Shown here: in pieces, positions 1-64,000 of the stretch | Layout: each line of letters opens with the position of its first letter | Position numbering within the stretch: the first letter of the stretch is position 1 | Assembly: GCA_964445745.1 (NCBI GenBank) | Contig: CAYULU010000001.1 | Location: 35,873-99,872 of the forward strand | Length of the DNA stretch: 64,000 nucleotides | From: an uncultured bacterium | Lineage (GTDB): Bacteria; Omnitrophota; Omnitrophia; Omnitrophales; Aquincolibacteriaceae | Direction: 5' to 3' | Notes under the pieces: generated by a model | Databases searched by the model: none | What the model was told of the DNA's origin: nothing | Seen by the model: only the letters and a program-made list of their open reading frames with translations | Position numbers and translations under genes: made by a program

Positions 1-56
1 ACGGACTCAGCAAAACATGGGAACAGGTAAAAAGTCCCACGTCTGAACCTGCATCT

Positions 57-3000
57 GTGGAGACGATAGCAGAAGGTCCAACAGATATGACAACACTCCC
101 CACTGCGGTGCCTCTTGCGGATGCTGTTCAGCAGAAACTGGCACAATTTCATGACACCTTAGATGAAATGGGAGCAACGGTTGACATGCCTGTGGAGGAT
201 CGTGCGGCCCAAGTTCGGGAGATCCGGGAAGGACTAACCAGGATTTCAAATGAGTATTTCGGCTTAAGCGGGGATGGAGCTATTGCTACATCTTTTGTGG
301 ATATCTCAAGACGGGTTGCTCAAGAGGAGTGGGCATTGCGACCTGCAGAACCTGCTATTCCAGCACCAAAATCCAGTCAGGATGTTGGGAGTACGATCGT
401 CGCAGTTGTCGGTGACGGAGCGGTGGCCGGTGTTGTGGCAGTAGCGGCTGAGGTAGCGGATGCGGTCGAGACAGCAAAGGCTCTCGGCGTGTCACCGGGC
501 GGCGAGACGCCAGCAGTAGCTACACTTACAAAGGCTGCTGTTGGAGGGCAAGTCATTGCAGGAGCGGCACTGTATGATGCTCTGAAGAAAGGCATTACTG
601 ATCCAACCGTTCAGAGTGCGTTACGAAACGAGCTTGAAAGAAGTCCGATGCCGACCACGACTGAGGAAATGCTTTTTAGTGAGATGGCACAGCTTTATTC
701 ATTGCTGGCGGCGAGTGAAGAAGCCCTTAAGACCCAAGAATATTCAGATCAATACCGAAAGTGGACGGCATTTGTTAACGCGGGACTGAATGCCGTTTTA
801 ACGAGACATTACGAAAAAACAAGGTACCAGGGAACGGCTGAGGAGGCTTATCCTGGAGATCCCTCGATTGTTAAATTAGTGCCTTACACAAGGACGAATT
901 CCACTTCGCGTTATGACTCGTGGAGTGCGTTTGCCGGAGCGGGACTTCGGACCGGCAGTGACATGGTTCAGTTCAATGAAGTACTAGAGGCCGAAGCGGC
1001 TTCTGCTCTGAGCAATTACCAGATCGCAGTGGCCCAGGTGATACAACAAAAACTTTTTCACATGACTGAAATCGCTACGCTCAATGAACGGTTGAATCGG
1101 CTTGATGCGATTAAGAGAGCTTATCTTGATAAAATTCAGAGTTTGCAGGAGACCCTCAGCAAATCTCACGCTTCACTGCCGGCGCTAAAACGACAGTTGG
1201 AAGCGTCCCTAACAAGCCTTGAAATTGCCAGATCAAACATTTTGGCGTCTCGAGACAGGCACAAGACCCGGCTCGCGTTTTTAATGGGGCGTGATCCCAC
1301 ATTTGCGCATAACGATAAGGACTACACCAGCTATGTTGAAACGCTAACCTATGACACGATCCGTAATGCCGCGCTGACAGATGAGCGCACGGATGACGGG
1401 ATCCGCATTATCGTCGAACAAGCTCAGAATTATATTCTTCGCCGCTCGGCTGAACTGGATAAGGTGCTCCCCGGTCTTAGCTGGCAGTTGACGGCTCCTG
1501 AGGCCCTGGTAAGCCTTGGAGATGAAAGTGATTGGACGGCGAGGGTCAATCTCTTTACCTTTGATATTGCTTGGTCTTTCAAGGATTACATGGAGAACCA
1601 GTGGGTGAACGCAAAAACCGAAGCGGCGAAAGCCTCGGTGATGGGCAGGATGGTTGATATCCAACATGATGCAATTAAGCGGCTCTATGAACTTCGCTCA
1701 CTTCAGGCTTATGTTCAACAGATCAAGAAACAAAGCACAACGGAACTGCTTGTTGTTGAAGCCTTGCTGACTAGCGTGACCCAAAAACCTGTGCGCGATA
1801 TGGATCCGATCGCCGCGGCCGATCAATATATTCTTTTACTGGACCAGATTGCGTCTGCGGAAGGGGAACTCGTTAAATTGGAAAATGCTGAAGCCGAGTT
1901 AACCAAACAGCTTGACGGGATTAAGAACGGAATGACTAAGCTGGTTGAGGAAAATCAGGAGATCGCTAAGGAGGTGGGCTTTGATCCGGCCGGTGCGAAA
2001 TTTCGTGAAACCGCGGAATTCGGTTATCAGCAATTGACGGACAATGTTAATACAGAAGCTAACAGTCTTGTGGCGAGCTATGAGGACGCTCAAGATAAAG
2101 ATGCATTTATTCATGAACTATTGGCACCTAGCTCCCGTCTGGCGGCCGGTCAGTATCAAGCGGCGGCGATGCGGCTAGACCGGGTGCATCAGGAAAGGTT
2201 GCGCCTTTTTGCGTACCTGAATGCCGGTTTCGGAGCTTCGCTCGAGGACCCTGGTGCGTGGACCTTTGTTGTGAACGGCGGGGTTGGTTTTGACATTCCT
2301 CTTCTGAGTTTTACCCGAAGGGCCGCGAAGTATTCAGCAGACGCGGCCCAAGAACGCGCTGATTCGTATTTGCTAGATCTTGAGACCCGGACGCATTTTG
2401 AACTCAAAGTGTTGCTTGACCGGCTTGCGTTCATGGGAAAGCAGATTACGGACCAGACAAATCGCGTTCAAACCGCTCAGAAAGTTCTTGCGGAACGTGT
2501 CGTGGAGGTCCGTAAACGCCTTGGGGAGAGAGGGATCGTGGTTGATGATGAAACTGGCCGTATCCTTGATGCGCTCTCGGCGGGTCAAACGGATGAATTA
2601 ACAAAACTCATTCCGGTCTTGGTTGGTAGGCCTATGGCTGAGCGGCTTGAAGAAAAAATCTGGGAAGCTCTGGCGGGTGCGGCGAATGAATTGGCAAAAG
2701 AAAAAACCGCTCTGTCCGCAATGACTGATAACCGGGTGAAGGTTCAGCTTCTTGTCAAAAGGCTCGTGACGCCGGACTTTCGATCGGTTCCTTCCGCGGA
2801 AGCTTTGACGCAGGCCAATAAGGAATTTACCGACGCTGACTATCAGGCTCAATTAAAACGAGTCACCAATCCTTACTTCCGGTTTCTCAATGAGAATGGC
2901 ATATTTTTACCGTCAGCAGCCAAAGATTTGAGGACAATGGAGGGTGTGTTAGCAAGGTTCCTTCCGGAGATGAAGGAGGCGGCGGATTCAGCGTGGGCGA

Positions 3001-6000
3001 AGTATCCGAAGTTTAGAGAATCGAAACAAGCCGGTGATGCTGAAAAAGAGAGGTTGATTGCTGGCGAGACAAAGAGGTTAGAAGAAAAACGAGAGGAGTT
3101 GGCTGGCGCAAGAAGGCAACTTGATCTCGAAAAACCCGATGAGAAAGCAGATAAAAAGACCCAACGGGCGTGGCAAAAAAGCCTTAGTGATCTAGATAAA
3201 AAACAACAGAAATTGGACGAGGAATTGCTGGAACTCGGGAAAGTCGAAAGTTTGATACGGACTTATAAACTTTTTGAGGAGTCCCAAGGGAAACTTCAGC
3301 GTCTAGTCGGTGATGCCAATAATCAGTCGCTCGAGGATCAGCGCCATGCGATGCGGGAGCTCCTTGAGGGGCTTGTCACCGGTACGGAATCTTATTTAAC
3401 TTCCGAATATCTTCTTGCCAAGATGCTTGACCTCGGAGCGTATGAATCCCGTGATGACTGGTATCAGGGCATCCGACAGATGCTAGGATTTATCGGGGAC
3501 GAGGGGACCTCAGTGTTCGGGTACACGGGCAGGATCGAGGCGATCCAGGCGGCGTTTGTGAATGTTGAAAAAGCTTGGGCTGCCATGAAAGCGGATCTGG
3601 GTATATATGGGGGAGTTGGATATCAGCGGTCCAGAGTTCAGCCTGAGACCGGTGAAGTTACTACAGGTTCGGTTTTTACGGTTGGTTTAGGAGGTATATT
3701 CAACCATTTAAAACGAGTGATTTTGGGAGCCCGATCCGGTTCTCAACAAACCGTGGCCCAACTATTAGCGGAAAGTTCCGGCGAAGTCATTGCGCGTGCC
3801 AAAGCCCATGCCCAAGAATCGAATGAAACATGGGGGATCCAAAGCGAGATGGGAAAACTGGCGGCACGGATCGAGCTTTATGAAAAGATCAAAGAGGAGT
3901 TTCTGCAATGGCGTGCCTCCTATGAACCAAGACCCGACGGTGTACGAACCAATGTAGATCGGTTACGGTCTCTCCTTGGTCCTGATCGCACGACAGATGA
4001 AAGTTATAGCTTGAAAACGGCTGATCTGGAGGCACGTATCCAAAGTGATACGGAAGCTATTCGGTATTTAGAGGCTCAACTGAAGCGCCTGGGTTTTTCA
4101 CCGAGTGTGATTCGACAGGGAACGGCGCATGCCGAAGGCTTCCAGTCGGAAACAACCGCGCTGGCCCCGATTGGCGAGCAGTTGCGGGAGATGAGTCGAG
4201 AAAACTACAGCAGGCAGTCCGTTACATTGAATTCCATGTTGGATTCGGTCCTCGCTCGATCGACCGCAGGACCTTCCGCTTATGCGACTTCGGCATCAAT
4301 GACACAATCGCCATTTTACCGCGATGCGGGGGTTTTTTATCAAAGCCTGGATGCGGATGCCGGGTTGCCGGGCGCTGACAGTAATCGCTTCGCGGTTTTT
4401 AGCTGGAGCGGCGCCGATCTTTTCGGGAGTCAGAAACAAACCTACACTCTTATGCTGCGCCATACGAAGAGCCTTGAAGATTCGGCGGTCAAAGAGAACG
4501 AACGGGTGATTCAATCCAAGGTCCGGAGCATTGTTTCAGCGGCCAGCCGGTTGCGCGTTTTGAACCGAATGCAAAAGCTACTCGCGGATCAGGTGTCCGG
4601 ACTTCAAAAGCTTGAAGCAATGATCGGCGCGAGTCGTTATGAACACGGTATCAAAGCAAGAAGTTTTGATGCTTTGGAAACCATCGCGTCACATGAATCT
4701 GAGGACGCGTTTGCCGCTAACTTGAGCGCACTCTGGGCCGAAGTCAAGGGGATGAGCGTCGGCGAAGATGAGAAAAAGAAAATCTTTTACGACCGCCTCG
4801 CGGATCTAATGAAGGTGGAAGAAAATAGTCTGGCGAAGGATCTCGATAGTCTTAAGAGACAGGCTGGTGAATTAGGGATCGCTCTGGATCTTGTTGAAGG
4901 ATTGGATCTTACGCAGGTCGGCAATCTTGAAAATTACGAATCGGATGAAGCGGTTCGCGCCCGGATTCGCGAAGAGATTAACAGGCAATTTGTCAAAACG
5001 CTGAATCAGAATCGCCTGCAGGTTTCTGTGAAGCTTGGCCTGAGCCATCCGTCCCATCAGTCCGCGCTTTCAGAGGGCGAGCCGTTCCTCGGGTTTGGCG
5101 CTTCTTATCTCATTTATGATTCTAATCTCCAGGCGATGATTAATTTTTGGGAAAACCGCGGATCCATCGAACAACTTTGGGCGAGGCAGGGAGATCAGGA
5201 TGATAAAGTTCGCTGGCTTGAGCTTGGCCTCGACGTTGAGAAGCTTCAAAAGGAGGTCGAACTGCGCAAGCAGGTCGTGGAATCTGTCGCGGTAGCGTAT
5301 CAGATTGCTCGTGAGCGGGCACGGCGCGATGGCTATCCGGACGCCCCGATTGATGCCGCGTTCCGCTACATGAACGAACTCAAGGCTTACAAAGGGGCTG
5401 TGGACGCTTATTGGGAAGCCAGTCAGCGAATGATTGATTTTGCCAAAGAGAAGAAATTTGAAATCGAACTGCCGCGCGGCACTGAAGATTCGATCGAGCG
5501 CATCAAGGCCATGATCCCGAAATGGATCGAAGATGATACGACCGAGGACGTAACTGCTCCGAAATATCTTGACGAGACCGTGAAACCGGAACTGATCGGC
5601 GAAGGCACACGCGCCGCAGATTTCTCAGTGGATGAAACATTGATGTATAAGGACCAGCAATTGGCCACTGCTGTTTCAGATTTACTCAAAACTTTGGGAA
5701 TAGCTGACCTTTCTGCGGAAGCCACTCTAAGCCAGATTAAGGACCGGAAAGATCTTGAAACGGTCATGGTGAATATTTTCGGGAGGGTGGCGGAGCGGTA
5801 TGGGCGAAGAGATCCGGCCGCTTGGGTGGGGCAGGTCGCCAAGTCTTATCAATCTCTTACAAAGGATCAATTTTTTGAAAAGACCGGATTTATGGAGGTC
5901 GGCCTTGGCGAAGAGATCTGGGGTAACTTGTTCAGTCAGTGTTTTTCGATGGGGCCTTCGGCCCACAAGTTGCTCGACCAAAGCGGTATTGATATGAATC

Positions 6001-9000
6001 AGCTTGCCATGGCGGCATTCATGGGCGAGTTGGGCCAGTTGGCGGCTTCCCGTGGTGAAGATGGCGATTCCCAAAAGATAGCTCAAGCGCTCGTCAATGA
6101 TTTCCCGGGCGCGATTGCCGCTCTTGAGAGGATGCGAGGGCAGTCGCCGGGGACCTATTCTCTGAGGAGCCCGGTTGAGGGGGCGGAAGTTCTGACGCTC
6201 GTTCTTTATCGAGCGATGGGAGATGAAGCGTTGAGGGACTTAACATTTGACAAGATACTTGAGAATGAGGATCACAAGCGTGCGATCGAAAATCTTTCTC
6301 CTGAATTCAATCTGAATAATATTTTTCCGGGAATTATGGGTGTTGAACGTAATAAGGACGGTTGGGTGGACGGGTGGAAAGAGACTACGAAGTTTCTGTC
6401 GATCGCTTCCGGTCTTTATGATGTCGAGACCCAGACGGTTAAACTCCGTGAGATCCCGGTGGGTGATCCGGAAGAATTTGCTTATGTTATGGCCCAGAAC
6501 ATTGCGACTATCCTGGCACATCCGCGCCCCGGCCCGGACGCGAACCCGGATCAGATTGCTGATTATCAAAAGATGATGGAGCAGATGGCCTATCTGACGG
6601 CTCGATTCTCGCATCATCTCGCAAACTCCACGAATTTGACCATCAAGGAATCAGATTTGACGAGCACGACCTACCTCCGGCTAAAAGCCCTGGAAGCAAA
6701 GATGATCGATGAAGAAAAGACTCAAATGATCGATCCTGTGTCCGGTACGGTGGTGACTTTAGAAAATGTCAAAATTCGAAAACAGGCGGCCCGTGATGCG
6801 GAAGTCGAAGGGCGCCGGATGTCGAACGCGCTCGCTTATGTGAATGATGTCCTTTTTGGTTCCGGGCATGATGCCGGAGAAAATCGGAAGGAGTGGCTTG
6901 AAAAAGATCTCGCGGAGCGGCTCAGGCTCACCGAAGACAGAGTAAGGCTTGAAGATGATTTCTGGGGCAGAAAGGAACTTCAGGGTTATTTAAGTGAGCT
7001 TACCACCGGAGCTGATGGTAAAAAATATAAAGGTGATCGCCCGGCGACGGCGATGGAAATTTATAAAGACAAACAGCAGGTTGGAGGAAGTATTTCCAAC
7101 ATGGCTTGGGAAGCGCTCGGAGAAACCGGGAAGACGCTTGATCGTGAGTCCTTGGCGTATATGGAAACACTAAGCGCGGAGATAGCGGTTCTTGAGACCC
7201 GCATAGTTCACCCTGCCACTTCCGCGGCTGATAAATTGGCGGCGCAGGACACAGTGAAAGGTAAAAAATTCTTGCTTGAGCGCTTTAACCATGCCAAGGC
7301 TAAAAAGGTAGCAGACTATACGGTTCTTATGGGCGAAGAAACCGGCAGGGGTGATAAGTCATGGACAGAAAGTGACCGGATTGCGCGTGTGATCGCGACA
7401 CGCAGAGTCATGAGGGATTTGCGCCCCAAGGCGGAAGGTTTGCTCGGGGAGTTGAGTAATGATGATCCTTACGATGTGAGTATTCTGAGAATGTTGGCGG
7501 AATCGGCGTTGCCGGATATTCAGCCAAGGTACATGCCTGGGGCGGGAGGGTTTGATCGAGAGAAAGACTGGCAGAACTGGGAGGATCTGGGGATTGAACG
7601 GCGGAGGGAAATACTGAACAACCGACTGGATTATGCTCGCATAATCAACGCGCAACTGAAAAAGGAAGGAATCGAGCTACGGCTGAAAGACACGAAAGAC
7701 ACGCCGGTTAATTTGCGCGGTAAGGACATGGGGATGCTGATAGCGGACGCGATGGAGGCGAGCGGGGAAACGGGAAACAAATTGGGTTGGGAAGCTGTTC
7801 AGCATATTGAGAAACTTGAAAATGAAATAATAGAACTTAAGGCGAAGATTGCAAGAGATGCCACGCCAGATCCAACGGTTCAGGCTCAATTAAACGAAAA
7901 ATTGGAAAACTTGGCTGTTTGGAAAGCTGCGCAGAAAAAAGTGGCCAAAGATTATGAAGTGCGGCAGGGGTGGGAAGACTCAAAGCGGATTGAGCGGATG
8001 GTGGAACTTCGCAAGATCATCAAAGCGATTCGACCCTATGTCGAAAGAATCTACGGTCCGTTGGATGACTCAAACCCCCGCGACTCGGGAATTCTTCGGA
8101 CCTTGGCGGAACTCGTTTATGGAGACGTTCAGGATGCACATATGCTTGGCGCCCTGGGTTTTGACGATGCCGAGGAATGGGCAGAGTGGCGGGACATGGG
8201 CAAAGATAAGCGTCAAGCGGTTTTAACCGGCCGGCTTCAAATTGCCGCAAATCTCAATCGTTCGCTCCAGGATTCGGGCATTGTCCTCGACCTCAAAGAT
8301 ACCAATGTCACCAACTTGGACGAAAAAGGCGCGGATATGGGGCTCTTGATGGCGATCGCGGAAAACCCGGAGGCTTGGAAAGAATTCTTTGGGCTTCAAA
8401 AAGGGAAAGACGGTAGCTGGAGCGTACAGCTTAAGTCCCCGTATCCTTCCCGAATCAAGGCTTTGTTTGAGATGGTGGAGGAAGAGCGCGGCCAAGCACT
8501 TGATCCTGCCAAGTTTTCGATCGAGGGCTTTCTGCGCGCAACAGATCCAACTGGAATTCGAGGTTCGATGTCGGTGAGAAGGCAGCAGGCAGATTGGTTG
8601 AGTGTAGCTAGCCGGCTCGTTTTTAATGCGGAGAAAGAACTTGGGGCAGGGGCGGATGTAAAAGCTGTTAAAGCGAGAGCCGTAGAGATAGGAAATAGAA
8701 AGATCGAAATTTATAAAGTTGCGAATAATGAAGGAATGGCTCTGACAAGAAATAATCTCGAATTCGAAGATGAAAATCTTGAATCTCTGCAGAAGAGCGA
8801 CGAGGGTCTTACGGCGCAAATTTATTATCGGTGGATCAAAGAAGCTAGGGGCGCTCGCGAAAAAGCCGGGGAAACAATTTTGGCTGATTTAAATGAAAAG
8901 AAACCGTTTTGGATGCATCCAAAAGAACTGATAGCGATGAGAGCCAAGGTCGTGGGGCGAAAAGAAGAATCGAATAATCCGGGTCTAGCGAACGAGCCGG

Positions 9001-12000
9001 GGGATGCCACCGCGGACCGTGCGGTGATCGACTTGCTGATCGAAGACGGCAAGATCACGGCGGCGAATGCTGAAAAGGCTTTGGATCGAACAAAATACGA
9101 GACAATGGTCAAGATGTACCTGCAGGCCGCTTATATGCTCTATAACCTTGAGATCCCGGAAAATGCTGCTCCCGGCAGCAATGAGCGTGTGTCAAAACGG
9201 CTTCAGACCGGAGATCTTTCTTCGAAGATCAATCCGATCATGGCGGCCTATGACAGCGACAATCTTAAGGAGGCCGAGCGTCTTTTGCAGAGAGAAGCTC
9301 AGATCCTGAAATTGACCGGTCTTTTTAAGGCCGCGCTGAATGGGGACAATACTATCCCGATCGCGGATAATCCCTATGCTGCAATGGCGGTTAATTTTCC
9401 AGATCTGATATCGAAAGAATTAGAGAAGATGGGGATACATCTTCAACCCAAAGACGTTACTAAGATTTTTAGGAATATGTCGAAGGAAAATGTTGAGGGG
9501 CTTATGTCCAGGGTCATGTTCCTTCAGGAATCTAATGCGCCCTTCATGGAAAAGGATAATGACAGCGAGGCTGTTGATTACATATATAACTGGCTCCGGG
9601 ACATGGCATTCTTTTCCGCAGCCGCGTACGAGGTATACGGCTATTTCCCGACCTATGAGAAACTCGAAAGCTTGTTGAAAGATGCCCGGGGAAGTATGGA
9701 CCGGCTGCCCACGGGTCCGGTGAATGGTGGACTTCGCAGGTGGTATGAAAAAAAGAAATTAGCCGGTATCCTTTTGCGCGATGCGGATCTTGCGGGCGAT
9801 CGCACGCTCAAACCGGTGATCGTTTCTCCGGTCGGTCAAAATGTCCCCGGACCGGAAAGATCTCTCGCTGCGACACAGCCTGCGGACGAGTCTTTCAGCC
9901 TCCGTGAGATCCTGACGGCTCGATCGATCAGAAGGAATGTTTTTCAGGAGCTCCAGCCTTTCTCACCGTTTAAAGATCAAGGGGACGGCATAGGGGATCT
10001 ATGGTATGCCAGAAAATTTAAAGCGATCAAGGTTCAATTGGTAAAAGAAAAACCGGAGGTAACAGAATCGGAAATTCTTTCGGTCCAAACAAGGTTTGTG
10101 TCGGAGATGAAGCGTGCTCGCGAGCTGTTTTTGAGATCTTCCAATGAAAGTCAGGACGTATTGCCTGAGAACGCCGCAGCCCAAGCGGATGCGTTCATGG
10201 GGGAATGGGCGGATTATTGGATTAGGAATGTTTTAAGTGATGATGCGAGAAAAGATAGGCTGGAATCTTTGGCGGCTTCGACCGCGAGGATGAATGCCGA
10301 TCGGGTCAGGGCTGAGCGGGAATCCGCAAGAAAAGGGAATGCGGCGGCTATCCGGGAGAGGGTTTTGGCGGGCGAAACCGAGCAGGATATCCTGAAGAAA
10401 AACGCTGCCGCCATCACCGATTTTTATAATCAGTCGTCATGGAAAGGGGACGGAAAAATAGGCGCCCGGCTGTTGAGGAGCTACGCTGATGAGATGATCA
10501 GTCAGGGATACTCAGAAGAGGAGATCGTCCTTCTCCGGCTTTATATTCGTCCCCGTTTGATCGCAATCGTATGGCCAGGACTCAGCGCTCGTGATCTGGA
10601 TGTCCGACATCTTGCTGATATCGATGCGTGGTCTCTTGAGATCCTTGATAGTGTGAGCGATCTGAAAAAACTGGACGATATCGATAATAAAATTGATGTT
10701 CGGTTTTCAGAGATCCAAGCTTTTAAAGGCCAGATAAGGGGTCTTCTGAATGCAGACGCGTCCTTCGTTGAGTTGGGAAAAACCGAGGAGGGAAGGCTTA
10801 AGCAGAAAAACATGGTGAACCGTTTGGCGAATGATGCTTCAAACAGGAAGCTGTCGCCGGACAAAATTACAAAATGGTTTGAGGTCGCTAAAAAGATGGT
10901 GCCGGTGCCTGTTTTGGGGCCTGCGGCGCCGGGAGACAAAGGCTCGAGGCAGCCCGTAGGTTTGAGCCGGGCGCTTTGGTATGCGGACAGTTTGATGCAG
11001 TTGGGCATTGCGGAAAGTCTGAAACCGATCTCATGGAGTGATCAGGTCGCGAAGGGCATGACCGATCGATTTTTTGTTTCCATAGATGAGATGTACGGCC
11101 TCGCGCCGCGGGATCCGGCTACCCAGGAAAAGCAAGAGCTCACGCCGAGACAAGCAGCACTATTCTCAAAGGCGGGGTATGAGGAACTTCATAATTACGA
11201 CAGAAAATGGAAAGAAATGTGGACGCCAAGTGCGAAATGGTATGAGTTTTGGAGATGGGATGAACTCTGGAACCCCACAGGTGTGATCACCAAGGACCAG
11301 ATCGAAAGAATGGGGCTTGATTGGGCGGAAGTTTCCACAAAACTCGTGAATGAAAATAAGGCGACATTTAAGAAGGACTGGTTGTTTTGGAAGAATCCGG
11401 ATGCTTTGAGGTTGACGCAGAATGTGGGCGACGAGATTGCGAGAGACGCTGTCCAAAAAAGAGCGCAATTCCTGCTGGATCGCGGAGATATTCTTCCCGT
11501 AGATTTCGATATGTTCCTGCGGCGCGTCCGGAGTAATTATCAGCAAACGATCGATCAGCGGGCGCGCGGATTCTCGGACGGTTACCTTGAGATCGACAAG
11601 ACGCAGGTTTCTTCCGTGTCACCGTTTGTTATTGCCATGATCGCCGATCAGCAGAATCCACAGCAGAACCAGCAGTTCGGGTTTTTCAAGATGTTCTTTG
11701 GCGATGCCGATCCTAAAGACCTCTGGCGCGCGGATTCCTTGGTCAACTCCGCCATGGCGAGCGCAGAGCGCCGTGTGAACATGGAGATCGTGGATAAGAG
11801 TTCTCCCTCTGATAGCGAAAAGGGTTGGATCTCGCGCCTTCTGAGTCCTGAAAGAGCGGCTGGAAAGAGCTGGTGGCGCGCTCACGTTGATAGGTTAGTA
11901 CCCTCCGCGAAGAAGGATGCTCAGGCGCCTCTTTTTGGAGCATCGATCTATGCGGCTTTGGCCGGACTTGTTTTCCTGGTTGTCGCTCTTTTCAGTACCA

Positions 12001-15000
12001 AACGGCGCATTCCAAAATATGGCTTTGATAAAGCGAAAGACGCTGCCGAAAAACCGGCCGCGATTGCTGCTGCTTTAACTGCTGCGCAGGCCGAAAGGAC
12101 CCGTCTCGCAGCGGTACTTGCGGCTGCGGAGGCTGCGCAACAGCCGCCGCCGGCGCAACGGTCCGAGGTTCGCTCAATCGAGGAAATTAGGGCCGCGATC
12201 GCTGCCCAAGACAGACGGATCAAAGAGCTCGAGGCTAAGCAACAAGTATTTGCCGGTCTTCCTGCCGCTGAACAGGAGAAGCTGAAAGCCGACGAAAAGG
12301 CTTGGGATAAGCATCAGACTCTTTCACGGTTCCGTCTGGATCTACTTGCCGCGCTCATGTTCTCGATGCGTGTATTCCTCGTGCTTTGGATTGCCGCGGC
12401 TCTGACACCTTACTTGGGTCTTACCTGGGCTTTTGCTTTACCCCTTGCATTCACGCTCGTATTTCTGAAGATCTATGGCTGGTTGTACAAGAATCTTAGC
12501 TATGTGGGGATCTCAGTCTTGAGTGCGACGATCAAAACCCTCGTGTTCACGCTTGTTGTCATTGTTCCGATTACGGGGGTACTCGTATCATTGACCCCGT
12601 GGGTTACTTTGGGGGGATTTTTTGGCGGAGCCTTGGGAATCGCTACGATTCTTTGGACGACGGTTCTTCTTCAGCCGGGGTTATTGGTGATGGGCCTTAT
12701 GTGGGGCGTCATGCTGGTTCTTATGACGAAGTGGGCGGATCCTCAGTCATCGCTGATCGTGGTGGATATGAAGGACGAGGTTCGCGAGCAGTTTAAAAAG
12801 GATTTTGCTGAAGAAGAGGCGCAGAGGGTTCTTAGGGATTTACGTGAGCTGCGTGATTGGCTTCAGGCTGCCGAGAAGAAAGCTGAAAAGGACAAAGTGA
12901 CAGTCGCAACAGCTTTGGGGACGGGGAAGGGGAGTCTGAAGGAAAAGATACAGGCGAGGATCGCGGAACTCAGGAACAGTCTTGTTGTGAAAAACGGGAA
13001 TACTTATATCCGGATGCCGGACGGCAGCCTGTATTTTAAAGAAGGCGAGATGGCCGTTGTGAAAGGTGTTACGCTTCATGCCGGGGGCACTCAGGAAATG
13101 GACGAGGTCGTCTATTCCTTCGCCGAGAGCTTGATCCAGAATAACATTGAACAAGCCAGGTTTGCCTTGGGGATCAACGGTGGAAGCATCACCAAATACA
13201 TGAAATTGAAGGACCGCTATGAAAAGAAAGAAATAACAAAAGAAGATTACGAAAAAGAGCTTAAGACGTACAAGGTCGGGAGTTTGACCATTGAAGAGTA
13301 TGTGCGTGGACTGAGAAAACGTCTTGAGGTTTACGCTCTTGTGATCCCTGACGTGCAAAGAAGGTTGCAGATCTTTTTGGAGCCGGGGTGCAGAAAGCCG
13401 TTTCCGAACGTTCTGAAGTGGGGTGCGTTTACGATGTACGGGGAAGACGGCTCCAAACGGAACGCGGAAAATACAAAAGGCGGGTCCATGGGACAGGTCT
13501 CCTCAAAGGGCATAAATTTTGTGACGACGTTTAACATCTTCGGACGTAGGATCCTGCTCGGTATGACTCCCGCGGTGATCGAGGCCTGGCTTGCGGAGAA
13601 TGGCGGTGCAAAACCCGGTGATCTCAGGATCCCTCTGGCGGCCGCTAACGAGCCTTTCTTTGCGGGAGTTATTAAAATACCGCCTCAGGATATCGATGGC
13701 TGGATTGCTGAGGTCGATGCTTCTTCCAAAAAGCCCCAGACGATAGACGAAATGGTCATTCCTCTCGAAGAGACCCGTAAGGATGAGAATCTGATGGGTC
13801 AGTATTATCCTCAGTTGGATGAACAGGGGAATCTCGTACCGAGAGTTAAACATTCGACAACGGTAGATGGAGGGAATTATGTTAGCAATGGTTCCATTCT
13901 GACGGTATCCCAGGCCCTTGCGGACCGTCCTGATGTCGGAGGGCTGCAAATGGATACCGGCTATCATACTGAGGATGGGACTTCGATGGATTGGGTACAG
14001 CGCCGGTTTGCCCATCATTCCGGGTTCTGGACAATTCGTTTTAATGCGGCCGTGGCGGGTTTTGAGCGGTTCTTCGGGAAGTACACGCTTGTAACTCGAT
14101 GGGCGGGCGAAATGTCGCGTCCGACCGCCGGGATGCCCTGGGGTGCTTATTACACAAGGACCGTTATTCTTTCAGGTTTTATTCTGAATGCCATACGCCG
14201 GGCTCTCAGTGAAGGCGGCGGGTCTTATAAATTTGTGGCTGGTGTTGGGGATCTTGCGATAGTTAAGGATGGCGAACATAAGGGCGAGCTTGCCATTAAA
14301 GAGGCACTGAAACATACTGCTCGAAAGGCAGTTAATGATATCGTGATCGCAAAACTTCCCACGGGCGTTACTCTGGACAATGCCACAGATGCCCAGTTGG
14401 TGGAGGCGCTGAATAAAACCCTAGAGAATCCGGGACTCTATGAAAAGGCGAAACCTCTTTTGGACAATGCCGGAATTTCCAGAGCGGAAGCTATGGCGAA
14501 AAAAGGAAAAGATGCTGTTGCGCAACTTGGCTTGCGAAATCGTGCCATTCTCCAGGCGATATACGGCGAAGAAATACAAAATCAAACGGAATTATCTTCA
14601 ACCCTTGATCAAAAAGGGCTGAACGGCTATGCGGAAGGTTTTCCCGATGCGGTGAACGGGATCATCGCGAAAATGAACGGCGAGGATGAGATCGTCACGA
14701 ATACGCCCTCGGATAACTATGTCATCCACGATTATGTTCGCAGACATTATGACAGGATCAAGGCCTACAAGAGCATGCCGGAGGGACCTGCTAAGGGATG
14801 GTACTGGATGTGGAATCTCGGACGAGGACCAAAACTACCGATTGGGTGGTTGATCGCGAAGTTGTTCCGTGTATCGGAGCTTTCCGAGCGTTATTTGATT
14901 TTATCGCGTCTTTGGATAATCCATCTCCCGTCGTTGCATCAGCCGGCGCCGTTCGGAAAAGATTTTATGGATACGACCGGGATGGAATATTTTGACAAAA

Positions 15001-18000
15001 TGCGGGAAGAAATGAAGACGGAGCCGGTTCTTTTGCAGGGGATGAATGCCGCGCTGGTCGTGAGGGCCGACGAGGTTTCCGGGATCATCGACGATACTCA
15101 GGAAAATTACAAAAAAGAAGAATTCCAGGTTAAGAAATCGAGCGAATCGAATGACGAGCCGACGGAGTGGGCGAGGGAAGCCGGCATTTTTGCACTGACC
15201 AAACCGACGGATTTTTTCAACATTTTCCCGAGAGAGGGTGCCGTTGCGAATAAACAGTGGCTCAAGTCGCTTCTCCTCTCCTGGGCGTTGGTGTTTGTGC
15301 CGGCCCTCTTCATTATTACAGCGACCCATCTTGCGGTGCTGCAGATGCTCGTGGTGTTGAGTGTTCTGGTGCTTGCATTTTTGTGGGGGGCATTTTCGAA
15401 ATCGATAGCTGTGACTATGGTTAATTTCAGGAATGATGTTCAACGGATGAGAAACGGCGAAATTCGAAAAGGTTTTGGTTTGTTGGTATGGCACTATATA
15501 CAGATGCATCTTTGGCTTGTAAAGGATGTCCTGATGTGGTGTTCCGAAAAGGTTTTTTCGACGCTGAAGTACATGGCCCGTGTTTTAAATCTTTGGGACT
15601 TTTTCTGGGGTCAGCCAGGACGCATCGGGGTTTTTGATCGGGATCGCAAGGCGCCTCCCGCGCCCCCGGCATTAGGAGCTTTGGCAACTCCTTCCGCGAC
15701 CCAGTATGCCGTCGAGCCAAACGCACGGCGGGGTATTACGTTCGGAGTTGCGCTTTTGGGGATGCTGACGCTCGCAAAAGCTTTCGCAGTTACCGAGATT
15801 TTGGCCGGACTTGGGTTTGCGGTTATTGGGATTGCTGTCGCATCGTGGATGCTGTGGACTTTTCTTTCAGATCCGGATTCAATCGGGAATGTAGCGGGTA
15901 AAGCCCTCGGTGAAGTTGTAAAAGATAACGAGGCCCTTGGGTGGGTGAAGGGAATTCTTGCGGGCGTAAACACTGCCGATGATGCTGTTGCTGCTTTTAA
16001 AAAGGTTGGTGTGCTGAAACGAGTACATGTGATCTGGACCGTGGGATGGAAATCACGCGGGCGAATAAAAGAGATGGTTAAAGCCGAGGAAGAGTTGGCC
16101 GCGAAAGTAGGGCGCGCGGCATTTTTTCCTCGCGCGGCATTTCCGTTTGTGGATTTCATCCGGCTGTCGAATCATCTTTTTATTCCGTTGTTGTTCCTAG
16201 GTGTCGTGGGACTTCTCATGCCGGTTTTTGCGATTAATGTCCCGATATCCCTTATCATCTTAACGTTGCCTTTGACCATTCCATGGGTTTTTGGTCCGTT
16301 TGGCCAATTTGTCGGTGGTTATATTTTTAATCGTAAGGGAGAGCATAACGGCAAGTGGAGGGCCCAAGCGTGGAGTATTGGGCTTGGGGCCGCTTTCCTT
16401 GGAATGGGCATTGCAGTTCATAAATTGACCCTGATGCAGAATGTTTTCGGGGCGATTTTGGAGCTCATAATACACGCGCCGATCACCGCAGCCATCTCCG
16501 GGATGGTCGAGGGTGGGGTTGGTCCCTTCATGGGCGTCTTATCGGGTTTGTCGCCATATATGATGTGGGTGCAGTCCTTTATCGTGGGCGGCATGGTATT
16601 GCTTGTCATTGTCGGTATGGTGTGGGCTCTTATATATTGGAATCAGGTAAGAAAAGAAAAGAAAGCCGCGGACCAAAAAGCTGCAGCTAAGAAAGCCGCG
16701 GATGATGCTACCGCGGCGGCTGCCGCTGCTGCGAAATCTGCCGCGGGGACGCCAGCTGGGAACGGAACGTCGGGGACGACGAGTGGTACGTCGACAGCGA
16801 CCACGCCTACGCAAGCACCTGCGGACACTTCGGATAAGGCACTGGCGGGAACTGAAAAGCCAGATGTGCATGCAACCGATGTGCCTGGAACCACTGAAGT
16901 GACGCCGCCTTCGGATCAGGCTCAGGTTGAAGTGCCAGCGACCGAGCAAAAACCCGCTGTTGAGCAAACACAACCAACGGAACAAAAAGAATCCGCTGCT
17001 GACACGGCGGCATCTGCAATTCCCGAAAAATCAGGGTCCTTATTGACTGAGGAACAAGAAGCTGCACTTCGGATGGTTGCGGCCAATTATGCCAAAGTGC
17101 CCTACATTGCGAAATACGTGCGAATGGCTCTGCTTTATTTTGGGCGTTCCACGGACTCCAAATTTAAAGAAGTCGAATCGGCGTATGTAGCGGCGAAACC
17201 GAATGGAGAGGGATTTCCAAAGACAGAATTTAGCTCAATTGAGGGAAATGCTTCGTTAAAAAAGCTTGCTAAAACCGCAGTCATCCAGGTTTTGAGTTTG
17301 GATGGTGGTTTGGGCGAAAAATTGCGTCGTTCCCTTTGGAAATCCTGGTTGCTAATGAAAGGGTTCTTGAACAGGGAAGGACTGGAAATCGATTCCGAGG
17401 GCAACCCCAGGCTTGGTGCGAAGGGCACCGATATGGGGTATTTTGTGAAGCTCCCGGATGGCAGGATCGTCTATGTCAGCGTCTCAGAATCCAAATTGAT
17501 TAATCTTTACAGACAAGGACAACAGTCCCGTTTTAGCGGATTGAGCTTTCGTGCTATTGTTAACGCAGCATCCCGACCTTCCTATGAGGCTCTGTTTGAA
17601 AAGCCCAATCTTCTGGGAATTATCGCAGAGGGTAGCACAGTCCCGATGACGTATAGGGAACTGCTTGCATCCGTGAATGTAAAGGTCGATGACTTTCTTT
17701 TTCAAGACAAGGTCCCGGGCCTTCGGGTATGGGTAGATAAGACGGGGAAGGAAGTATTCCTTCCGTCTGTGTCGGATGCTGGCTATAGCCAGGAAGGAGG
17801 CCATGGTCAGATTGGCGTGTTGACGGTTATTAATCCTGAAGATTATGTCCCCCGGACGGATGGAGCGCCTGATTTTGTGGCTTTTACGAATGGGGATGGA
17901 CAGGTCTCTTCCGACATTTCGCCGGAGATTATCGGGGACATGATTCAACGCGGCAGAGCGATCGGTAATCTTGTGACGGCGGCGACTCGCGTGGATCGGA

Positions 18001-19943
18001 AGGGTGGTAAATATATTGTCAGATTGCTTGAATACCTTGGAATTCGGCGATGGGTCCCCGGGCAGCGGGAGTTGGCGGCAGCGAAAGAACTTGGTAAAGA
18101 ATCCGAGTCTAATTTTTACAAGGCTGGGCAACCGGACGGAGCGCCTGTTTTTGGCGACAATTCAGTTGGAAAACAGCCGTTTAACACCAACACTTTTTAT
18201 ATCAATCAGGCCCGATTGATGCCTTTTCTTGCGGATCTCAAGCGCGTGATGGGGGAAGATGCGTATCTGGCAGAAGTTATTTCGCCCAATTTTATGAAGA
18301 AAGATACGAAACCTGGTCAGGATGGATATCAATATTTCCCAATCGACGGAGCAATTGGGAACGTCTACCACAATATTAACGAATTTGTGATGAAGCTGAC
18401 CCTGATCAGAGATGCTGGGAAGCTAACTGAGAAACAAAAGGAAATTCTGGAGGTGTTCGCGAAACATGGGATTCAGGAAGTGATCCACTATTACAATGTG
18501 CCGCGAACCATGTTTACGCCCCAAAAAAATCCCCTGGATGCTCTATTGCAAATGCTTGGGGGATACTATCGCTATGATCTTGAGACGGGCAACCTGGCGG
18601 AAACAGAAAATGATCTGGTGCCGCCTGAGGTTGTGATTGTGGATTCCCAGGGGAAGGCACAGGACAGTGGGGCCGGATATTACAGCGAATTTTTGAACAT
18701 GCTCCAGACCTTTGTCTCGATGGACAGAATCGAATCTATTCAGGCCTCCTCTTTTGATATTCGGGAGCTGGACAAGCTTGAAATCCATGGCAATATCTCA
18801 GTGCGGGACACGAAATTCGTCGGGAATGTGGAGATCATTAACCGGGGCACGAGTGAGAAGGTTTTTGATGTCCGCGATGCGATTTTGAGAAATTCCGGGC
18901 TTCGTGATCAAGTTGGCTACCAGGAAGGGCAGCCGCTTAAGCTGGAAAATGTGCGAATTACGATTGGTGAGTCGGGAGACATGTCAATTGAATCTGTCGG
19001 GGCACGCTCCGAAATTCGCCGTGTCCCCGTCAGTCCTGTCTCGGAAGTGAAATCATATGGGGCCTTTGTAAATAATTTTAGGGCGAAAGTTGATAATGGG
19101 AGTCCTTTGTTACCGGAAGAGAAAAGGGACTTTATTAAAGCCAGCTTGGAAAAAGCCAAAGGGTTGCAACGCATAATTTGGGATGCCCCTGAGGGGATTT
19201 TTGTGAGTTCTGAAGTGACAACAGTGTTTCAACCGGCGAATCGGCTCTACGAGGACATGCCGGATAATGAGTTTCTGAAAGCGGGCGACAGTCTGATTAA
19301 ATGGGATAGCGATATCAGTAAAAAAATATATGAGAGAGCGATGCGTGATGCTCTTAATGCGGTGGTGACCCAGAGACAGGAAGTGCGGCTCACGACGGAA
19401 GTTTCGAATCCTATTGCTTTGAGAGTCGAGGCGGGGGTGGCAGACGCCATTATTGCCGGGCTTAAGGCCGAAGGCATTGTCGTTCCTGTTGCGGAAGTTC
19501 TGGATAAGGGCGCTCTTATTGTGAAATATGACACAGAATTGATCGATCAGATGATCAAGCAGCGCGCAAGCGGCCAGATCGCCGCTGGCGTGAAGATCAT
19601 CGTGACGGCACGGGATATGGACGAGGCCTTCGCGGTCAGCAAACATTATGGCGACGCGGTGACCGCGGTCGTGACGAGTGTCGCGTATAACGTTAACAGT
19701 ATCGTTACTGATGAGATGGAGGCTCTTGGCTTGCGGGAACGCGGCAGAAGCCTGATCCAGGTGCGGCCCGGGACCGAAGCTACTCAAAATACCGCGGCTT
19801 ATCTTGCGGCAGCCCTGCTTTCGAATGGCAGGATCGTGGTGGTTGGAGAAGAAGAGCTGGTGTCTGGTGCGATCCAGATCAGCGTAGCCCAGATGCTCCG
19901 CGCCGAAATGCGCGCCGCTGAAGCTATCGCGAAGTCGGCGTAG
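57..19943 (+). CDS. Giant membrane protein (>=6628 aa). Mostly coiled-coil/helical and of unknown function. TM clusters at about aa 3950-4200 and 5050-5540. An Ala/Thr/Gly/Pro-rich linker, then a C-terminal UDPGP-family (UDP-sugar pyrophosphorylase-like) domain. 5' end possibly truncated by the window edge.
   Basis: Uninterrupted 19.9 kb ORF in the track. The frame has no stop back to nt 3, so the GTG at 57 is only the first start codon inside the window. Hydrophobic helices read directly from the translation. UDPGP motifs: LSLDGGLGEKL, GGHGQIG, FTNGDG, RKGGKYIVRLLEY, FNTNTFYIN. Confidence 0.88.
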   Translation: METIAEGPTDMTTLPTAVPLADAVQQKLAQFHDTLDEMGATVDMPVEDRAAQVREIREGLTRISNEYFGLSGDGAIATSFVDISRRVAQEEWALRPAEPAIPAPKSSQDVGSTIVAVVGDGAVAGVVAVAAEVADAVETAKALGVSPGGETPAVATLTKAAVGGQVIAGAALYDALKKGITDPTVQSALRNELERSPMPTTTEEMLFSEMAQLYSLLAASEEALKTQEYSDQYRKWTAFVNAGLNAVLTRHYEKTRYQGTAEEAYPGDPSIVKLVPYTRTNSTSRYDSWSAFAGAGLRTGSDMVQFNEVLEAEAASALSNYQIAVAQVIQQKLFHMTEIATLNERLNRLDAIKRAYLDKIQSLQETLSKSHASLPALKRQLEASLTSLEIARSNILASRDRHKTRLAFLMGRDPTFAHNDKDYTSYVETLTYDTIRNAALTDERTDDGIRIIVEQAQNYILRRSAELDKVLPGLSWQLTAPEALVSLGDESDWTARVNLFTFDIAWSFKDYMENQWVNAKTEAAKASVMGRMVDIQHDAIKRLYELRSLQAYVQQIKKQSTTELLVVEALLTSVTQKPVRDMDPIAAADQYILLLDQIASAEGELVKLENAEAELTKQLDGIKNGMTKLVEENQEIAKEVGFDPAGAKFRETAEFGYQQLTDNVNTEANSLVASYEDAQDKDAFIHELLAPSSRLAAGQYQAAAMRLDRVHQERLRLFAYLNAGFGASLEDPGAWTFVVNGGVGFDIPLLSFTRRAAKYSADAAQERADSYLLDLETRTHFELKVLLDRLAFMGKQITDQTNRVQTAQKVLAERVVEVRKRLGERGIVVDDETGRILDALSAGQTDELTKLIPVLVGRPMAERLEEKIWEALAGAANELAKEKTALSAMTDNRVKVQLLVKRLVTPDFRSVPSAEALTQANKEFTDADYQAQLKRVTNPYFRFLNENGIFLPSAAKDLRTMEGVLARFLPEMKEAADSAWAKYPKFRESKQAGDAEKERLIAGETKRLEEKREELAGARRQLDLEKPDEKADKKTQRAWQKSLSDLDKKQQKLDEELLELGKVESLIRTYKLFEESQGKLQRLVGDANNQSLEDQRHAMRELLEGLVTGTESYLTSEYLLAKMLDLGAYESRDDWYQGIRQMLGFIGDEGTSVFGYTGRIEAIQAAFVNVEKAWAAMKADLGIYGGVGYQRSRVQPETGEVTTGSVFTVGLGGIFNHLKRVILGARSGSQQTVAQLLAESSGEVIARAKAHAQESNETWGIQSEMGKLAARIELYEKIKEEFLQWRASYEPRPDGVRTNVDRLRSLLGPDRTTDESYSLKTADLEARIQSDTEAIRYLEAQLKRLGFSPSVIRQGTAHAEGFQSETTALAPIGEQLREMSRENYSRQSVTLNSMLDSVLARSTAGPSAYATSASMTQSPFYRDAGVFYQSLDADAGLPGADSNRFAVFSWSGADLFGSQKQTYTLMLRHTKSLEDSAVKENERVIQSKVRSIVSAASRLRVLNRMQKLLADQVSGLQKLEAMIGASRYEHGIKARSFDALETIASHESEDAFAANLSALWAEVKGMSVGEDEKKKIFYDRLADLMKVEENSLAKDLDSLKRQAGELGIALDLVEGLDLTQVGNLENYESDEAVRARIREEINRQFVKTLNQNRLQVSVKLGLSHPSHQSALSEGEPFLGFGASYLIYDSNLQAMINFWENRGSIEQLWARQGDQDDKVRWLELGLDVEKLQKEVELRKQVVESVAVAYQIARERARRDGYPDAPIDAAFRYMNELKAYKGAVDAYWEASQRMIDFAKEKKFEIELPRGTEDSIERIKAMIPKWIEDDTTEDVTAPKYLDETVKPELIGEGTRAADFSVDETLMYKDQQLATAVSDLLKTLGIADLSAEATLSQIKDRKDLETVMVNIFGRVAERYGRRDPAAWVGQVAKSYQSLTKDQFFEKTGFMEVGLGEEIWGNLFSQCFSMGPSAHKLLDQSGIDMNQLAMAAFMGELGQLAASRGEDGDSQKIAQALVNDFPGAIAALERMRGQSPGTYSLRSPVEGAEVLTLVLYRAMGDEALRDLTFDKILENEDHKRAIENLSPEFNLNNIFPGIMGVERNKDGWVDGWKETTKFLSIASGLYDVETQTVKLREIPVGDPEEFAYVMAQNIATILAHPRPGPDANPDQIADYQKMMEQMAYLTARFSHHLANSTNLTIKESDLTSTTYLRLKALEAKMIDEEKTQMIDPVSGTVVTLENVKIRKQAARDAEVEGRRMSNALAYVNDVLFGSGHDAGENRKEWLEKDLAERLRLTEDRVRLEDDFWGRKELQGYLSELTTGADGKKYKGDRPATAMEIYKDKQQVGGSISNMAWEALGETGKTLDRESLAYMETLSAEIAVLETRIVHPATSAADKLAAQDTVKGKKFLLERFNHAKAKKVADYTVLMGEETGRGDKSWTESDRIARVIATRRVMRDLRPKAEGLLGELSNDDPYDVSILRMLAESALPDIQPRYMPGAGGFDREKDWQNWEDLGIERRREILNNRLDYARIINAQLKKEGIELRLKDTKDTPVNLRGKDMGMLIADAMEASGETGNKLGWEAVQHIEKLENEIIELKAKIARDATPDPTVQAQLNEKLENLAVWKAAQKKVAKDYEVRQGWEDSKRIERMVELRKIIKAIRPYVERIYGPLDDSNPRDSGILRTLAELVYGDVQDAHMLGALGFDDAEEWAEWRDMGKDKRQAVLTGRLQIAANLNRSLQDSGIVLDLKDTNVTNLDEKGADMGLLMAIAENPEAWKEFFGLQKGKDGSWSVQLKSPYPSRIKALFEMVEEERGQALDPAKFSIEGFLRATDPTGIRGSMSVRRQQADWLSVASRLVFNAEKELGAGADVKAVKARAVEIGNRKIEIYKVANNEGMALTRNNLEFEDENLESLQKSDEGLTAQIYYRWIKEARGAREKAGETILADLNEKKPFWMHPKELIAMRAKVVGRKEESNNPGLANEPGDATADRAVIDLLIEDGKITAANAEKALDRTKYETMVKMYLQAAYMLYNLEIPENAAPGSNERVSKRLQTGDLSSKINPIMAAYDSDNLKEAERLLQREAQILKLTGLFKAALNGDNTIPIADNPYAAMAVNFPDLISKELEKMGIHLQPKDVTKIFRNMSKENVEGLMSRVMFLQESNAPFMEKDNDSEAVDYIYNWLRDMAFFSAAAYEVYGYFPTYEKLESLLKDARGSMDRLPTGPVNGGLRRWYEKKKLAGILLRDADLAGDRTLKPVIVSPVGQNVPGPERSLAATQPADESFSLREILTARSIRRNVFQELQPFSPFKDQGDGIGDLWYARKFKAIKVQLVKEKPEVTESEILSVQTRFVSEMKRARELFLRSSNESQDVLPENAAAQADAFMGEWADYWIRNVLSDDARKDRLESLAASTARMNADRVRAERESARKGNAAAIRERVLAGETEQDILKKNAAAITDFYNQSSWKGDGKIGARLLRSYADEMISQGYSEEEIVLLRLYIRPRLIAIVWPGLSARDLDVRHLADIDAWSLEILDSVSDLKKLDDIDNKIDVRFSEIQAFKGQIRGLLNADASFVELGKTEEGRLKQKNMVNRLANDASNRKLSPDKITKWFEVAKKMVPVPVLGPAAPGDKGSRQPVGLSRALWYADSLMQLGIAESLKPISWSDQVAKGMTDRFFVSIDEMYGLAPRDPATQEKQELTPRQAALFSKAGYEELHNYDRKWKEMWTPSAKWYEFWRWDELWNPTGVITKDQIERMGLDWAEVSTKLVNENKATFKKDWLFWKNPDALRLTQNVGDEIARDAVQKRAQFLLDRGDILPVDFDMFLRRVRSNYQQTIDQRARGFSDGYLEIDKTQVSSVSPFVIAMIADQQNPQQNQQFGFFKMFFGDADPKDLWRADSLVNSAMASAERRVNMEIVDKSSPSDSEKGWISRLLSPERAAGKSWWRAHVDRLVPSAKKDAQAPLFGASIYAALAGLVFLVVALFSTKRRIPKYGFDKAKDAAEKPAAIAAALTAAQAERTRLAAVLAAAEAAQQPPPAQRSEVRSIEEIRAAIAAQDRRIKELEAKQQVFAGLPAAEQEKLKADEKAWDKHQTLSRFRLDLLAALMFSMRVFLVLWIAAALTPYLGLTWAFALPLAFTLVFLKIYGWLYKNLSYVGISVLSATIKTLVFTLVVIVPITGVLVSLTPWVTLGGFFGGALGIATILWTTVLLQPGLLVMGLMWGVMLVLMTKWADPQSSLIVVDMKDEVREQFKKDFAEEEAQRVLRDLRELRDWLQAAEKKAEKDKVTVATALGTGKGSLKEKIQARIAELRNSLVVKNGNTYIRMPDGSLYFKEGEMAVVKGVTLHAGGTQEMDEVVYSFAESLIQNNIEQARFALGINGGSITKYMKLKDRYEKKEITKEDYEKELKTYKVGSLTIEEYVRGLRKRLEVYALVIPDVQRRLQIFLEPGCRKPFPNVLKWGAFTMYGEDGSKRNAENTKGGSMGQVSSKGINFVTTFNIFGRRILLGMTPAVIEAWLAENGGAKPGDLRIPLAAANEPFFAGVIKIPPQDIDGWIAEVDASSKKPQTIDEMVIPLEETRKDENLMGQYYPQLDEQGNLVPRVKHSTTVDGGNYVSNGSILTVSQALADRPDVGGLQMDTGYHTEDGTSMDWVQRRFAHHSGFWTIRFNAAVAGFERFFGKYTLVTRWAGEMSRPTAGMPWGAYYTRTVILSGFILNAIRRALSEGGGSYKFVAGVGDLAIVKDGEHKGELAIKEALKHTARKAVNDIVIAKLPTGVTLDNATDAQLVEALNKTLENPGLYEKAKPLLDNAGISRAEAMAKKGKDAVAQLGLRNRAILQAIYGEEIQNQTELSSTLDQKGLNGYAEGFPDAVNGIIAKMNGEDEIVTNTPSDNYVIHDYVRRHYDRIKAYKSMPEGPAKGWYWMWNLGRGPKLPIGWLIAKLFRVSELSERYLILSRLWIIHLPSLHQPAPFGKDFMDTTGMEYFDKMREEMKTEPVLLQGMNAALVVRADEVSGIIDDTQENYKKEEFQVKKSSESNDEPTEWAREAGIFALTKPTDFFNIFPREGAVANKQWLKSLLLSWALVFVPALFIITATHLAVLQMLVVLSVLVLAFLWGAFSKSIAVTMVNFRNDVQRMRNGEIRKGFGLLVWHYIQMHLWLVKDVLMWCSEKVFSTLKYMARVLNLWDFFWGQPGRIGVFDRDRKAPPAPPALGALATPSATQYAVEPNARRGITFGVALLGMLTLAKAFAVTEILAGLGFAVIGIAVASWMLWTFLSDPDSIGNVAGKALGEVVKDNEALGWVKGILAGVNTADDAVAAFKKVGVLKRVHVIWTVGWKSRGRIKEMVKAEEELAAKVGRAAFFPRAAFPFVDFIRLSNHLFIPLLFLGVVGLLMPVFAINVPISLIILTLPLTIPWVFGPFGQFVGGYIFNRKGEHNGKWRAQAWSIGLGAAFLGMGIAVHKLTLMQNVFGAILELIIHAPITAAISGMVEGGVGPFMGVLSGLSPYMMWVQSFIVGGMVLLVIVGMVWALIYWNQVRKEKKAADQKAAAKKAADDATAAAAAAAKSAAGTPAGNGTSGTTSGTSTATTPTQAPADTSDKALAGTEKPDVHATDVPGTTEVTPPSDQAQVEVPATEQKPAVEQTQPTEQKESAADTAASAIPEKSGSLLTEEQEAALRMVAANYAKVPYIAKYVRMALLYFGRSTDSKFKEVESAYVAAKPNGEGFPKTEFSSIEGNASLKKLAKTAVIQVLSLDGGLGEKLRRSLWKSWLLMKGFLNREGLEIDSEGNPRLGAKGTDMGYFVKLPDGRIVYVSVSESKLINLYRQGQQSRFSGLSFRAIVNAASRPSYEALFEKPNLLGIIAEGSTVPMTYRELLASVNVKVDDFLFQDKVPGLRVWVDKTGKEVFLPSVSDAGYSQEGGHGQIGVLTVINPEDYVPRTDGAPDFVAFTNGDGQVSSDISPEIIGDMIQRGRAIGNLVTAATRVDRKGGKYIVRLLEYLGIRRWVPGQRELAAAKELGKESESNFYKAGQPDGAPVFGDNSVGKQPFNTNTFYINQARLMPFLADLKRVMGEDAYLAEVISPNFMKKDTKPGQDGYQYFPIDGAIGNVYHNINEFVMKLTLIRDAGKLTEKQKEILEVFAKHGIQEVIHYYNVPRTMFTPQKNPLDALLQMLGGYYRYDLETGNLAETENDLVPPEVVIVDSQGKAQDSGAGYYSEFLNMLQTFVSMDRIESIQASSFDIRELDKLEIHGNISVRDTKFVGNVEIINRGTSEKVFDVRDAILRNSGLRDQVGYQEGQPLKLENVRITIGESGDMSIESVGARSEIRRVPVSPVSEVKSYGAFVNNFRAKVDNGSPLLPEEKRDFIKASLEKAKGLQRIIWDAPEGIFVSSEVTTVFQPANRLYEDMPDNEFLKAGDSLIKWDSDISKKIYERAMRDALNAVVTQRQEVRLTTEVSNPIALRVEAGVADAIIAGLKAEGIVVPVAEVLDKGALIVKYDTELIDQMIKQRASGQIAAGVKIIVTARDMDEAFAVSKHYGDAVTAVVTSVAYNVNSIVTDEMEALGLRERGRSLIQVRPGTEATQNTAAYLAAALLSNGRIVVVGEEELVSGAIQISVAQMLRAEMRAAEAIAKSA

Positions 19944-20141
19944 TGGAGTAACATTATCTCCGCACGCCGCAGTACTAAGTAAGCAAAATCAAGTATTTGT
20001 TCATTTGATTCATACTTCTTGATTCGGAAGAATGGTCCAAGTTCACAAATACTTATGCTCTTCTACTTAGCATATTGATGCGGGTGCAAGTCGGCGTAGT
20101 GGAGTAACATTATCTCCGCACGCTGCAGTACTGAGTAAGCA
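19932..20141 (+). repeat. Two copies of a 54-bp direct repeat (2 mismatches). The first copy includes the last 4 codons and stop of giant gene 1. The copies flank a ~100-bp AT-rich spacer containing an imperfect 13-bp inverted repeat.
   Basis: Copy 1 at 19932..19985 and copy 2 at 20088..20141: AAGTCGGCGTAGTGGAGTAACATTATCTCCGCACGC[C/T]GCAGTACT[A/G]AGTAAGCA. Inverted repeat AAGTATTTGTTCA ... TTCACAAATACTT in between. Confidence 0.8.
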
Positions 20142-20492
20142 TAGGAAAGTAGCCGGGGTTTCCCCCTCTTTGAAAAAGAGGGGAAGGGGAGATTTTTAAA
20201 ATCCCCCTCAATCCCCCTTTAGCAAAGGGGGAAGTATCTTGTGTGACGGTTATTTTTTTTGTTTTCTGTATGCGTTACCCGTTGCTCGCTATTGTTAGAA
20301 ATTGTTTTCATATGAAACTACCCTCCTGTTTTAGGAAAGTGCCGATTCTCTCCTTAAGTGAAATCAATTTTCCGGTAAAGGAATTTATAAAGAATTTATT
20401 TCCGCACTTCTCTTCTCTTTCTCTGGATTCATGCTACTTTTTAGCAGAATTTCCTATATTCAAAATTCAATCAAAAAAGGAAAATTCAGACT

Positions 20493-23400
20493 ATGCAAAA
20501 TGACCCGATGTTCGTGCCCGGTTTCTCGTGGAAGCGAAGTAAGTCGATAGTTGCGTTTGTCACGCTTGTCGCTTTTACCGTGACGACCCTTGTCTGGGAC
20601 CCCAGGGCATTCGCGGGGACGGGTGTGCCCGTGGCCGGTGAAGTTTCGGCCTTTGCACAAGGGGTTTTGCAGATTCCGGCTGAATTGGGTCAGGTGACCG
20701 AGACTTTGGTGGGGGATCCAAAGGCCCCTGCCTTCATTCATATCCAGTCCGCGCACGGGAACTATTCTGCGGAAAAGAATATCGAGAAACTTCTCGGATT
20801 TATCGAAAAGAATTCTTCTGTAAAACTGATGCTTCTTGAAGGGGCTTCCGGGAAGCTACATCCTAAAATGTTTCGCATGTTCCCCGCGCATCCGGAATTC
20901 AATCAAAAGGTCACGGACAAACTGGTGCGGGAAGGGTATCTCACCGGGCCGGAATCTTTTTTGATCGGGTCGGATGACAAAACAGAGGGATGGGGGATCG
21001 AGGACCTTGAAGCTTACAAAAAGGATCGTGAGTCGTTTATCCATGTCGTGGAGAAAGAAAAGGTTGCTGAGAAGTTCCTGGGTTCTTTGCGGGCCACGAT
21101 CGACAGACGTTTTTCATCGAAACTTAATAAAGACCTCCTGAACCTCGTCCGTCAGGAAGAAGCGTTTGGGTCGGGAACGGTTTCGTTTGAGGGCTGGCTT
21201 ACTGTCCTTAAAGCCGCGAGCCAAAAACATCTTACCCTTGACCTTTCGGATGCCTTTTATCAGAACCAGTATCCCTTTCTCATCCGCTATTTCCGCTTAC
21301 AGGCTATCGGTTCCAAGATCGACCGTGAAAAAGCGCGGCACGAAGCCGATGCTTTTCTCGTCGATCTTGCCAGTCGCAAGGTTTCTGAGGAAGTCCTCGA
21401 GAACTTCAAAGCCATCCTGCAAACATCCGAAACAGAGCTTTTGAGAACGGTCAGCCGTACCACGGATGGCTATTCCACGTTACGTCGGGCTTTCGACCTC
21501 GCTTTTAGCAGTCTCCCCAAAGATTTTTCCATGACGCAGTGGCCAAACTGGACCCTGTATGCCCAACACATCATCCTGATGCAGGAGATGGAAGGCAAAG
21601 GGCTTCATGAAGAGACCTTGAAGCTGAAGGACAAGATTCAGACAGCTTTAGCCAAGACCGCGGATGAAAAAGCATATCTCTCTCAGGCTCGGGAGCTGTA
21701 TTTATTGCGCCGTCTTTTTAACCTTGAACTAACGCGGCCGGAATATGAGGAGCTGGCGCAAACCGTTAAAACGTCCGACACTCAAGAGATTCAAACGCTC
21801 TATAAAACCGCCATGGATTTCTACTCGACCGCTGTTGAGCGTGAAAACAAGATGTTCCAAAATGCCCTTACGAAAATGGCCGGGACGAAGCAACAGCACG
21901 CTGTGATCGTCACAGGAGGATTCCACGCCGAAGGTCTCAAGAAACTCGTCACATCCAAAGGCTGTTCCTACATTCAGATCACGCCGCGCATTGCAGAAGT
22001 CTCGAAGCGTGACCATGAAGTGTATCTTCGCTCGATTCTCGGTTCCCGCGACGTTGAAACTTCCCAGATGAGCGCATTGCTTGGGATCGTCGATCGCGCG
22101 CAGCGTGTCGCCGTGACTGGCGTTGCTGCGACCAAAGACTGGGCTCGCGATGTCCGCAGTCTTGTTTTAGGTCTGATCAATTCTGAAAATGTCTCTGCCC
22201 GTCAGGCTCTTTCAGTGTCCTTTTCTAATTCTATTTTTGGTTCCCAAACACCTGCCTTGGTGCCTGTCATTGCTCGCGCTGAGGTGAGGGAAAAACAAGC
22301 TGCTACTAAAGTAGTTGCTGTAGACTCGCAGATCAATAGCATTGCCCAGAAATTGACGTTGGCGGCAGCGCTAGCTTTTACATCCGTTTCTGCCCATGCT
22401 GATTCAGTTGGAGTGCTTTCTTCGTTCTCCAGCGAACAGTCTGTTTCAGTATGGTTCTGGGGTAGCGTACTTTCCCTTGGAGCTCTTTTTGCTGGTTACT
22501 TTATCGTTTGGCGTCTCTTTTTTCCGATTAACTGGCACCTTCGGCGGCTTCTTAGTAATGAATATGCTGTTAGGAGCCGTGCGATTGAGAAACTTGTTAG
22601 CATAGGGTCTAAGGCCGTTCCCGCACTGATCAGAATTTTAGAAGATAAAACTAATATATCCAGTTCAAATGTTATAGAAATACTTGAAAGAATTAAAGAT
22701 GCTCGGTCCATTCCAGGATTGATTGTCGGACTGGGTGACAAATCTGAAGAAATACGTTTTCGCTCGGCTAGAGCGCTCGCGGAATTTGCTGATGCGCGAA
22801 TAGTTCCAACGTTGCGAAAAACTGCTGATGGTTGGTTGCAAGATCTTAGAAAACAGCGAGGTGAACTTGAGGAGACGCTTAAACAGACTCCCTCCACGAT
22901 TGAGCAAGAGGAAACTAGACAAGAGGAGCTTGTGGAATTGGGTGGCCGTGGGGACAGAGGAGGTGTTTATACAATAGGATATGAAATTGTCCCAACGGGG
23001 AGAATGGAAACTGTATCGAATTCTGCATATACGGATCTTTCTTGGAGAATTAGCCGTTTGGAAGTTGTGGAGCGAGAGATTGCATCCTTCTTGCTAAGAG
23101 CCGAAGAAGTAAACCATGTTCGCTCCGAAGTCCGCCTGACGCCCGCGCAGGAAAAGCAATTTCAGAAAGCTCTCCGCGATCTTCAGCCCAAGTGGTGGGA
23201 TGGACTGTTGGGTGAAATTGACGGGAATGAACGTAAAAAGCGTGCCTTAAAAACTCTTGGCGAACTCAAGGACTCCCGTTCGTTTAGGGTGCTGAAAGAA
23301 AAAATTTTGTTGCATCAAGAAGAGCCGAATTTTCCTTCTCAGCAGGCGGTCAAGTCCATGAAAGAATTTCCAACAGATATGCTACTTTCGGGGTTGATGC

Positions 23401-26400
23401 CGTTCTTGGGCTCCGAAGATGAGCGGGTCGGGCAAAACATGGTTTCTATATTCGAGGGGCTTGAAGATCCCGCGATAGTTTTGCCGATGATCCAGGCTCT
23501 CGAAGGCCGGGATCCGCGTGCCCGCGAGCGTGCCGCGAGCGTGCTTCTTGGATCACGCGACTTTCGGTCCCTCGACGCATTTTTGAGGGTTCTCAAAAAT
23601 TTAAACGAATCTGCTGAAATGCGTCGCACGGCAATTTCTGCCATCAGAAACTGGAATCCTTCAGATCTGGGCAAGGAGAGGACGACGCAGTGGGTCGAGG
23701 CGCTTATCTCGTGTCTGGATAATCCGCCTACACGAGACGATGCGGCTCGCACTTTGGGTGATTTAAAAGATCGAAGGGCTATCAAGCCGTTGGTTGATCG
23801 GCTTATGACGATCGATCCAAGCATGCTTCCGCCGGTCTTCTTGTTCGCGTTGAGAGACCTTCAGTGGGAACCAAAGAACGTAAACGAAGCAATCCGTTTT
23901 GCTTGCGGTTTGCGGAGTGATGCGACGATTTGGGACAAAGTGGCTTTATTTGGACCCGCGGCCGTTCCTTTGCTCATGGATCTTCTCATTTCCAAAGATT
24001 TTGAGTTGAGGCGAAATGTTGCGACGGTGCTTTTGAAAATTGCCGACCCCAAACTGGCGGGGCTCGACCGCTATCTTGAATGGACTCAGGATGGTACCCC
24101 ACCAGAACAGAGGAAGCTTATCTTCTTGACCCCTGAGAAAATTGAAACAATAAAAAGGGCTTTTGCGGAGGGAAGAACGATCCAGGTCGAATATGAGGAG
24201 CAAGAGATGGTCTCTCATCAGGAATCGTATCTGGACACGTACGGGCAAGATTATTTCTATGTTGTGGTCGATACTCCAGGGTATCTTTCTGTGAAGATTA
24301 CGGGCATGGGACAAGAGATCGGATCTGTTTCTGTTGCTCGGACTGTAGGGCCTGCTGTTACTGCTTCACCCAATGGTTTTCCGGAACCCTACGCGAAGGA
24401 TGTCGGTTTTTGGGAATTCCGGCTCCCTGTTTTTAACGCGGCGAGCGAAGGACTAAGTGTCACCCGGTTACGCGATGCGCTCGAAGTTCTGAAGAATCGT
24501 GGCTGGCTCTGGAGCCATTTTGAGTCCACCCATCGGGAGAGGGTCAACCAGCGCGCTACCGATCGGCTTGAGCAGCTCTTGTCGAAAGTTCACGCGGTCA
24601 TGATCACTTTGTATGCGAACGGGATTTTATCTGCGGCAACTCCGCTTGTTTCGCTTCAGCTTGCGGGAAGTTATCTCTGGACCGACTCGCCGAACGATCT
24701 GGATCTGGTCGTGATCGTCGAGGGCGAGCGGAATTTTGAAAAAATGTCCGCTTCGAATCATACGAATGGCTTCCTTCCCGTGATTCCCGGCATTGAGACT
24801 TCGTACGAAGTGGTCGGGCTCGAGACATTGAGACGGGCCGTGGGGGGGGATGAGGTCAAGGATGCGAATGTGATCCGGCGCAAGGCTATTATGTATTCGG
24901 TTTCTGTCCCTCTTGCCGGGATTGATCTTTTTGCTTCTCAATCGATTCCCTTCGATAGCTATGTCACGATGCGGAACGATCTTATGACGGATGCATCGAG
25001 AGCGGCGTGGAGGGATCTCAAGGGAGATCCGGCCAAGATTGCAGCCAAACGCCTCTGGCGTCAGGAGGAATCGGACGCAATGGAAAAATGGCTGGCAATG
25101 CAGAGGCGGTTGATTTCAGAAGGCAGTACTGAAGAACTTCGGAAAATGCATGAGCGGTTGAGTCAGATCGATTCGCTGATTCTCGCGGCCGAGGCGAATC
25201 TGGAGGAGGAAAAGTCGAAGTTGGCCAGGTTGCGGCAGCAAGATGTTTCTTTCGATGCCGGTGCGTCGCGAAGTGAAGCTAGCCAAAAACAGACTTTGCG
25301 ATCTGAGGTGAGAACCCAGCTGGGGGCAGAAGATTATGCTGCCGCCAATGGAGTGTTTTCGTATTTGGCCGAGCAGTCGCAGGATATTCCCATGAATCCG
25401 GATGTTTTGATTGTGCTCGGGAATCCTGACCATGAGGTGAACGGAACAGCGGCGGCAGCCCTGTATCATCGGCTCAATCCCAAATGGGTGTTAGTGGCTG
25501 GGAAAGGAAAAAAAGATCGGCCGGAGGCCCATGAATTCCGTGATGTTCTTGTCGCGAGGGGTGTGCCTGGAGATAAAATTTTTATCGAAGATCAGTCCAT
25601 GAACACGGGACAAAACGCACAATTTGGATCCAAATTGCTTCGCGAAGCGATGGAAAATCGCGATCCGGACATGCTCAATCGCCCAATCACGGCTGTCGTA
25701 ACACAGAAACCGATGGGACAACGATTATCGACGGATATCATGGAGAAACAATTCGCATGGCCGCAGGGTATCTCATTTTTTCCGTCGGCGCCCCGTGTGC
25801 CTCAGGTTAATGGACAAACTGACAATGAAGAATTTTTCCAGCTTGTTGCCGAAGCCCTTGACCAGATAAGACGTTTTCCAGACTTCGCGCGGCAAAAGTT
25901 CATTGATCCTAAAGCGGCTCAGCATCCTAATGAAGTGACGCAGGCCGTTGGGAGATTGACAGCCCTTATGCAATCCCGTTCCGAAACCCGCCTGACGCTC
26001 CATCAGGCCGATGACTCTGGCGAGCAGGAAAAGCAATTCCAGAAAGCTCTCCGCAATTTTCAGCTTTTTTCCTGGAAAAAGGTTGTGCCGATTGTGTTTT
26101 ACGTTGGGATTCACGTCGGGGGCTTTTTGCTCGTTCTTTCTTTTATTGTTTCATACTTCGACCTGGACCTTAAGTCTTTGCAGGATCGATATTGGTTAGT
26201 CTTGATGGGAAGTCCCTCATTTTTGATGACGGTTATGTTTCTCAGATCGTTGCCGGGTCTCTTGCGGCAGATACCTTCTGTCAATGATCATATCGCCGGG
26301 CGCCAAGCGGAAGAAGAGGCTGGCGCGGAATCTCGCTCCGAATCCCGGTTGTCATTGACGCCGCTGATCGGGCTGCCGGCGGAGCTGGATCTTGAGACAT

Positions 26401-29400
26401 TGGCGGTCCGGTATGGGCCGGGGGTCAGTTTTCTCAAGGCGTGGGAGAAAACGATGTTAAGCGAGACGCCCGCGGGAAATGGGCTTCCGCTCTGGAAGAG
26501 CATGGCTTTTGCGGCGGAATATATGAATGCAGCGGGCGAGGTTATTCAGCAGCCTGATCTTGAGAAATACTACGATCCTTCCAAAGTCCTATATCACGGT
26601 CACCAGGGAGCCTACTGGAGCGATCCGGAGCTTCAAAAATTGCTTGCGGCGCAGCATCTGAGGCCTGACGTGACGGTGCTTCCTGCGGGAGTGATTGGCC
26701 GTGAATTTCTGCGAACCGAAGGTCACCATCATCTTTCGGGTTTGCCGGAGGTTTATGAAACGGCGTATGGGACGAATGGGTATCTTCTTTTCAAGACCGT
26801 GAGTGAGGACTCGGAGGATATCGCGGACGTCATGTATGTTATGGCCGAGGCGGGGGATCATGTCCTGTTCCCTCCCGGGTATCAGCATATCAGCATTAAC
26901 ACGGGTTCGAGGCCGTTTGTGATGACCGATTGGGTGAGCATGAAAGCGAACTCTGATTTCAAGTACATCAAGCGCCATCATGGGGCCCCTTACCTGGTAG
27001 TCCGGGGGCCGGACGGTCAAGCTCAATTTGAGCGGAACGCACAATATCCTGGTAAAGTTCCGCCGATTCGTTTGGTGCGTCCAGCGGACGAGATTAAACT
27101 GGGTGATCAGGTGATCTTCAAAAAAGGTGTACCCATGTTCGATCTTGTCAAAAACGGACAGATTGATCTTTTAGCCTTCCTGAATGACACCAATGAGTCA
27201 GGGCGTTACGACGAACTTTACAAAAATGCGTTCCGCTCCGAATCTCGTTTATCCGTTTCTTCGGGAATCTCCTCGGACACAGATTCAGTAACGGGCGTGA
27301 CGCCGGCTCAGGAAAAGCAATTTCAGAAAGCTACCCGCAATTTTCAGTTCTTTTCCTGGAAAAGGGTCTTGCCGATTGTGTTGTACGTTGGGATTCACGT
27401 CGGGGGCTTTTTGCTCGTTCTTTCCTTGATTGTTTCAAACTTCGACCTGGACCTTAAGTCTTTGCAGGATCGATATTGGTTGGTCTTGATGGGAAGTCCC
27501 TCATTTTTGATGACGGTGATGTTTCTCAGATCGTTGCCGGATCTTTTGCGGCAGATGCCTTCAAACAATGATCATATCACCGGGCGCCAAGCGGAAGGAG
27601 AGGCTGGCGCGAAATCTCGCTCTGAGGTCCGGTGGACCGATTCTGAGGAAAGGCAATTCAAGGAGGTTCTTACCGGACATCAGGAAGGTTTGCCGCGCGG
27701 CAAGTTTGTTATGGAACTATTGCTAGCGGGGATGATAGGGATGATCTCGCTTGTAAGCCGAGCGGCTGAGGCTCCACGGACTAGAGGCGGTTTCACAAGT
27801 ATTTCCAACCCATTGTTTCTCAAGGGGTTGGAAAATGTAAAAGGGACTTATGAAAACGCTTCTATTGAGAACTCGACGGAAATCCGGGCGAAGGGGAGTG
27901 TGGCAACTCAATCTTTTTCCTCTCAACGGGTGGATCAGGAAACCCTGCATGCACATGTTGCTGACATCCCCAGCCTTTTGGAATCCTTGTATCATGAGGA
28001 TTCGTGGGTACGGGAACAGGCCCTGACGGCGCTCCGTACAATCAAGACGGAATCGGTTGTCACCGGACTCCTGAAGTCTTTGGACGACAAAACCGGTTTG
28101 AATGTTGCGGCCCGTGCGCGGGTGATTCAAACACTGAGTGAAATGGATGTTCTCGAAGCGGTCCCGGTTTTTATTCGAATTGCAAACGATCCGACGGAAC
28201 TTCGCTCCATTCAGGATATTGCTCTTCTTGCCATTTATTCGGTCAGGAATCCGGTAGCGGCCCCCGATCTGGTCAAAGCGCTTTCTTCGGATGATGCGGT
28301 TCTCAGGTTCTTTATCCTGAAAGCTCTCTCTGAGATGCCCGCTGTTTCAGTGACGGAAGCTTTGAAAGAGGGGCTTCATAACCCGGACCCCCGAATTGCA
28401 GAGAGTTCTTTTGTAGCGTTGGTCCAGCGCGGGAAAATTTATGAAGTGAATGATCCGGCGCTCGTGCCTTTTCTTAAAAAGATGATGGCTCACGGAGAGT
28501 TTTCTTACAGACATTTCGCCGCGGACGCATTGTACCGGATCAGCAAAATCCAATACTATCAAGCTGCTTATGGTCCGCTTCTTAAGGAAATAATCAAAAT
28601 GTGGGCAGGAATATTTGCTTTTATCCTGACGCCTTTTGGAGTGGCACGTGTGCTTAAGAAAATCCAGCTCCACCACTATCGCGAACGGGATTTTTATGCC
28701 AGCCATACCGATTCTGGCATTGATTTTGCCGGTACTGTAGATAAGAGCGCGAAGTACCCTCGCTCCGAATCTCGGAATATTGAGGAAACGCGCCCTGGTT
28801 TTTTTACGTCAGAAATTCGGTCTGAAATGCGATGGGATGAGGCTGTGGTGACGCCCCGGGTCTTGGTGGAATCCGGGAGTGGCAGTTTAGCCGCGAAGAT
28901 TGGGACGGCGGCCCGGGTAGCGGCGAACACGGTTTCGCCTCTGCTTTCGAGTTCGCCTGTCTATGCTTCAGAAATCGCCCCGCAACTTTTTGCGGGGACT
29001 GAACACTACCAGTCTGTTCCGGAAATTCCGGGTTCTTTCACGGCACAATGGCCGGTACTGGGAAAGATCGTAAGCGGGTCTGCGACTGCGTCTGCGGAGC
29101 GCCTGGTCATTGATCAGCGGCACGGGATTCCCGATAAGGAGAGCGTTCTTCCCCTGGTTGCGTTTGCCCGCTATAACCCGAAGACCACAGTGGTGCTGGC
29201 GCTGATCGCGACTGAAGATCAGGTCTCGGATTTTCAAAAAGCAGTGGCGGCTCTCCACGGAGGGAAGGCATGGCCGCAAAATTTAAAAGTTCGGGCCTTT
29301 GCGGATGAGAATGCGTTTATTCCGGAGTTTAATGGGTTTTATAACGCTTCTGCGCCGTTGGGCCGCCCTGTAGCACTTGTGACGGATCAGGAGGGTTCAC

Positions 29401-29633
29401 TTGTGACCGGAAAGATCGGGTTTCGGAGAAGTCTCTTGAGCGTTGTGGGTGACAGGGACTCTCTTAAGCAGACGGCGTCGGTGTTGCTTGCCGCGGACAA
29501 ACTTCTTGATGAATCCGTGTGGTCGTTGGGTTATCACTTTGTCTCTGTCGATAAGCTTGGCGGGCTGGAGATGCTGATGACGGAGCTTACGAACTTTATA
29601 CGGTCTGAGGCCCGAATGGCCGCCTCGGCATAA
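20493..29633 (+). CDS. Giant multidomain membrane protein (3046 aa). N-terminal signal anchor plus a TraB/GumN-like domain, HEAT-repeat arrays, an NTase-fold motif, a DUF218/YdcF-like domain, and a cupin-type PGI-like domain flanked by duplicated TM hairpin repeats.
   Basis: 9.1 kb ORF with ATG start, hydrophobic N-terminus SIVAFVTLVAFTVTTLVW. HEAT repeats around AVPALIRILED...VRFRSARALAEFAD. NTase motif GSYLWTDSPNDLDLVVIV. DUF218 motif IFIEDQSMNTGQNAQF. Cupin PGI motifs TEGHHH...PEVYE and PPGYQHISIN. Confidence 0.9.
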   Translation: MQNDPMFVPGFSWKRSKSIVAFVTLVAFTVTTLVWDPRAFAGTGVPVAGEVSAFAQGVLQIPAELGQVTETLVGDPKAPAFIHIQSAHGNYSAEKNIEKLLGFIEKNSSVKLMLLEGASGKLHPKMFRMFPAHPEFNQKVTDKLVREGYLTGPESFLIGSDDKTEGWGIEDLEAYKKDRESFIHVVEKEKVAEKFLGSLRATIDRRFSSKLNKDLLNLVRQEEAFGSGTVSFEGWLTVLKAASQKHLTLDLSDAFYQNQYPFLIRYFRLQAIGSKIDREKARHEADAFLVDLASRKVSEEVLENFKAILQTSETELLRTVSRTTDGYSTLRRAFDLAFSSLPKDFSMTQWPNWTLYAQHIILMQEMEGKGLHEETLKLKDKIQTALAKTADEKAYLSQARELYLLRRLFNLELTRPEYEELAQTVKTSDTQEIQTLYKTAMDFYSTAVERENKMFQNALTKMAGTKQQHAVIVTGGFHAEGLKKLVTSKGCSYIQITPRIAEVSKRDHEVYLRSILGSRDVETSQMSALLGIVDRAQRVAVTGVAATKDWARDVRSLVLGLINSENVSARQALSVSFSNSIFGSQTPALVPVIARAEVREKQAATKVVAVDSQINSIAQKLTLAAALAFTSVSAHADSVGVLSSFSSEQSVSVWFWGSVLSLGALFAGYFIVWRLFFPINWHLRRLLSNEYAVRSRAIEKLVSIGSKAVPALIRILEDKTNISSSNVIEILERIKDARSIPGLIVGLGDKSEEIRFRSARALAEFADARIVPTLRKTADGWLQDLRKQRGELEETLKQTPSTIEQEETRQEELVELGGRGDRGGVYTIGYEIVPTGRMETVSNSAYTDLSWRISRLEVVEREIASFLLRAEEVNHVRSEVRLTPAQEKQFQKALRDLQPKWWDGLLGEIDGNERKKRALKTLGELKDSRSFRVLKEKILLHQEEPNFPSQQAVKSMKEFPTDMLLSGLMPFLGSEDERVGQNMVSIFEGLEDPAIVLPMIQALEGRDPRARERAASVLLGSRDFRSLDAFLRVLKNLNESAEMRRTAISAIRNWNPSDLGKERTTQWVEALISCLDNPPTRDDAARTLGDLKDRRAIKPLVDRLMTIDPSMLPPVFLFALRDLQWEPKNVNEAIRFACGLRSDATIWDKVALFGPAAVPLLMDLLISKDFELRRNVATVLLKIADPKLAGLDRYLEWTQDGTPPEQRKLIFLTPEKIETIKRAFAEGRTIQVEYEEQEMVSHQESYLDTYGQDYFYVVVDTPGYLSVKITGMGQEIGSVSVARTVGPAVTASPNGFPEPYAKDVGFWEFRLPVFNAASEGLSVTRLRDALEVLKNRGWLWSHFESTHRERVNQRATDRLEQLLSKVHAVMITLYANGILSAATPLVSLQLAGSYLWTDSPNDLDLVVIVEGERNFEKMSASNHTNGFLPVIPGIETSYEVVGLETLRRAVGGDEVKDANVIRRKAIMYSVSVPLAGIDLFASQSIPFDSYVTMRNDLMTDASRAAWRDLKGDPAKIAAKRLWRQEESDAMEKWLAMQRRLISEGSTEELRKMHERLSQIDSLILAAEANLEEEKSKLARLRQQDVSFDAGASRSEASQKQTLRSEVRTQLGAEDYAAANGVFSYLAEQSQDIPMNPDVLIVLGNPDHEVNGTAAAALYHRLNPKWVLVAGKGKKDRPEAHEFRDVLVARGVPGDKIFIEDQSMNTGQNAQFGSKLLREAMENRDPDMLNRPITAVVTQKPMGQRLSTDIMEKQFAWPQGISFFPSAPRVPQVNGQTDNEEFFQLVAEALDQIRRFPDFARQKFIDPKAAQHPNEVTQAVGRLTALMQSRSETRLTLHQADDSGEQEKQFQKALRNFQLFSWKKVVPIVFYVGIHVGGFLLVLSFIVSYFDLDLKSLQDRYWLVLMGSPSFLMTVMFLRSLPGLLRQIPSVNDHIAGRQAEEEAGAESRSESRLSLTPLIGLPAELDLETLAVRYGPGVSFLKAWEKTMLSETPAGNGLPLWKSMAFAAEYMNAAGEVIQQPDLEKYYDPSKVLYHGHQGAYWSDPELQKLLAAQHLRPDVTVLPAGVIGREFLRTEGHHHLSGLPEVYETAYGTNGYLLFKTVSEDSEDIADVMYVMAEAGDHVLFPPGYQHISINTGSRPFVMTDWVSMKANSDFKYIKRHHGAPYLVVRGPDGQAQFERNAQYPGKVPPIRLVRPADEIKLGDQVIFKKGVPMFDLVKNGQIDLLAFLNDTNESGRYDELYKNAFRSESRLSVSSGISSDTDSVTGVTPAQEKQFQKATRNFQFFSWKRVLPIVLYVGIHVGGFLLVLSLIVSNFDLDLKSLQDRYWLVLMGSPSFLMTVMFLRSLPDLLRQMPSNNDHITGRQAEGEAGAKSRSEVRWTDSEERQFKEVLTGHQEGLPRGKFVMELLLAGMIGMISLVSRAAEAPRTRGGFTSISNPLFLKGLENVKGTYENASIENSTEIRAKGSVATQSFSSQRVDQETLHAHVADIPSLLESLYHEDSWVREQALTALRTIKTESVVTGLLKSLDDKTGLNVAARARVIQTLSEMDVLEAVPVFIRIANDPTELRSIQDIALLAIYSVRNPVAAPDLVKALSSDDAVLRFFILKALSEMPAVSVTEALKEGLHNPDPRIAESSFVALVQRGKIYEVNDPALVPFLKKMMAHGEFSYRHFAADALYRISKIQYYQAAYGPLLKEIIKMWAGIFAFILTPFGVARVLKKIQLHHYRERDFYASHTDSGIDFAGTVDKSAKYPRSESRNIEETRPGFFTSEIRSEMRWDEAVVTPRVLVESGSGSLAAKIGTAARVAANTVSPLLSSSPVYASEIAPQLFAGTEHYQSVPEIPGSFTAQWPVLGKIVSGSATASAERLVIDQRHGIPDKESVLPLVAFARYNPKTTVVLALIATEDQVSDFQKAVAALHGGKAWPQNLKVRAFADENAFIPEFNGFYNASAPLGRPVALVTDQEGSLVTGKIGFRRSLLSVVGDRDSLKQTASVLLAADKLLDESVWSLGYHFVSVDKLGGLEMLMTELTNFIRSEARMAASA
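26025..26348 (+). repeat. Intragenic direct repeat A (324 bp) inside giant gene 2. About 95% identical to repeat B at 27309..27632. Encodes a QEKQFQKA helix plus a two-helix TM hairpin plus RSExR.
   Basis: Near-identical nucleotide blocks seen directly. Spacing 1284 bp, in frame. Confidence 0.9.
27309..27632 (+). repeat. Intragenic direct repeat B (324 bp), paired with 26025..26348.
   Basis: Same as repeat A. The two repeats bracket the cupin-PGI-like domain. Confidence 0.9.
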
Positions 29634-29761
29634 TTTTGAGTCTGGGGCTCGGAGCTAATAAAACAAAGCTCTGTTGGGACCTGGTTTCAAGCTAGGTTTC
29701 GAGCCCAGGTTTCGAGCTTCTGAAACTATTTTCAGGGTCAAGTTGTGATATACTCCTTCGC

Positions 29762-31456
29762 ATGAAAAATTCTCCCCTTAAGATAGCGATTGGTCAGATG
29801 AATCCCACTGTTGGGGACTATGCGGCCAATGCGGCCAAAATCATGGATTGGATCGGAAAGGCAGAGCGGGAGGGCGCGGATCTCGTTGTGTTCCCCGAAT
29901 GCGCGCTTTGCGGTTACCCCGTCTGGGATCTTGCCAATAAAAAAGCGTTCCTTGCGGAAGGCGCGAAGTGGCTTAGGGAGATTGTAGCTTCGACGCGCGG
30001 TAAAAAAATCGCTGTCGTTTTAGGTTTTATTGATAAGGGGTTTTCACCGAATGCTGAACGCCGTACACCGTACTCATTGAATGCCGCGGCGTGGATTGAA
30101 ACCGGGAAAATTCGTGCGGTTTACCACAAACGCTTGCTACCCACTTACGATGTTTTTCTCGAAGAGATTTTTTTCCGTCCGGGCCAAAAACCGGGAATCG
30201 TGTCGTTTCGCGGCCGCAAAATAGGTCTTACCGTATGTGAAGATATTTGGGATGCCGGATATCAACTGAAGCCGCTTGCGGAGCTTAAGGCTCTGGGTGC
30301 AGATTTTGTCATTAATATTTCCGCGTCACCTTACTACCGGCAAGTTCGTAAAAAACGGGCGGCTGTGGTTTGTTCGCAGTCCCGTCGTTACAAATTCCCG
30401 ATTCTCTATGTCAATCAGGTGGGGGGACAGGATGATCTGGTCTTTGACGGTGCGAGTCTGATGACGAACGAACAGGGACGAATCCTTTTCCAAGCTCCGG
30501 CATTTTCCGAGGATCTCTTTTTCCTTTTTCCCGGGGAGCTTGATTTGACACGGGGGGAATCCCGGTCGGTTCCATCTCAGGACGATGACGATGTGGAAAC
30601 CTATATTCCGGAAATGTATCAGGCGCTTGTGACCGGTGTCAGAGACTATTTTCGGAAGAACGGCTTTAAGAAGGCGATTCTTGGTTTGAGTGGAGGGATT
30701 GATTCGGCGATCGTGGCGTGCATTGCAGTGGATGCCCTCGGGGCTCATGCCGTGAAGGGGGTGACCATGCCCGGTCCGTTTTCGTCGCGGGGAAGCTGGA
30801 AGGATTCTGAGCGGTTGGCGAAAAATCTCGGGATTGATTTCGAAACACGTCCGATCCAAAAAATGTATCAGACGTTTTTGAATCAAACGACCCGGGTAGC
30901 GAATCGCGGAGAATGTAGCCCAAGCCTGGCCATGGAAAATCTCCAGGCGAGGTTGCGGGGACTGGAGCTGATGTACTTTTCCAACAGTGAAGGTCGTCTG
31001 CTTCTTGCAACCGGAAACAAATCTGAACTTGCGATGGGATATTGCACGCTTTACGGAGATATGGCCGGCGGCCTGGCGGTGATCGGGGATGTCTATAAAA
31101 CGGATGTCTACAAACTTTCCCGGTACCGGAATTTGATTCGACACCTGATTCCCGATGTCATTCTTGACAAGGCGCCGTCCGCGGAACTTAGGCCGAACCA
31201 AAAAGATCAGGATTCGCTGCCGCCCTATGAGGTCCTGGATGAAATCCTGCGACTTTACATCGAAAAAAATCTTGATTGTCGAGAGATCGTTCGAAGGCTC
31301 GGGAAAAAGAAAATTCGGCCCGCAGTGATCGAGGAGACTCTTCGCAAGGTGGATCATAACGAGTACAAGCGCCGCCAGACGCCGCCCATTCTTCGTGTGA
31401 CGGAAAAAGCCTGGTTTGGCCGCCGGATGCCGATCACCAACAGGTTTCAAGGATAG
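29762..31456 (+). CDS. nadE: Glutamine-dependent NAD+ synthetase (N-terminal CN-hydrolase domain plus C-terminal NAD synthase domain).
   Basis: N-terminus MKNSPLKIAIGQMNPTVGDYAAN. FPECALCGYP nitrilase-type Cys. PP-loop LGLSGGIDSA. Length 564 aa typical of the fused form. Confidence 0.9.
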   Translation: MKNSPLKIAIGQMNPTVGDYAANAAKIMDWIGKAEREGADLVVFPECALCGYPVWDLANKKAFLAEGAKWLREIVASTRGKKIAVVLGFIDKGFSPNAERRTPYSLNAAAWIETGKIRAVYHKRLLPTYDVFLEEIFFRPGQKPGIVSFRGRKIGLTVCEDIWDAGYQLKPLAELKALGADFVINISASPYYRQVRKKRAAVVCSQSRRYKFPILYVNQVGGQDDLVFDGASLMTNEQGRILFQAPAFSEDLFFLFPGELDLTRGESRSVPSQDDDDVETYIPEMYQALVTGVRDYFRKNGFKKAILGLSGGIDSAIVACIAVDALGAHAVKGVTMPGPFSSRGSWKDSERLAKNLGIDFETRPIQKMYQTFLNQTTRVANRGECSPSLAMENLQARLRGLELMYFSNSEGRLLLATGNKSELAMGYCTLYGDMAGGLAVIGDVYKTDVYKLSRYRNLIRHLIPDVILDKAPSAELRPNQKDQDSLPPYEVLDEILRLYIEKNLDCREIVRRLGKKKIRPAVIEETLRKVDHNEYKRRQTPPILRVTEKAWFGRRMPITNRFQG

Positions 31457-31487
31457 GTCCTGCGTGACAATTTTGAAGCCTCCCCCG

Positions 31488-31955
31488 ATGATACATCATG
31501 TCGACCTTAGGACCAGGGGCGGAGTATTTCGGCTTGAATTTAGTGGCAGGGGCCTTTATCGGATCAAGTTCCCGAAGGGTGACCCCTTACCGGAATCTCC
31601 GCGAGAAGTTTTTCGGATCTTTAAGAAGTATTTGAGTGCGAAACTGGATCTGACCGGGTTGACTCCCTTTCAAAAGAAAATTTATTCAACCCTGATGAAT
31701 GTACCCGAAGGGGCGACGATTTCATACGGGGATCTTGCGGTTCGAGCGGGATTCCCCAAAGCGGCACGGGCCGTGGGGACGGCGATGAGGAAGAACCGGT
31801 TGCCCTTGGTCATCCCTTGCCACCGTGTTGTTCCGGCGAAAGGAGGAGTGGGCGAGTATTCGGCCCTGCCGGGGCTCCGGCAGGCCGGCAAGAAGTGGAA
31901 ACGGGCACTGCTTGATTATGAGCACTGTCTGAAGGGCCATTCTCAACTTTTGTAA
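31488..31955 (+). CDS. ogt: Methylated-DNA-[protein]-cysteine S-methyltransferase (Ogt/MGMT).
   Basis: Active-site motif IPCHRVV. DNA-binding-domain-like TPFQKKIYSTLMNVPEGATISYGDLA. Track ORF begins at 31416 and overlaps nadE; I prefer the ATG at 31488 (alternative GTG at 31464). Confidence 0.8.
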   Translation: MIHHVDLRTRGGVFRLEFSGRGLYRIKFPKGDPLPESPREVFRIFKKYLSAKLDLTGLTPFQKKIYSTLMNVPEGATISYGDLAVRAGFPKAARAVGTAMRKNRLPLVIPCHRVVPAKGGVGEYSALPGLRQAGKKWKRALLDYEHCLKGHSQLL

Positions 31956-31972
31956 AACAAGATCGTTGTTCA

Positions 31973-32002
31973 TTGAGAGTTGAGCGTCGTGTGTGTTATA
32001 AT
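31973..32002 (+). promoter_or_regulatory. Candidate promoter for rsfS (-35 TTGAGA, 18-bp spacer, extended -10 TGtTATAAT).
   Basis: Perfect TATAAT with upstream TG in the ogt-rsfS gap. Confidence 0.45.
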
Positions 32003-32110
32003 TCCGAACTTTTTAATTCCGCAACGTAGTTTAATGGCGGATCAATCCATGTCTGTCGCTCCTTACGAAACGCCAGGCTGTGCGGACATCCAGGAAGGTG
32101 AGTTGATATT

Positions 32111-32482
32111 TTGCAACCGAAACGAATGGCTGAGCTAATCCGATCGCTCGCGGAAGACAAGAAAGCGGAAGACCTTGTGCTGCTGGATATTTCAAAATTG
32201 TCCAGCCTGACCCATTATTTTATCGTGACCCACGGGAATAATGCTCCCCATGTTCGCGCGATTTCCGAACACGTTATGGTCGAGATGAAAAAACGGAAGA
32301 TGCCTGTTTTTCATGTGGAGGGATTGCAAGACGCGAAATGGGTCCTGTTGGATTTTGGCCCGGTGATTGTCCACGTATTCTACAAGGAAACCCGCGAATT
32401 TTATTCAATTGAGCGTCTTTGGGGGGAAGGTAAACTGCTTTTAAAACGGGACGAGATTGACGAAAAACAGGACACGAAATGA
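32111..32482 (+). CDS. rsfS: Ribosomal silencing factor RsfS (Iojap family).
   Basis: KKAEDLVLLDISKLSSLTHYFIVTHGNNAPHVRAISEHV is a typical Iojap core. TTG at 32111 is preceded by AGGAAGGTGAG. Alternative ATG start at 32126. Confidence 0.78.
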   Translation: MQPKRMAELIRSLAEDKKAEDLVLLDISKLSSLTHYFIVTHGNNAPHVRAISEHVMVEMKKRKMPVFHVEGLQDAKWVLLDFGPVIVHVFYKETREFYSIERLWGEGKLLLKRDEIDEKQDTK

Positions 32483-32560
32483 TGCCCGCTCTCCCGGCCT
32501 CAGGCGTTGATTTCCGGTTCTTTTTACCCATCATTTTTGTGGGTCTAACCAGGTGATTGT

Positions 32561-34216
32561 ATGAAATTTAAAATCGAAACCATTCTCGCGACGGTCATTG
32601 ATGGCCTTTGTGTCGCCAAGGGGATTGAAAAGCCCGCCGGTTTTTCGTACGACCTTCATCCCCCAAGAGAATCCGGCCGAGGAGATCTTTCCACGAATGT
32701 TGCTTTCAAGCTGTCCAAGATTTTAAAGAAGAAACCCGCCGAGATTGCCGGGATGATGATCGCCGCGATCGAGGCCTTGGGGGATTCGCCTGTGGAGCGA
32801 ATGGAGATTGCGGGCGGGGGATTTATCAATTTTTTCTTTCGCAAGGAAGACCTGGGTTCGATGATTGTTGCGATTCACCGGGCTGACCGGCAATACGGCA
32901 GTTCGGATTATGGGAAGGGAAAAAAGGTCATTGTCGAATTTGTGAGCGCCAATCCTACGGGTCCGATGACGATTGCGCACGGAAGGCAGGCTGCTGTGGG
33001 AGATTCCCTGTGTCGGATCCTGAAGGCCGCCGGGTATGAAGTTCACGCCGAATATTACCTGAACGATGCCGGCCGGCAAATGAATTTGTTAGCGCGAAGT
33101 GTTTGGGCCCGTTACCACGAGCTCTTGGGGATTGAAATGGCACTTCCGGAGGACGGTTACAAGGGCGAGTATGTTCGCCAAATCGCTCGTGACATCATTG
33201 AAAAAGAAAAAAAAGACAACCTTCATCAGGGGCCGGAGGACAAGGCAATCGAATATTGCGGCGCCTATGCGGTGAAGACGATCATGAGCTGGATCGAGAC
33301 GGATCTTGCGAAAATGGGAGTTCACTTTGACCATTATTTCAGCGAGAAAACGCTCTATGAAAAAAAATCTGTGGAGCATGCGCTTGAGGTATTGCGGCAG
33401 AAAGGGTTCCTTTTTGAAAATGAGGGGGCGCTTTGGTTCCGATCGACCGATTTCGGGGATGACAAGGACCGGGTGGTAAAAAAAACGACAGGGGAGTACA
33501 CCTATCTGGCACCGGATATTGCCTATCATCTTTCAAAATATGAACGGGGTTATGAATTTCTTGTGAATTTTTGGGGCCCTGATCACCATGGCTACATCCC
33601 GCGGCTTAAGGCGGCTTGTCAGGCGCTGGGTTATCCTCCGGAAGCGATCCATATCAGAATTGTCCAGCTTACGACACTTTTTCGGGAAGGACAGCCTGTG
33701 CGAATGTCGACACGGGCAGGGGAGTTTGTAACCCTTCGCGAGCTTTATGATGAAGTGGGTGTTGATGCCACTCGTTTTTTCTTTACGATGCGGCGTCAGG
33801 AAAGTCCGCTTGATTTTGACCTCGATCTCGCGAAGGCACAGTCTCAGGAAAATCCGGTTTACTACCTTCAGTATGCTCACGCCCGTATCGCCAGCCTTCT
33901 GAAGTTCTCGGGGGAAAAGGTCACGACCGAAGTGGACCTTGGACTGCTTTCCTCCAAAGAGGAAGGGGAATTGATCGGTTGTCTGTCACAGTTTCCCGAT
34001 ATGGTGGTGGCGGCGAGCCGGCTCACGGAGCCCTACCGACTTGCGGATTATTTAAGACAAGTGGCAGCGTGTTTTCACAAGTTTTATTCTTCCCACCGAA
34101 TTGTGACCGAGGACAAGGATCTTACGAAGGCGCGCCTGCTTTTGTCTGATGCGACACGTATTGTGCTTCGCAATGGTCTCGAACTGCTTGGTATCTCACA
34201 ACCGGAATCGATGTAG
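32561..34216 (+). CDS. argS: Arginine--tRNA ligase.
   Basis: Class I HIGH region SANPTGPMTIAHGRQAAVGD. C-terminal anticodon-binding region with DYLRQ. 551 aa. Confidence 0.9.
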   Translation: MKFKIETILATVIDGLCVAKGIEKPAGFSYDLHPPRESGRGDLSTNVAFKLSKILKKKPAEIAGMMIAAIEALGDSPVERMEIAGGGFINFFFRKEDLGSMIVAIHRADRQYGSSDYGKGKKVIVEFVSANPTGPMTIAHGRQAAVGDSLCRILKAAGYEVHAEYYLNDAGRQMNLLARSVWARYHELLGIEMALPEDGYKGEYVRQIARDIIEKEKKDNLHQGPEDKAIEYCGAYAVKTIMSWIETDLAKMGVHFDHYFSEKTLYEKKSVEHALEVLRQKGFLFENEGALWFRSTDFGDDKDRVVKKTTGEYTYLAPDIAYHLSKYERGYEFLVNFWGPDHHGYIPRLKAACQALGYPPEAIHIRIVQLTTLFREGQPVRMSTRAGEFVTLRELYDEVGVDATRFFFTMRRQESPLDFDLDLAKAQSQENPVYYLQYAHARIASLLKFSGEKVTTEVDLGLLSSKEEGELIGCLSQFPDMVVAASRLTEPYRLADYLRQVAACFHKFYSSHRIVTEDKDLTKARLLLSDATRIVLRNGLELLGISQPESM

Positions 34217-34323
34217 GATTTAGAGGATAGGGCTTAGCAGACAGAAAAATGTTTTTCCTATACCGCAAACACTTTACCCTATTAGCACAGATCCTGACCC
34301 GGTACGCCTGTGAATAAAAATAC

Positions 34324-35292
34324 ATGCTGATTTCTCCCGTTGTTTTGTTGATTGTCGGTCCGACCGCTTCAGGAAAAACTTCCCTCTCCATTGAACTCGC
34401 AAAACGTCTCGGGGGAGAGATTATTTCTGCCGATTCCATGCTTGTTTACAAAGGAATGGATATCGGGACTGCGAAGCCGTCCTTAAAGGATCGCCTCAGG
34501 ATTCCACACCACGGTATTGATCTTATTGAGCCGACCCGAAAATTTTCCGTATTTCAATACCGTCAATTTGCCTTGAAATCGATCCGCGATGTTGTCGCTC
34601 GCGGCAAAGTCCCGATTGTGGTAGGCGGGACCGGGTTTTATATCAGGGCGCTTTTGGAGGGGTTGTCACCTTTACCCGGGGCCGATGCGAAGATCCGGAA
34701 AAAACTGGAGCAAGAATTGAAAATGAAAGGACCTGAACGGCTCTATAAGCGGCTTTTGAAGATTGATCCCGAAAGAGCCCGGGACATCGGGCCACATAAT
34801 ATAAGGCGCATTGTGAGGGCCCTTGAGATTTATCTGGTTTCAGGGCGGAAACCTTCCCGGCCAGCTTCCCCGAGCCCCGGTCTGCGTGAATTGGGTTATT
34901 GCCCGGTGGTCATCGGACTCAACCGCGACAGAGCTTCCCTTTATGAGGAGATCAATCGTCGAGTTGACCGAATGTTTCGAAAGGGGCTTTTGACGGAGAT
35001 CAAAAAGCTTTCGAGGAAACGGCTTTCGATGACGGCCCGTCAGGGAGTGGGCTATAAGGAAATCCTTGCCGATGTCTTGCACGCTTCCGGTTCAGCGGCG
35101 GGGTGGGAACGCCGGGCGCGAACCCAGGGTCGGGACAGGATCAAGCAGGCAACGCGGCAGTTTGCAAAACGTCAATGGACCTGGTTTAAAAAAGAAAAAG
35201 GGATCCGTTGGGTGTGGTGGCCTGAGGGAATTCCTGTGTCTAGGATATCGGATTTCATTGTGGACTTGGTTGAAAGGTCTTCGCATGGCTGA
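34324..35292 (+). CDS. miaA: tRNA dimethylallyltransferase.
   Basis: P-loop GPTASGKTSLSIELAKRLGGEIISADSMLVYKGMDIGTAKP, the canonical MiaA N-terminus. Confidence 0.9.
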   Translation: MLISPVVLLIVGPTASGKTSLSIELAKRLGGEIISADSMLVYKGMDIGTAKPSLKDRLRIPHHGIDLIEPTRKFSVFQYRQFALKSIRDVVARGKVPIVVGGTGFYIRALLEGLSPLPGADAKIRKKLEQELKMKGPERLYKRLLKIDPERARDIGPHNIRRIVRALEIYLVSGRKPSRPASPSPGLRELGYCPVVIGLNRDRASLYEEINRRVDRMFRKGLLTEIKKLSRKRLSMTARQGVGYKEILADVLHASGSAAGWERRARTQGRDRIKQATRQFAKRQWTWFKKEKGIRWVWWPEGIPVSRISDFIVDLVERSSHG

Positions 35293-35369
35293 TTATTTTA
35301 CGCACAAAACGCAACGCGCAACGTTTTCGATAGTTTTGTTTCATTGTCCATGGAATTTTACACTGATTT

Positions 35370-36446
35370 ATGGATAAAGTGTTTCTTGTGATTGCCAAGC
35401 ATTCACGGATGAATGCGGCGGATACGGCGGCCATGTTGGCCGAAATGAAAGAGTTGACTCTCTCCGCTAACGGAACCCTGGTGGGGGAAACGCGTGCGAA
35501 TGTCGCGGAACCGAGCCCCAGTCATTATATTCGGGGTGGAAAGCTTGAAGAACTCAGGGTTCGTACCCTCGAAACGCGGGCGAGTGTCGTCATTTTTAGC
35601 GTGGACCTTTCGGCGGTACAAGCCCGCAATATTGAGAATGCGCTGGGGGGAGTCCGGGTGGTTGACCGGACGGGATTAATTCTCGATATTTTTGCCCGTC
35701 GCGCGGTTTCAAAAGATGGAAAACTTCAAGTGGAACTTGCCCAGCTTCAATACCTTTTGCCGAGGCTGGTCGGAAAAGGCGTGATGATGTCACGGCTTGG
35801 GGGTGGAATCGGAACCCGGGGACCCGGGGAGCAGAAACTCGAGATTGACCGGCGAAAAATCCGGAATCGAATTGAGCATATCAAGGAACAGATCGAGAAA
35901 CTTTCGCGGCATCGGGCCTTGGTCAGGGCCGGCCGTAGGCAAAAAGGTCTGCGTCAGGTTGCGATTGTCGGATACACGAATGCCGGGAAATCGACTCTCC
36001 TGAATGCGTTGACCGGAGCCGATGCCTACGTGGAAAATCGCTTGTTTGCCACACTGGATCCCAAAACCCGGATTTTAAATGATGCTGCCGGAGATCCGGT
36101 TCTTTTTACGGACACGGTCGGGTTCATCCGGGATTTGCCTCACGGACTCGTCAAAGCCTTTCATGCGACCCTTGAAGAATCGACTGAAGCTGACCTGATC
36201 TTAATGGTGGTGGATGCCTCCGACGAGCAGGCCCTGAAACACAAAGATGTGGTGGAGAAAGTCTTGAAGGAAATTGGTGCGGAGGCTCGCCCTAAAGTGA
36301 TGGTACTGAACAAGGCGGATTTGTTGAATGATCAGGCGAAGGTTCGTATCGGTGATCAGTTCCCCGAATCTATTCTTATTTCGGCAAGCCAAAAATCAGG
36401 GTTACCGGACTTGTTGAAAAAAATCCGGAAGATTCTTTTTGCCTGA
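35370..36446 (+). CDS. hflX: GTPase HflX.
   Basis: G1 box VAIVGYTNAGKSTLLNALTG. TLDP, DTVGFI and NKAD motifs. N-terminal HflX domain. Confidence 0.88.
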   Translation: MDKVFLVIAKHSRMNAADTAAMLAEMKELTLSANGTLVGETRANVAEPSPSHYIRGGKLEELRVRTLETRASVVIFSVDLSAVQARNIENALGGVRVVDRTGLILDIFARRAVSKDGKLQVELAQLQYLLPRLVGKGVMMSRLGGGIGTRGPGEQKLEIDRRKIRNRIEHIKEQIEKLSRHRALVRAGRRQKGLRQVAIVGYTNAGKSTLLNALTGADAYVENRLFATLDPKTRILNDAAGDPVLFTDTVGFIRDLPHGLVKAFHATLEESTEADLILMVVDASDEQALKHKDVVEKVLKEIGAEARPKVMVLNKADLLNDQAKVRIGDQFPESILISASQKSGLPDLLKKIRKILFA

Positions 36447-36505
36447 TCAACAGTCTTCCGTCGGTGTATTGTTCCAGAAAAGTTTCATCAAAGCTGGAGG
36501 GGCTA

Positions 36506-36514
36506 TGCTATAAT
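36506..36514 (+). promoter_or_regulatory. Extended -10 element TGcTATAAT upstream of the tal-pgi fusion gene.
   Basis: Perfect TATAAT 72 nt upstream of the ATG. SD GAGAGGA 5 nt before the ATG. Confidence 0.4.
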
Positions 36515-36585
36515 TTCGCCTGTTTGACCCGCCCAAGATGACTTAATTTCAAGAAATATCCAACACCTGTTAACGAGAGGAAATT

Positions 36586-39462
36586 ATGGAGACTATGATG
36601 GAACCGCGTGCGAGTATTGAACTTTTTAAAGCGGGACAGGGTCCCTGGCTTGACACGATCAGCCGGAGGCTTTTGAAATCCGGGCAACTAAAAAAATGGA
36701 TTGAGGACGACGGGCTCCTCGGTGTGACATCGAACCCCTCCATTTTTCAGCAGGCCATCACTCAGGGTGAAGGTTACGAGCAGGATATCCGAAAAATGCT
36801 CGCCCAGGGGGCTTCCACACTTGAAATTTATGATGCGCTTACAATCGCGGATATTCGAGAAACCTGCAAACTTTTTCTTCCGGTTTTTGAGAGAACACAA
36901 CAGGAGCATGGGTTCGTAAGTCTTGAGGTTCTTCCGTGCCTTGCGGCGAATAAAGAAGCCACGATCCGGGAAGCCAAACGGCTATTTTCGGCGGTTCATT
37001 GTTCCAATCTTATGATCAAGGTTCCGGCCACGCCAGCCGGGATTTTGGCGGTGGAGGAACTGATCGCTCTCGGAATTAATGTGAATGTGACACTGATTTT
37101 TTCCCAGGCGAATTACCGCGAAGTGGCCCAAGCGTATATTGCCGGTCTGACGCGATTTGCGGCGAAAGGTGGAGATCCCGCGAAGGTCCATTCGGTGGCG
37201 AGTGTTTTCGTAAGCCGAATTGATACGGAGATTGATAAACAACTGGATCTGAAACTTGCCGGGGAGCGGGACAGTGTGAAGCGAATGACGCTCGACGAAC
37301 TCAAGGGCAAAGCCGCGATTGCAAATGCCAAGCTGATCTATCAGGATTTTAAGGAGATTTTTTCTTCGGAAGAGTTCCGGTCACTCCGCGATCGTGGGGC
37401 ATTTGTCCAGAAAGTTCTCTGGGGAAGCACGAGCGCTAAAAATCCTTCCTATCCCGACCTTGTTTATGTTGAAAATCTGGTGGGTAACGATAGCGTCAAC
37501 ACCCTGCCTCAGGCCACATGGGAAGCCCTTTTGGATCATGGACAGATTCGCGCGAATTCCATCGAGGAGAATCTTGACGAATCGCGCGATACCATTTCCT
37601 GTCTTAAGAAGTTCGGAATTGATGTCCACGAGGTATGCGAGAAGCTACAACGGGATGGGGTCAAGGCCTTCGTCATGGCCTTTGAATCGTTGATGTCTGT
37701 GATCGAGAAGAAACGTTTTGAAAATCTTAAATGTGCCGGCACCGTCAAGGTGACGTATGCTCTCCCTGAAAAAACGGAAAAAGCCATTGGGGTTGCAATC
37801 AAGGATTTTGAAAAAAAAGATCTGCATGCCCGATGGCTTGCGAAGGACCCGACCCTCTGGACGAATGATCCGGCCCATCACAAAGTGATCTTGAACCGGC
37901 TGGGGTGGGTGGAAATCGCTGAGAAGGTGACTGGGAAACTTTATGAACTGGATCTTTTGCAGGCAAAGATCGCGAGAGAAAATGTCCGCGATATTGTATT
38001 GCTGGGTATGGGAGGTTCCAGTCTGGCGGCTGAAGTGATGTCGTCGATTCTCAAAAAGCCTTCCCACCGCTCACCGTCGGCGGTCAAGCCGCGGTTCCAC
38101 TTACTGGATACCACGGATCCGCTCAGTATTTCTCGGGTCAATAGCGTGATCCAGTACGATAAAACGATGTTTATCGTTGGAAGTAAATCCGGCTCTACCA
38201 TTGAAACCCGTTCTCAGTATCAATTTTTCTTTCATGCCGTCAAACGGTTCTATCGGGGCGATGAACCAAAAGCCGCGAGTCGGTTCGTGATAGTGACCGA
38301 TGAGGGGTCGCCGTTTGCCCAAATGGGGAAGGCCATGAACCTGGCGGGACTTTTTCTGAACCCCTCCGATATTGGCGGGCGCTATTCGGCGCTTTCACTT
38401 TTTGGACTTGTCCCGGCGGCGTCTCTCGGGACGGATGTTCGGAAAATGCTTAAAGACGCTCAAATGGCTCTCTCGAATATGAGAGACTCCAAGGACTTGA
38501 AAAAGAATCGCGGGATTTACCTCGGAATTGTCCTCGGGATCTTAGCGATTCAAGGGAAGGACAAGTTGACGTTTCTGACATCATCGTCACTGGCTTCTTT
38601 TGCGGATTGGGCGGAACAACTGATCGCGGAAAGTACCGGGAAGGAAGGTAAAGGTATTACCCCTGTTGCCGGGGAGCCTTTTCTCGGTCTGGAAAAATAC
38701 GGATCGAACCGTGTGTTTGTTCTTTTGCGGCAAAAGGGGGAAAACGAAAAGGGATGGGCGGATCGATCTCGTTCGCTCAAGGCGAAAGGTTTTCCGGTCA
38801 TTGATTGTCTTTGGGAAGATGGCATGAATGTTGGCGGGGAGTTTCTCGTCTGGGAAATTGCAACCAGCATTGCCGGCGTTCTCCTTCGGATCAACCCGTT
38901 TGACGAGCCCAATGTCAAGGAGTCAAAGGACATTACAGGGCGCATTCTTCAGAAAATGCAGAAAAAGAGAGCTCTGCCGAAGCCGGCTATGTCGCTTAAG
39001 GTGTCGTCGTCGCGCCTTTCTGCGATCGAAAAAAATCTTCTGGGCAGGTTTTTTAGCAAGTTGGATCCCAAGGGTTATCTATCGTTGCTTGCCTACATCG
39101 ACCGGACGGCGGATTCCAAAAAGGATCTGCAGGCCATTCAAAAACTTCTGGCGGCGGCACTTCGGGTGCCGGCTTTATCAGGGTTCGGCCCTCGCTATTT
39201 GCATTCGATCGGACAGCTCTATAAAGGCGGTCCCAAGAGCGGGAGTTTCATCGAGTTTTACGTTCGAGACACAAAGGATTTGAAGATCCCCGGCGAATTC
39301 TATGGTTTCAGCCAGTTGAAGACGGCGCAGGCGATGGGGGACTACTTGGCAACGTCAAACAAGGGACTTCCAGTGCTTGTGGTGGATCTTGGACGTGACC
39401 CCAACCGAGGGCTTCGAACCTTTGGTGCGAAATTAACGGCGTATCTGAAGTCCGTTGGATGA
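36586..39462 (+). CDS. Bifunctional transaldolase / glucose-6-phosphate isomerase (Tal-Pgi fusion).
   Basis: N-terminal ~370 aa transaldolase (GVTSNPSIFQQAI, active-site region). C-terminal SIS-type PGI (LLGMGGSSLAAEV, GSKSGSTIETRS). 958 aa. Confidence 0.85.
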   Translation: METMMEPRASIELFKAGQGPWLDTISRRLLKSGQLKKWIEDDGLLGVTSNPSIFQQAITQGEGYEQDIRKMLAQGASTLEIYDALTIADIRETCKLFLPVFERTQQEHGFVSLEVLPCLAANKEATIREAKRLFSAVHCSNLMIKVPATPAGILAVEELIALGINVNVTLIFSQANYREVAQAYIAGLTRFAAKGGDPAKVHSVASVFVSRIDTEIDKQLDLKLAGERDSVKRMTLDELKGKAAIANAKLIYQDFKEIFSSEEFRSLRDRGAFVQKVLWGSTSAKNPSYPDLVYVENLVGNDSVNTLPQATWEALLDHGQIRANSIEENLDESRDTISCLKKFGIDVHEVCEKLQRDGVKAFVMAFESLMSVIEKKRFENLKCAGTVKVTYALPEKTEKAIGVAIKDFEKKDLHARWLAKDPTLWTNDPAHHKVILNRLGWVEIAEKVTGKLYELDLLQAKIARENVRDIVLLGMGGSSLAAEVMSSILKKPSHRSPSAVKPRFHLLDTTDPLSISRVNSVIQYDKTMFIVGSKSGSTIETRSQYQFFFHAVKRFYRGDEPKAASRFVIVTDEGSPFAQMGKAMNLAGLFLNPSDIGGRYSALSLFGLVPAASLGTDVRKMLKDAQMALSNMRDSKDLKKNRGIYLGIVLGILAIQGKDKLTFLTSSSLASFADWAEQLIAESTGKEGKGITPVAGEPFLGLEKYGSNRVFVLLRQKGENEKGWADRSRSLKAKGFPVIDCLWEDGMNVGGEFLVWEIATSIAGVLLRINPFDEPNVKESKDITGRILQKMQKKRALPKPAMSLKVSSSRLSAIEKNLLGRFFSKLDPKGYLSLLAYIDRTADSKKDLQAIQKLLAAALRVPALSGFGPRYLHSIGQLYKGGPKSGSFIEFYVRDTKDLKIPGEFYGFSQLKTAQAMGDYLATSNKGLPVLVVDLGRDPNRGLRTFGAKLTAYLKSVG

Positions 39463-39560
39463 TTTCAGGTCGTGCCGGTTTCGTGAAGGCGCAATCAAAA
39501 AATAGGCTCAAGCAAAAAGCTAACAGGGCGAAAATATAGTCTAAAGGATTTAAACGCGCC

Positions 39561-40367
39561 ATGTTTCAAAAGCGAAAAGTTTCGCTCCAAAATCTGAGGT
39601 TTCTTCTTCCTGCGGTTTTCTTGGGGGTGGGTATTTTTATCTCAGGATGCGCCTCTACGCCTCCGCCGGCCGCAATGCCCAATTTCCGTCCTGCAAGTGC
39701 CATGACGGTTAACCTGCCGGCTCCCACGACCGGCGGTATGCGTGACATCTACCATGTGGTCGGACCCTACGAGTCTCTTTGGCGGATTGCGACGATTTAT
39801 GGGAAGGACATGGACTCGATCATGCGCGATAACCAGATTTCAGATGCGACTAAAATTAAAAAAGGGCAGAGACTTCTGATCCGGAATACCTATGGGCCGC
39901 GTCCGAATATCCCGCTTTATCCCACAACGCGCTGGACTCATATTGTGATCCACCACACGGCAACCGATGTCGGGAACGCTTATACGATCGATTCTGCGCA
40001 TGTGAACCGTGGCTGGGAGCGTGGAATGGGATATGATTTTTTGATTGATAACGGAACTCATGGGAAAACCTTAGGACAAATTGAGGTGGGACCCCGATGG
40101 CTGAAACAGATTGATGGTGCTCATGTTAAAGAGGCGGATTGGAATAAAAAAGCGATCGGCATTGCCGTGATGGGAAATTATAGTGAAAATGCCATGCCCG
40201 AACGCATGATGGACAGTCTTGTTTTTCTCGTGGCTACTCTCAAAAATTTCTACAGAATACCGGAGCAAAATATTCTCGGACACCGCGATGTTCCGGGGTC
40301 GGCGACCGAGTGCCCGGGAAAGATTTTCCCCTGGAATGAATTTAAACGGCGGGTCCGGATGTATTGA
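39561..40367 (+). CDS. Lipoprotein N-acetylmuramoyl-L-alanine amidase with LysM domain (Amidase_2/PGRP-like).
   Basis: Lipobox ISGCAS after a hydrophobic leader. LysM YHVVGPYESLWRIATIYG...KKGQRLLI. Amidase_2 motifs IVIHHTATD and HRDVPGSATECPG. Confidence 0.85.
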   Translation: MFQKRKVSLQNLRFLLPAVFLGVGIFISGCASTPPPAAMPNFRPASAMTVNLPAPTTGGMRDIYHVVGPYESLWRIATIYGKDMDSIMRDNQISDATKIKKGQRLLIRNTYGPRPNIPLYPTTRWTHIVIHHTATDVGNAYTIDSAHVNRGWERGMGYDFLIDNGTHGKTLGQIEVGPRWLKQIDGAHVKEADWNKKAIGIAVMGNYSENAMPERMMDSLVFLVATLKNFYRIPEQNILGHRDVPGSATECPGKIFPWNEFKRRVRMY

Positions 40368-40462
40368 TCGAAAATCGAGATTCCGGACGAAGAAAATCAT
40401 TCCACTCGCCGTTGAGGTACGTATTCCTCGTTAGCCTTTCATCCCCAATTGCAATCTGCTGA

Positions 40463-40491
40463 AGTTGACAAAAATTCCCCTTGTGGTAAAG
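40463..40491 (+). promoter_or_regulatory. Candidate promoter (-35 TTGACA, 16-bp spacer, extended -10 TGgTAAAGT) driving a ~270-nt transcript that ends at the 40728..40767 terminator.
   Basis: Perfect -35 hexamer. Weak -10 compensated by the TG. See finding on the small transcription unit. Confidence 0.35.
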
Positions 40492-40727
40492 TTTGCCCGT
40501 GAGTGCAAAAAGAGGCTAAACTATGAAACTTTGTAACCTCAATAGTGAGAGCAGGTTAGAGCTTTATCCCATGACGTGTGTTATGGCGAAAGCGTGGATT
40601 CTGCCCGTTTTTTGGGGGCAGGTAGCCACGAAAATTTTTCGCCATCGATGCCAAAGTGTGGCAGTTCATGGGACTTGGGGGGTCAAAAGATTATCCTGAA
40701 ATAAGAAGATAAAAAGAAATCATTCCA

Positions 40728-40767
40728 AAGCCCATGATCGCTTCAACGGTCATGGGCTTTTTTTTTG
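40728..40767 (+). terminator. Rho-independent terminator (13-bp stem AAGCCCATGATCG / CGGTCATGGGCTT, 6-nt loop, 10-T run).
   Basis: Seen directly: aagcccatgatcg cttcaa cggtcatgggctt tttttttt. Confidence 0.75.
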
Positions 40768-40964
40768 TTCCAGTTTAACCTGTTTTCATGGAAGGTTAAG
40801 TCCCGATTATGCAGTCAGAAGCTGGGGCATGCGGCACGTACTTCATATTGCCATGCCCTTTTTAGAGAAGGAAGGAATGTTCTTTCCGGTGAAACCCGTA
40901 AAGGCCTCGAGCGGTTTTATCGGACATCAAAATCGAGGCGACATAATGGAAGGGAAGGATACAT

Positions 40965-41186
40965 ATGAAGAACCCGACTCTCAATGCCGGCAGTGCAATT
41001 TATCGTTGTGGGCGAAAAAACAGGGATCCTGTCAAGTTGACCGCTCTTTTGTGTTTGCGGGAATCCTTGATAGGGGAACGTTATGAAGAGTGCGGCGAAT
41101 TTGTCGCGATTGCCCGGGAATTCGGGGCGCTGGCTTCTGAGATCAAAGCCATCGTCGAGAATCCAAGGCGACACCCACAGTCATAA
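40965..41186 (+). CDS. Hypothetical small protein (73 aa).
   Basis: ORF preceded by AAGGA at 6 nt spacing. Sits in an otherwise gene-free 1.45 kb gap. No recognisable family. Confidence 0.4.
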   Translation: MKNPTLNAGSAIYRCGRKNRDPVKLTALLCLRESLIGERYEECGEFVAIAREFGALASEIKAIVENPRRHPQS

Positions 41187-41414
41187 TCAACCGGATGTGT
41201 TTTTAGTTCGACAGGTTACCATCTTGCGTTTTTTAAATTGGGAGATGGTTCAGGAGGGGTGTGTCTTTATAAAAAAGGTACGCAGTCAAGATTCTACTTT
41301 TTTTGCCGTAATATACAAAGTCTGGGGGCAGAATTTGATGATGATAACGATGTCGGGCTACTCCGGATCCCAAAATGCTATTAAATCATTTCTAATTTTA
41401 AAGGTGGAGGATTT

Positions 41415-41627
41415 ATGATCAACAACATGGTATTGTCGACTGAAATCGAATGGATCGGATATGAGCATCGTCGAAGCATGTTGCAGGTGGAGTTTATTGC
41501 CGGGCCGGTATATCAATACGATAATGTCCCCGAGAAGATCTATTCTGATTTTTTGACGGCTCCGTCTCATGGAAGATTTTTCGAAAGCAACATTAAGGGA
41601 AAATTTTCCTGCCGTAAAATACGCTGA
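41415..41627 (+). CDS. KTSC-domain small protein (70 aa).
   Basis: Strong SD AAGGTGGAGG 5 nt upstream of the ATG. Sequence IEWIGYEHRRSMLQVEFIAGPVYQYDNVPEKIYSDFLTAPSHGRFFESNIKGKF matches the KTSC fold consensus. Confidence 0.65.
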   Translation: MINNMVLSTEIEWIGYEHRRSMLQVEFIAGPVYQYDNVPEKIYSDFLTAPSHGRFFESNIKGKFSCRKIR

Positions 41628-41850
41628 CTCACTGCTTTCATTTTACCTGAAAGGTGCACACGATGTTTTTAACGTCATTTCCGTTTGTCCATCCGATGAA
41701 TCCATCCCTTATTTTGCAGTCACCGACTGAGGATGCTCTCGTCATCAAAGTTGAAGATCACCCTGACGTGGAATCCTGAACGGTTTCCCGTCGCTCTCCT
41801 TGCAATTCGAGGGGGCTTACGTAAAATAGGCTCCTCACGTTAGGAGAATT

Positions 41851-43431
41851 ATGAGGCAATTCACACATACCTTGAAGCCACGGGAGCAATGGGGGACACA
41901 ACTTGGGCTGATTCTTGCCATGGCGGCGAATGCGGTCGGATTGGGCAATTTTCTTCGTTTTCCCGTGCAATGCGCGAGCCATGGCGGCGGAGCTTTTCTC
42001 ATCCCTTACTTTATCGCATTTATTCTTCTCGGGATTCCCCTCATGTGGATCGAATGGGGAATCGGGCGTTTTGGCGGCAAGTACGGACATGGGACCACCC
42101 CTGGAATGTTTCACTACTTATGGCGCCATCCCATAGCCAAGTACATCGGCGCGATCGGGATTGCGGTGCCGTTTCTGCTGGTGATCTACTACAACTACAT
42201 TGTGTCCTGGACCTTGGCTTATAGTGTATTTTCTTTCACGGGGAAGTATGCGGGGCTGACGAGTTTTGAGGGGATGTCGGAATTTCTTGCGGCCTATCAG
42301 GGAAAGGTCTCCAATGCTCATTTCCCGACGATTGCGACGGCGTTCCTTTTTTTTGTGATAACACATAGCATTATGATGTGGGTGGTTTCGCACGGGGTGA
42401 CTCGGGGGATTGAACGACTGGTCCGGATCGCCATGCCTCTCATCATTGTTTTTGGAGTGATCCTTGTGGTTCGGGTGCTGTTCATTGGTACGCCGAATCC
42501 GGCCTACCCGGAAAACAATATTGCGAACGGGTTTGGCTTTATCTGGAATCTGGATTTTTCAGTTTTAAGGGACAGTAAGGTTTGGTTGGCCGCTACAGGA
42601 CAGATTTTTTTTACTTTAAGCGTCGGTTTTGGAGCGATTCAGACCTACGCAAGCTATCTCAAACCCAAAGATGATGTTGTTCTCTCGAGTATCGCGACTT
42701 GCGCCACGAATGAGTTCTGCGAAGTTGTTTTGGGTGCGTCGATTGCCATCCCGGTGACGCTTGCCTTTTTTGGTCTCGCTCAGACACGCTTGATTGCGGC
42801 AGGGGGGTCTTTTGATCTTGGTTTTTTTGCGATGCCGATTATTTTTCAGCAGATGATGTTCGGCCAATTTTTCGGAGCGATCTGGTTTTTTCTCCTGTTT
42901 CTTGCGGGACTTACATCTGCTGTCGCGATGGCTCAACCCATGATGGCTTTTTTGCAGGAGGAATTTCGAATGACTCGAAAAACTGCTTCGTGGGTGGTCG
43001 GCACCATGGTTTTCTTTTTTACGCTCCCCGTGATTTTTTTTCTAAAGCATGGATTTCTTGATGAACTCGATTTCTGGGTGGGGACTTTCGGGCTAGTGGT
43101 TTTTGCCATTATTGAGGTGGTGCTTTTTATCTGGGTATTTGGCGAGCGAAACGCCTGGAAGGAAATTAACTCGGGGTCGGAGATCCGTATACCGCGCGTC
43201 GTGATCCGAATTATGAAATACGTGACGCTGGCCTATTTGGTTGTTCTGTTGGTGTTTTGGCTTGCCCAGGACGGAATTTCTTTTTTGCTGATGAAAAATG
43301 TAACGCGAGAAGATTTCCCTTATGTTTGGTTCGCAAGGTTTATGATGGCGGGGGTGTCTGCCCTGATGATCTTTTTGGTGCATCTGGCATGGCAACGCAA
43401 ACATCACATCCAGCAGAGAATTCCCGATTAA
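41851..43431 (+). CDS. Sodium-dependent transporter, neurotransmitter:sodium symporter (SNF/NSS) family.
   Basis: WGTQLGLILAMAANAVGLGNFLRFPVQCASHGGGAFLIPYFIAFILLGIPLMWIEWGIGR is the NSS TM1-TM2 signature. About 12 TM helices. SD AGGAGA before the ATG. Confidence 0.88.
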   Translation: MRQFTHTLKPREQWGTQLGLILAMAANAVGLGNFLRFPVQCASHGGGAFLIPYFIAFILLGIPLMWIEWGIGRFGGKYGHGTTPGMFHYLWRHPIAKYIGAIGIAVPFLLVIYYNYIVSWTLAYSVFSFTGKYAGLTSFEGMSEFLAAYQGKVSNAHFPTIATAFLFFVITHSIMMWVVSHGVTRGIERLVRIAMPLIIVFGVILVVRVLFIGTPNPAYPENNIANGFGFIWNLDFSVLRDSKVWLAATGQIFFTLSVGFGAIQTYASYLKPKDDVVLSSIATCATNEFCEVVLGASIAIPVTLAFFGLAQTRLIAAGGSFDLGFFAMPIIFQQMMFGQFFGAIWFFLLFLAGLTSAVAMAQPMMAFLQEEFRMTRKTASWVVGTMVFFFTLPVIFFLKHGFLDELDFWVGTFGLVVFAIIEVVLFIWVFGERNAWKEINSGSEIRIPRVVIRIMKYVTLAYLVVLLVFWLAQDGISFLLMKNVTREDFPYVWFARFMMAGVSALMIFLVHLAWQRKHHIQQRIPD

Positions 43432-43525
43432 TTTTTTCACGCATCTTCTGCCCTTCTAAAGCGTAGATTTGAATCCGCGTATCGGCTCCCCGTACTTTCA
43501 TGACTGATAATTTTGTCAAACTGCT

Positions 43526-43555
43526 ATAGCAAAAAATAGTAAAACATAGCAAAAT
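43526..43555 (+). repeat. Three tandem 10-bp units ATAGCAAAAA / ATAGTAAAAC / ATAGCAAAAT (helically phased A-tracts) upstream of giant gene 3.
   Basis: Seen directly in the AT-rich 240-bp gap. A TTGTCA hexamer lies immediately upstream. Confidence 0.7.
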
Positions 43556-43733
43556 TATATAATAAGATAAAAAATACTATAAAAACATCCTTGAAATAGC
43601 TTCGCTGTGATGGCATGCTTTAAGTAGATGTAAATAATCAACATATAAAAATTAGATCAGCTTACTACCGTTGGCTGTCTTGACGGGCTGGCGTGTTGAG
43701 GAACTTCGAACCTTTAGTAAGACAACATTTTTT

Positions 43734-46700
43734 ATGAGCGATAAAACTATCAAAAACAAGAGTGTTCAATTTCGGGTTACTGCCCTTGCGGTCTTGGTCT
43801 GTTTTATAACCACGAGCGTATCGTTACCTGTGTCCGCAGATGCTTCGTCCGCAGGTCCTGCTGTTCCAACCCTTTTGCCCTTTGCTGAGTTGACCATTCC
43901 AGATGAGTTGGGAACCATGACGAAAGCGGTTGGAGCTCAAAGTGTGGCGGCGGGTGATCCGGGAAAAACCAGTGTCCAGGATTCTTCTCAACGAACCGTT
44001 ATCCTGATTCAAGATGCCCATGCCGTGAATGATGCCCAGAATAAAATTCAACAAATAATCGCGCATCTGCAGACCCATCATTATGCCGACGTGCTCCTTG
44101 TGGAAGGGGCGCAAGGTCGTTTAGACCCCACGATACTCCGGAATTATCCCGATAAAAATGTAAAACAGAGAGTCATCAACGAATATCTCGAGCGAGCAGA
44201 GCTTGCCGGTGTGGAATCTGCCGCTGTATTAAATGACACGCTTGGCCGTTTCGAAGGAGCGGAAGACTGGGCCCTTTATTCGGAAAACTTCGATGCCTAT
44301 CAGCGAGCGCAGGCGGAAAAAGAAAGTCTCCTGGACGTCCTGTCGGGTTATGAGCATAAGCTCGAAATGGAAAATACCGGTCGAATTAATTCGAGGCTGG
44401 AGGATTTTCTGAAACAGTGGACAGGGTTTCGATCCGGCTCTGTTTCCTTTCATGACATGCTTATTTCCCTGCAGGAGTTTTCAAGTCTGGCGAAAGAGGG
44501 GGATGGTTTCTCAGAGCTCAAAAGAATCCTGGATGCACTGGGTTATGAGAAATCAAGCCAACCGACTGCGCTCGAACCTGCGGTGAAAAAAATGGCCGCC
44601 GAATTCAAACAGAAATTTGCGAACGTGATGGATGTCCGTGACCAGGCGAACTTTTACATGAACTATCAGAAATTCCTGACGGGGCAGTTGGGAGCAGGTG
44701 AAATGCTGAGTCATCTTCTTCGTCTGGGACGGAAGTTGGGGAAGGAACCCAGGCTCAGTCCGGAAATGCGTCGTCTTCTGGGGCACACGCAGACTTTGGC
44801 CGCGATCAAGGGCAACAGACTTTTTGAGGAGCTGAACCGGTTTCTTGTGATGGTCGCCATGAGCCTCGCCCAAAACTCCGACGATGTAAGCACGGTCGAG
44901 CGATATGAAAAATTGTTCATTCTTGAAGATCTTGTAAAACTGGAGTTGACCCATCACTCGATATCCTCATTAATGAAATCTGGAGCGCACAGTACGAAAG
45001 TCGAAACGAGTTCCCGTGCCCCTGATTTACAGGCCCCCGACAAAATCAAAGTCCTGAATTTGGATGATTTTGATTTGGGATTTCTTTCAGATTTCGGATT
45101 GAGCGTTTCGGATTTTGAAAAAAGACTGCAACCGGCCATTGATTTTTACCGGGCCGCCTTGGAACGTGACCGGGTGTTCTATGAGCGGATTAAAGCAGTG
45201 CCCGAAAGCGATCGTACGATTGTCCTGATTGCCGGAGGCTTTCATACCAGCGGGATCGAACGACTGCTTCGTGAGAATCAGGACTCGTATGCGGTTGTGA
45301 CTCCCAGAATCGAATCCCTCAAAGGATCGGAAAATTATTTTCGCGTCATGAATAACGATTTTTCCTACCAGAAATATCTTGGCACTACCTACTATGATGG
45401 ATTGATCCGTCATGCGATTCGCAAATTGACGGAAGGCCTCGGTGAGGCTGAGCTCCGGCAAACAGCCAAGCGTTGGCGCGATAATCTTATCCGGGACCTT
45501 GCCTCGCAAAACAGGATCACGGACTTCGGGCAATATAGCCACTATCTTGATGATTTAAATCAGGTTTATGCTGAACGTTTTGCCAAAGATCTTAAACCTC
45601 TTACCAAGGAAGATATCCTGGAGGTGATTAAAAAGGAGTTAGAGAAGTTTAAATCAGATGTGCTGGTTTCACTGCGGAGGCAAGTCGAAGGTGATCTGCA
45701 AAGTACCACGGCCGGGATTCAGGGTCTGGAGGATCAAAAAGAATCTTCCGGCACAAAGCCTTCGGATCTTGCGCTTGATATTCCCGTTTCCAAGCCATCG
45801 ATGTTGAGCGCGGCTCTAGCGCTTGCTCCCAGGGTTCCGATATTAAAACTGCCTCTCAGTGAAGTCCGCCAGCCGACGGTAGTGGCCAGCGATATTCCTG
45901 AAGCCTTGAGGGAACCTGTGTCGCTAGAGGCCAGCGGCATTGAGATCGGGCCGGGGGTAGGAGAAGAAGGTTCAGGGCGGAGTGAGACCCGGGTTAATGA
46001 TGCGGTGAAAGAGAAAATTGAAAGCATTCGTGCCGGATTGCATCAGTTACTGCGCTGGCTTGTTGCAAAAATGGCGGTCGGCCCGTGGCGGGAAAAGATG
46101 CTCGGGTTTTTACTTGAAAGCGACCATGTGAAAATTCTGATCGACGACGGGAAAAAACATCAGCTTAAGCGATACGTCGCGAAATACGAGCCGAAGACCG
46201 GGCGCGTATATTTGTCTCAGGTGTTTCCGGGACATTATTCAAAAGAGAGCCTTTTAAGCCATCTCCCCGGGGCTGCTCAGCCGGAGATCTATAAAGGGAA
46301 AGGGGTGGAATTAATTTTGGGGGATGATGGTCGACCGTATCTATCAGTTAAATTTGATCAACCGGTGCTAATTGTTGATAGCGATCAGAAAATCCTTCAG
46401 TCAGAAAACATCAAGCCTCTTCTGGTGCCGCTTCCTAAAGTGAGCGAGACAATTGCTTTTCTCAAGAAAACGGTGCCGGGTTTCAGCCGTTGGCAGAAGG
46501 CGCGTGTGAAGGCACTGGAACAGCAAAAACTCGAAGCAGCGAGATTATGGTTTAATGCAGGCCGTTTTATGGCAAGAGAGTCCAAGGCCTTTGATAAGGA
46601 TGGGGATGTCGATACACTGGAATACGGATCCAGCCGATTTGAGGTCGGCATATCGGATTCCGGGGAGGAAATTGTTGTTAGGGTATTTAATCGTGATACG

Positions 46701-49700
46701 GGAATACTGGACGGGATTCTTTTCTACCCGTTTTTGGTTGGTGCCTGGTTCACGGCAGGTCAAGGATACGCGAATGAGATCCCGGTTTTGGATCCTGGTC
46801 TTCCGCCGATGGCTCTGAGATTTAGCTTGGGAGACAAGGGGGTTTATGTTTCCTCGGTTGCGGAGATTTCTGTCTACTTGCAGGCGGATGGTGTTCGTTC
46901 TGAGGAGTTAATACCGAGTTTCGAAGAAGCTGTGGCCAAGAATCCTGATTACCCCGGTGTTCTCCTTCCTCACACTGCCGGGAAAATCGAAAAACTAAAG
47001 TTGTTTCCGTTGGAACAGTCTCCGGACATGATAGGTCCTCCCTTTCATGTCAATCCTGAGGGCCCAAATGCCCCTTATATTCTTCGGGCGAGAGCTGAGG
47101 TTCGGAGTGAGGATGGGCGCCGGCCCGCTGGGATGATATCCAATGTTCGTAAGATTCTCATGGCCGGCATCTTATCTATTGCGATGATGAGTTCTGCGAT
47201 TGCGATGTCACCCCGAAGTTTTGGAGCCTTTCAAGGCGGACTTCAGACCCTTGGTTGGTATACAGGAAAAGTTGACCGAAAGGATGGACCCCGGACACAG
47301 TCGGCTGTCAGGACGCTCCAGACCATACTTCGTGATGAATTGGGGTTTACAGGGATTCGTGTTAACGGGCGCTATGACGATCCAGCGACACTGGCGGCAG
47401 TTAAAGAACTCCAGCGAAAGTTTCAGGAGCTCTGGACTGCGAAATATCGGGGCGGAGTGGACGGAGTTTTAGGCCCAGCAACGGCGCCTTTTTTTAAGCG
47501 GTACCTGGAACTTCTCAGAAAAGGGAGAGAGGCCCAAGGGCTTGTCGGTCAGGGTTTGTCAGATTCTGTGGTTTTGCCGTCCTATTTTCTATCGGATCCG
47601 GCCACCGAAGTTCTGAATAACCCAACCTTGCAGGCAGGTTTCTCTGGCTTGGGTTTTCAGGTGATTCAGCGGTTACTGGTATCTCGGCAACTTGTTCCGA
47701 AAACGCAAGAAACCAGGAATTTTATCTACACCTATCTGTATGAGACCCATCAGATAGTTCAGACGGCTAAACAAACGCTGACGGACTCCGAGTTTCAACG
47801 TGTTTTTCATTCAAAAAAATCTGAAATGACTCTGGAGCGGGTGGCCCAACTCGCGATGTTCGTTTTTGATCTGAATAATCACGAGAGCATGGGACATGTC
47901 CATATCAAAAACAAACGAGGCAGCGATTTTTCTCAAGCGCAAATCGTGATAGGGACTCGAAAAGAACTTTTTCAAAAAAACTTGTTTAAAAAAATAGCGG
48001 GAGTTACAGAGACTCAGCCTGCGACATCGAAGGAGTGGGAAGAATTTCTCGTAACTGGTTCTTCCGCGAACCGAAACCGCATTGCGATGGTGATTATTCA
48101 TTTTTTAAGAGCTCCCCGAGGCTTGTCTTTTGAGAAATTGTTCCCGATAGATACTGTGGAAGGATCGAAAATTTGGGGGAAATATTACCAAACCCAGTCG
48201 CTTGAAAAAGCGATGAGGAATTTCAGCGAAAGGGCTAAACGTTTTAGAGATGATTGGGGCCAAGTGACACAATATTATTTGTCACACCAGCGCTCGGAGG
48301 TGAGGGCTGAGGGAAGCTTGCCTGATGATGTTCGTGATTCGATGTTGCCGGAAAAATTACCGAATGTTGTGATACTGTCCCCGGTTTTTAATGAGCGGGA
48401 TAAGCTTCCGGAGGTTTTGGAAAATATTAAACAGCAGAAATATTTAAAGAATGTGATTTTTGTTGATGATGGTTCAAGTGACACGACGGCGACGTTTCTG
48501 CGGGATTCGGGTGTTTATTTTATTTCTTTTGCCAAAAACGCACAGAAAGAAGGCGCTCTTTTGAATGCGCTGGAAATCTTGCAGAATCGCTATGGGTTGC
48601 CCGATTATTTTGTGGCGATAGACGGAGATTCTTATTTTGGCGGAGAGAACATCCTCGCTGTTCTGAAGAAAGCGATTAAGGAGATGGAAAAGGGGGGCAA
48701 TGTGGCCCGCCCGATTGATATTGAAGCTCATTTGACCGCCCGTTCCGGGGCTCTCGAATGGCTCCAGGGGATCCACTGGTATTTAACGATGGGGATCCGC
48801 ACGATCTATTCAAAAATTTCTTTTTTCCCTCCGAGTTTGTTGGGCGGAGGAAATATTTTTAAAACCCAGGTCTTTTTGGATGCCGTTGCGAAAAGAAAGG
48901 CCGGTTTCGAAGCAGGGGATGTGGAATTAAACGGGATTATTAGTTCGATGGGGAAAGTGGCGAAACCCCTTTCGACCGTCAGGGTCAGAACCGAAGTTTT
49001 TAAGAAATGGAATGACTTTTTTAAGCAACAAAGAAGGTGGGCTCGTGCCCAGCTCGAAGGAACTCCAAACTGGTTTTTTGCTGTTTTTCTGTCAGGCCTT
49101 GTTTTATTTGACGCGTTCATTTTATGGAATCTCCCGGCATTTCTGGCCCTGACGGCGGTGTTAGCGGTTGCGTCTGTTTTTTCGGTCATGTTGCGTTACG
49201 GGGTTATGCAGTTCCAGAAGTTTGCTAGCGCGGGTTCGAAACGAAATTTGCCTGAACAACAATCGATTCGTGTCCGGTTTTGGCGTGATGTTGTGTTGTT
49301 ATCGCCGTTACTTGCTCTTTATGAAACTGTCAATATGTTTACCATGTTCAACGTGGCAACCTTCCAACAATTGCAGGCTCCCAAAAGTATTCCTCCGTGG
49401 ACCGATACGACTGCTACACGCTCCGAGATTCGTAGCGATGAGATTGATCCTAATCCTAATGATTATGGTTTAAGGAGGGGGAGACTGAGCCGGGATTCAG
49501 AAATAATGCTGGGGTCTCTTGCGGATTATCTTTCCAGAAACCAGATAGCCAGAGATGACGCGAACCTGATAGCTCGGACACTAGTTCGTATGAAACCTCT
49601 GTCTCTGGAACTACTCCGTGATTGGGGAGTCCTCACAGCGGAAGAAACCAGGCTGGTCGCCGCCGGGGATATTGGCAAAATCATGATTTCTCAGGATATG

Positions 49701-52700
49701 AGTAATTCCCTTGCCCAAAGAATGCGGCGTCTTCTGGAATCTTATGATCAACGAGAATTTTATGATCAACGACGCTACACCAGGGCACAAAAGGATGTTC
49801 TCTTGTCGCGGCTTATTCCCGTTGACCAGATCGATGCAATTTTGGCCCGAAGTCCGGACCTTAATGACGGCGTTGTGATTGAGATGCTGGACAGCCGCTT
49901 TTCTCTGATTCTTCAAATGGATCGCGCCATTGAAATTGCGGCAAGTCTGCGAGAGTTGGGCATTGTTTCTAGTCTGGCCTGGAGAATTTTGATCAAGCAG
50001 GGGACTGATCGGGCATTGTCTTGGGCCTCTGACGCACAGGCGGTCGTTGAAAGAATTAAGGACGCTCAAGGAGTGAACGGACAAAGAAATGCCTGGCTGA
50101 TGATTATGAATCACGGCATTGAAAAAGTGGAAGAAGCTGAACGTCGAGGGACACTTCCTAAATTGATGAACGCGTGGGACACACGCTCCGAGCTTCGCGA
50201 CAATGACATCCCCGAAGGGCTGAAAGAGGAGATTCAGAGGGCTTATGGCAGGGCTGGCGGGCCGGAGATTTTTGCAGAACATTTATCCATGGAAAATATT
50301 ATCCATCAGGTTCTGGAAGATTTTGGCAAAGACAACAACGTGAAGCTGGTAGAAGGAAAGGATTTTGAGCTTTTTTGGTACCGGCAGCGTTTTGGAATTA
50401 TCATGAAAAATGCCGAATCTAACAAATATAACACGGACGAGGTCAAAGCCGAAATTATTGAGCGACTTAAATCTTATTACCATAAGTATAAGCCCAAAAT
50501 AAATGTAAACGTTGAGCCTCTTGATGATGGAGTTGAAGTATCTTACCGGATCACTCCGGCCTCGCTGACGGAATTCGGAAAGTTTTTCGGAACGGCAGAT
50601 ATTCAATATTATGATGAAGGTCACAGATTCCCGAGGCCTTTTACCCCCGAAGAAATACGGGAGAAATTTGTCCATAAGGCGGAAATGTTCTTGAGAGGAA
50701 TGGAACTTTATGAGCTACCACCTGATGCAATCGAAAAATTCAAGAAGTGGGCATTGGGTGTTGTTGCCTCTGCACTTGCCAATTCGGACCGGTATGGACG
50801 GAAGGAGATTATCCGGACGGAGTCGATCAAGCGTAGTGTTCGTGAAAGACATGAGGACGGATACAGGTATACGACCTTGAATGCCATGAGGAAAAATGCT
50901 GAGGGAAGTGTTCTGTTTGATTTCTTGCTTCGTGAGTTACGTCGCCGCGAAAATGCCAAACGAGTTGTCTATCTAGCTCGCGGTGCGGGGAGCTTGAAGA
51001 AAGTCGCACGGTATGCGAATTGGTTGTTTTCTCCCGAAATTGTGCAGGGGGCTCGTGAGAATTTTCTTTTTATGCTTTCGCAGGATACCGAATGGGATGT
51101 TATTCGTGACATTAAAGATCTATTCCGATTTTCTCCTGAGACATACCTCCCGGGGGAAGGGGGCGATCCTGATGAGTTTGTGGAAAGCGTTTCCTATGAT
51201 GTCTTGGAAAGACAAGCGATGGAAATTCTTGAGGATTTAGACAATGGGAAGAGTCGTTTGATGCACGGACCAGGACTGGGTGCGCGGGAAATTAAACCTC
51301 ACGGCGAGGATGGAAAAGGCCCTAATCGATTTGCTCAGTTTTTTGACAGAATCTATGACTGGGTCAAGGAGGCAGGGATTGTGGACGGTCTTCAACCTGG
51401 GGAGACTATCCTGGTCGTGGATGAGTCTTCCAGCGGGACTTACCCCTGGATTTTGAAATATGTAATTGAAACACGATACCGCGCTGAGTTGGCAAAACGG
51501 TTGGGAAAACCTGTATCGGAGATCAAGCTCCAGGTTATTTTTTGGGCGGGCGGTCGATCGAATAATGACTATGGAATCGTAGGTTTTCCTATGTTTTACC
51601 CCAATGACTATAAGAAAACTTTTGGGTTCGGAGATTTTGCCAGCCACGCAATTAGCGTTGCAGGAGAAAATATGCCGCATCCGGTAAAGGTTGGTCGGTA
51701 CAGCAAGGGGGATGCGGATGAAGGGGAGTATGAGGTGGAAGAAACTGATGTGCTTTTGGGGGCTTACCTGAATTCGATGTTTATCTACAATGAAGTGGTG
51801 AAATTTTATAGCGAGCTGAATGGTATTGTGCTCAAAAAGGACAAAACCGAACAAGAGTGGAATCTGGTTTTGCATTACCTGGCACTTAAACTGCCCCCAG
51901 AGGTAGAGGTCACCCCTGCGGCGCTCGCCCGTGCGTCCGGATTTGCCTTAACGGCAGATGATATCCAGAAGGAACTGTCTCGCTCTGAAACGAGGGGGTC
52001 TGTTCCTTTGAAGGACGGGTTTGAGAAATTCGTTGAACGGGTGGATGTGATCCGAAGAGAATGGGACACTTCTGTAAAGAAAGCAGATGAAGGAAAACAA
52101 GGGGCTAAAGAATCATTCGCATCGGAAGCTGTCGTGAGTCTGGGCGCTTTAAAGAGTGGTCATCTTTGTCTGGTGCGAGGCAATTTTGACAAGCTGACTC
52201 AGGGTCTTCGTACCGCTCTGGATGCGGTCCGGGATGAATTTCCGGTATTTAAATCAGGGGATGAAACTGACCCATTATCGGGCGAGCTCAAAATGCTTAC
52301 TGAGCTTGTTCGCAATATCTCGCAACATGTCCAGAGTAAGGAAGGGATTGTGGCGATCCAGTTCGATAAGGAAGCCAAACGGTTGTATGTGGCAGCGATT
52401 GATCGAGGCGCCGGTTTTTCCTTCCGGACGCAAGGTGCTGAAGAAGCGTCTGGCATTGCAATTCGTGATGCGGGGCATTTTGTACAAAGTGGAATTAATC
52501 GTGTTGGCGAAGGAATTGGAATGAGAGCTGTTGTCCGGCAATGCGAACACGTTTTAATACGCAGTGGCGATAAAGAATGGTCTGATGAAGATCTTAAGTC
52601 GCAAGGGGTAATTCCGGGAGTTGAGCGAAAGGATGGTCTGCCGGGCTCTCTTGTTTCGGTGAGTGTTAATCTTGAGGAATCCATGCAGATCATTAATAAC

Positions 52701-54395
52701 GCGATAAAAATACGTATGATCGATAAAAAGTTAAAGGATCTTGCGAATGCGGTCGGCAACTTCTCGCGTTTTTCAGATCTTCGGTGGGAGTTTGCTTCTG
52801 AAATTCCCTGGCCTGAATTAGTAAGAGTTACGTCGCCGGAAGAACAATATCGTCCTCGAAATGGTGTGGACAGAACTTATGGCACACAAGAAAACCGCTG
52901 GAATTATTGGTCCAATCAAATTGACGTCCGTTATGCTTTCTTGCATCTGATCGGTAATGCCCTGGAGCAGAAGCGGCCTCTGACAATTAAAGAGGTTGAA
53001 AAATATCTACGGACAGCTCACCACCGATTAATTTTCGGGGTGAATGATCAATCGCCCTATTATTCTCCGACGTTGCTTAGCATGGGATTTCCTAATCCTG
53101 AGGTAGCTTTGAGAGCGGGCACTGGTAAACTTTACTTGACTAAAGAAGGCATTACCGGTTACACGCAAAAGCTCAACGTTCTTCTGGAGCGTTTAGCGCG
53201 GCCCAAGTTGACCGTTGAGGATATTATTCAGCCTCTCTTTGATCTTCATCGAGCTATCATTGTCCCGGAAGTGCCTCGAGAATCCAAAGGGGCCTTTGCC
53301 TTTCCATTCGCGAATAATTCATTTTCGATGAATCAAATCAATGCCGTAAGGCGTTTGCTGGGGCACGCCGGAATTTCTCACGACGGGATCGATTTTGCGT
53401 TGCTTCAGAACAGAAAGGATGTTACTCGCGCCTTAAAATATTTCACAGCTCTGATGCGCGGGGAATCGTACCCCTCCGATGAGAATGCCTTTGCCCCCAC
53501 AGTGGCAGGCTCAGCGCAGGCGCCTTCAGATGTTCGCCGCGCTGAGATCCGCGAATCTCCGGGATTTGAGCCTCTTGAACTGGAAGGGGAGTTGGAAGGT
53601 CAGTTGAAAGATCGGGGGTTTGCGCTTTTGGCGGAGCTTGAAAAACGGCCGGAGCTGAGGGATTATGTCCTAGGCTCGGAATTTGAAGAATTGGTCAAAA
53701 AACTGTTGGGAATCTTTGGGGATGTGGCAGTGTTTGTGAAGGGTGTCCGAGAGGCGATGATTCCTAAGATTTTGGCGGCTGAAACAGTGGATCTGGAACT
53801 TGCGAGTATCTTGCCGGATGCGATGTCAGCTTTGACAGCCACGTTGAAACAGGTTAAAGGAAATGTGACCATTGCCGTGGGTGATATGCTGGATGTCATG
53901 GATCAGTTTATAGAAATTCCAAGCGAGTATACAAGTCAGGTCAATGAAATTGGCGTGACGGGAATGTTGCACCCTAAGGTCCGGACTCTTTTGCGGGAAA
54001 GAGGCGTTACCATCCGATCCGTCAAGCCAAAGTGGAATTTTATTTCCCGAAATCAAAGCCAGGTACCTTATGTGACCGATACGAATTCCCTGGTTGAAAT
54101 GCTTGCCGGTGTTTTTGACCCGATTCTGGCGGATCAGGTCGAAACTGGGGATGTTTCGGTACAGCGCTATCGGGACCGATTTTTGATTGTGGCGGCGATC
54201 CATCTTGCTGATATCAGGAGAATCGGAAAGGCGATGAGCCAATCCGAGATACTGGACGAACTTTTGCGACGTCTCAACTTGAAGGAGCAGGAAGCGATGA
54301 TTGAGATCCGGGGAGGGAGGTTTGTCGTCTCCAGCACGGCGATCCAGCTTTACCTCAAGATGCAAGCTGAAAAATCCATCCAAAGGGCCGCTTAA
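43734..54395 (+). CDS. Giant multidomain membrane protein (about 3550 aa). Signal anchor plus TraB/GumN-like N-domain (paralogous to giant protein 2), a PG-binding domain, a processive GT2 glycosyltransferase with TM helices, and a GHKL-ATPase-like domain.
   Basis: 10.7 kb ORF. Track start is TTG at 43671; I prefer the ATG at 43734 (MSDKTIKNK plus hydrophobic helix plus SADA). PG_binding_1 LQTLGWYTGKVDRKDGPRTQSAVRTLQ. GT2 VILSPVFNERD...VIFVDDGSSDT...AIDGDS...FKQQRRWARAQ. GHKL ELVRNISQH...AAIDRGAGF...GEGIGM. Confidence 0.9.
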   Translation: MSDKTIKNKSVQFRVTALAVLVCFITTSVSLPVSADASSAGPAVPTLLPFAELTIPDELGTMTKAVGAQSVAAGDPGKTSVQDSSQRTVILIQDAHAVNDAQNKIQQIIAHLQTHHYADVLLVEGAQGRLDPTILRNYPDKNVKQRVINEYLERAELAGVESAAVLNDTLGRFEGAEDWALYSENFDAYQRAQAEKESLLDVLSGYEHKLEMENTGRINSRLEDFLKQWTGFRSGSVSFHDMLISLQEFSSLAKEGDGFSELKRILDALGYEKSSQPTALEPAVKKMAAEFKQKFANVMDVRDQANFYMNYQKFLTGQLGAGEMLSHLLRLGRKLGKEPRLSPEMRRLLGHTQTLAAIKGNRLFEELNRFLVMVAMSLAQNSDDVSTVERYEKLFILEDLVKLELTHHSISSLMKSGAHSTKVETSSRAPDLQAPDKIKVLNLDDFDLGFLSDFGLSVSDFEKRLQPAIDFYRAALERDRVFYERIKAVPESDRTIVLIAGGFHTSGIERLLRENQDSYAVVTPRIESLKGSENYFRVMNNDFSYQKYLGTTYYDGLIRHAIRKLTEGLGEAELRQTAKRWRDNLIRDLASQNRITDFGQYSHYLDDLNQVYAERFAKDLKPLTKEDILEVIKKELEKFKSDVLVSLRRQVEGDLQSTTAGIQGLEDQKESSGTKPSDLALDIPVSKPSMLSAALALAPRVPILKLPLSEVRQPTVVASDIPEALREPVSLEASGIEIGPGVGEEGSGRSETRVNDAVKEKIESIRAGLHQLLRWLVAKMAVGPWREKMLGFLLESDHVKILIDDGKKHQLKRYVAKYEPKTGRVYLSQVFPGHYSKESLLSHLPGAAQPEIYKGKGVELILGDDGRPYLSVKFDQPVLIVDSDQKILQSENIKPLLVPLPKVSETIAFLKKTVPGFSRWQKARVKALEQQKLEAARLWFNAGRFMARESKAFDKDGDVDTLEYGSSRFEVGISDSGEEIVVRVFNRDTGILDGILFYPFLVGAWFTAGQGYANEIPVLDPGLPPMALRFSLGDKGVYVSSVAEISVYLQADGVRSEELIPSFEEAVAKNPDYPGVLLPHTAGKIEKLKLFPLEQSPDMIGPPFHVNPEGPNAPYILRARAEVRSEDGRRPAGMISNVRKILMAGILSIAMMSSAIAMSPRSFGAFQGGLQTLGWYTGKVDRKDGPRTQSAVRTLQTILRDELGFTGIRVNGRYDDPATLAAVKELQRKFQELWTAKYRGGVDGVLGPATAPFFKRYLELLRKGREAQGLVGQGLSDSVVLPSYFLSDPATEVLNNPTLQAGFSGLGFQVIQRLLVSRQLVPKTQETRNFIYTYLYETHQIVQTAKQTLTDSEFQRVFHSKKSEMTLERVAQLAMFVFDLNNHESMGHVHIKNKRGSDFSQAQIVIGTRKELFQKNLFKKIAGVTETQPATSKEWEEFLVTGSSANRNRIAMVIIHFLRAPRGLSFEKLFPIDTVEGSKIWGKYYQTQSLEKAMRNFSERAKRFRDDWGQVTQYYLSHQRSEVRAEGSLPDDVRDSMLPEKLPNVVILSPVFNERDKLPEVLENIKQQKYLKNVIFVDDGSSDTTATFLRDSGVYFISFAKNAQKEGALLNALEILQNRYGLPDYFVAIDGDSYFGGENILAVLKKAIKEMEKGGNVARPIDIEAHLTARSGALEWLQGIHWYLTMGIRTIYSKISFFPPSLLGGGNIFKTQVFLDAVAKRKAGFEAGDVELNGIISSMGKVAKPLSTVRVRTEVFKKWNDFFKQQRRWARAQLEGTPNWFFAVFLSGLVLFDAFILWNLPAFLALTAVLAVASVFSVMLRYGVMQFQKFASAGSKRNLPEQQSIRVRFWRDVVLLSPLLALYETVNMFTMFNVATFQQLQAPKSIPPWTDTTATRSEIRSDEIDPNPNDYGLRRGRLSRDSEIMLGSLADYLSRNQIARDDANLIARTLVRMKPLSLELLRDWGVLTAEETRLVAAGDIGKIMISQDMSNSLAQRMRRLLESYDQREFYDQRRYTRAQKDVLLSRLIPVDQIDAILARSPDLNDGVVIEMLDSRFSLILQMDRAIEIAASLRELGIVSSLAWRILIKQGTDRALSWASDAQAVVERIKDAQGVNGQRNAWLMIMNHGIEKVEEAERRGTLPKLMNAWDTRSELRDNDIPEGLKEEIQRAYGRAGGPEIFAEHLSMENIIHQVLEDFGKDNNVKLVEGKDFELFWYRQRFGIIMKNAESNKYNTDEVKAEIIERLKSYYHKYKPKINVNVEPLDDGVEVSYRITPASLTEFGKFFGTADIQYYDEGHRFPRPFTPEEIREKFVHKAEMFLRGMELYELPPDAIEKFKKWALGVVASALANSDRYGRKEIIRTESIKRSVRERHEDGYRYTTLNAMRKNAEGSVLFDFLLRELRRRENAKRVVYLARGAGSLKKVARYANWLFSPEIVQGARENFLFMLSQDTEWDVIRDIKDLFRFSPETYLPGEGGDPDEFVESVSYDVLERQAMEILEDLDNGKSRLMHGPGLGAREIKPHGEDGKGPNRFAQFFDRIYDWVKEAGIVDGLQPGETILVVDESSSGTYPWILKYVIETRYRAELAKRLGKPVSEIKLQVIFWAGGRSNNDYGIVGFPMFYPNDYKKTFGFGDFASHAISVAGENMPHPVKVGRYSKGDADEGEYEVEETDVLLGAYLNSMFIYNEVVKFYSELNGIVLKKDKTEQEWNLVLHYLALKLPPEVEVTPAALARASGFALTADDIQKELSRSETRGSVPLKDGFEKFVERVDVIRREWDTSVKKADEGKQGAKESFASEAVVSLGALKSGHLCLVRGNFDKLTQGLRTALDAVRDEFPVFKSGDETDPLSGELKMLTELVRNISQHVQSKEGIVAIQFDKEAKRLYVAAIDRGAGFSFRTQGAEEASGIAIRDAGHFVQSGINRVGEGIGMRAVVRQCEHVLIRSGDKEWSDEDLKSQGVIPGVERKDGLPGSLVSVSVNLEESMQIINNAIKIRMIDKKLKDLANAVGNFSRFSDLRWEFASEIPWPELVRVTSPEEQYRPRNGVDRTYGTQENRWNYWSNQIDVRYAFLHLIGNALEQKRPLTIKEVEKYLRTAHHRLIFGVNDQSPYYSPTLLSMGFPNPEVALRAGTGKLYLTKEGITGYTQKLNVLLERLARPKLTVEDIIQPLFDLHRAIIVPEVPRESKGAFAFPFANNSFSMNQINAVRRLLGHAGISHDGIDFALLQNRKDVTRALKYFTALMRGESYPSDENAFAPTVAGSAQAPSDVRRAEIRESPGFEPLELEGELEGQLKDRGFALLAELEKRPELRDYVLGSEFEELVKKLLGIFGDVAVFVKGVREAMIPKILAAETVDLELASILPDAMSALTATLKQVKGNVTIAVGDMLDVMDQFIEIPSEYTSQVNEIGVTGMLHPKVRTLLRERGVTIRSVKPKWNFISRNQSQVPYVTDTNSLVEMLAGVFDPILADQVETGDVSVQRYRDRFLIVAAIHLADIRRIGKAMSQSEILDELLRRLNLKEQEAMIEIRGGRFVVSSTAIQLYLKMQAEKSIQRAA

Positions 54396-54520
54396 AAAGC
54401 TTTAACCAAAGGGCATGTGCCATCTTTCCTGATCGCTCCCTAACAGGATGCTAAAAAGGAGCTTTTTCATTAGCTGGCCATCAGCCGGCCAAGAAGATTT
54501 TCTGTCTTTATAAAAAATTT

Positions 54521-54529
54521 TGATACAAT
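54521..54529 (+). promoter_or_regulatory. Extended -10 TGaTACAAT upstream of the permease gene.
   Basis: About 30 nt upstream of the permease ATG in an AT-rich gap. Confidence 0.3.
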
Positions 54530-54559
54530 ATGCCCTTCAAAAGTGAAAGGATTTTTTAA

Positions 54560-55966
54560 ATGGAAAAATTCAAGATTCCTCTTGTCATTCTTGCGATCCT
54601 TCTGATCGGAGCGGGTCTGTTGCCGGAGGCCGGTTTTTCTCCGCAACAGGTCGTTTCAGTTCTTGTTTTTCTCGTGATTTTGTGCGGCACTCTTTTTTAC
54701 TGGAAGTTTCGTCTGGCGTTCGCATTTGCCGGTATTTCGATCTTGTTAGGCACTAAATTGATTGATGTCCCGCATATTATCGAGTTTGCGGGTCTTGATA
54801 TCATTTTGTTTCTGGTGGGAATGATGACGATCATTGGTTTCCTCGAAGAGAACCACTTCTTTGAGTATCTTGTGGCCCGTGCCGTCGACAAGGTGGGGGA
54901 ACGTCCTTATTGGCTGATTTCCATGCTCATGGGGATGGCGTTTTTTTCTGCGGCGCTGGTGGATGAAGTGACTTCCATTTTATTCATGATGTCGACCTTG
55001 TTTCATATTACCCGGCGTTACAAAATCAATCCGGTCCCTTTTTTACTGATGATCGTTTTTGCCACCAATATCGGAAGCAGTGCGACGGCTGTTGGCAATC
55101 CGATCGGAGTTATGATCGCTCTCCGCGCCAAACTGACCTTCCTGGATTTTTTGAGGTGGGCGGCTCCCGTGTCTGTGGTGTGTCTGCTGGTGACAGTGAT
55201 TTTGTCCTTTTTTCTTTTCAGGAAACCGATCCGTGAGTTAGGGGAAAATATGAGGGAGGAGGGGAACGAGCCTCACGAGCTAGAGCGTGTTCACTATACG
55301 CAAGCGGGGATTCGTCAATGCTGGCTACTTTTTTCGGCCACGGTGATCTGCCTCATTCTCCATCACAACATCGAAGAGTTTCTTCATCTGGAGAAGAACA
55401 CGCTTCTGATCGGAACGGCCTTGTTTTTTGCGGCGGTTTCAATTTTTTTGAAAGGGGCAGAGGCAAGAGACTTTTTCATGCGGCGTGTGGATTGGTGGAC
55501 GCTCACTTTTTTTATGAGTCTGTTCGCGTCGGTCGGGACTCTCAAATATGTCGGCGTGACGGAGCATATCGCTCAGGGGATGATCCGGATCGGTAGTGGC
55601 GGTGGATTTTTGCTTCTGAATGTTTTTACGGCCGCGATTTGTCTGTTGACGGCATTTATGGATAACGTTCTGGCGGTGGCGACGTTCTTGCCGATCCTCG
55701 CGGACATTCAATCTATCGGTGTCTATGTTTTTCCGTTTTGGTGGGCGATGCTTTTTGGGGGGACGATGTTCGGGAATGCAACGGTCATCGGGAGTACGGC
55801 CAACATTGTTGCCATGGGAATGTTTGAAAAGGAAACCGGCCAGGCTATCAAGTTTATCGATTGGCTCAAACCGGGTCTGGTGGTTTCTGCGGTGACGGTT
55901 CTTGTGGCCATGGGGTTGTTGTATCTGCAGTTTCCTCTGATGCCTGACGCGCCGGCTCACTTTTAA
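54560..55966 (+). CDS. ArsB/NhaD-superfamily anion/ion permease (citrate-transporter-like).
   Basis: Polytopic membrane protein with duplicated halves and FATNIGSSATAVGNPIGVMIA / ANIVAMGM hairpin-loop motifs typical of ArsB/NhaD permeases. AAAGGA SD. Confidence 0.7.
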   Translation: MEKFKIPLVILAILLIGAGLLPEAGFSPQQVVSVLVFLVILCGTLFYWKFRLAFAFAGISILLGTKLIDVPHIIEFAGLDIILFLVGMMTIIGFLEENHFFEYLVARAVDKVGERPYWLISMLMGMAFFSAALVDEVTSILFMMSTLFHITRRYKINPVPFLLMIVFATNIGSSATAVGNPIGVMIALRAKLTFLDFLRWAAPVSVVCLLVTVILSFFLFRKPIRELGENMREEGNEPHELERVHYTQAGIRQCWLLFSATVICLILHHNIEEFLHLEKNTLLIGTALFFAAVSIFLKGAEARDFFMRRVDWWTLTFFMSLFASVGTLKYVGVTEHIAQGMIRIGSGGGFLLLNVFTAAICLLTAFMDNVLAVATFLPILADIQSIGVYVFPFWWAMLFGGTMFGNATVIGSTANIVAMGMFEKETGQAIKFIDWLKPGLVVSAVTVLVAMGLLYLQFPLMPDAPAHF

Positions 55967-55977
55967 AATTACCTGAG

Positions 55978-56000
55978 GGGTCGGGGAGTTTTCCCGACCC
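55978..56000. terminator. GC-rich hairpin between convergent genes (GGGTCGGG gagtttt CCCGACCC). Possible bidirectional terminator.
   Basis: 8-bp perfect stem 12 nt after the permease stop. No clean U-tract on the + side. A partial AATTTTAAAA run on the minus side. A second smaller hairpin GCCCT...AGGGC follows. Confidence 0.35.
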
Positions 56001-56156
56001 ACTCACCCTTAGGGACGCCCTGCTGTATAGGGCGGCATCGAAGGGTCTCGTTAATGAGATTCTTTTTCGAAGCCCCGGTAGGATTTAGCTGGCGTTACCG
56101 ATGGACGGGAGCTCAGTCTTTTACGCGCCAACTTGCGGATTTAAGAAAACTACTGA

Positions 56157-56591
56157 TTATGCTGTCCCGCCCCGCTCGACCATAATGTAGGTTTCCCAAA
56201 GCGGTTTCCAGTCCAGGATTACCCGAATCCGGAGCAGGCAATCTTCCTTCACGATAAGATCCGCGGGAAATGCGTGTTTGTGCCAGCGGAAAAGAACGCT
56301 GGAAGTGACGGGTTCAATGTCCATCGGGGCGGTTTTAAGGGTTGGGCTGTCTGGTAGCTCGTATTCAATCACTTCCTTGTGAAATTGTTTGTCCTTTCGC
56401 CAGCAGGTGACGGCGTAGAGATTTTTAAGATGGCACGGGTACGAAGGGACGTGAAGATTGCTGAGACAGGACATCGCGTTGTAAGAGTCTCGCGGGCCGT
56501 CATTAAATTCGCGGCAGATCATGAATTGAAGCAGGCTGATCGTGTCATGGGTCATGCGGTGCATCATAATTGAAACCGATATCCTTTTCAA
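56157..56591 (-). CDS. Hypothetical protein (144 aa, Cys/His-containing). Only minus-strand gene candidate in the window.
   Basis: Fills a 720-bp gap between convergent and divergent + strand genes. No family recognised. Start ambiguous (TTG in the track; internal ATGs at codons 9-10). Confidence 0.35.
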   Translation of the reverse strand: MKRISVSIMMHRMTHDTISLLQFMICREFNDGPRDSYNAMSCLSNLHVPSYPCHLKNLYAVTCWRKDKQFHKEVIEYELPDSPTLKTAPMDIEPVTSSVLFRWHKHAFPADLIVKEDCLLRIRVILDWKPLWETYIMVERGGTA

Positions 56592-56605
56592 GATTTGAAC
56601 TCAAT

Positions 56606-56634
56606 TTGACCCTGTCTTGAAACTAACATATAAT
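56606..56634 (+). promoter_or_regulatory. Sigma70-type promoter for lysS (-35 TTGACC, 17-bp spacer, -10 TATAAT).
   Basis: Consensus hexamers with ideal spacing about 55 nt upstream of the lysS ATG. AAGGA SD 8 nt before the ATG. Confidence 0.55.
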
Positions 56635-56687
56635 GGCGTCTCCAATCGTCTTAAATCATTCCGAATCAAGGCATAAGGAAAAAACTC

Positions 56688-58100
56688 ATGAGTACTTCAG
56701 ATTATGGAGCTAGGTTTCTCCCGAAAGAATCGATCATCGGCGTTCTGGCTGATTTTCAGCCCGGGAAAAAGGTTCGAATAGCGGGTCGTGTGATGTCCCG
56801 TCGGGATATGGGAAAGAGCACTTTTTCAGACGTCAAAGATGAAGGGGGGCGGATTCAGACCTATGCCAAAAAAGACATGTTGGGAGAGGAAAATTACAAG
56901 GCGTTCAAGGGGTTGAATCTTGGCGACATCATCGGTATCGAAGGTGAGCTTTTTCTTTCTCGAACGGGAGAAAAGACGGTCAAAATCGAAAAATACGAAC
57001 GGCTGTCAAAGATCGTTCAAACGCTCCCTGAAAAATGGCACGGTCTGAAGGATATCGAAATTCGCTATCGGCGGCGGTATGTCGATCTGATCGTCAATGA
57101 TGATGTGCGTGCAACCTTCAAAAAGAGAAGCCGGATTGTGAGCGAGATCCGCAAGTTTCTGGACGGTCGCGGATTTATGGAGGTGGAAACACCGATGATG
57201 CAGCCGCTTGCGGGGGGCGCTCGGGCAAAACCTTTCGTCACGCACCATCACGCACTGCACACGGACCTGTACCTTCGTGTAGCACCGGAACTTTACCTGA
57301 AACGTCTTCTGGTGGGTGGATTTGAAAAGGTCTACGAGATTAATCGTAACTTCAGGAATGAGGGGGTTTCGGTCCGGCACAATCCCGAATTTACCATGAT
57401 GGAGCTCTACCAGGCCTACGCGGATTATTCGGACATGATGAACATCACAGAAGAACTTGTTTCTCACCTTGTGAAAATGCTTTACGGGACGGAGGAAATT
57501 CCTTACGGTGACCGGACGCTGAATTTTAAGACACCGTGGAAACGCATTTCTTTTTACGGTGCCCTTCAGGATGCGACCGGTATGGATTTTCGTACCGTCA
57601 ATGTGCGGGAAGCCGCCAAGAAACTGCATGTCGAATTTTCCGACACAATGGAAGATATTGACATTCTCAACGAGATCTTCGGGGAGAAAGTCGAGAAGGA
57701 ACTTTGGGACCCGACCTTTGTGATCGATTATCCGACGGTGATGACTCCGCTTGCAAAAGCCAAATCTGACGACCCGAATCTTGTTTACCGTTTTGAATTA
57801 TTTATCGCACGCATGGAGGTGGCAAACGCCTTTTCTGAACTCAATGACCCGGCCATCCAGAGGCAACGGCTGGAAGATCAGCAAGAGTTGATCGGCGAAG
57901 AAAAAGAAATCGATGATGACTTCCTGATGGCCCTGGAGTATGCGATGCCCCCGGCGGGGGGACTTGGAATCGGGATTGACCGGCTTGTGATGCTTCTCAC
58001 GAATCAGCTTTCGATCCGCGATGTCATCCTGTTCCCGCAGTTGAAGCCCCTGAAGAAGTCTGAAGAAGGGCTGACCGCGACGGAGAATGAGCCGGTATGA
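56688..58100 (+). CDS. lysS: Lysine--tRNA ligase (class II).
   Basis: OB-fold N-domain. Class II motifs FRNEGVSVRHNPEFTMMELY and GGLGIGIDRLVMLLT. Strong promoter and SD upstream. Confidence 0.9.
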   Translation: MSTSDYGARFLPKESIIGVLADFQPGKKVRIAGRVMSRRDMGKSTFSDVKDEGGRIQTYAKKDMLGEENYKAFKGLNLGDIIGIEGELFLSRTGEKTVKIEKYERLSKIVQTLPEKWHGLKDIEIRYRRRYVDLIVNDDVRATFKKRSRIVSEIRKFLDGRGFMEVETPMMQPLAGGARAKPFVTHHHALHTDLYLRVAPELYLKRLLVGGFEKVYEINRNFRNEGVSVRHNPEFTMMELYQAYADYSDMMNITEELVSHLVKMLYGTEEIPYGDRTLNFKTPWKRISFYGALQDATGMDFRTVNVREAAKKLHVEFSDTMEDIDILNEIFGEKVEKELWDPTFVIDYPTVMTPLAKAKSDDPNLVYRFELFIARMEVANAFSELNDPAIQRQRLEDQQELIGEEKEIDDDFLMALEYAMPPAGGLGIGIDRLVMLLTNQLSIRDVILFPQLKPLKKSEEGLTATENEPV

Positions 58101-59404
58101 AGTTCGAACTTTTTATTGCTCATCGACATCTGACCCGGCGGCGCAAAAGTGGATTTATTTCCCTTATTTCCCTCATTTCGATTGGCGGCGTGGCGATCGG
58201 TGTGATGGCGTTGATTGTGGTGCTTTCAGTCATGACCGGGTTTGATACGGAGCTGAAGCGCAAGATCGTCAGCGTCCAGCCGCACCTGCGGATTGAAAAG
58301 TATCAATCGTGGGAAAACTCGGAAGAGGATATGCGGAAAATCCGGTCTCTCAATATCTCCAGTTTGAAGAACGTTGCCCGGTTTATTGAAAAACAAGCCA
58401 TTCTCCGGACGGATGATAGCGCACAGGGTGTGGTGGTGATGGGGGTGGATACTGAAAATGAGGACATGGCTTTTTATCAGAAAAATATTGTGTCCGGAAC
58501 GCTGGGCTTTCAGGAATCAGTTTATACGGAAAGCAAACGCACCTGGTGGTTCAAGAAAAAAACGCAGAAGTCGAATGTGCCTAGCGTGGTCATTGGCGAT
58601 ATTCTCGCAGGGCGATTGCGCGCCCAGGTGGGGGATCTGATTTATCTGATTACGCCGGAGCCCGAAAAGAAAAATCCTTTTTTACCTCTCCCGATGCACG
58701 TCAAGACCTGGCCTGTGATTGTTCGTGGAATCTTTCATGTCGGTATGTCGGATGCGGACGCCAATCTTGCCCTGATCAGTCTCGAAGCGGCCCAGGAGTT
58801 TTACCACATGGAGGGGAAAATTACAGGGCTGGGTCTGCGTTTTTTCAATGTGGATGATGCGGAAAAATGGAAATGGCCTTTGGCCGGTGAATTTTCCAAT
58901 CAGTACGTGCTGGCCTCGTGGTATGACATGAATCAAAGTTTTTTTCAGGCGTTAAAAGTTGAAAAATTTTTATTGGGAATTCTGTTGCTTCTGATCGTCG
59001 TGGTGGCGGCATTTAACATTGTCTCTACGCTCATCATGGTGGCGATGGAAAAAACGAAAGATATAGGAATTCTTCGAGCGCTGGGTGCGACAAAGTCGGC
59101 GGTTCGGAGAATTTTTATGATCGAAGGCATGAGCTACGGATTTTGGGGCATGATTCTTGGCGTGGGGTTTGGCGTGTGGTTTTCTCTTAAGATTAATGAC
59201 CTTGCCGATTTTCTTAAAAGCACTTTTGGTCTGGAAGTTTTCCCGCGCGACATTTATATCTTTGACAAGATTCCAGCGGAAGTTCACATGAGTGATGTGG
59301 TGACGATTGCGGGGATTGCCTTTGTGCTTGCGGTGATTGCCGCCCTTTACCCTGCGCACCGGGCTGCAAGCCTTAAGCCCGTGGAGGCGCTCCGCTATGA
59401 GTAG
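58097..59404 (+). CDS. lolE: Lipoprotein-releasing system permease LolC/LolE (FtsX-like, MacB-type periplasmic domain).
   Basis: N-terminal TM, large periplasmic domain, C-terminal FtsX 3-TM bundle (ILLLLIVVVAAFNIVSTLIMVAMEKTKDIGILRALGA). ATGA overlap with lysS stop. Confidence 0.8.
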   Translation: MKFELFIAHRHLTRRRKSGFISLISLISIGGVAIGVMALIVVLSVMTGFDTELKRKIVSVQPHLRIEKYQSWENSEEDMRKIRSLNISSLKNVARFIEKQAILRTDDSAQGVVVMGVDTENEDMAFYQKNIVSGTLGFQESVYTESKRTWWFKKKTQKSNVPSVVIGDILAGRLRAQVGDLIYLITPEPEKKNPFLPLPMHVKTWPVIVRGIFHVGMSDADANLALISLEAAQEFYHMEGKITGLGLRFFNVDDAEKWKWPLAGEFSNQYVLASWYDMNQSFFQALKVEKFLLGILLLLIVVVAAFNIVSTLIMVAMEKTKDIGILRALGATKSAVRRIFMIEGMSYGFWGMILGVGFGVWFSLKINDLADFLKSTFGLEVFPRDIYIFDKIPAEVHMSDVVTIAGIAFVLAVIAALYPAHRAASLKPVEALRYE

Positions 59405-60086
59405 CGCAGAGACCGCAATTCTCAGCACGGTGGATCTTCGGAAGGATTACGAAATGCCGACCGGGACGCTTGAAATTCTTCGCGGGGTCAACCTCGGAGT
59501 TAGCCGTGGAGAAATGCTTTTTATCACGGGAAAGTCCGGCTCCGGGAAATCGACCCTTTTGCATCTTCTCGGAGGACTTGATCGTCCCTCAGGCGGCCGG
59601 ATCCTTTATCAGGGGCGTGATCTTGCCAAGGCGTCGGAACGCGAACTGGCAAAGATCCGCAGCCGTAATATCGGCTATGTGTTTCAGTTCTATCATTTGC
59701 TTCCGGAATTGACGGTTTATGAAAATGTTTTGCTCCCGACACTGATCGCCGGGAAAAAGAACAAGGATTGGGTCAAGGAAGTCCTGAAGCGGGTCAAGCT
59801 CTGGAACCGGAGGACACATTTTCCGTCAGAACTCTCCGGTGGCGAGAAACAGCGGGTTGCGATTGCACGTGCCCTTGCGAACCGGCCGGATGTTGTGCTT
59901 TGCGACGAACCGACCGGAAATCTTGATGAAGAAACAGCGGGCTCTATCATGACGCTACTTCTTGAGCTCCATCGAAACGAAGGCCACACTTTTATGATTG
60001 TGACGCATGACGAAGAAATGGCTCGAATGGGGACGCGCGTGCTCAAACTTCACGAGGGGCAGTTGGTTCCTCCGAAGGCCCTTTAA
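59397..60086 (+). CDS. lolD: Lipoprotein-releasing system ATP-binding protein LolD (ABC ATPase).
   Basis: Walker A GKSGSGKSTLLHLLGG, signature LSGGEKQRVAIARAL, Walker B VVLCDEPTGNLD. ATG at 59397 overlaps the lolE stop (ATGAGTAG). Track ORF from 59337 is judged too long. Confidence 0.85.
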   Translation: MSSAETAILSTVDLRKDYEMPTGTLEILRGVNLGVSRGEMLFITGKSGSGKSTLLHLLGGLDRPSGGRILYQGRDLAKASERELAKIRSRNIGYVFQFYHLLPELTVYENVLLPTLIAGKKNKDWVKEVLKRVKLWNRRTHFPSELSGGEKQRVAIARALANRPDVVLCDEPTGNLDEETAGSIMTLLLELHRNEGHTFMIVTHDEEMARMGTRVLKLHEGQLVPPKAL

Positions 60087-60122
60087 AAAATAAATCATTT
60101 TTACTTTACGAGAGGAGATGTT

Positions 60123-61028
60123 ATGGAGCTTCAGATTTATATCGATGGGAAATGGTATCCTAAAAGCGAGGCCAAGATTTCTGTTTTTGATCATGGTCTT
60201 CTCTATGGGGATGGGGTGTTTGAAGGGATCCGGTCTTATCAAGGGCGCGTTTTCAAACTTGATGAGCATTTGAACCGTCTTTGGGAATCTGCCCACACGA
60301 TTATGCTTGAAATCCCGATGTCCCAGAAGGAAATGGAAAAAGCGGTGATTGAGACTTTGAAACGGAACAAAATTTTAAATGGGTACATTCGTCTTGTAGT
60401 GACCCGGGGGGTGGGCGATCTTGGGTTGTCACCCTGGCTTTGCAAAAGGCCCACTGTGTTCATCATTACGGACAATATCGCTTTGTATCCGAAGGAGCTC
60501 TACCAGAAAGGTCTCGCGATTATTACGGTTCCGACCGTCCGGAATCTTCCCGAGGCTGTGAACCCTTCGATTAAAAGCCTGAATTATCTCAACAATATTA
60601 TGGCCAAGATTGAAGCGAAGAACGGCGGGTGCATGGAAGCTCTGATGCTCAATCATCAGGGGTATGTTGCGGAATGTTCTGGGGACAATGTTTTCATGAT
60701 CAAACGGACCGGTAGAGCAAACACAGTCAAGGATTACCTCCTGCTGACGCCGCCGGCTTATCTGGGTGCGCTCAAGGGAATTACGCGTGACGCGATCATC
60801 GAAGTTGCGCAAAAGATCAGGCTTCCGTTTGCCGAACGTCCGCTGACCCGGCACGACCTTTTCAATGCCGATGAAGTTTTTTTGACGGGGACGGCGGCTG
60901 AGGTCATTCCGGTCGTCAAAATTGACGGGCGCCTGATCGGAGAAGGGAATCCCGGAAAAATCACAAAAACACTTCTCCGGAACTTTCACGAACTGACCCG
61001 TACAGACGGGGTGCGATACACCTTGTAA
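60123..61028 (+). CDS. ilvE: Branched-chain-amino-acid aminotransferase (class IV PLP aminotransferase).
   Basis: ISVFDHGLLYGDGVFEGIRSY...KLDEHLNRLWESA is a fold-type IV signature. 301 aa. SD GAGAGGAG. Confidence 0.78.
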   Translation: MELQIYIDGKWYPKSEAKISVFDHGLLYGDGVFEGIRSYQGRVFKLDEHLNRLWESAHTIMLEIPMSQKEMEKAVIETLKRNKILNGYIRLVVTRGVGDLGLSPWLCKRPTVFIITDNIALYPKELYQKGLAIITVPTVRNLPEAVNPSIKSLNYLNNIMAKIEAKNGGCMEALMLNHQGYVAECSGDNVFMIKRTGRANTVKDYLLLTPPAYLGALKGITRDAIIEVAQKIRLPFAERPLTRHDLFNADEVFLTGTAAEVIPVVKIDGRLIGEGNPGKITKTLLRNFHELTRTDGVRYTL

Positions 61029-61133
61029 TGCAGGAGTTTAAGATCCGGACCCTGGATATCTGGTGTTTTGATGGCCCGAGTTTTTTGATTTAAAAAGAGT
61101 GAAAAATAACCCTGAAGAAGCGAGATTGCCCCG

Positions 61134-61661
61134 ATGATTTGTAATGTATGCGGTACGAAAGAAGCGACCATCCATCTCACCGAAATTGTTAATGGTCAGA
61201 TGGCGGAAATTCACATTTGTGAACAGTGCGCGGAAGAGAAGGGGACCGATTTTAAAACCTACTTCAATTTCAGCGATTTATTGACGGGGTTCGCGGGGAT
61301 GGGGGGAATCGCCAAAAGCGGTGGTAAAAAAATGCCGCCGATTGCCTGCAAATCTTGCGGACTGACTTTTGAGGACTTTCCCAAACAAGGCCGGCTTGGT
61401 TGCGCTCACTGTTATAGTGCGTTCAAAAAGCCACTGGAGGTTGTCATTAAACAGGTGCAGAGGTCGGGATATCATGTGGGGAAAAAACCTTCCAGAATAC
61501 CGAAGGCAGTCCGAAGCACTCATGACCTTCGTCAACTGCAGGAGCGTCTCCGGAAAAGCGTCCAGGAAGAAGCTTTTGAGGAAGCGGCTCGTCTGCGGGA
61601 TGAGATCAAGCGGATCGAAGACAAGATGAAAAAGATTTCAAGGAAGCCAAAAAATGACTGA
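61134..61661 (+). CDS. mcsA: McsA-like protein (two CxxC zinc-finger pairs plus C-terminal UvrB/UvrC motif), activator of protein arginine kinase.
   Basis: CNVCGTKEATIHLTEIVNGQMAEIHICEQC and CKSCGLTFEDF...CAHCY zinc fingers. EEAFEEAARLRDEIKRIE UVR motif. 8-bp overlap with mcsB. Confidence 0.75.
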   Translation: MICNVCGTKEATIHLTEIVNGQMAEIHICEQCAEEKGTDFKTYFNFSDLLTGFAGMGGIAKSGGKKMPPIACKSCGLTFEDFPKQGRLGCAHCYSAFKKPLEVVIKQVQRSGYHVGKKPSRIPKAVRSTHDLRQLQERLRKSVQEEAFEEAARLRDEIKRIEDKMKKISRKPKND

Positions 61662-62718
61662 TGCGAATCGCTCCCCAACGCTGTCGGTGAACTGGCTTAA
61701 GGCGACGGGCCCCGAAAGTGATGTTGTGGTAAGTTCGCGGATTCGCTTGGCCCGAAATCTTTTCAAGTACCCGTTTGTGTTTAAACTTTCTCCGGAGCAA
61801 AGGGTTGCGATTATTTCGGATGTGGAAAAAGCTGTGCGTGGTTCAAGCTTACTTAAAAAGGCCCGTTTAAGCCAGACGAAGCATTTAAGTGAAATTGAAA
61901 AACAATTCCTTCTGGAGCGACATCTTGTTTCGAATGAATTGGTCCAAGAGGATTCTCCCAGTGCTGTGGCGATTACTCCGGATGAAATGGTCAGCCTGAT
62001 GGTGATGGAAGAAGATCATTTGCGCCTTCAGGTTTTTCAGTCGGGACTGAATCTTGGCGAAGCCTGGAAGATTGCGGATGATATTGATACGGAGCTTGAG
62101 CGGGAACTTGAGTATGCCTTTGATGCGACACTGGGGTATCTGACGGCCTGCCCGACGAATGTCGGAACGGGGCTCCGTGCGTCCTGTATGCTTCATCTTC
62201 CAAGCCTGGTCTTGACCAAACAGGCCGACAAAGTGCTTCAGGCTCTTTCCAAGCTGAACCTTGCCGTGCGTGGTCTTTACGGTGAGGGGACGCAGGCCCT
62301 TGGCAATTTTTTTCAATTTTCGAACCAGATCACGCTCGGACAGCCCGAAACGGAAATTATTTCGAATCTGGAGGGAGTGATCAAGCAGGTCATTGCTCAT
62401 GAGCGTGAGGCCCGGGATTACCTGAAGAAAAAACGGAAGTCAAAAATGGAAGACCAAGTGTGGCGGGCTCTTGGGATTCTGAAATCTGCGCGATTGATTT
62501 CATCTCAGGAATCCGTCCAGCTACTCTCTCTTGTCCAGGCGGGGATCGACATCGGCGTTCTGGAAGGGCCGGTCATTCCCAGGGATTTGAATCAGCTTTT
62601 TCTCTGGATTCAGCCGGGACATCTCCAGAAAATGAATGGCGGCGAGCTTAGCTCGGCCGAACGTGATGAGCGGCGCGCCGAGCGCATTCGCGCCTATTTT
62701 GCAAAAGTAACGCTGTAA
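61654..62718 (+). CDS. mcsB: Protein arginine kinase McsB (ATP:guanido phosphotransferase family).
   Basis: Phosphagen-kinase signature CPTNVGTGLRASCMLHLP. 354 aa. Directly follows mcsA. Confidence 0.82.
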   Translation: MTDANRSPTLSVNWLKATGPESDVVVSSRIRLARNLFKYPFVFKLSPEQRVAIISDVEKAVRGSSLLKKARLSQTKHLSEIEKQFLLERHLVSNELVQEDSPSAVAITPDEMVSLMVMEEDHLRLQVFQSGLNLGEAWKIADDIDTELERELEYAFDATLGYLTACPTNVGTGLRASCMLHLPSLVLTKQADKVLQALSKLNLAVRGLYGEGTQALGNFFQFSNQITLGQPETEIISNLEGVIKQVIAHEREARDYLKKKRKSKMEDQVWRALGILKSARLISSQESVQLLSLVQAGIDIGVLEGPVIPRDLNQLFLWIQPGHLQKMNGGELSSAERDERRAERIRAYFAKVTL

Positions 62719-62740
62719 AAGTAAAAGGAGGAACTGGGTC

Positions 62741-64000
62741 ATGAAAAAAATCCTGATTTTTTCGATCGGTTTAATACTTTCAGTGCCCGCGGCAGGATTG
62801 GCGGAGACGGTTAGTACGAAGTCCAAAATCAGCGAAGTGACTGTTTATGCGACGGATGCGTTTGTGACGCGGGTCGCATCCTTAGAAGTTAAACCGGGCG
62901 ACACCCAGATTCTCCTGGAGGACATTGTTGCAGAATTTGATCCAGATTCGCTTCGCGTAAAAGGGGCTGGGACCGCTGTCGTAAAAATTCTCGGAGCGCA
63001 GGTCAAAAAAGAGTTTTTGCAGGAAACCCCGGTCGAGAAAGTTCGCGAACTGGAAAACAAGATTCAGGAACTTGAAGACCAAAATCGTGCACGACAGAAC
63101 GAAAAACAAATCCTGGCGGAGGAGAAGGCGTATCTTGATTCGGTTCGTTTGTTTGCAGGCCAGCAGATCCCTGAAGATCTTGTAACGAAAATGCCGTCTC
63201 CCCAAGACCTGGAAGGCACCCTCAGTTTTCTTGGAGCGAAATTGAAAGAAAATTTTAGCCGTGTTCATGCGATTGATCTTGAGATCCGGGAGAACGGCAA
63301 AAAGTTGGTAGCCTTACGACGTGAATTAAGTGAAATTTCAGGAGGGCGTCAGAAGATGCGCCGGATCGTAGCAGTTGATGTGGAAGTGTCCCGTGCCGGT
63401 CATCTAGATCTTGAGGTTTCCTATAAGGTGGGTGGAGCCTCGTGGTCGCCTGTCTATGATGCGCGCGCGCAGTTTGATAAATCGGAAACCGAGCTTGTAA
63501 CTTATGCAATCGTCAGTCAGGGTACCGGGGAAGTGTGGGAGGATGTGGATATGACGCTCTCGACAGCTCAGGTGAGCGTGGGCGGTACGATGCCTGAAGT
63601 CAACAGCTGGTTTGTCCATCCCTCCCAGCCGCGCTCGTCTCTAAGGGCTGGGTCCATGAAGTTGAAAGCCCAAAGTCTTGGGATGGCCGATATGGCGATG
63701 AAAGCGGAGGAATCTATGCCGTCAGCCAGTGTAGCCCTGGAAGCTGAGAACCTCTATGCGCAAGCCTCCCAAAAGGGAATATCCGTTGTTTACAAACTAA
63801 CCCGAAAAGTGACGGTTCGTCCGGATGGTTCCGATCAAAAGGTCCCGGTTGCCGCGCAAATTCTCTCTTCCTCCTTTGAGTATTCGGCGTATCCCAGAAT
63901 GGTACCACTCGCCTATCTCACGAGCCGGGTGACCAACGCAAAAGACCTTCAACTTTTGAGCGGGCCGGTGAATATTTTTCTTGACGGAGATTTTGTGGGA
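62741..64000 (+). CDS. Secreted DUF4140/DUF4139-family protein (mucoidy-inhibitor MuiA-like), 3' truncated by the window end.
   Basis: ATG at 62741 with AAAGGAGG SD. Signal peptide MKKILIFSIGLILSVPAAGLA. Coiled-coil middle. VSYKVGGASWSPVYDARA...WEDVDMTLSTAQ is typical of DUF4139. Not in the ORF track because there is no stop before nt 64000. Confidence 0.75.
   Translation, partial: MKKILIFSIGLILSVPAAGLAETVSTKSKISEVTVYATDAFVTRVASLEVKPGDTQILLEDIVAEFDPDSLRVKGAGTAVVKILGAQVKKEFLQETPVEKVRELENKIQELEDQNRARQNEKQILAEEKAYLDSVRLFAGQQIPEDLVTKMPSPQDLEGTLSFLGAKLKENFSRVHAIDLEIRENGKKLVALRRELSEISGGRQKMRRIVAVDVEVSRAGHLDLEVSYKVGGASWSPVYDARAQFDKSETELVTYAIVSQGTGEVWEDVDMTLSTAQVSVGGTMPEVNSWFVHPSQPRSSLRAGSMKLKAQSLGMADMAMKAEESMPSASVALEAENLYAQASQKGISVVYKLTRKVTVRPDGSDQKVPVAAQILSSSFEYSAYPRMVPLAYLTSRVTNAKDLQLLSGPVNIFLDGDFVG

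Follow-up and report, generated by a model that had tools for sequence, protein, structure and literature searches.

ORF3 of the 64,000-nucleotide stretch of DNA analysed here (the window) encodes a giant protein of an Omnitrophota-like bacterium that is probably (probability about 0.6) organised like beads on a string, with its cassettes split by the short peptide R-[S/A]-E-x-R. With the same probability its peptidoglycan (PG)-binding and family-2 glycosyltransferase (GT2) domains are two separate cassettes, and not one wall-anchored machine for the export of polysaccharide.

Giant Omnitrophota proteins with glycosyltransferase domains have already been described. The known examples contain glycosyltransferase, HEAT, methyltransferase and glucose-phosphate-isomerase domains together with membrane helices (West-Roberts et al. 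2023, bioRxiv 10.1101/2023.11.21.568195). The predicted localisations of these domains are puzzling, and cleavage has been suspected with the cut points stated as unknown; that study stresses GT5 and GT1 rather than GT2 of the QxxRW type, and reports no junction motif (bioRxiv 10.1101/2023.11.21.568195). With the window, the enzyme domains known in giant proteins of the Omnitrophota type come to include a cellulose-synthase-like GT2 and a wall-binding domain. Such proteins are thought to serve both attachment to prey cells and attack on them.

The giant protein and its junction peptides

The cassettes of ORF3 have lengths of 769, 366, 395, 371, 250, 594, 514 and 280 aa in order (Table 1), the third containing the PG-binding domain and the fourth the GT2. 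An identical product of 3553 aa (protein P0002 in our set of relatives) is called in two independent assemblies. The gene is thus intact in independent assemblies, so that a single chain should be made, at least initially. The earlier note had placed the motifs of both domains inside one giant protein, and all the peptides that it quoted do lie in frame 1 of a single ORF. They are found at or near the positions that it gave, except that the GT2 unit ends about 90 nt further on, at RSEIR. The N-terminal helix is flanked by charges of +3 on its N side and 0 on its C side.

The giant proteins of the window have 3553, 3046 and 6628 aa. ORF2 contains HEAT repeats, a cupin-type glucose-6-phosphate isomerase domain and DUF218. 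A LysM-amidase gene at 39561-40367 is a wall-related neighbour in the window. Genes for ArgRS, AspRS and MiaA are also present, whereas a search for tRNA genes found none.

Giant 'Archaeovorin'-type proteins of Omnitrophota were reportedly described by Kizina et al. in 2022. The likeness lies in the GT2 and PG_binding_1 domains of ORF3, in the HEAT and glucose-6-phosphate isomerase domains of ORF2, and in the general form of multi-enzyme ORFs with membrane helices. However, Archaeovorin has more than 30,000 aa and a SecA-DEAD-like domain, whereas the proteins of the window are of 3-6.6 kaa. Searches of ORF1, ORF2 and ORF3 turned up no SecA domain, nor did ORF3 show a SecA-DEAD, C39 or S8 domain.

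Table 1. Features of ORF3 with their positions in the window.
Feature	Position	Strand	Remarks
ORF3 open frame	43671-54395	+	3574 codons, open from 43671
Giant gene ORF3	43734..54395	+	3553 aa from probable ATG at 43734; eight protein-sized cassettes
N-terminal signal or anchor helix (aa 34-58)	43770..43844	+	hydropathy 2.13
Junction peptide RAEVR (aa 1141-1145)	47091..47105	+	upstream border of PG-binding cassette
Signal-peptide-like segment (aa 1156-1181)	47136..47213	+	hydropathy 1.94; 10 aa past junction peptide
PG_binding_1 domain (aa 1187-1271)	47229..47483	+	PF01471, two stretches
Peptide LQTLGWYTGKVDRKDGPRTQSAVRTLQ	47241-47321		frame 1 of ORF3
Peptide GVDGVLGPAT	47454-47483
Rest of PG-binding cassette (aa 1272-1540)	47484..48290	+	~270 aa, no recognisable family
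Junction peptide RSEVR (aa 1541-1545)	48291..48305	+	border between PG-binding and GT2 cassettes; homology to L004 and P0004 begins here
GT2 catalytic GT-A domain and interface helix (aa 1565-1795)	48363..49055	+
Peptide VILSPVFNERD	48369-48401
Peptide VIFVDDGSSDT	48453-48485
DD (aa 1599/1600)	48465-48470	+
Peptide AIDGDS	48615-48632
DGD (aa 1651-1653)	48621-48629	+
Putative base D1750	48918-48920	+
Peptide FKQQRRWARAQ	49020-49052
QQRRW (aa 1786-1790)	49026-49040	+
Hydrophobic helix pair (aa 1799-1846, 48 aa)	49065..49208	+	hydropathy, charges; AF2 helices 254-274 and 276-308
Third, moderately hydrophobic helix (aa 1874-1898)	49290..49364	+	hydropathy 1.47; AF2 helix 316-357
Junction peptide RSEIR (aa 1917-1921)	49419..49433	+	downstream border of GT2 cassette; homology to L004 stops here

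The junction peptide (RSExR) occurs seven times in ORF3, where 0.35 copies are expected, and ten times in ORF2 (0.29 expected), while none of 12 ordinary ORFs contains it. In a de novo search for gapped 5-mers it came first in ORF2, in ORF3 and in the relatives P0003, P0004, P0007 and P0009. The variants present here have the form R-[S/A]-E-[LVIMT]-R. Their codons vary synonymously, so the signal lies at the level of the peptide, and an origin at the DNA level (i.e. a recombination site or RNA signal) was ruled out because the codons vary freely. The GT2 cassette is likewise bracketed by junction peptides in P0004, and by RSEVR and RSEMR in the Omnitrophota MAG L004. GARLA, AGLEE and KDGG seem to be its counterparts in other lineages. 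A literature search for strings of the motif found nothing relevant. We regard the junction peptide as a candidate processing site, and as a more novel lead than the domains themselves.

The giant proteins are thus observed to consist of whole-protein units with sharp, motif-marked borders, distributed in shuffled form between relatives. Note that these borders provide rational split points for structure prediction and for expression.

The PG-binding cassette

The third cassette (aa 1146-1540) begins with a signal-peptide-like segment, MISNVRKILMAGILSIAMMSSAIAMSP, placed just before the PG_binding_1 domain. The charges that flank this helix (+3 on the N side and +1 on the C side) favour an N-in/C-out orientation and export; in an uncut chain, behind the N-terminal signal, it would run from out to in. 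The PG_binding_1 domain proposed in the earlier note is well supported, with a match to PF01471 that is above the Pfam cut-off (23) and far beyond chance. The whole protein scores 26.6 bits, and the module alone 34.9 bits (E 1.8e-8) in two stretches; the orthologous module of P0003 scores 58.8 bits.

The remainder of the cassette (aa 1272-1540) is 72% identical to P0003 and is devoid of hydrophobic segments. It has no match in Pfam or the PDB, and PDB sequence searches with cassettes 1, 3 and 8 gave no matches. In a word-indexed protein search no homologue of the PG cassette was found and the query itself was also absent, while one homologue of the GT2 cassette was returned; that database seems not to contain these giant proteins.

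Judged by its sequence, the third cassette appears to be built like a periplasmic, wall-associated protein. It resembles the PG_binding_1 wall-binding domains of periplasmic and extracellular enzymes in having an above-threshold match directly behind a signal-peptide-like helix. It differs from those enzymes in the absence of a recognisable hydrolase, the domain being followed by ~270 aa of no recognised family, and its binding of PG is a prediction.

The GT2 cassette

The fourth cassette (aa 1546-1916) matches the GT2 family PF00535 over aa 1568-1672, scoring 49-50 bits (cut-off 23.3; E 3e-13 to 7e-13), far beyond chance, in agreement with the earlier assignment. A match to PF13641 had also been predicted, and is not found for the window's copy. 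On alignment, the D, DxD, catalytic Asp and QxxRW motifs are all present and invariant across 35 family members; in module numbering, D55, S57, D59, D106, D108, G180, D205, Q241 and W245 are invariant in the 35 sequences. The order and spacing of the four motifs fit those of processive synthases, with 36 residues from the base Asp to the Q. D1750 sits in the sequence AGD, where Gly replaces the E of the classical TED motif.

The cassette has a GT-A fold that includes the DxD site for metal and nucleotide sugar. The AF2 model was made with an alignment of 35 sequences including more distant relatives, and has a pLDDT of 79 and a pTM of 0.78 (with two sequences the pLDDT was 37); across the helices at 260-320 the pLDDT is ~50. 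The best matches of this model in Foldseek are Chs1, XlHAS1 and CvHAS. The family profile matches BcsA over positions 6-361 (E 9e-31), and also hyaluronan synthase (HAS), chitin synthase and PcManGT. A profile built from the four closest sequences matched solved structures only in the N-terminal, nucleotide-binding half, so the link to the processive synthases runs via more distant relatives.

A full HMMER search found 849 relatives of the GT2 cassette. The top-ranking ones form part of proteins of 1-7.6 kaa, and relatives that stand alone, with 370-420 aa, share the same layout. Judging from its sequence, the cassette corresponds in size and layout to an entire free-standing membrane GT2, from the PgaC/NodC/cellulose-synthase-like lineage. 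The named families that fit it and its stand-alone relatives best are the poly-beta-1,6-GlcNAc synthases PgaC/IcaA (TIGR03937) and the chitooligosaccharide synthase NodC (TIGR04242). They share a GT-A domain that carries the D, DxD, base-Asp and Q(R/Q)RRW motifs and has membrane helices after it. Unlike these, the cassette has no N-terminal membrane helix, carries AGD rather than TED or GED, and lies inside a protein of 3.5 kaa. It scores 37.5 bits against PgaC_IcaA (cut-off 422.3) and 21.1 bits against NodC (cut-off 550), and no match to the CelA family model was reported for the window's cassette.

Three hydrophobic helices follow QQRRW, where the earlier note had described two. Membrane helices were called from Kyte-Doolittle hydropathy and charge counts only. 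The helix pair probably forms a hairpin with both ends cytoplasmic, given the positive charges of its flanks (+4 and +3), and the third helix could be membrane-spanning or interfacial. Within the cassette no helix precedes the GT domain, the two or three hydrophobic helices all being C-terminal. A pattern search of the cassette and six relatives found neither of the gating-loop motifs, FxVTxK (that of BcsA) and WGT[RK] (that of HAS, CHS and NodC). The hyaluronan synthases of Chlorella virus and Xenopus (8snc, 8smm), BcsA (4p00) and the chitin synthase Chs1 (8k3x) have 13-19% identity to the cassette. In these enzymes the glycan channel is built of six to eight or more membrane helices; by contrast the cassette has two or three helices, no gating loop and no PilZ domain. 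The synthase-like layout suggested in the earlier note is therefore borne out in the fold, which is closest to the hyaluronan, cellulose and chitin synthases, but not in the channel helices, the gating motif or the family cut-offs.

Fold and motifs are observed; for the activity, with its donor and acceptor, we infer the following. The GT-A domain would lie on the cytoplasmic face, binding a nucleotide sugar via DD1599/1600, D1651-x-D1653 and a metal ion. The acceptor would be deprotonated by D1750, which sits at the end of a finger-like helix, while QQRRW on the interface helix would hold the terminal sugar of a membrane-proximal acceptor. The outcome would be an inverting transfer that forms a beta linkage. 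The C-terminal helical hairpin, possibly with the third helix, would anchor the module. The retention of QxxRW and the base Asp argues for a real enzyme with the predicted activity of extending a sugar chain. Two or three helices cannot alone form a channel of the BcsA or HAS type, so export, if any, would need oligomerisation or partner proteins. A long polymer and a short oligosaccharide or glycolipid are equally likely as products.

A non-processive transferase at the membrane interface, adding a single sugar to a lipid or lipid-linked oligosaccharide, would be consistent with the small membrane part and the lack of a gating loop. PcManGT, with its 'minimal cellulose-synthase-like fold', and ceramide glucosyltransferase are of this kind and also carry D, D, D, (Q/R)xxRW, and the latter matches the family profile at positions 4-327. 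PcManGT (Pyrobaculum calidifontis mannosyltransferase, 6yv7) is a stand-alone archaeal enzyme whose profile alignment (positions 26-235) ends before QxxRW; it is reported to act in N-glycan synthesis, not polymer export. The nearest named NCBIfam families of the cassette, PgaC/IcaA and NodC, are however synthases of polymers or oligomers, and nothing identifies a lipid acceptor. We consider such a transferase unlikely, while giving it real weight.

Some cassettes of this family have lost activity, since in the more distant giant-protein copies (P0005-P0009) Pro replaces the base Asp and QxxRW is degraded. In P0004, P0007 and P0009, moreover, the GT2 cassette is the sole source of internal membrane-helix-like segments, as might be expected of a catalytically retired GT2 that is kept mainly as a membrane anchor or scaffold of the giant protein. 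Yet the protein of the window, P0003, L004/P0001 and P0004 keep every catalytic column (DD, DxD, GD and QQ[RK]RW) at 36-70% overall identity, and retirement of the window's copy seems to us extremely doubtful.

The only close genome match is the MAG of Omnitrophica bacterium RIFOXYB12_FULL_50_7, with 50% identity over the GT2 cassette and the same junction peptide; the tentative assignment of the window to Omnitrophota draws on this one relative. A metagenome scan gave just generic N-terminal GT2 matches. P0001/L001 looks like a stand-alone homologue, but artefactually so. It shares 99.8% identity with the giant gene of L004, from which it is set apart by a gap in the scaffold on its upstream side and one GGA-to-TGA change on its downstream side, and we rejected it as evidence of either stop-codon recoding or a free-standing gene.

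Relationship between the two cassettes

The homology of L004 is limited to aa 1541-1922, and in other relatives the transferase is present but the PG module is not. In P0003, the closest relative, an insertion of 857 aa separates the PG and GT2 cassettes, with four membrane-helix-like segments and two TrmB-like modules. Since the homology of L004 and P0004 is confined to the GT2 cassette, and P0003 has this insertion, the adjacency of the two cassettes is not conserved.

There is no segment with a Kyte-Doolittle hydropathy of at least 1.0 between aa 1181 and 1794, so the PG-binding and catalytic domains would be on the same side of the membrane in an uncut chain. By contrast the charge bias prefers the PG-binding domain outside and the transferase inside. 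In the topology that we infer, the two cassettes would be coupled only by the polypeptide, and their preferred topologies would conflict in the uncut chain. The simplest resolution of this conflict, which we propose, would be for the chain to be cut, or for the cassettes to insert independently of each other, at the junction peptides.

The earlier note had predicted a giant protein that, anchored to peptidoglycan, both polymerises a polysaccharide and exports it. In such a machine a periplasmic PG_binding_1 domain would provide a tether to the sacculus, while a cytoplasmic processive GT2 threaded a beta-glycan through its own helices. The presence of all four synthase signature motifs, the best structural matches to HAS, BcsA and Chs, the charge bias that fits PG outside and GT2 inside, and wall-related neighbours such as the LysM-amidase gene are all in keeping with this. 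However, no membrane crossing lies between the two domains, they belong to different cassettes, and relatives do not keep them adjacent. Nor is polymerisation with export supported by the GT2 cassette itself, given the lack of N-terminal helices, its two or three helices all being C-terminal, the absence of a gating-loop motif, and scores that fall far short of the thresholds for the PgaC, NodC and CelA families. A single machine of this kind is therefore very unlikely, and the prediction is not upheld.

With the PG-binding and GT2 domains taken as separate cassettes, it is possible, though the odds are against it, that the giant ORFs of this lineage are bacterial polyproteins, made of complete in-frame units with a lineage-specific junction peptide as processing or recognition site. 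Recognition of the junction might fall to the conserved N-terminal 'QDAH...EG...GGFH' module, or to the conserved C-terminal one. The PG-binding unit would then pass to the periplasm with its own signal peptide, while the GT2 unit would enter the membrane with its catalytic domain on the cytoplasmic side. Processing at the junctions would thus resolve the topological conflict between the two cassettes. If true, this would supply the missing cleavage points of the Omnitrophota giant proteins. The R-[S/A]-E-x-R junctions and the conflict in topology together make the question of whether and where the chain is cut directly testable. Internal initiation is without support, since no Shine-Dalgarno sequence, internal promoter or terminator above chance was found before Met1156.

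The conserved N-terminal module as a protease of the Tiki/ChaN type is a weakly supported lead, and a PDB profile search with the module gave spurious EF-hand matches. One of 12 members of the module matched Cofac_haem_bdg (E 5e-4), and a Cofac_haem_bdg match is also present in ORF2.

The cassettes of ORF3

ORF3 most likely encodes a modular giant protein of the Omnitrophota type, its sequence pointing to a PgaC/NodC-like, catalytically competent membrane-interface GT2 cassette adjoining a periplasm-type wall-binding cassette. The gene is a single uninterrupted reading frame of 3574 codons, in which translation probably begins with the ATG at 43734 (giving 3553 aa). The identical product with the same neighbours is called in two independent assemblies, so it is not an accident of assembly. 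The peptides quoted in the earlier note all lie in this frame, essentially where they had been placed, and both domains were correctly named: Pfam matches PF00535 (GT2) at aa 1568-1672 (E 7e-13) and PF01471 (PG_binding_1) at aa 1187-1218 (26.6 bits against a cut-off of 23, whole protein). PF13641, which had also been predicted, did not match the ORF3 copy of GT2. On its own the PG-binding cassette reaches 34.9 bits for PF01471 over two stretches, and its orthologue in the giant protein P0003 scores 58.8 bits. A LysM + Amidase_2 (N-acetylmuramoyl-L-alanine amidase) gene at 39561-40367, 3.3 kb upstream of ORF3, indicates that the organism handles peptidoglycan. A single 958-aa ORF at 36586-39462 fuses transaldolase (PF00923) to a phosphoglucose isomerase domain (PF00342).

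Seven copies of the junction peptide R-[S/A]-E-x-R divide ORF3 into protein-sized pieces of 769, 366, 395, 371, 250, 594, 514 and 280 aa. The PG-binding cassette is bordered by RAEVR and RSEVR (sites 2 and 3), and the GT2 cassette exactly by RSEVR and RSEIR (sites 3 and 4).

Positions of ORF3, its junction peptides and the modules of ORF2 and ORF3
Feature	Position	Strand	Detail
ORF3	43671-54395	+	single ORF
N-terminal module of ORF3	43734-45980	+	aa 22-770
Junction site 1	45978-45992	+	aa 770
Junction site 2	47091-47105	+	RAEVR, aa 1141
Junction site 3	48291-48305	+	RSEVR, aa 1541
Junction site 4	49419-49433	+	RSEIR, aa 1917
Junction site 5	50184-50198	+	aa 2172
Junction site 6	51981-51995	+	aa 2771
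Junction site 7	53538-53552	+	aa 3290
N-terminal module of ORF2	20493-22300
ORF2 mini-cassette 1	25977-26336		aa 1829-1948
ORF2 mini-cassette 2	27234-27620		aa 2248-2376

A close relative is found in one GTDB genome only, the MAG Omnitrophica bacterium RIFOXYB12_FULL_50_7 (sequence L004). Its 4465-aa ORF has only aa 1541-1922 in common with ORF3 (50% identity), and there too the shared segment has a junction peptide at each end, RSEVR and RSEMR. The giant protein P0004 follows the same pattern, with a shared, junction-bracketed GT2 segment. In P0003, 857 extra residues lie between the PG-binding and GT2 cassettes, with 72% and 65% identity to ORF3 on either side; the insertion carries four membrane-helix-like segments and two TrmB-like methyltransferase cassettes. 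Thus cassettes have been gained, lost and shuffled at the junctions. The adjacency of the PG-binding and GT2 cassettes is local to this genome.

The stand-alone 375-aa GT2 gene that the protein database lists for the metagenome scaffold L001 is spurious: it results from an N-gap filled with AT-rich sequence together with a change of GGA to TGA immediately behind RSEMRSGL. L001 1-2155 is 99.8-100% identical to L004 9630-11714. In the giant protein P0013 (5394 aa) the GT2 cassette belongs to a larger unit repeated three times in tandem, and in two of the three copies the nucleotide-binding half is split by a coiled-coil-like insertion.

The GT2 cassette

In a full HMMER scan covering 1.8 billion representative proteins, 849 relatives were recovered. 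The four nearest (P0002, which is the window protein itself; P0003; P0001, which is the L004 gene; and P0004) all lie within giant proteins. Relatives of 370-420 aa that stand alone are laid out in the same way, with a GT domain followed by C-terminal helices, and bear DFETGD and KQRRRW. Across an alignment of 35 sequences D55, S57, D59, D106, D108, G180, D205, Q241 and W245 (module numbering, residue 1 being ORF3 aa 1546) are invariant; the window counterparts are DD1599/1600, D1651xD1653, D1750 and QQRRW 1786-1790.

The family profile was compared with solved structures. It matches PcManGT best (E 9e-37), BcsA over near full length (profile 6-361, E 9e-31), and also hyaluronan synthases, chitin synthases and ceramide glucosyltransferase. 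An AlphaFold model on the 35-sequence alignment (pLDDT 79, pTM 0.78, with the GT-A domain above 90) has a helix beginning exactly at G204-D205, resembling the finger helix of cellulose synthase, with QQRRW within the next long helix (235-252) and three more helices after. A profile of the four nearest sequences reaches solved structures via the N-terminal half only (E about 1e-4). The connection with the synthases is therefore transitive, and it is the more distant sequences on which the model depends.

Among named families PgaC/IcaA and NodC fit best, yet the cassette scores far lower than family level, at about a tenth of the thresholds, and a pattern search for both gating-loop motifs of known synthases found neither in it. 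No helix precedes the GT domain within the cassette. QQRRW is followed by just three helices, rather than the two reported earlier: a hydrophobic pair spanning 48 aa (aa 1799-1846) and a single weaker one (aa 1874-1898). The channels of HAS and BcsA have six to eight or more helices, so with two to three the module has too few to form a channel as a monomer. Taken together, the low scores, lack of a gating loop and few helices mean that processivity and export are not established, and a transferase that works non-processively at the interface, like PcManGT or ceramide glucosyltransferase, is a serious alternative. In the more distant giant-protein copies P0005-P0009 the base Asp has become Pro and QxxRW has decayed, and in P0004, P0007 and P0009 the GT2 cassette is the sole source of internal membrane helices, so a retired form of the cassette that acts as an anchor does exist. 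The clade of the window protein, however, retains every catalytic column.

Compartments of the two domains

Hydropathy was scanned in 19-residue windows with a threshold of 1.0 or more. No window between aa 1181 and 1794 of ORF3 reaches 1.0, so PG_binding_1 and the GT2 catalytic domain lie on the same side of the membrane if the chain is uncut. Charge counts disagree with this. The flanking charges are +3 and 0 for the N-terminal helix (aa 34-58) and +3 and +1 for the one at aa 1161-1181; each of the two favours N-in/C-out, an orientation that consecutive helices of one chain cannot share. The segment MISNVRKILMAGILSIAMMSSAIAMSP, ten residues past RAEVR, resembles a regular Sec signal peptide, and similar anchor helices stand behind junction motifs in ORF2 and L004. 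The charges flanking the GT2 hairpin (+4 and +3) predict that the catalytic domain is in the cytoplasm. Wall binding outside and synthesis inside thus agrees with the charge preference of each cassette, but is unrealisable in a continuous chain. Either cleavage would occur at the junctions or the units would be inserted independently, or else one of the two domains would be in the wrong compartment. A search inside ORF3 for promoters, terminators and ribosome-binding sites found none above chance.

The peptidoglycan-anchored, processive, exporting synthase envisaged in the earlier note is not upheld: the domains are in separate cassettes with no membrane crossing between them, their pairing is not conserved, and the GT2 has neither the membrane apparatus nor the family-level scores that known synthases show. 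Giant Omnitrophota proteins with glycosyltransferase, HEAT, methyltransferase and sugar-phosphate-isomerase domains have already been described (bioRxiv 10.1101/2023.11.21.568195; PMC10066038), with implausible predicted localisations and suspected proteolytic processing at cleavage points that the authors call unknown. The part worth pursuing is the junction peptide.

The junction peptide and the giant genes

R-[S/A]-E-x-R occurs seven times in ORF3 (0.35 expected from shuffles), ten times in ORF2 (20493-29633; 0.29 expected) and three times in ORF1, and is absent from the 12 ordinary ORFs of the window; it is confined there to the three giant ORFs, at about 20 to 35-fold over expectation. 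A de novo search ranks it first among gapped 5-mers in ORF2, ORF3 and the relatives P0003, P0004 (as RAExR, 13 copies), P0007 and P0009. Over 58 sites residue 1 is always R, residue 2 is S (38) or A (20), residue 4 is mostly L or V, and the flanks are not conserved. The codons vary freely (Arg CGN/AGR, Ser TCN/AGT, Glu GAA/GAG), so it is the peptide rather than the DNA that is under selection. Giant proteins of other lineages with the same GT2 cassette (P0008, P0005, P0031/P0042, P0029) have recurring short peptides of their own (GARLA x7, GSRL[SA], AGLEE x5-7, KDGG x4), suggesting that junction peptides are lineage-specific. A literature text search with the motif strings found nothing relevant, and the words 'motif' and 'cleav...' are absent from the text of a 2026 Omnitrophota preprint. 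The peptide is a candidate processing or recognition site. The motif also lies nine residues before the ORF1 stop (RAEMRAAEAIAKSA, 19899-19913) and five before that of ORF2 (RSEARMAASA, 29601-29615), odd placements for a simple cleavage site.

ORF1 (6628 aa, 57-19943) has no Pfam match at E 1e-3 or better; it contains about a dozen membrane-helix-like segments, with clusters at aa 3956-4227 and 5068-5531. ORF2 contains HEAT repeats, a cupin-type glucose-6-phosphate isomerase and DUF218. An N-terminal module (in order, a signal helix, IQDAH...AQ.NI...LEG..G, about 400 aa and GGFH) is common to ORF2, ORF3 and at least a dozen database giant proteins; its relationship to the ChaN/Tiki superfamily is weakly supported. 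A C-terminal module ending ...A[AS]A is likewise common to ORF2, ORF3 and many relatives. ORF2 also has near-identical twin mini-cassettes of about 115-125 aa each, a duplicated anchor unit, in which a junction motif is followed by ...QEKQFQKA.RNFQ.FSWK and a membrane helix (PIV.YVGIHVGGFLLVLS).
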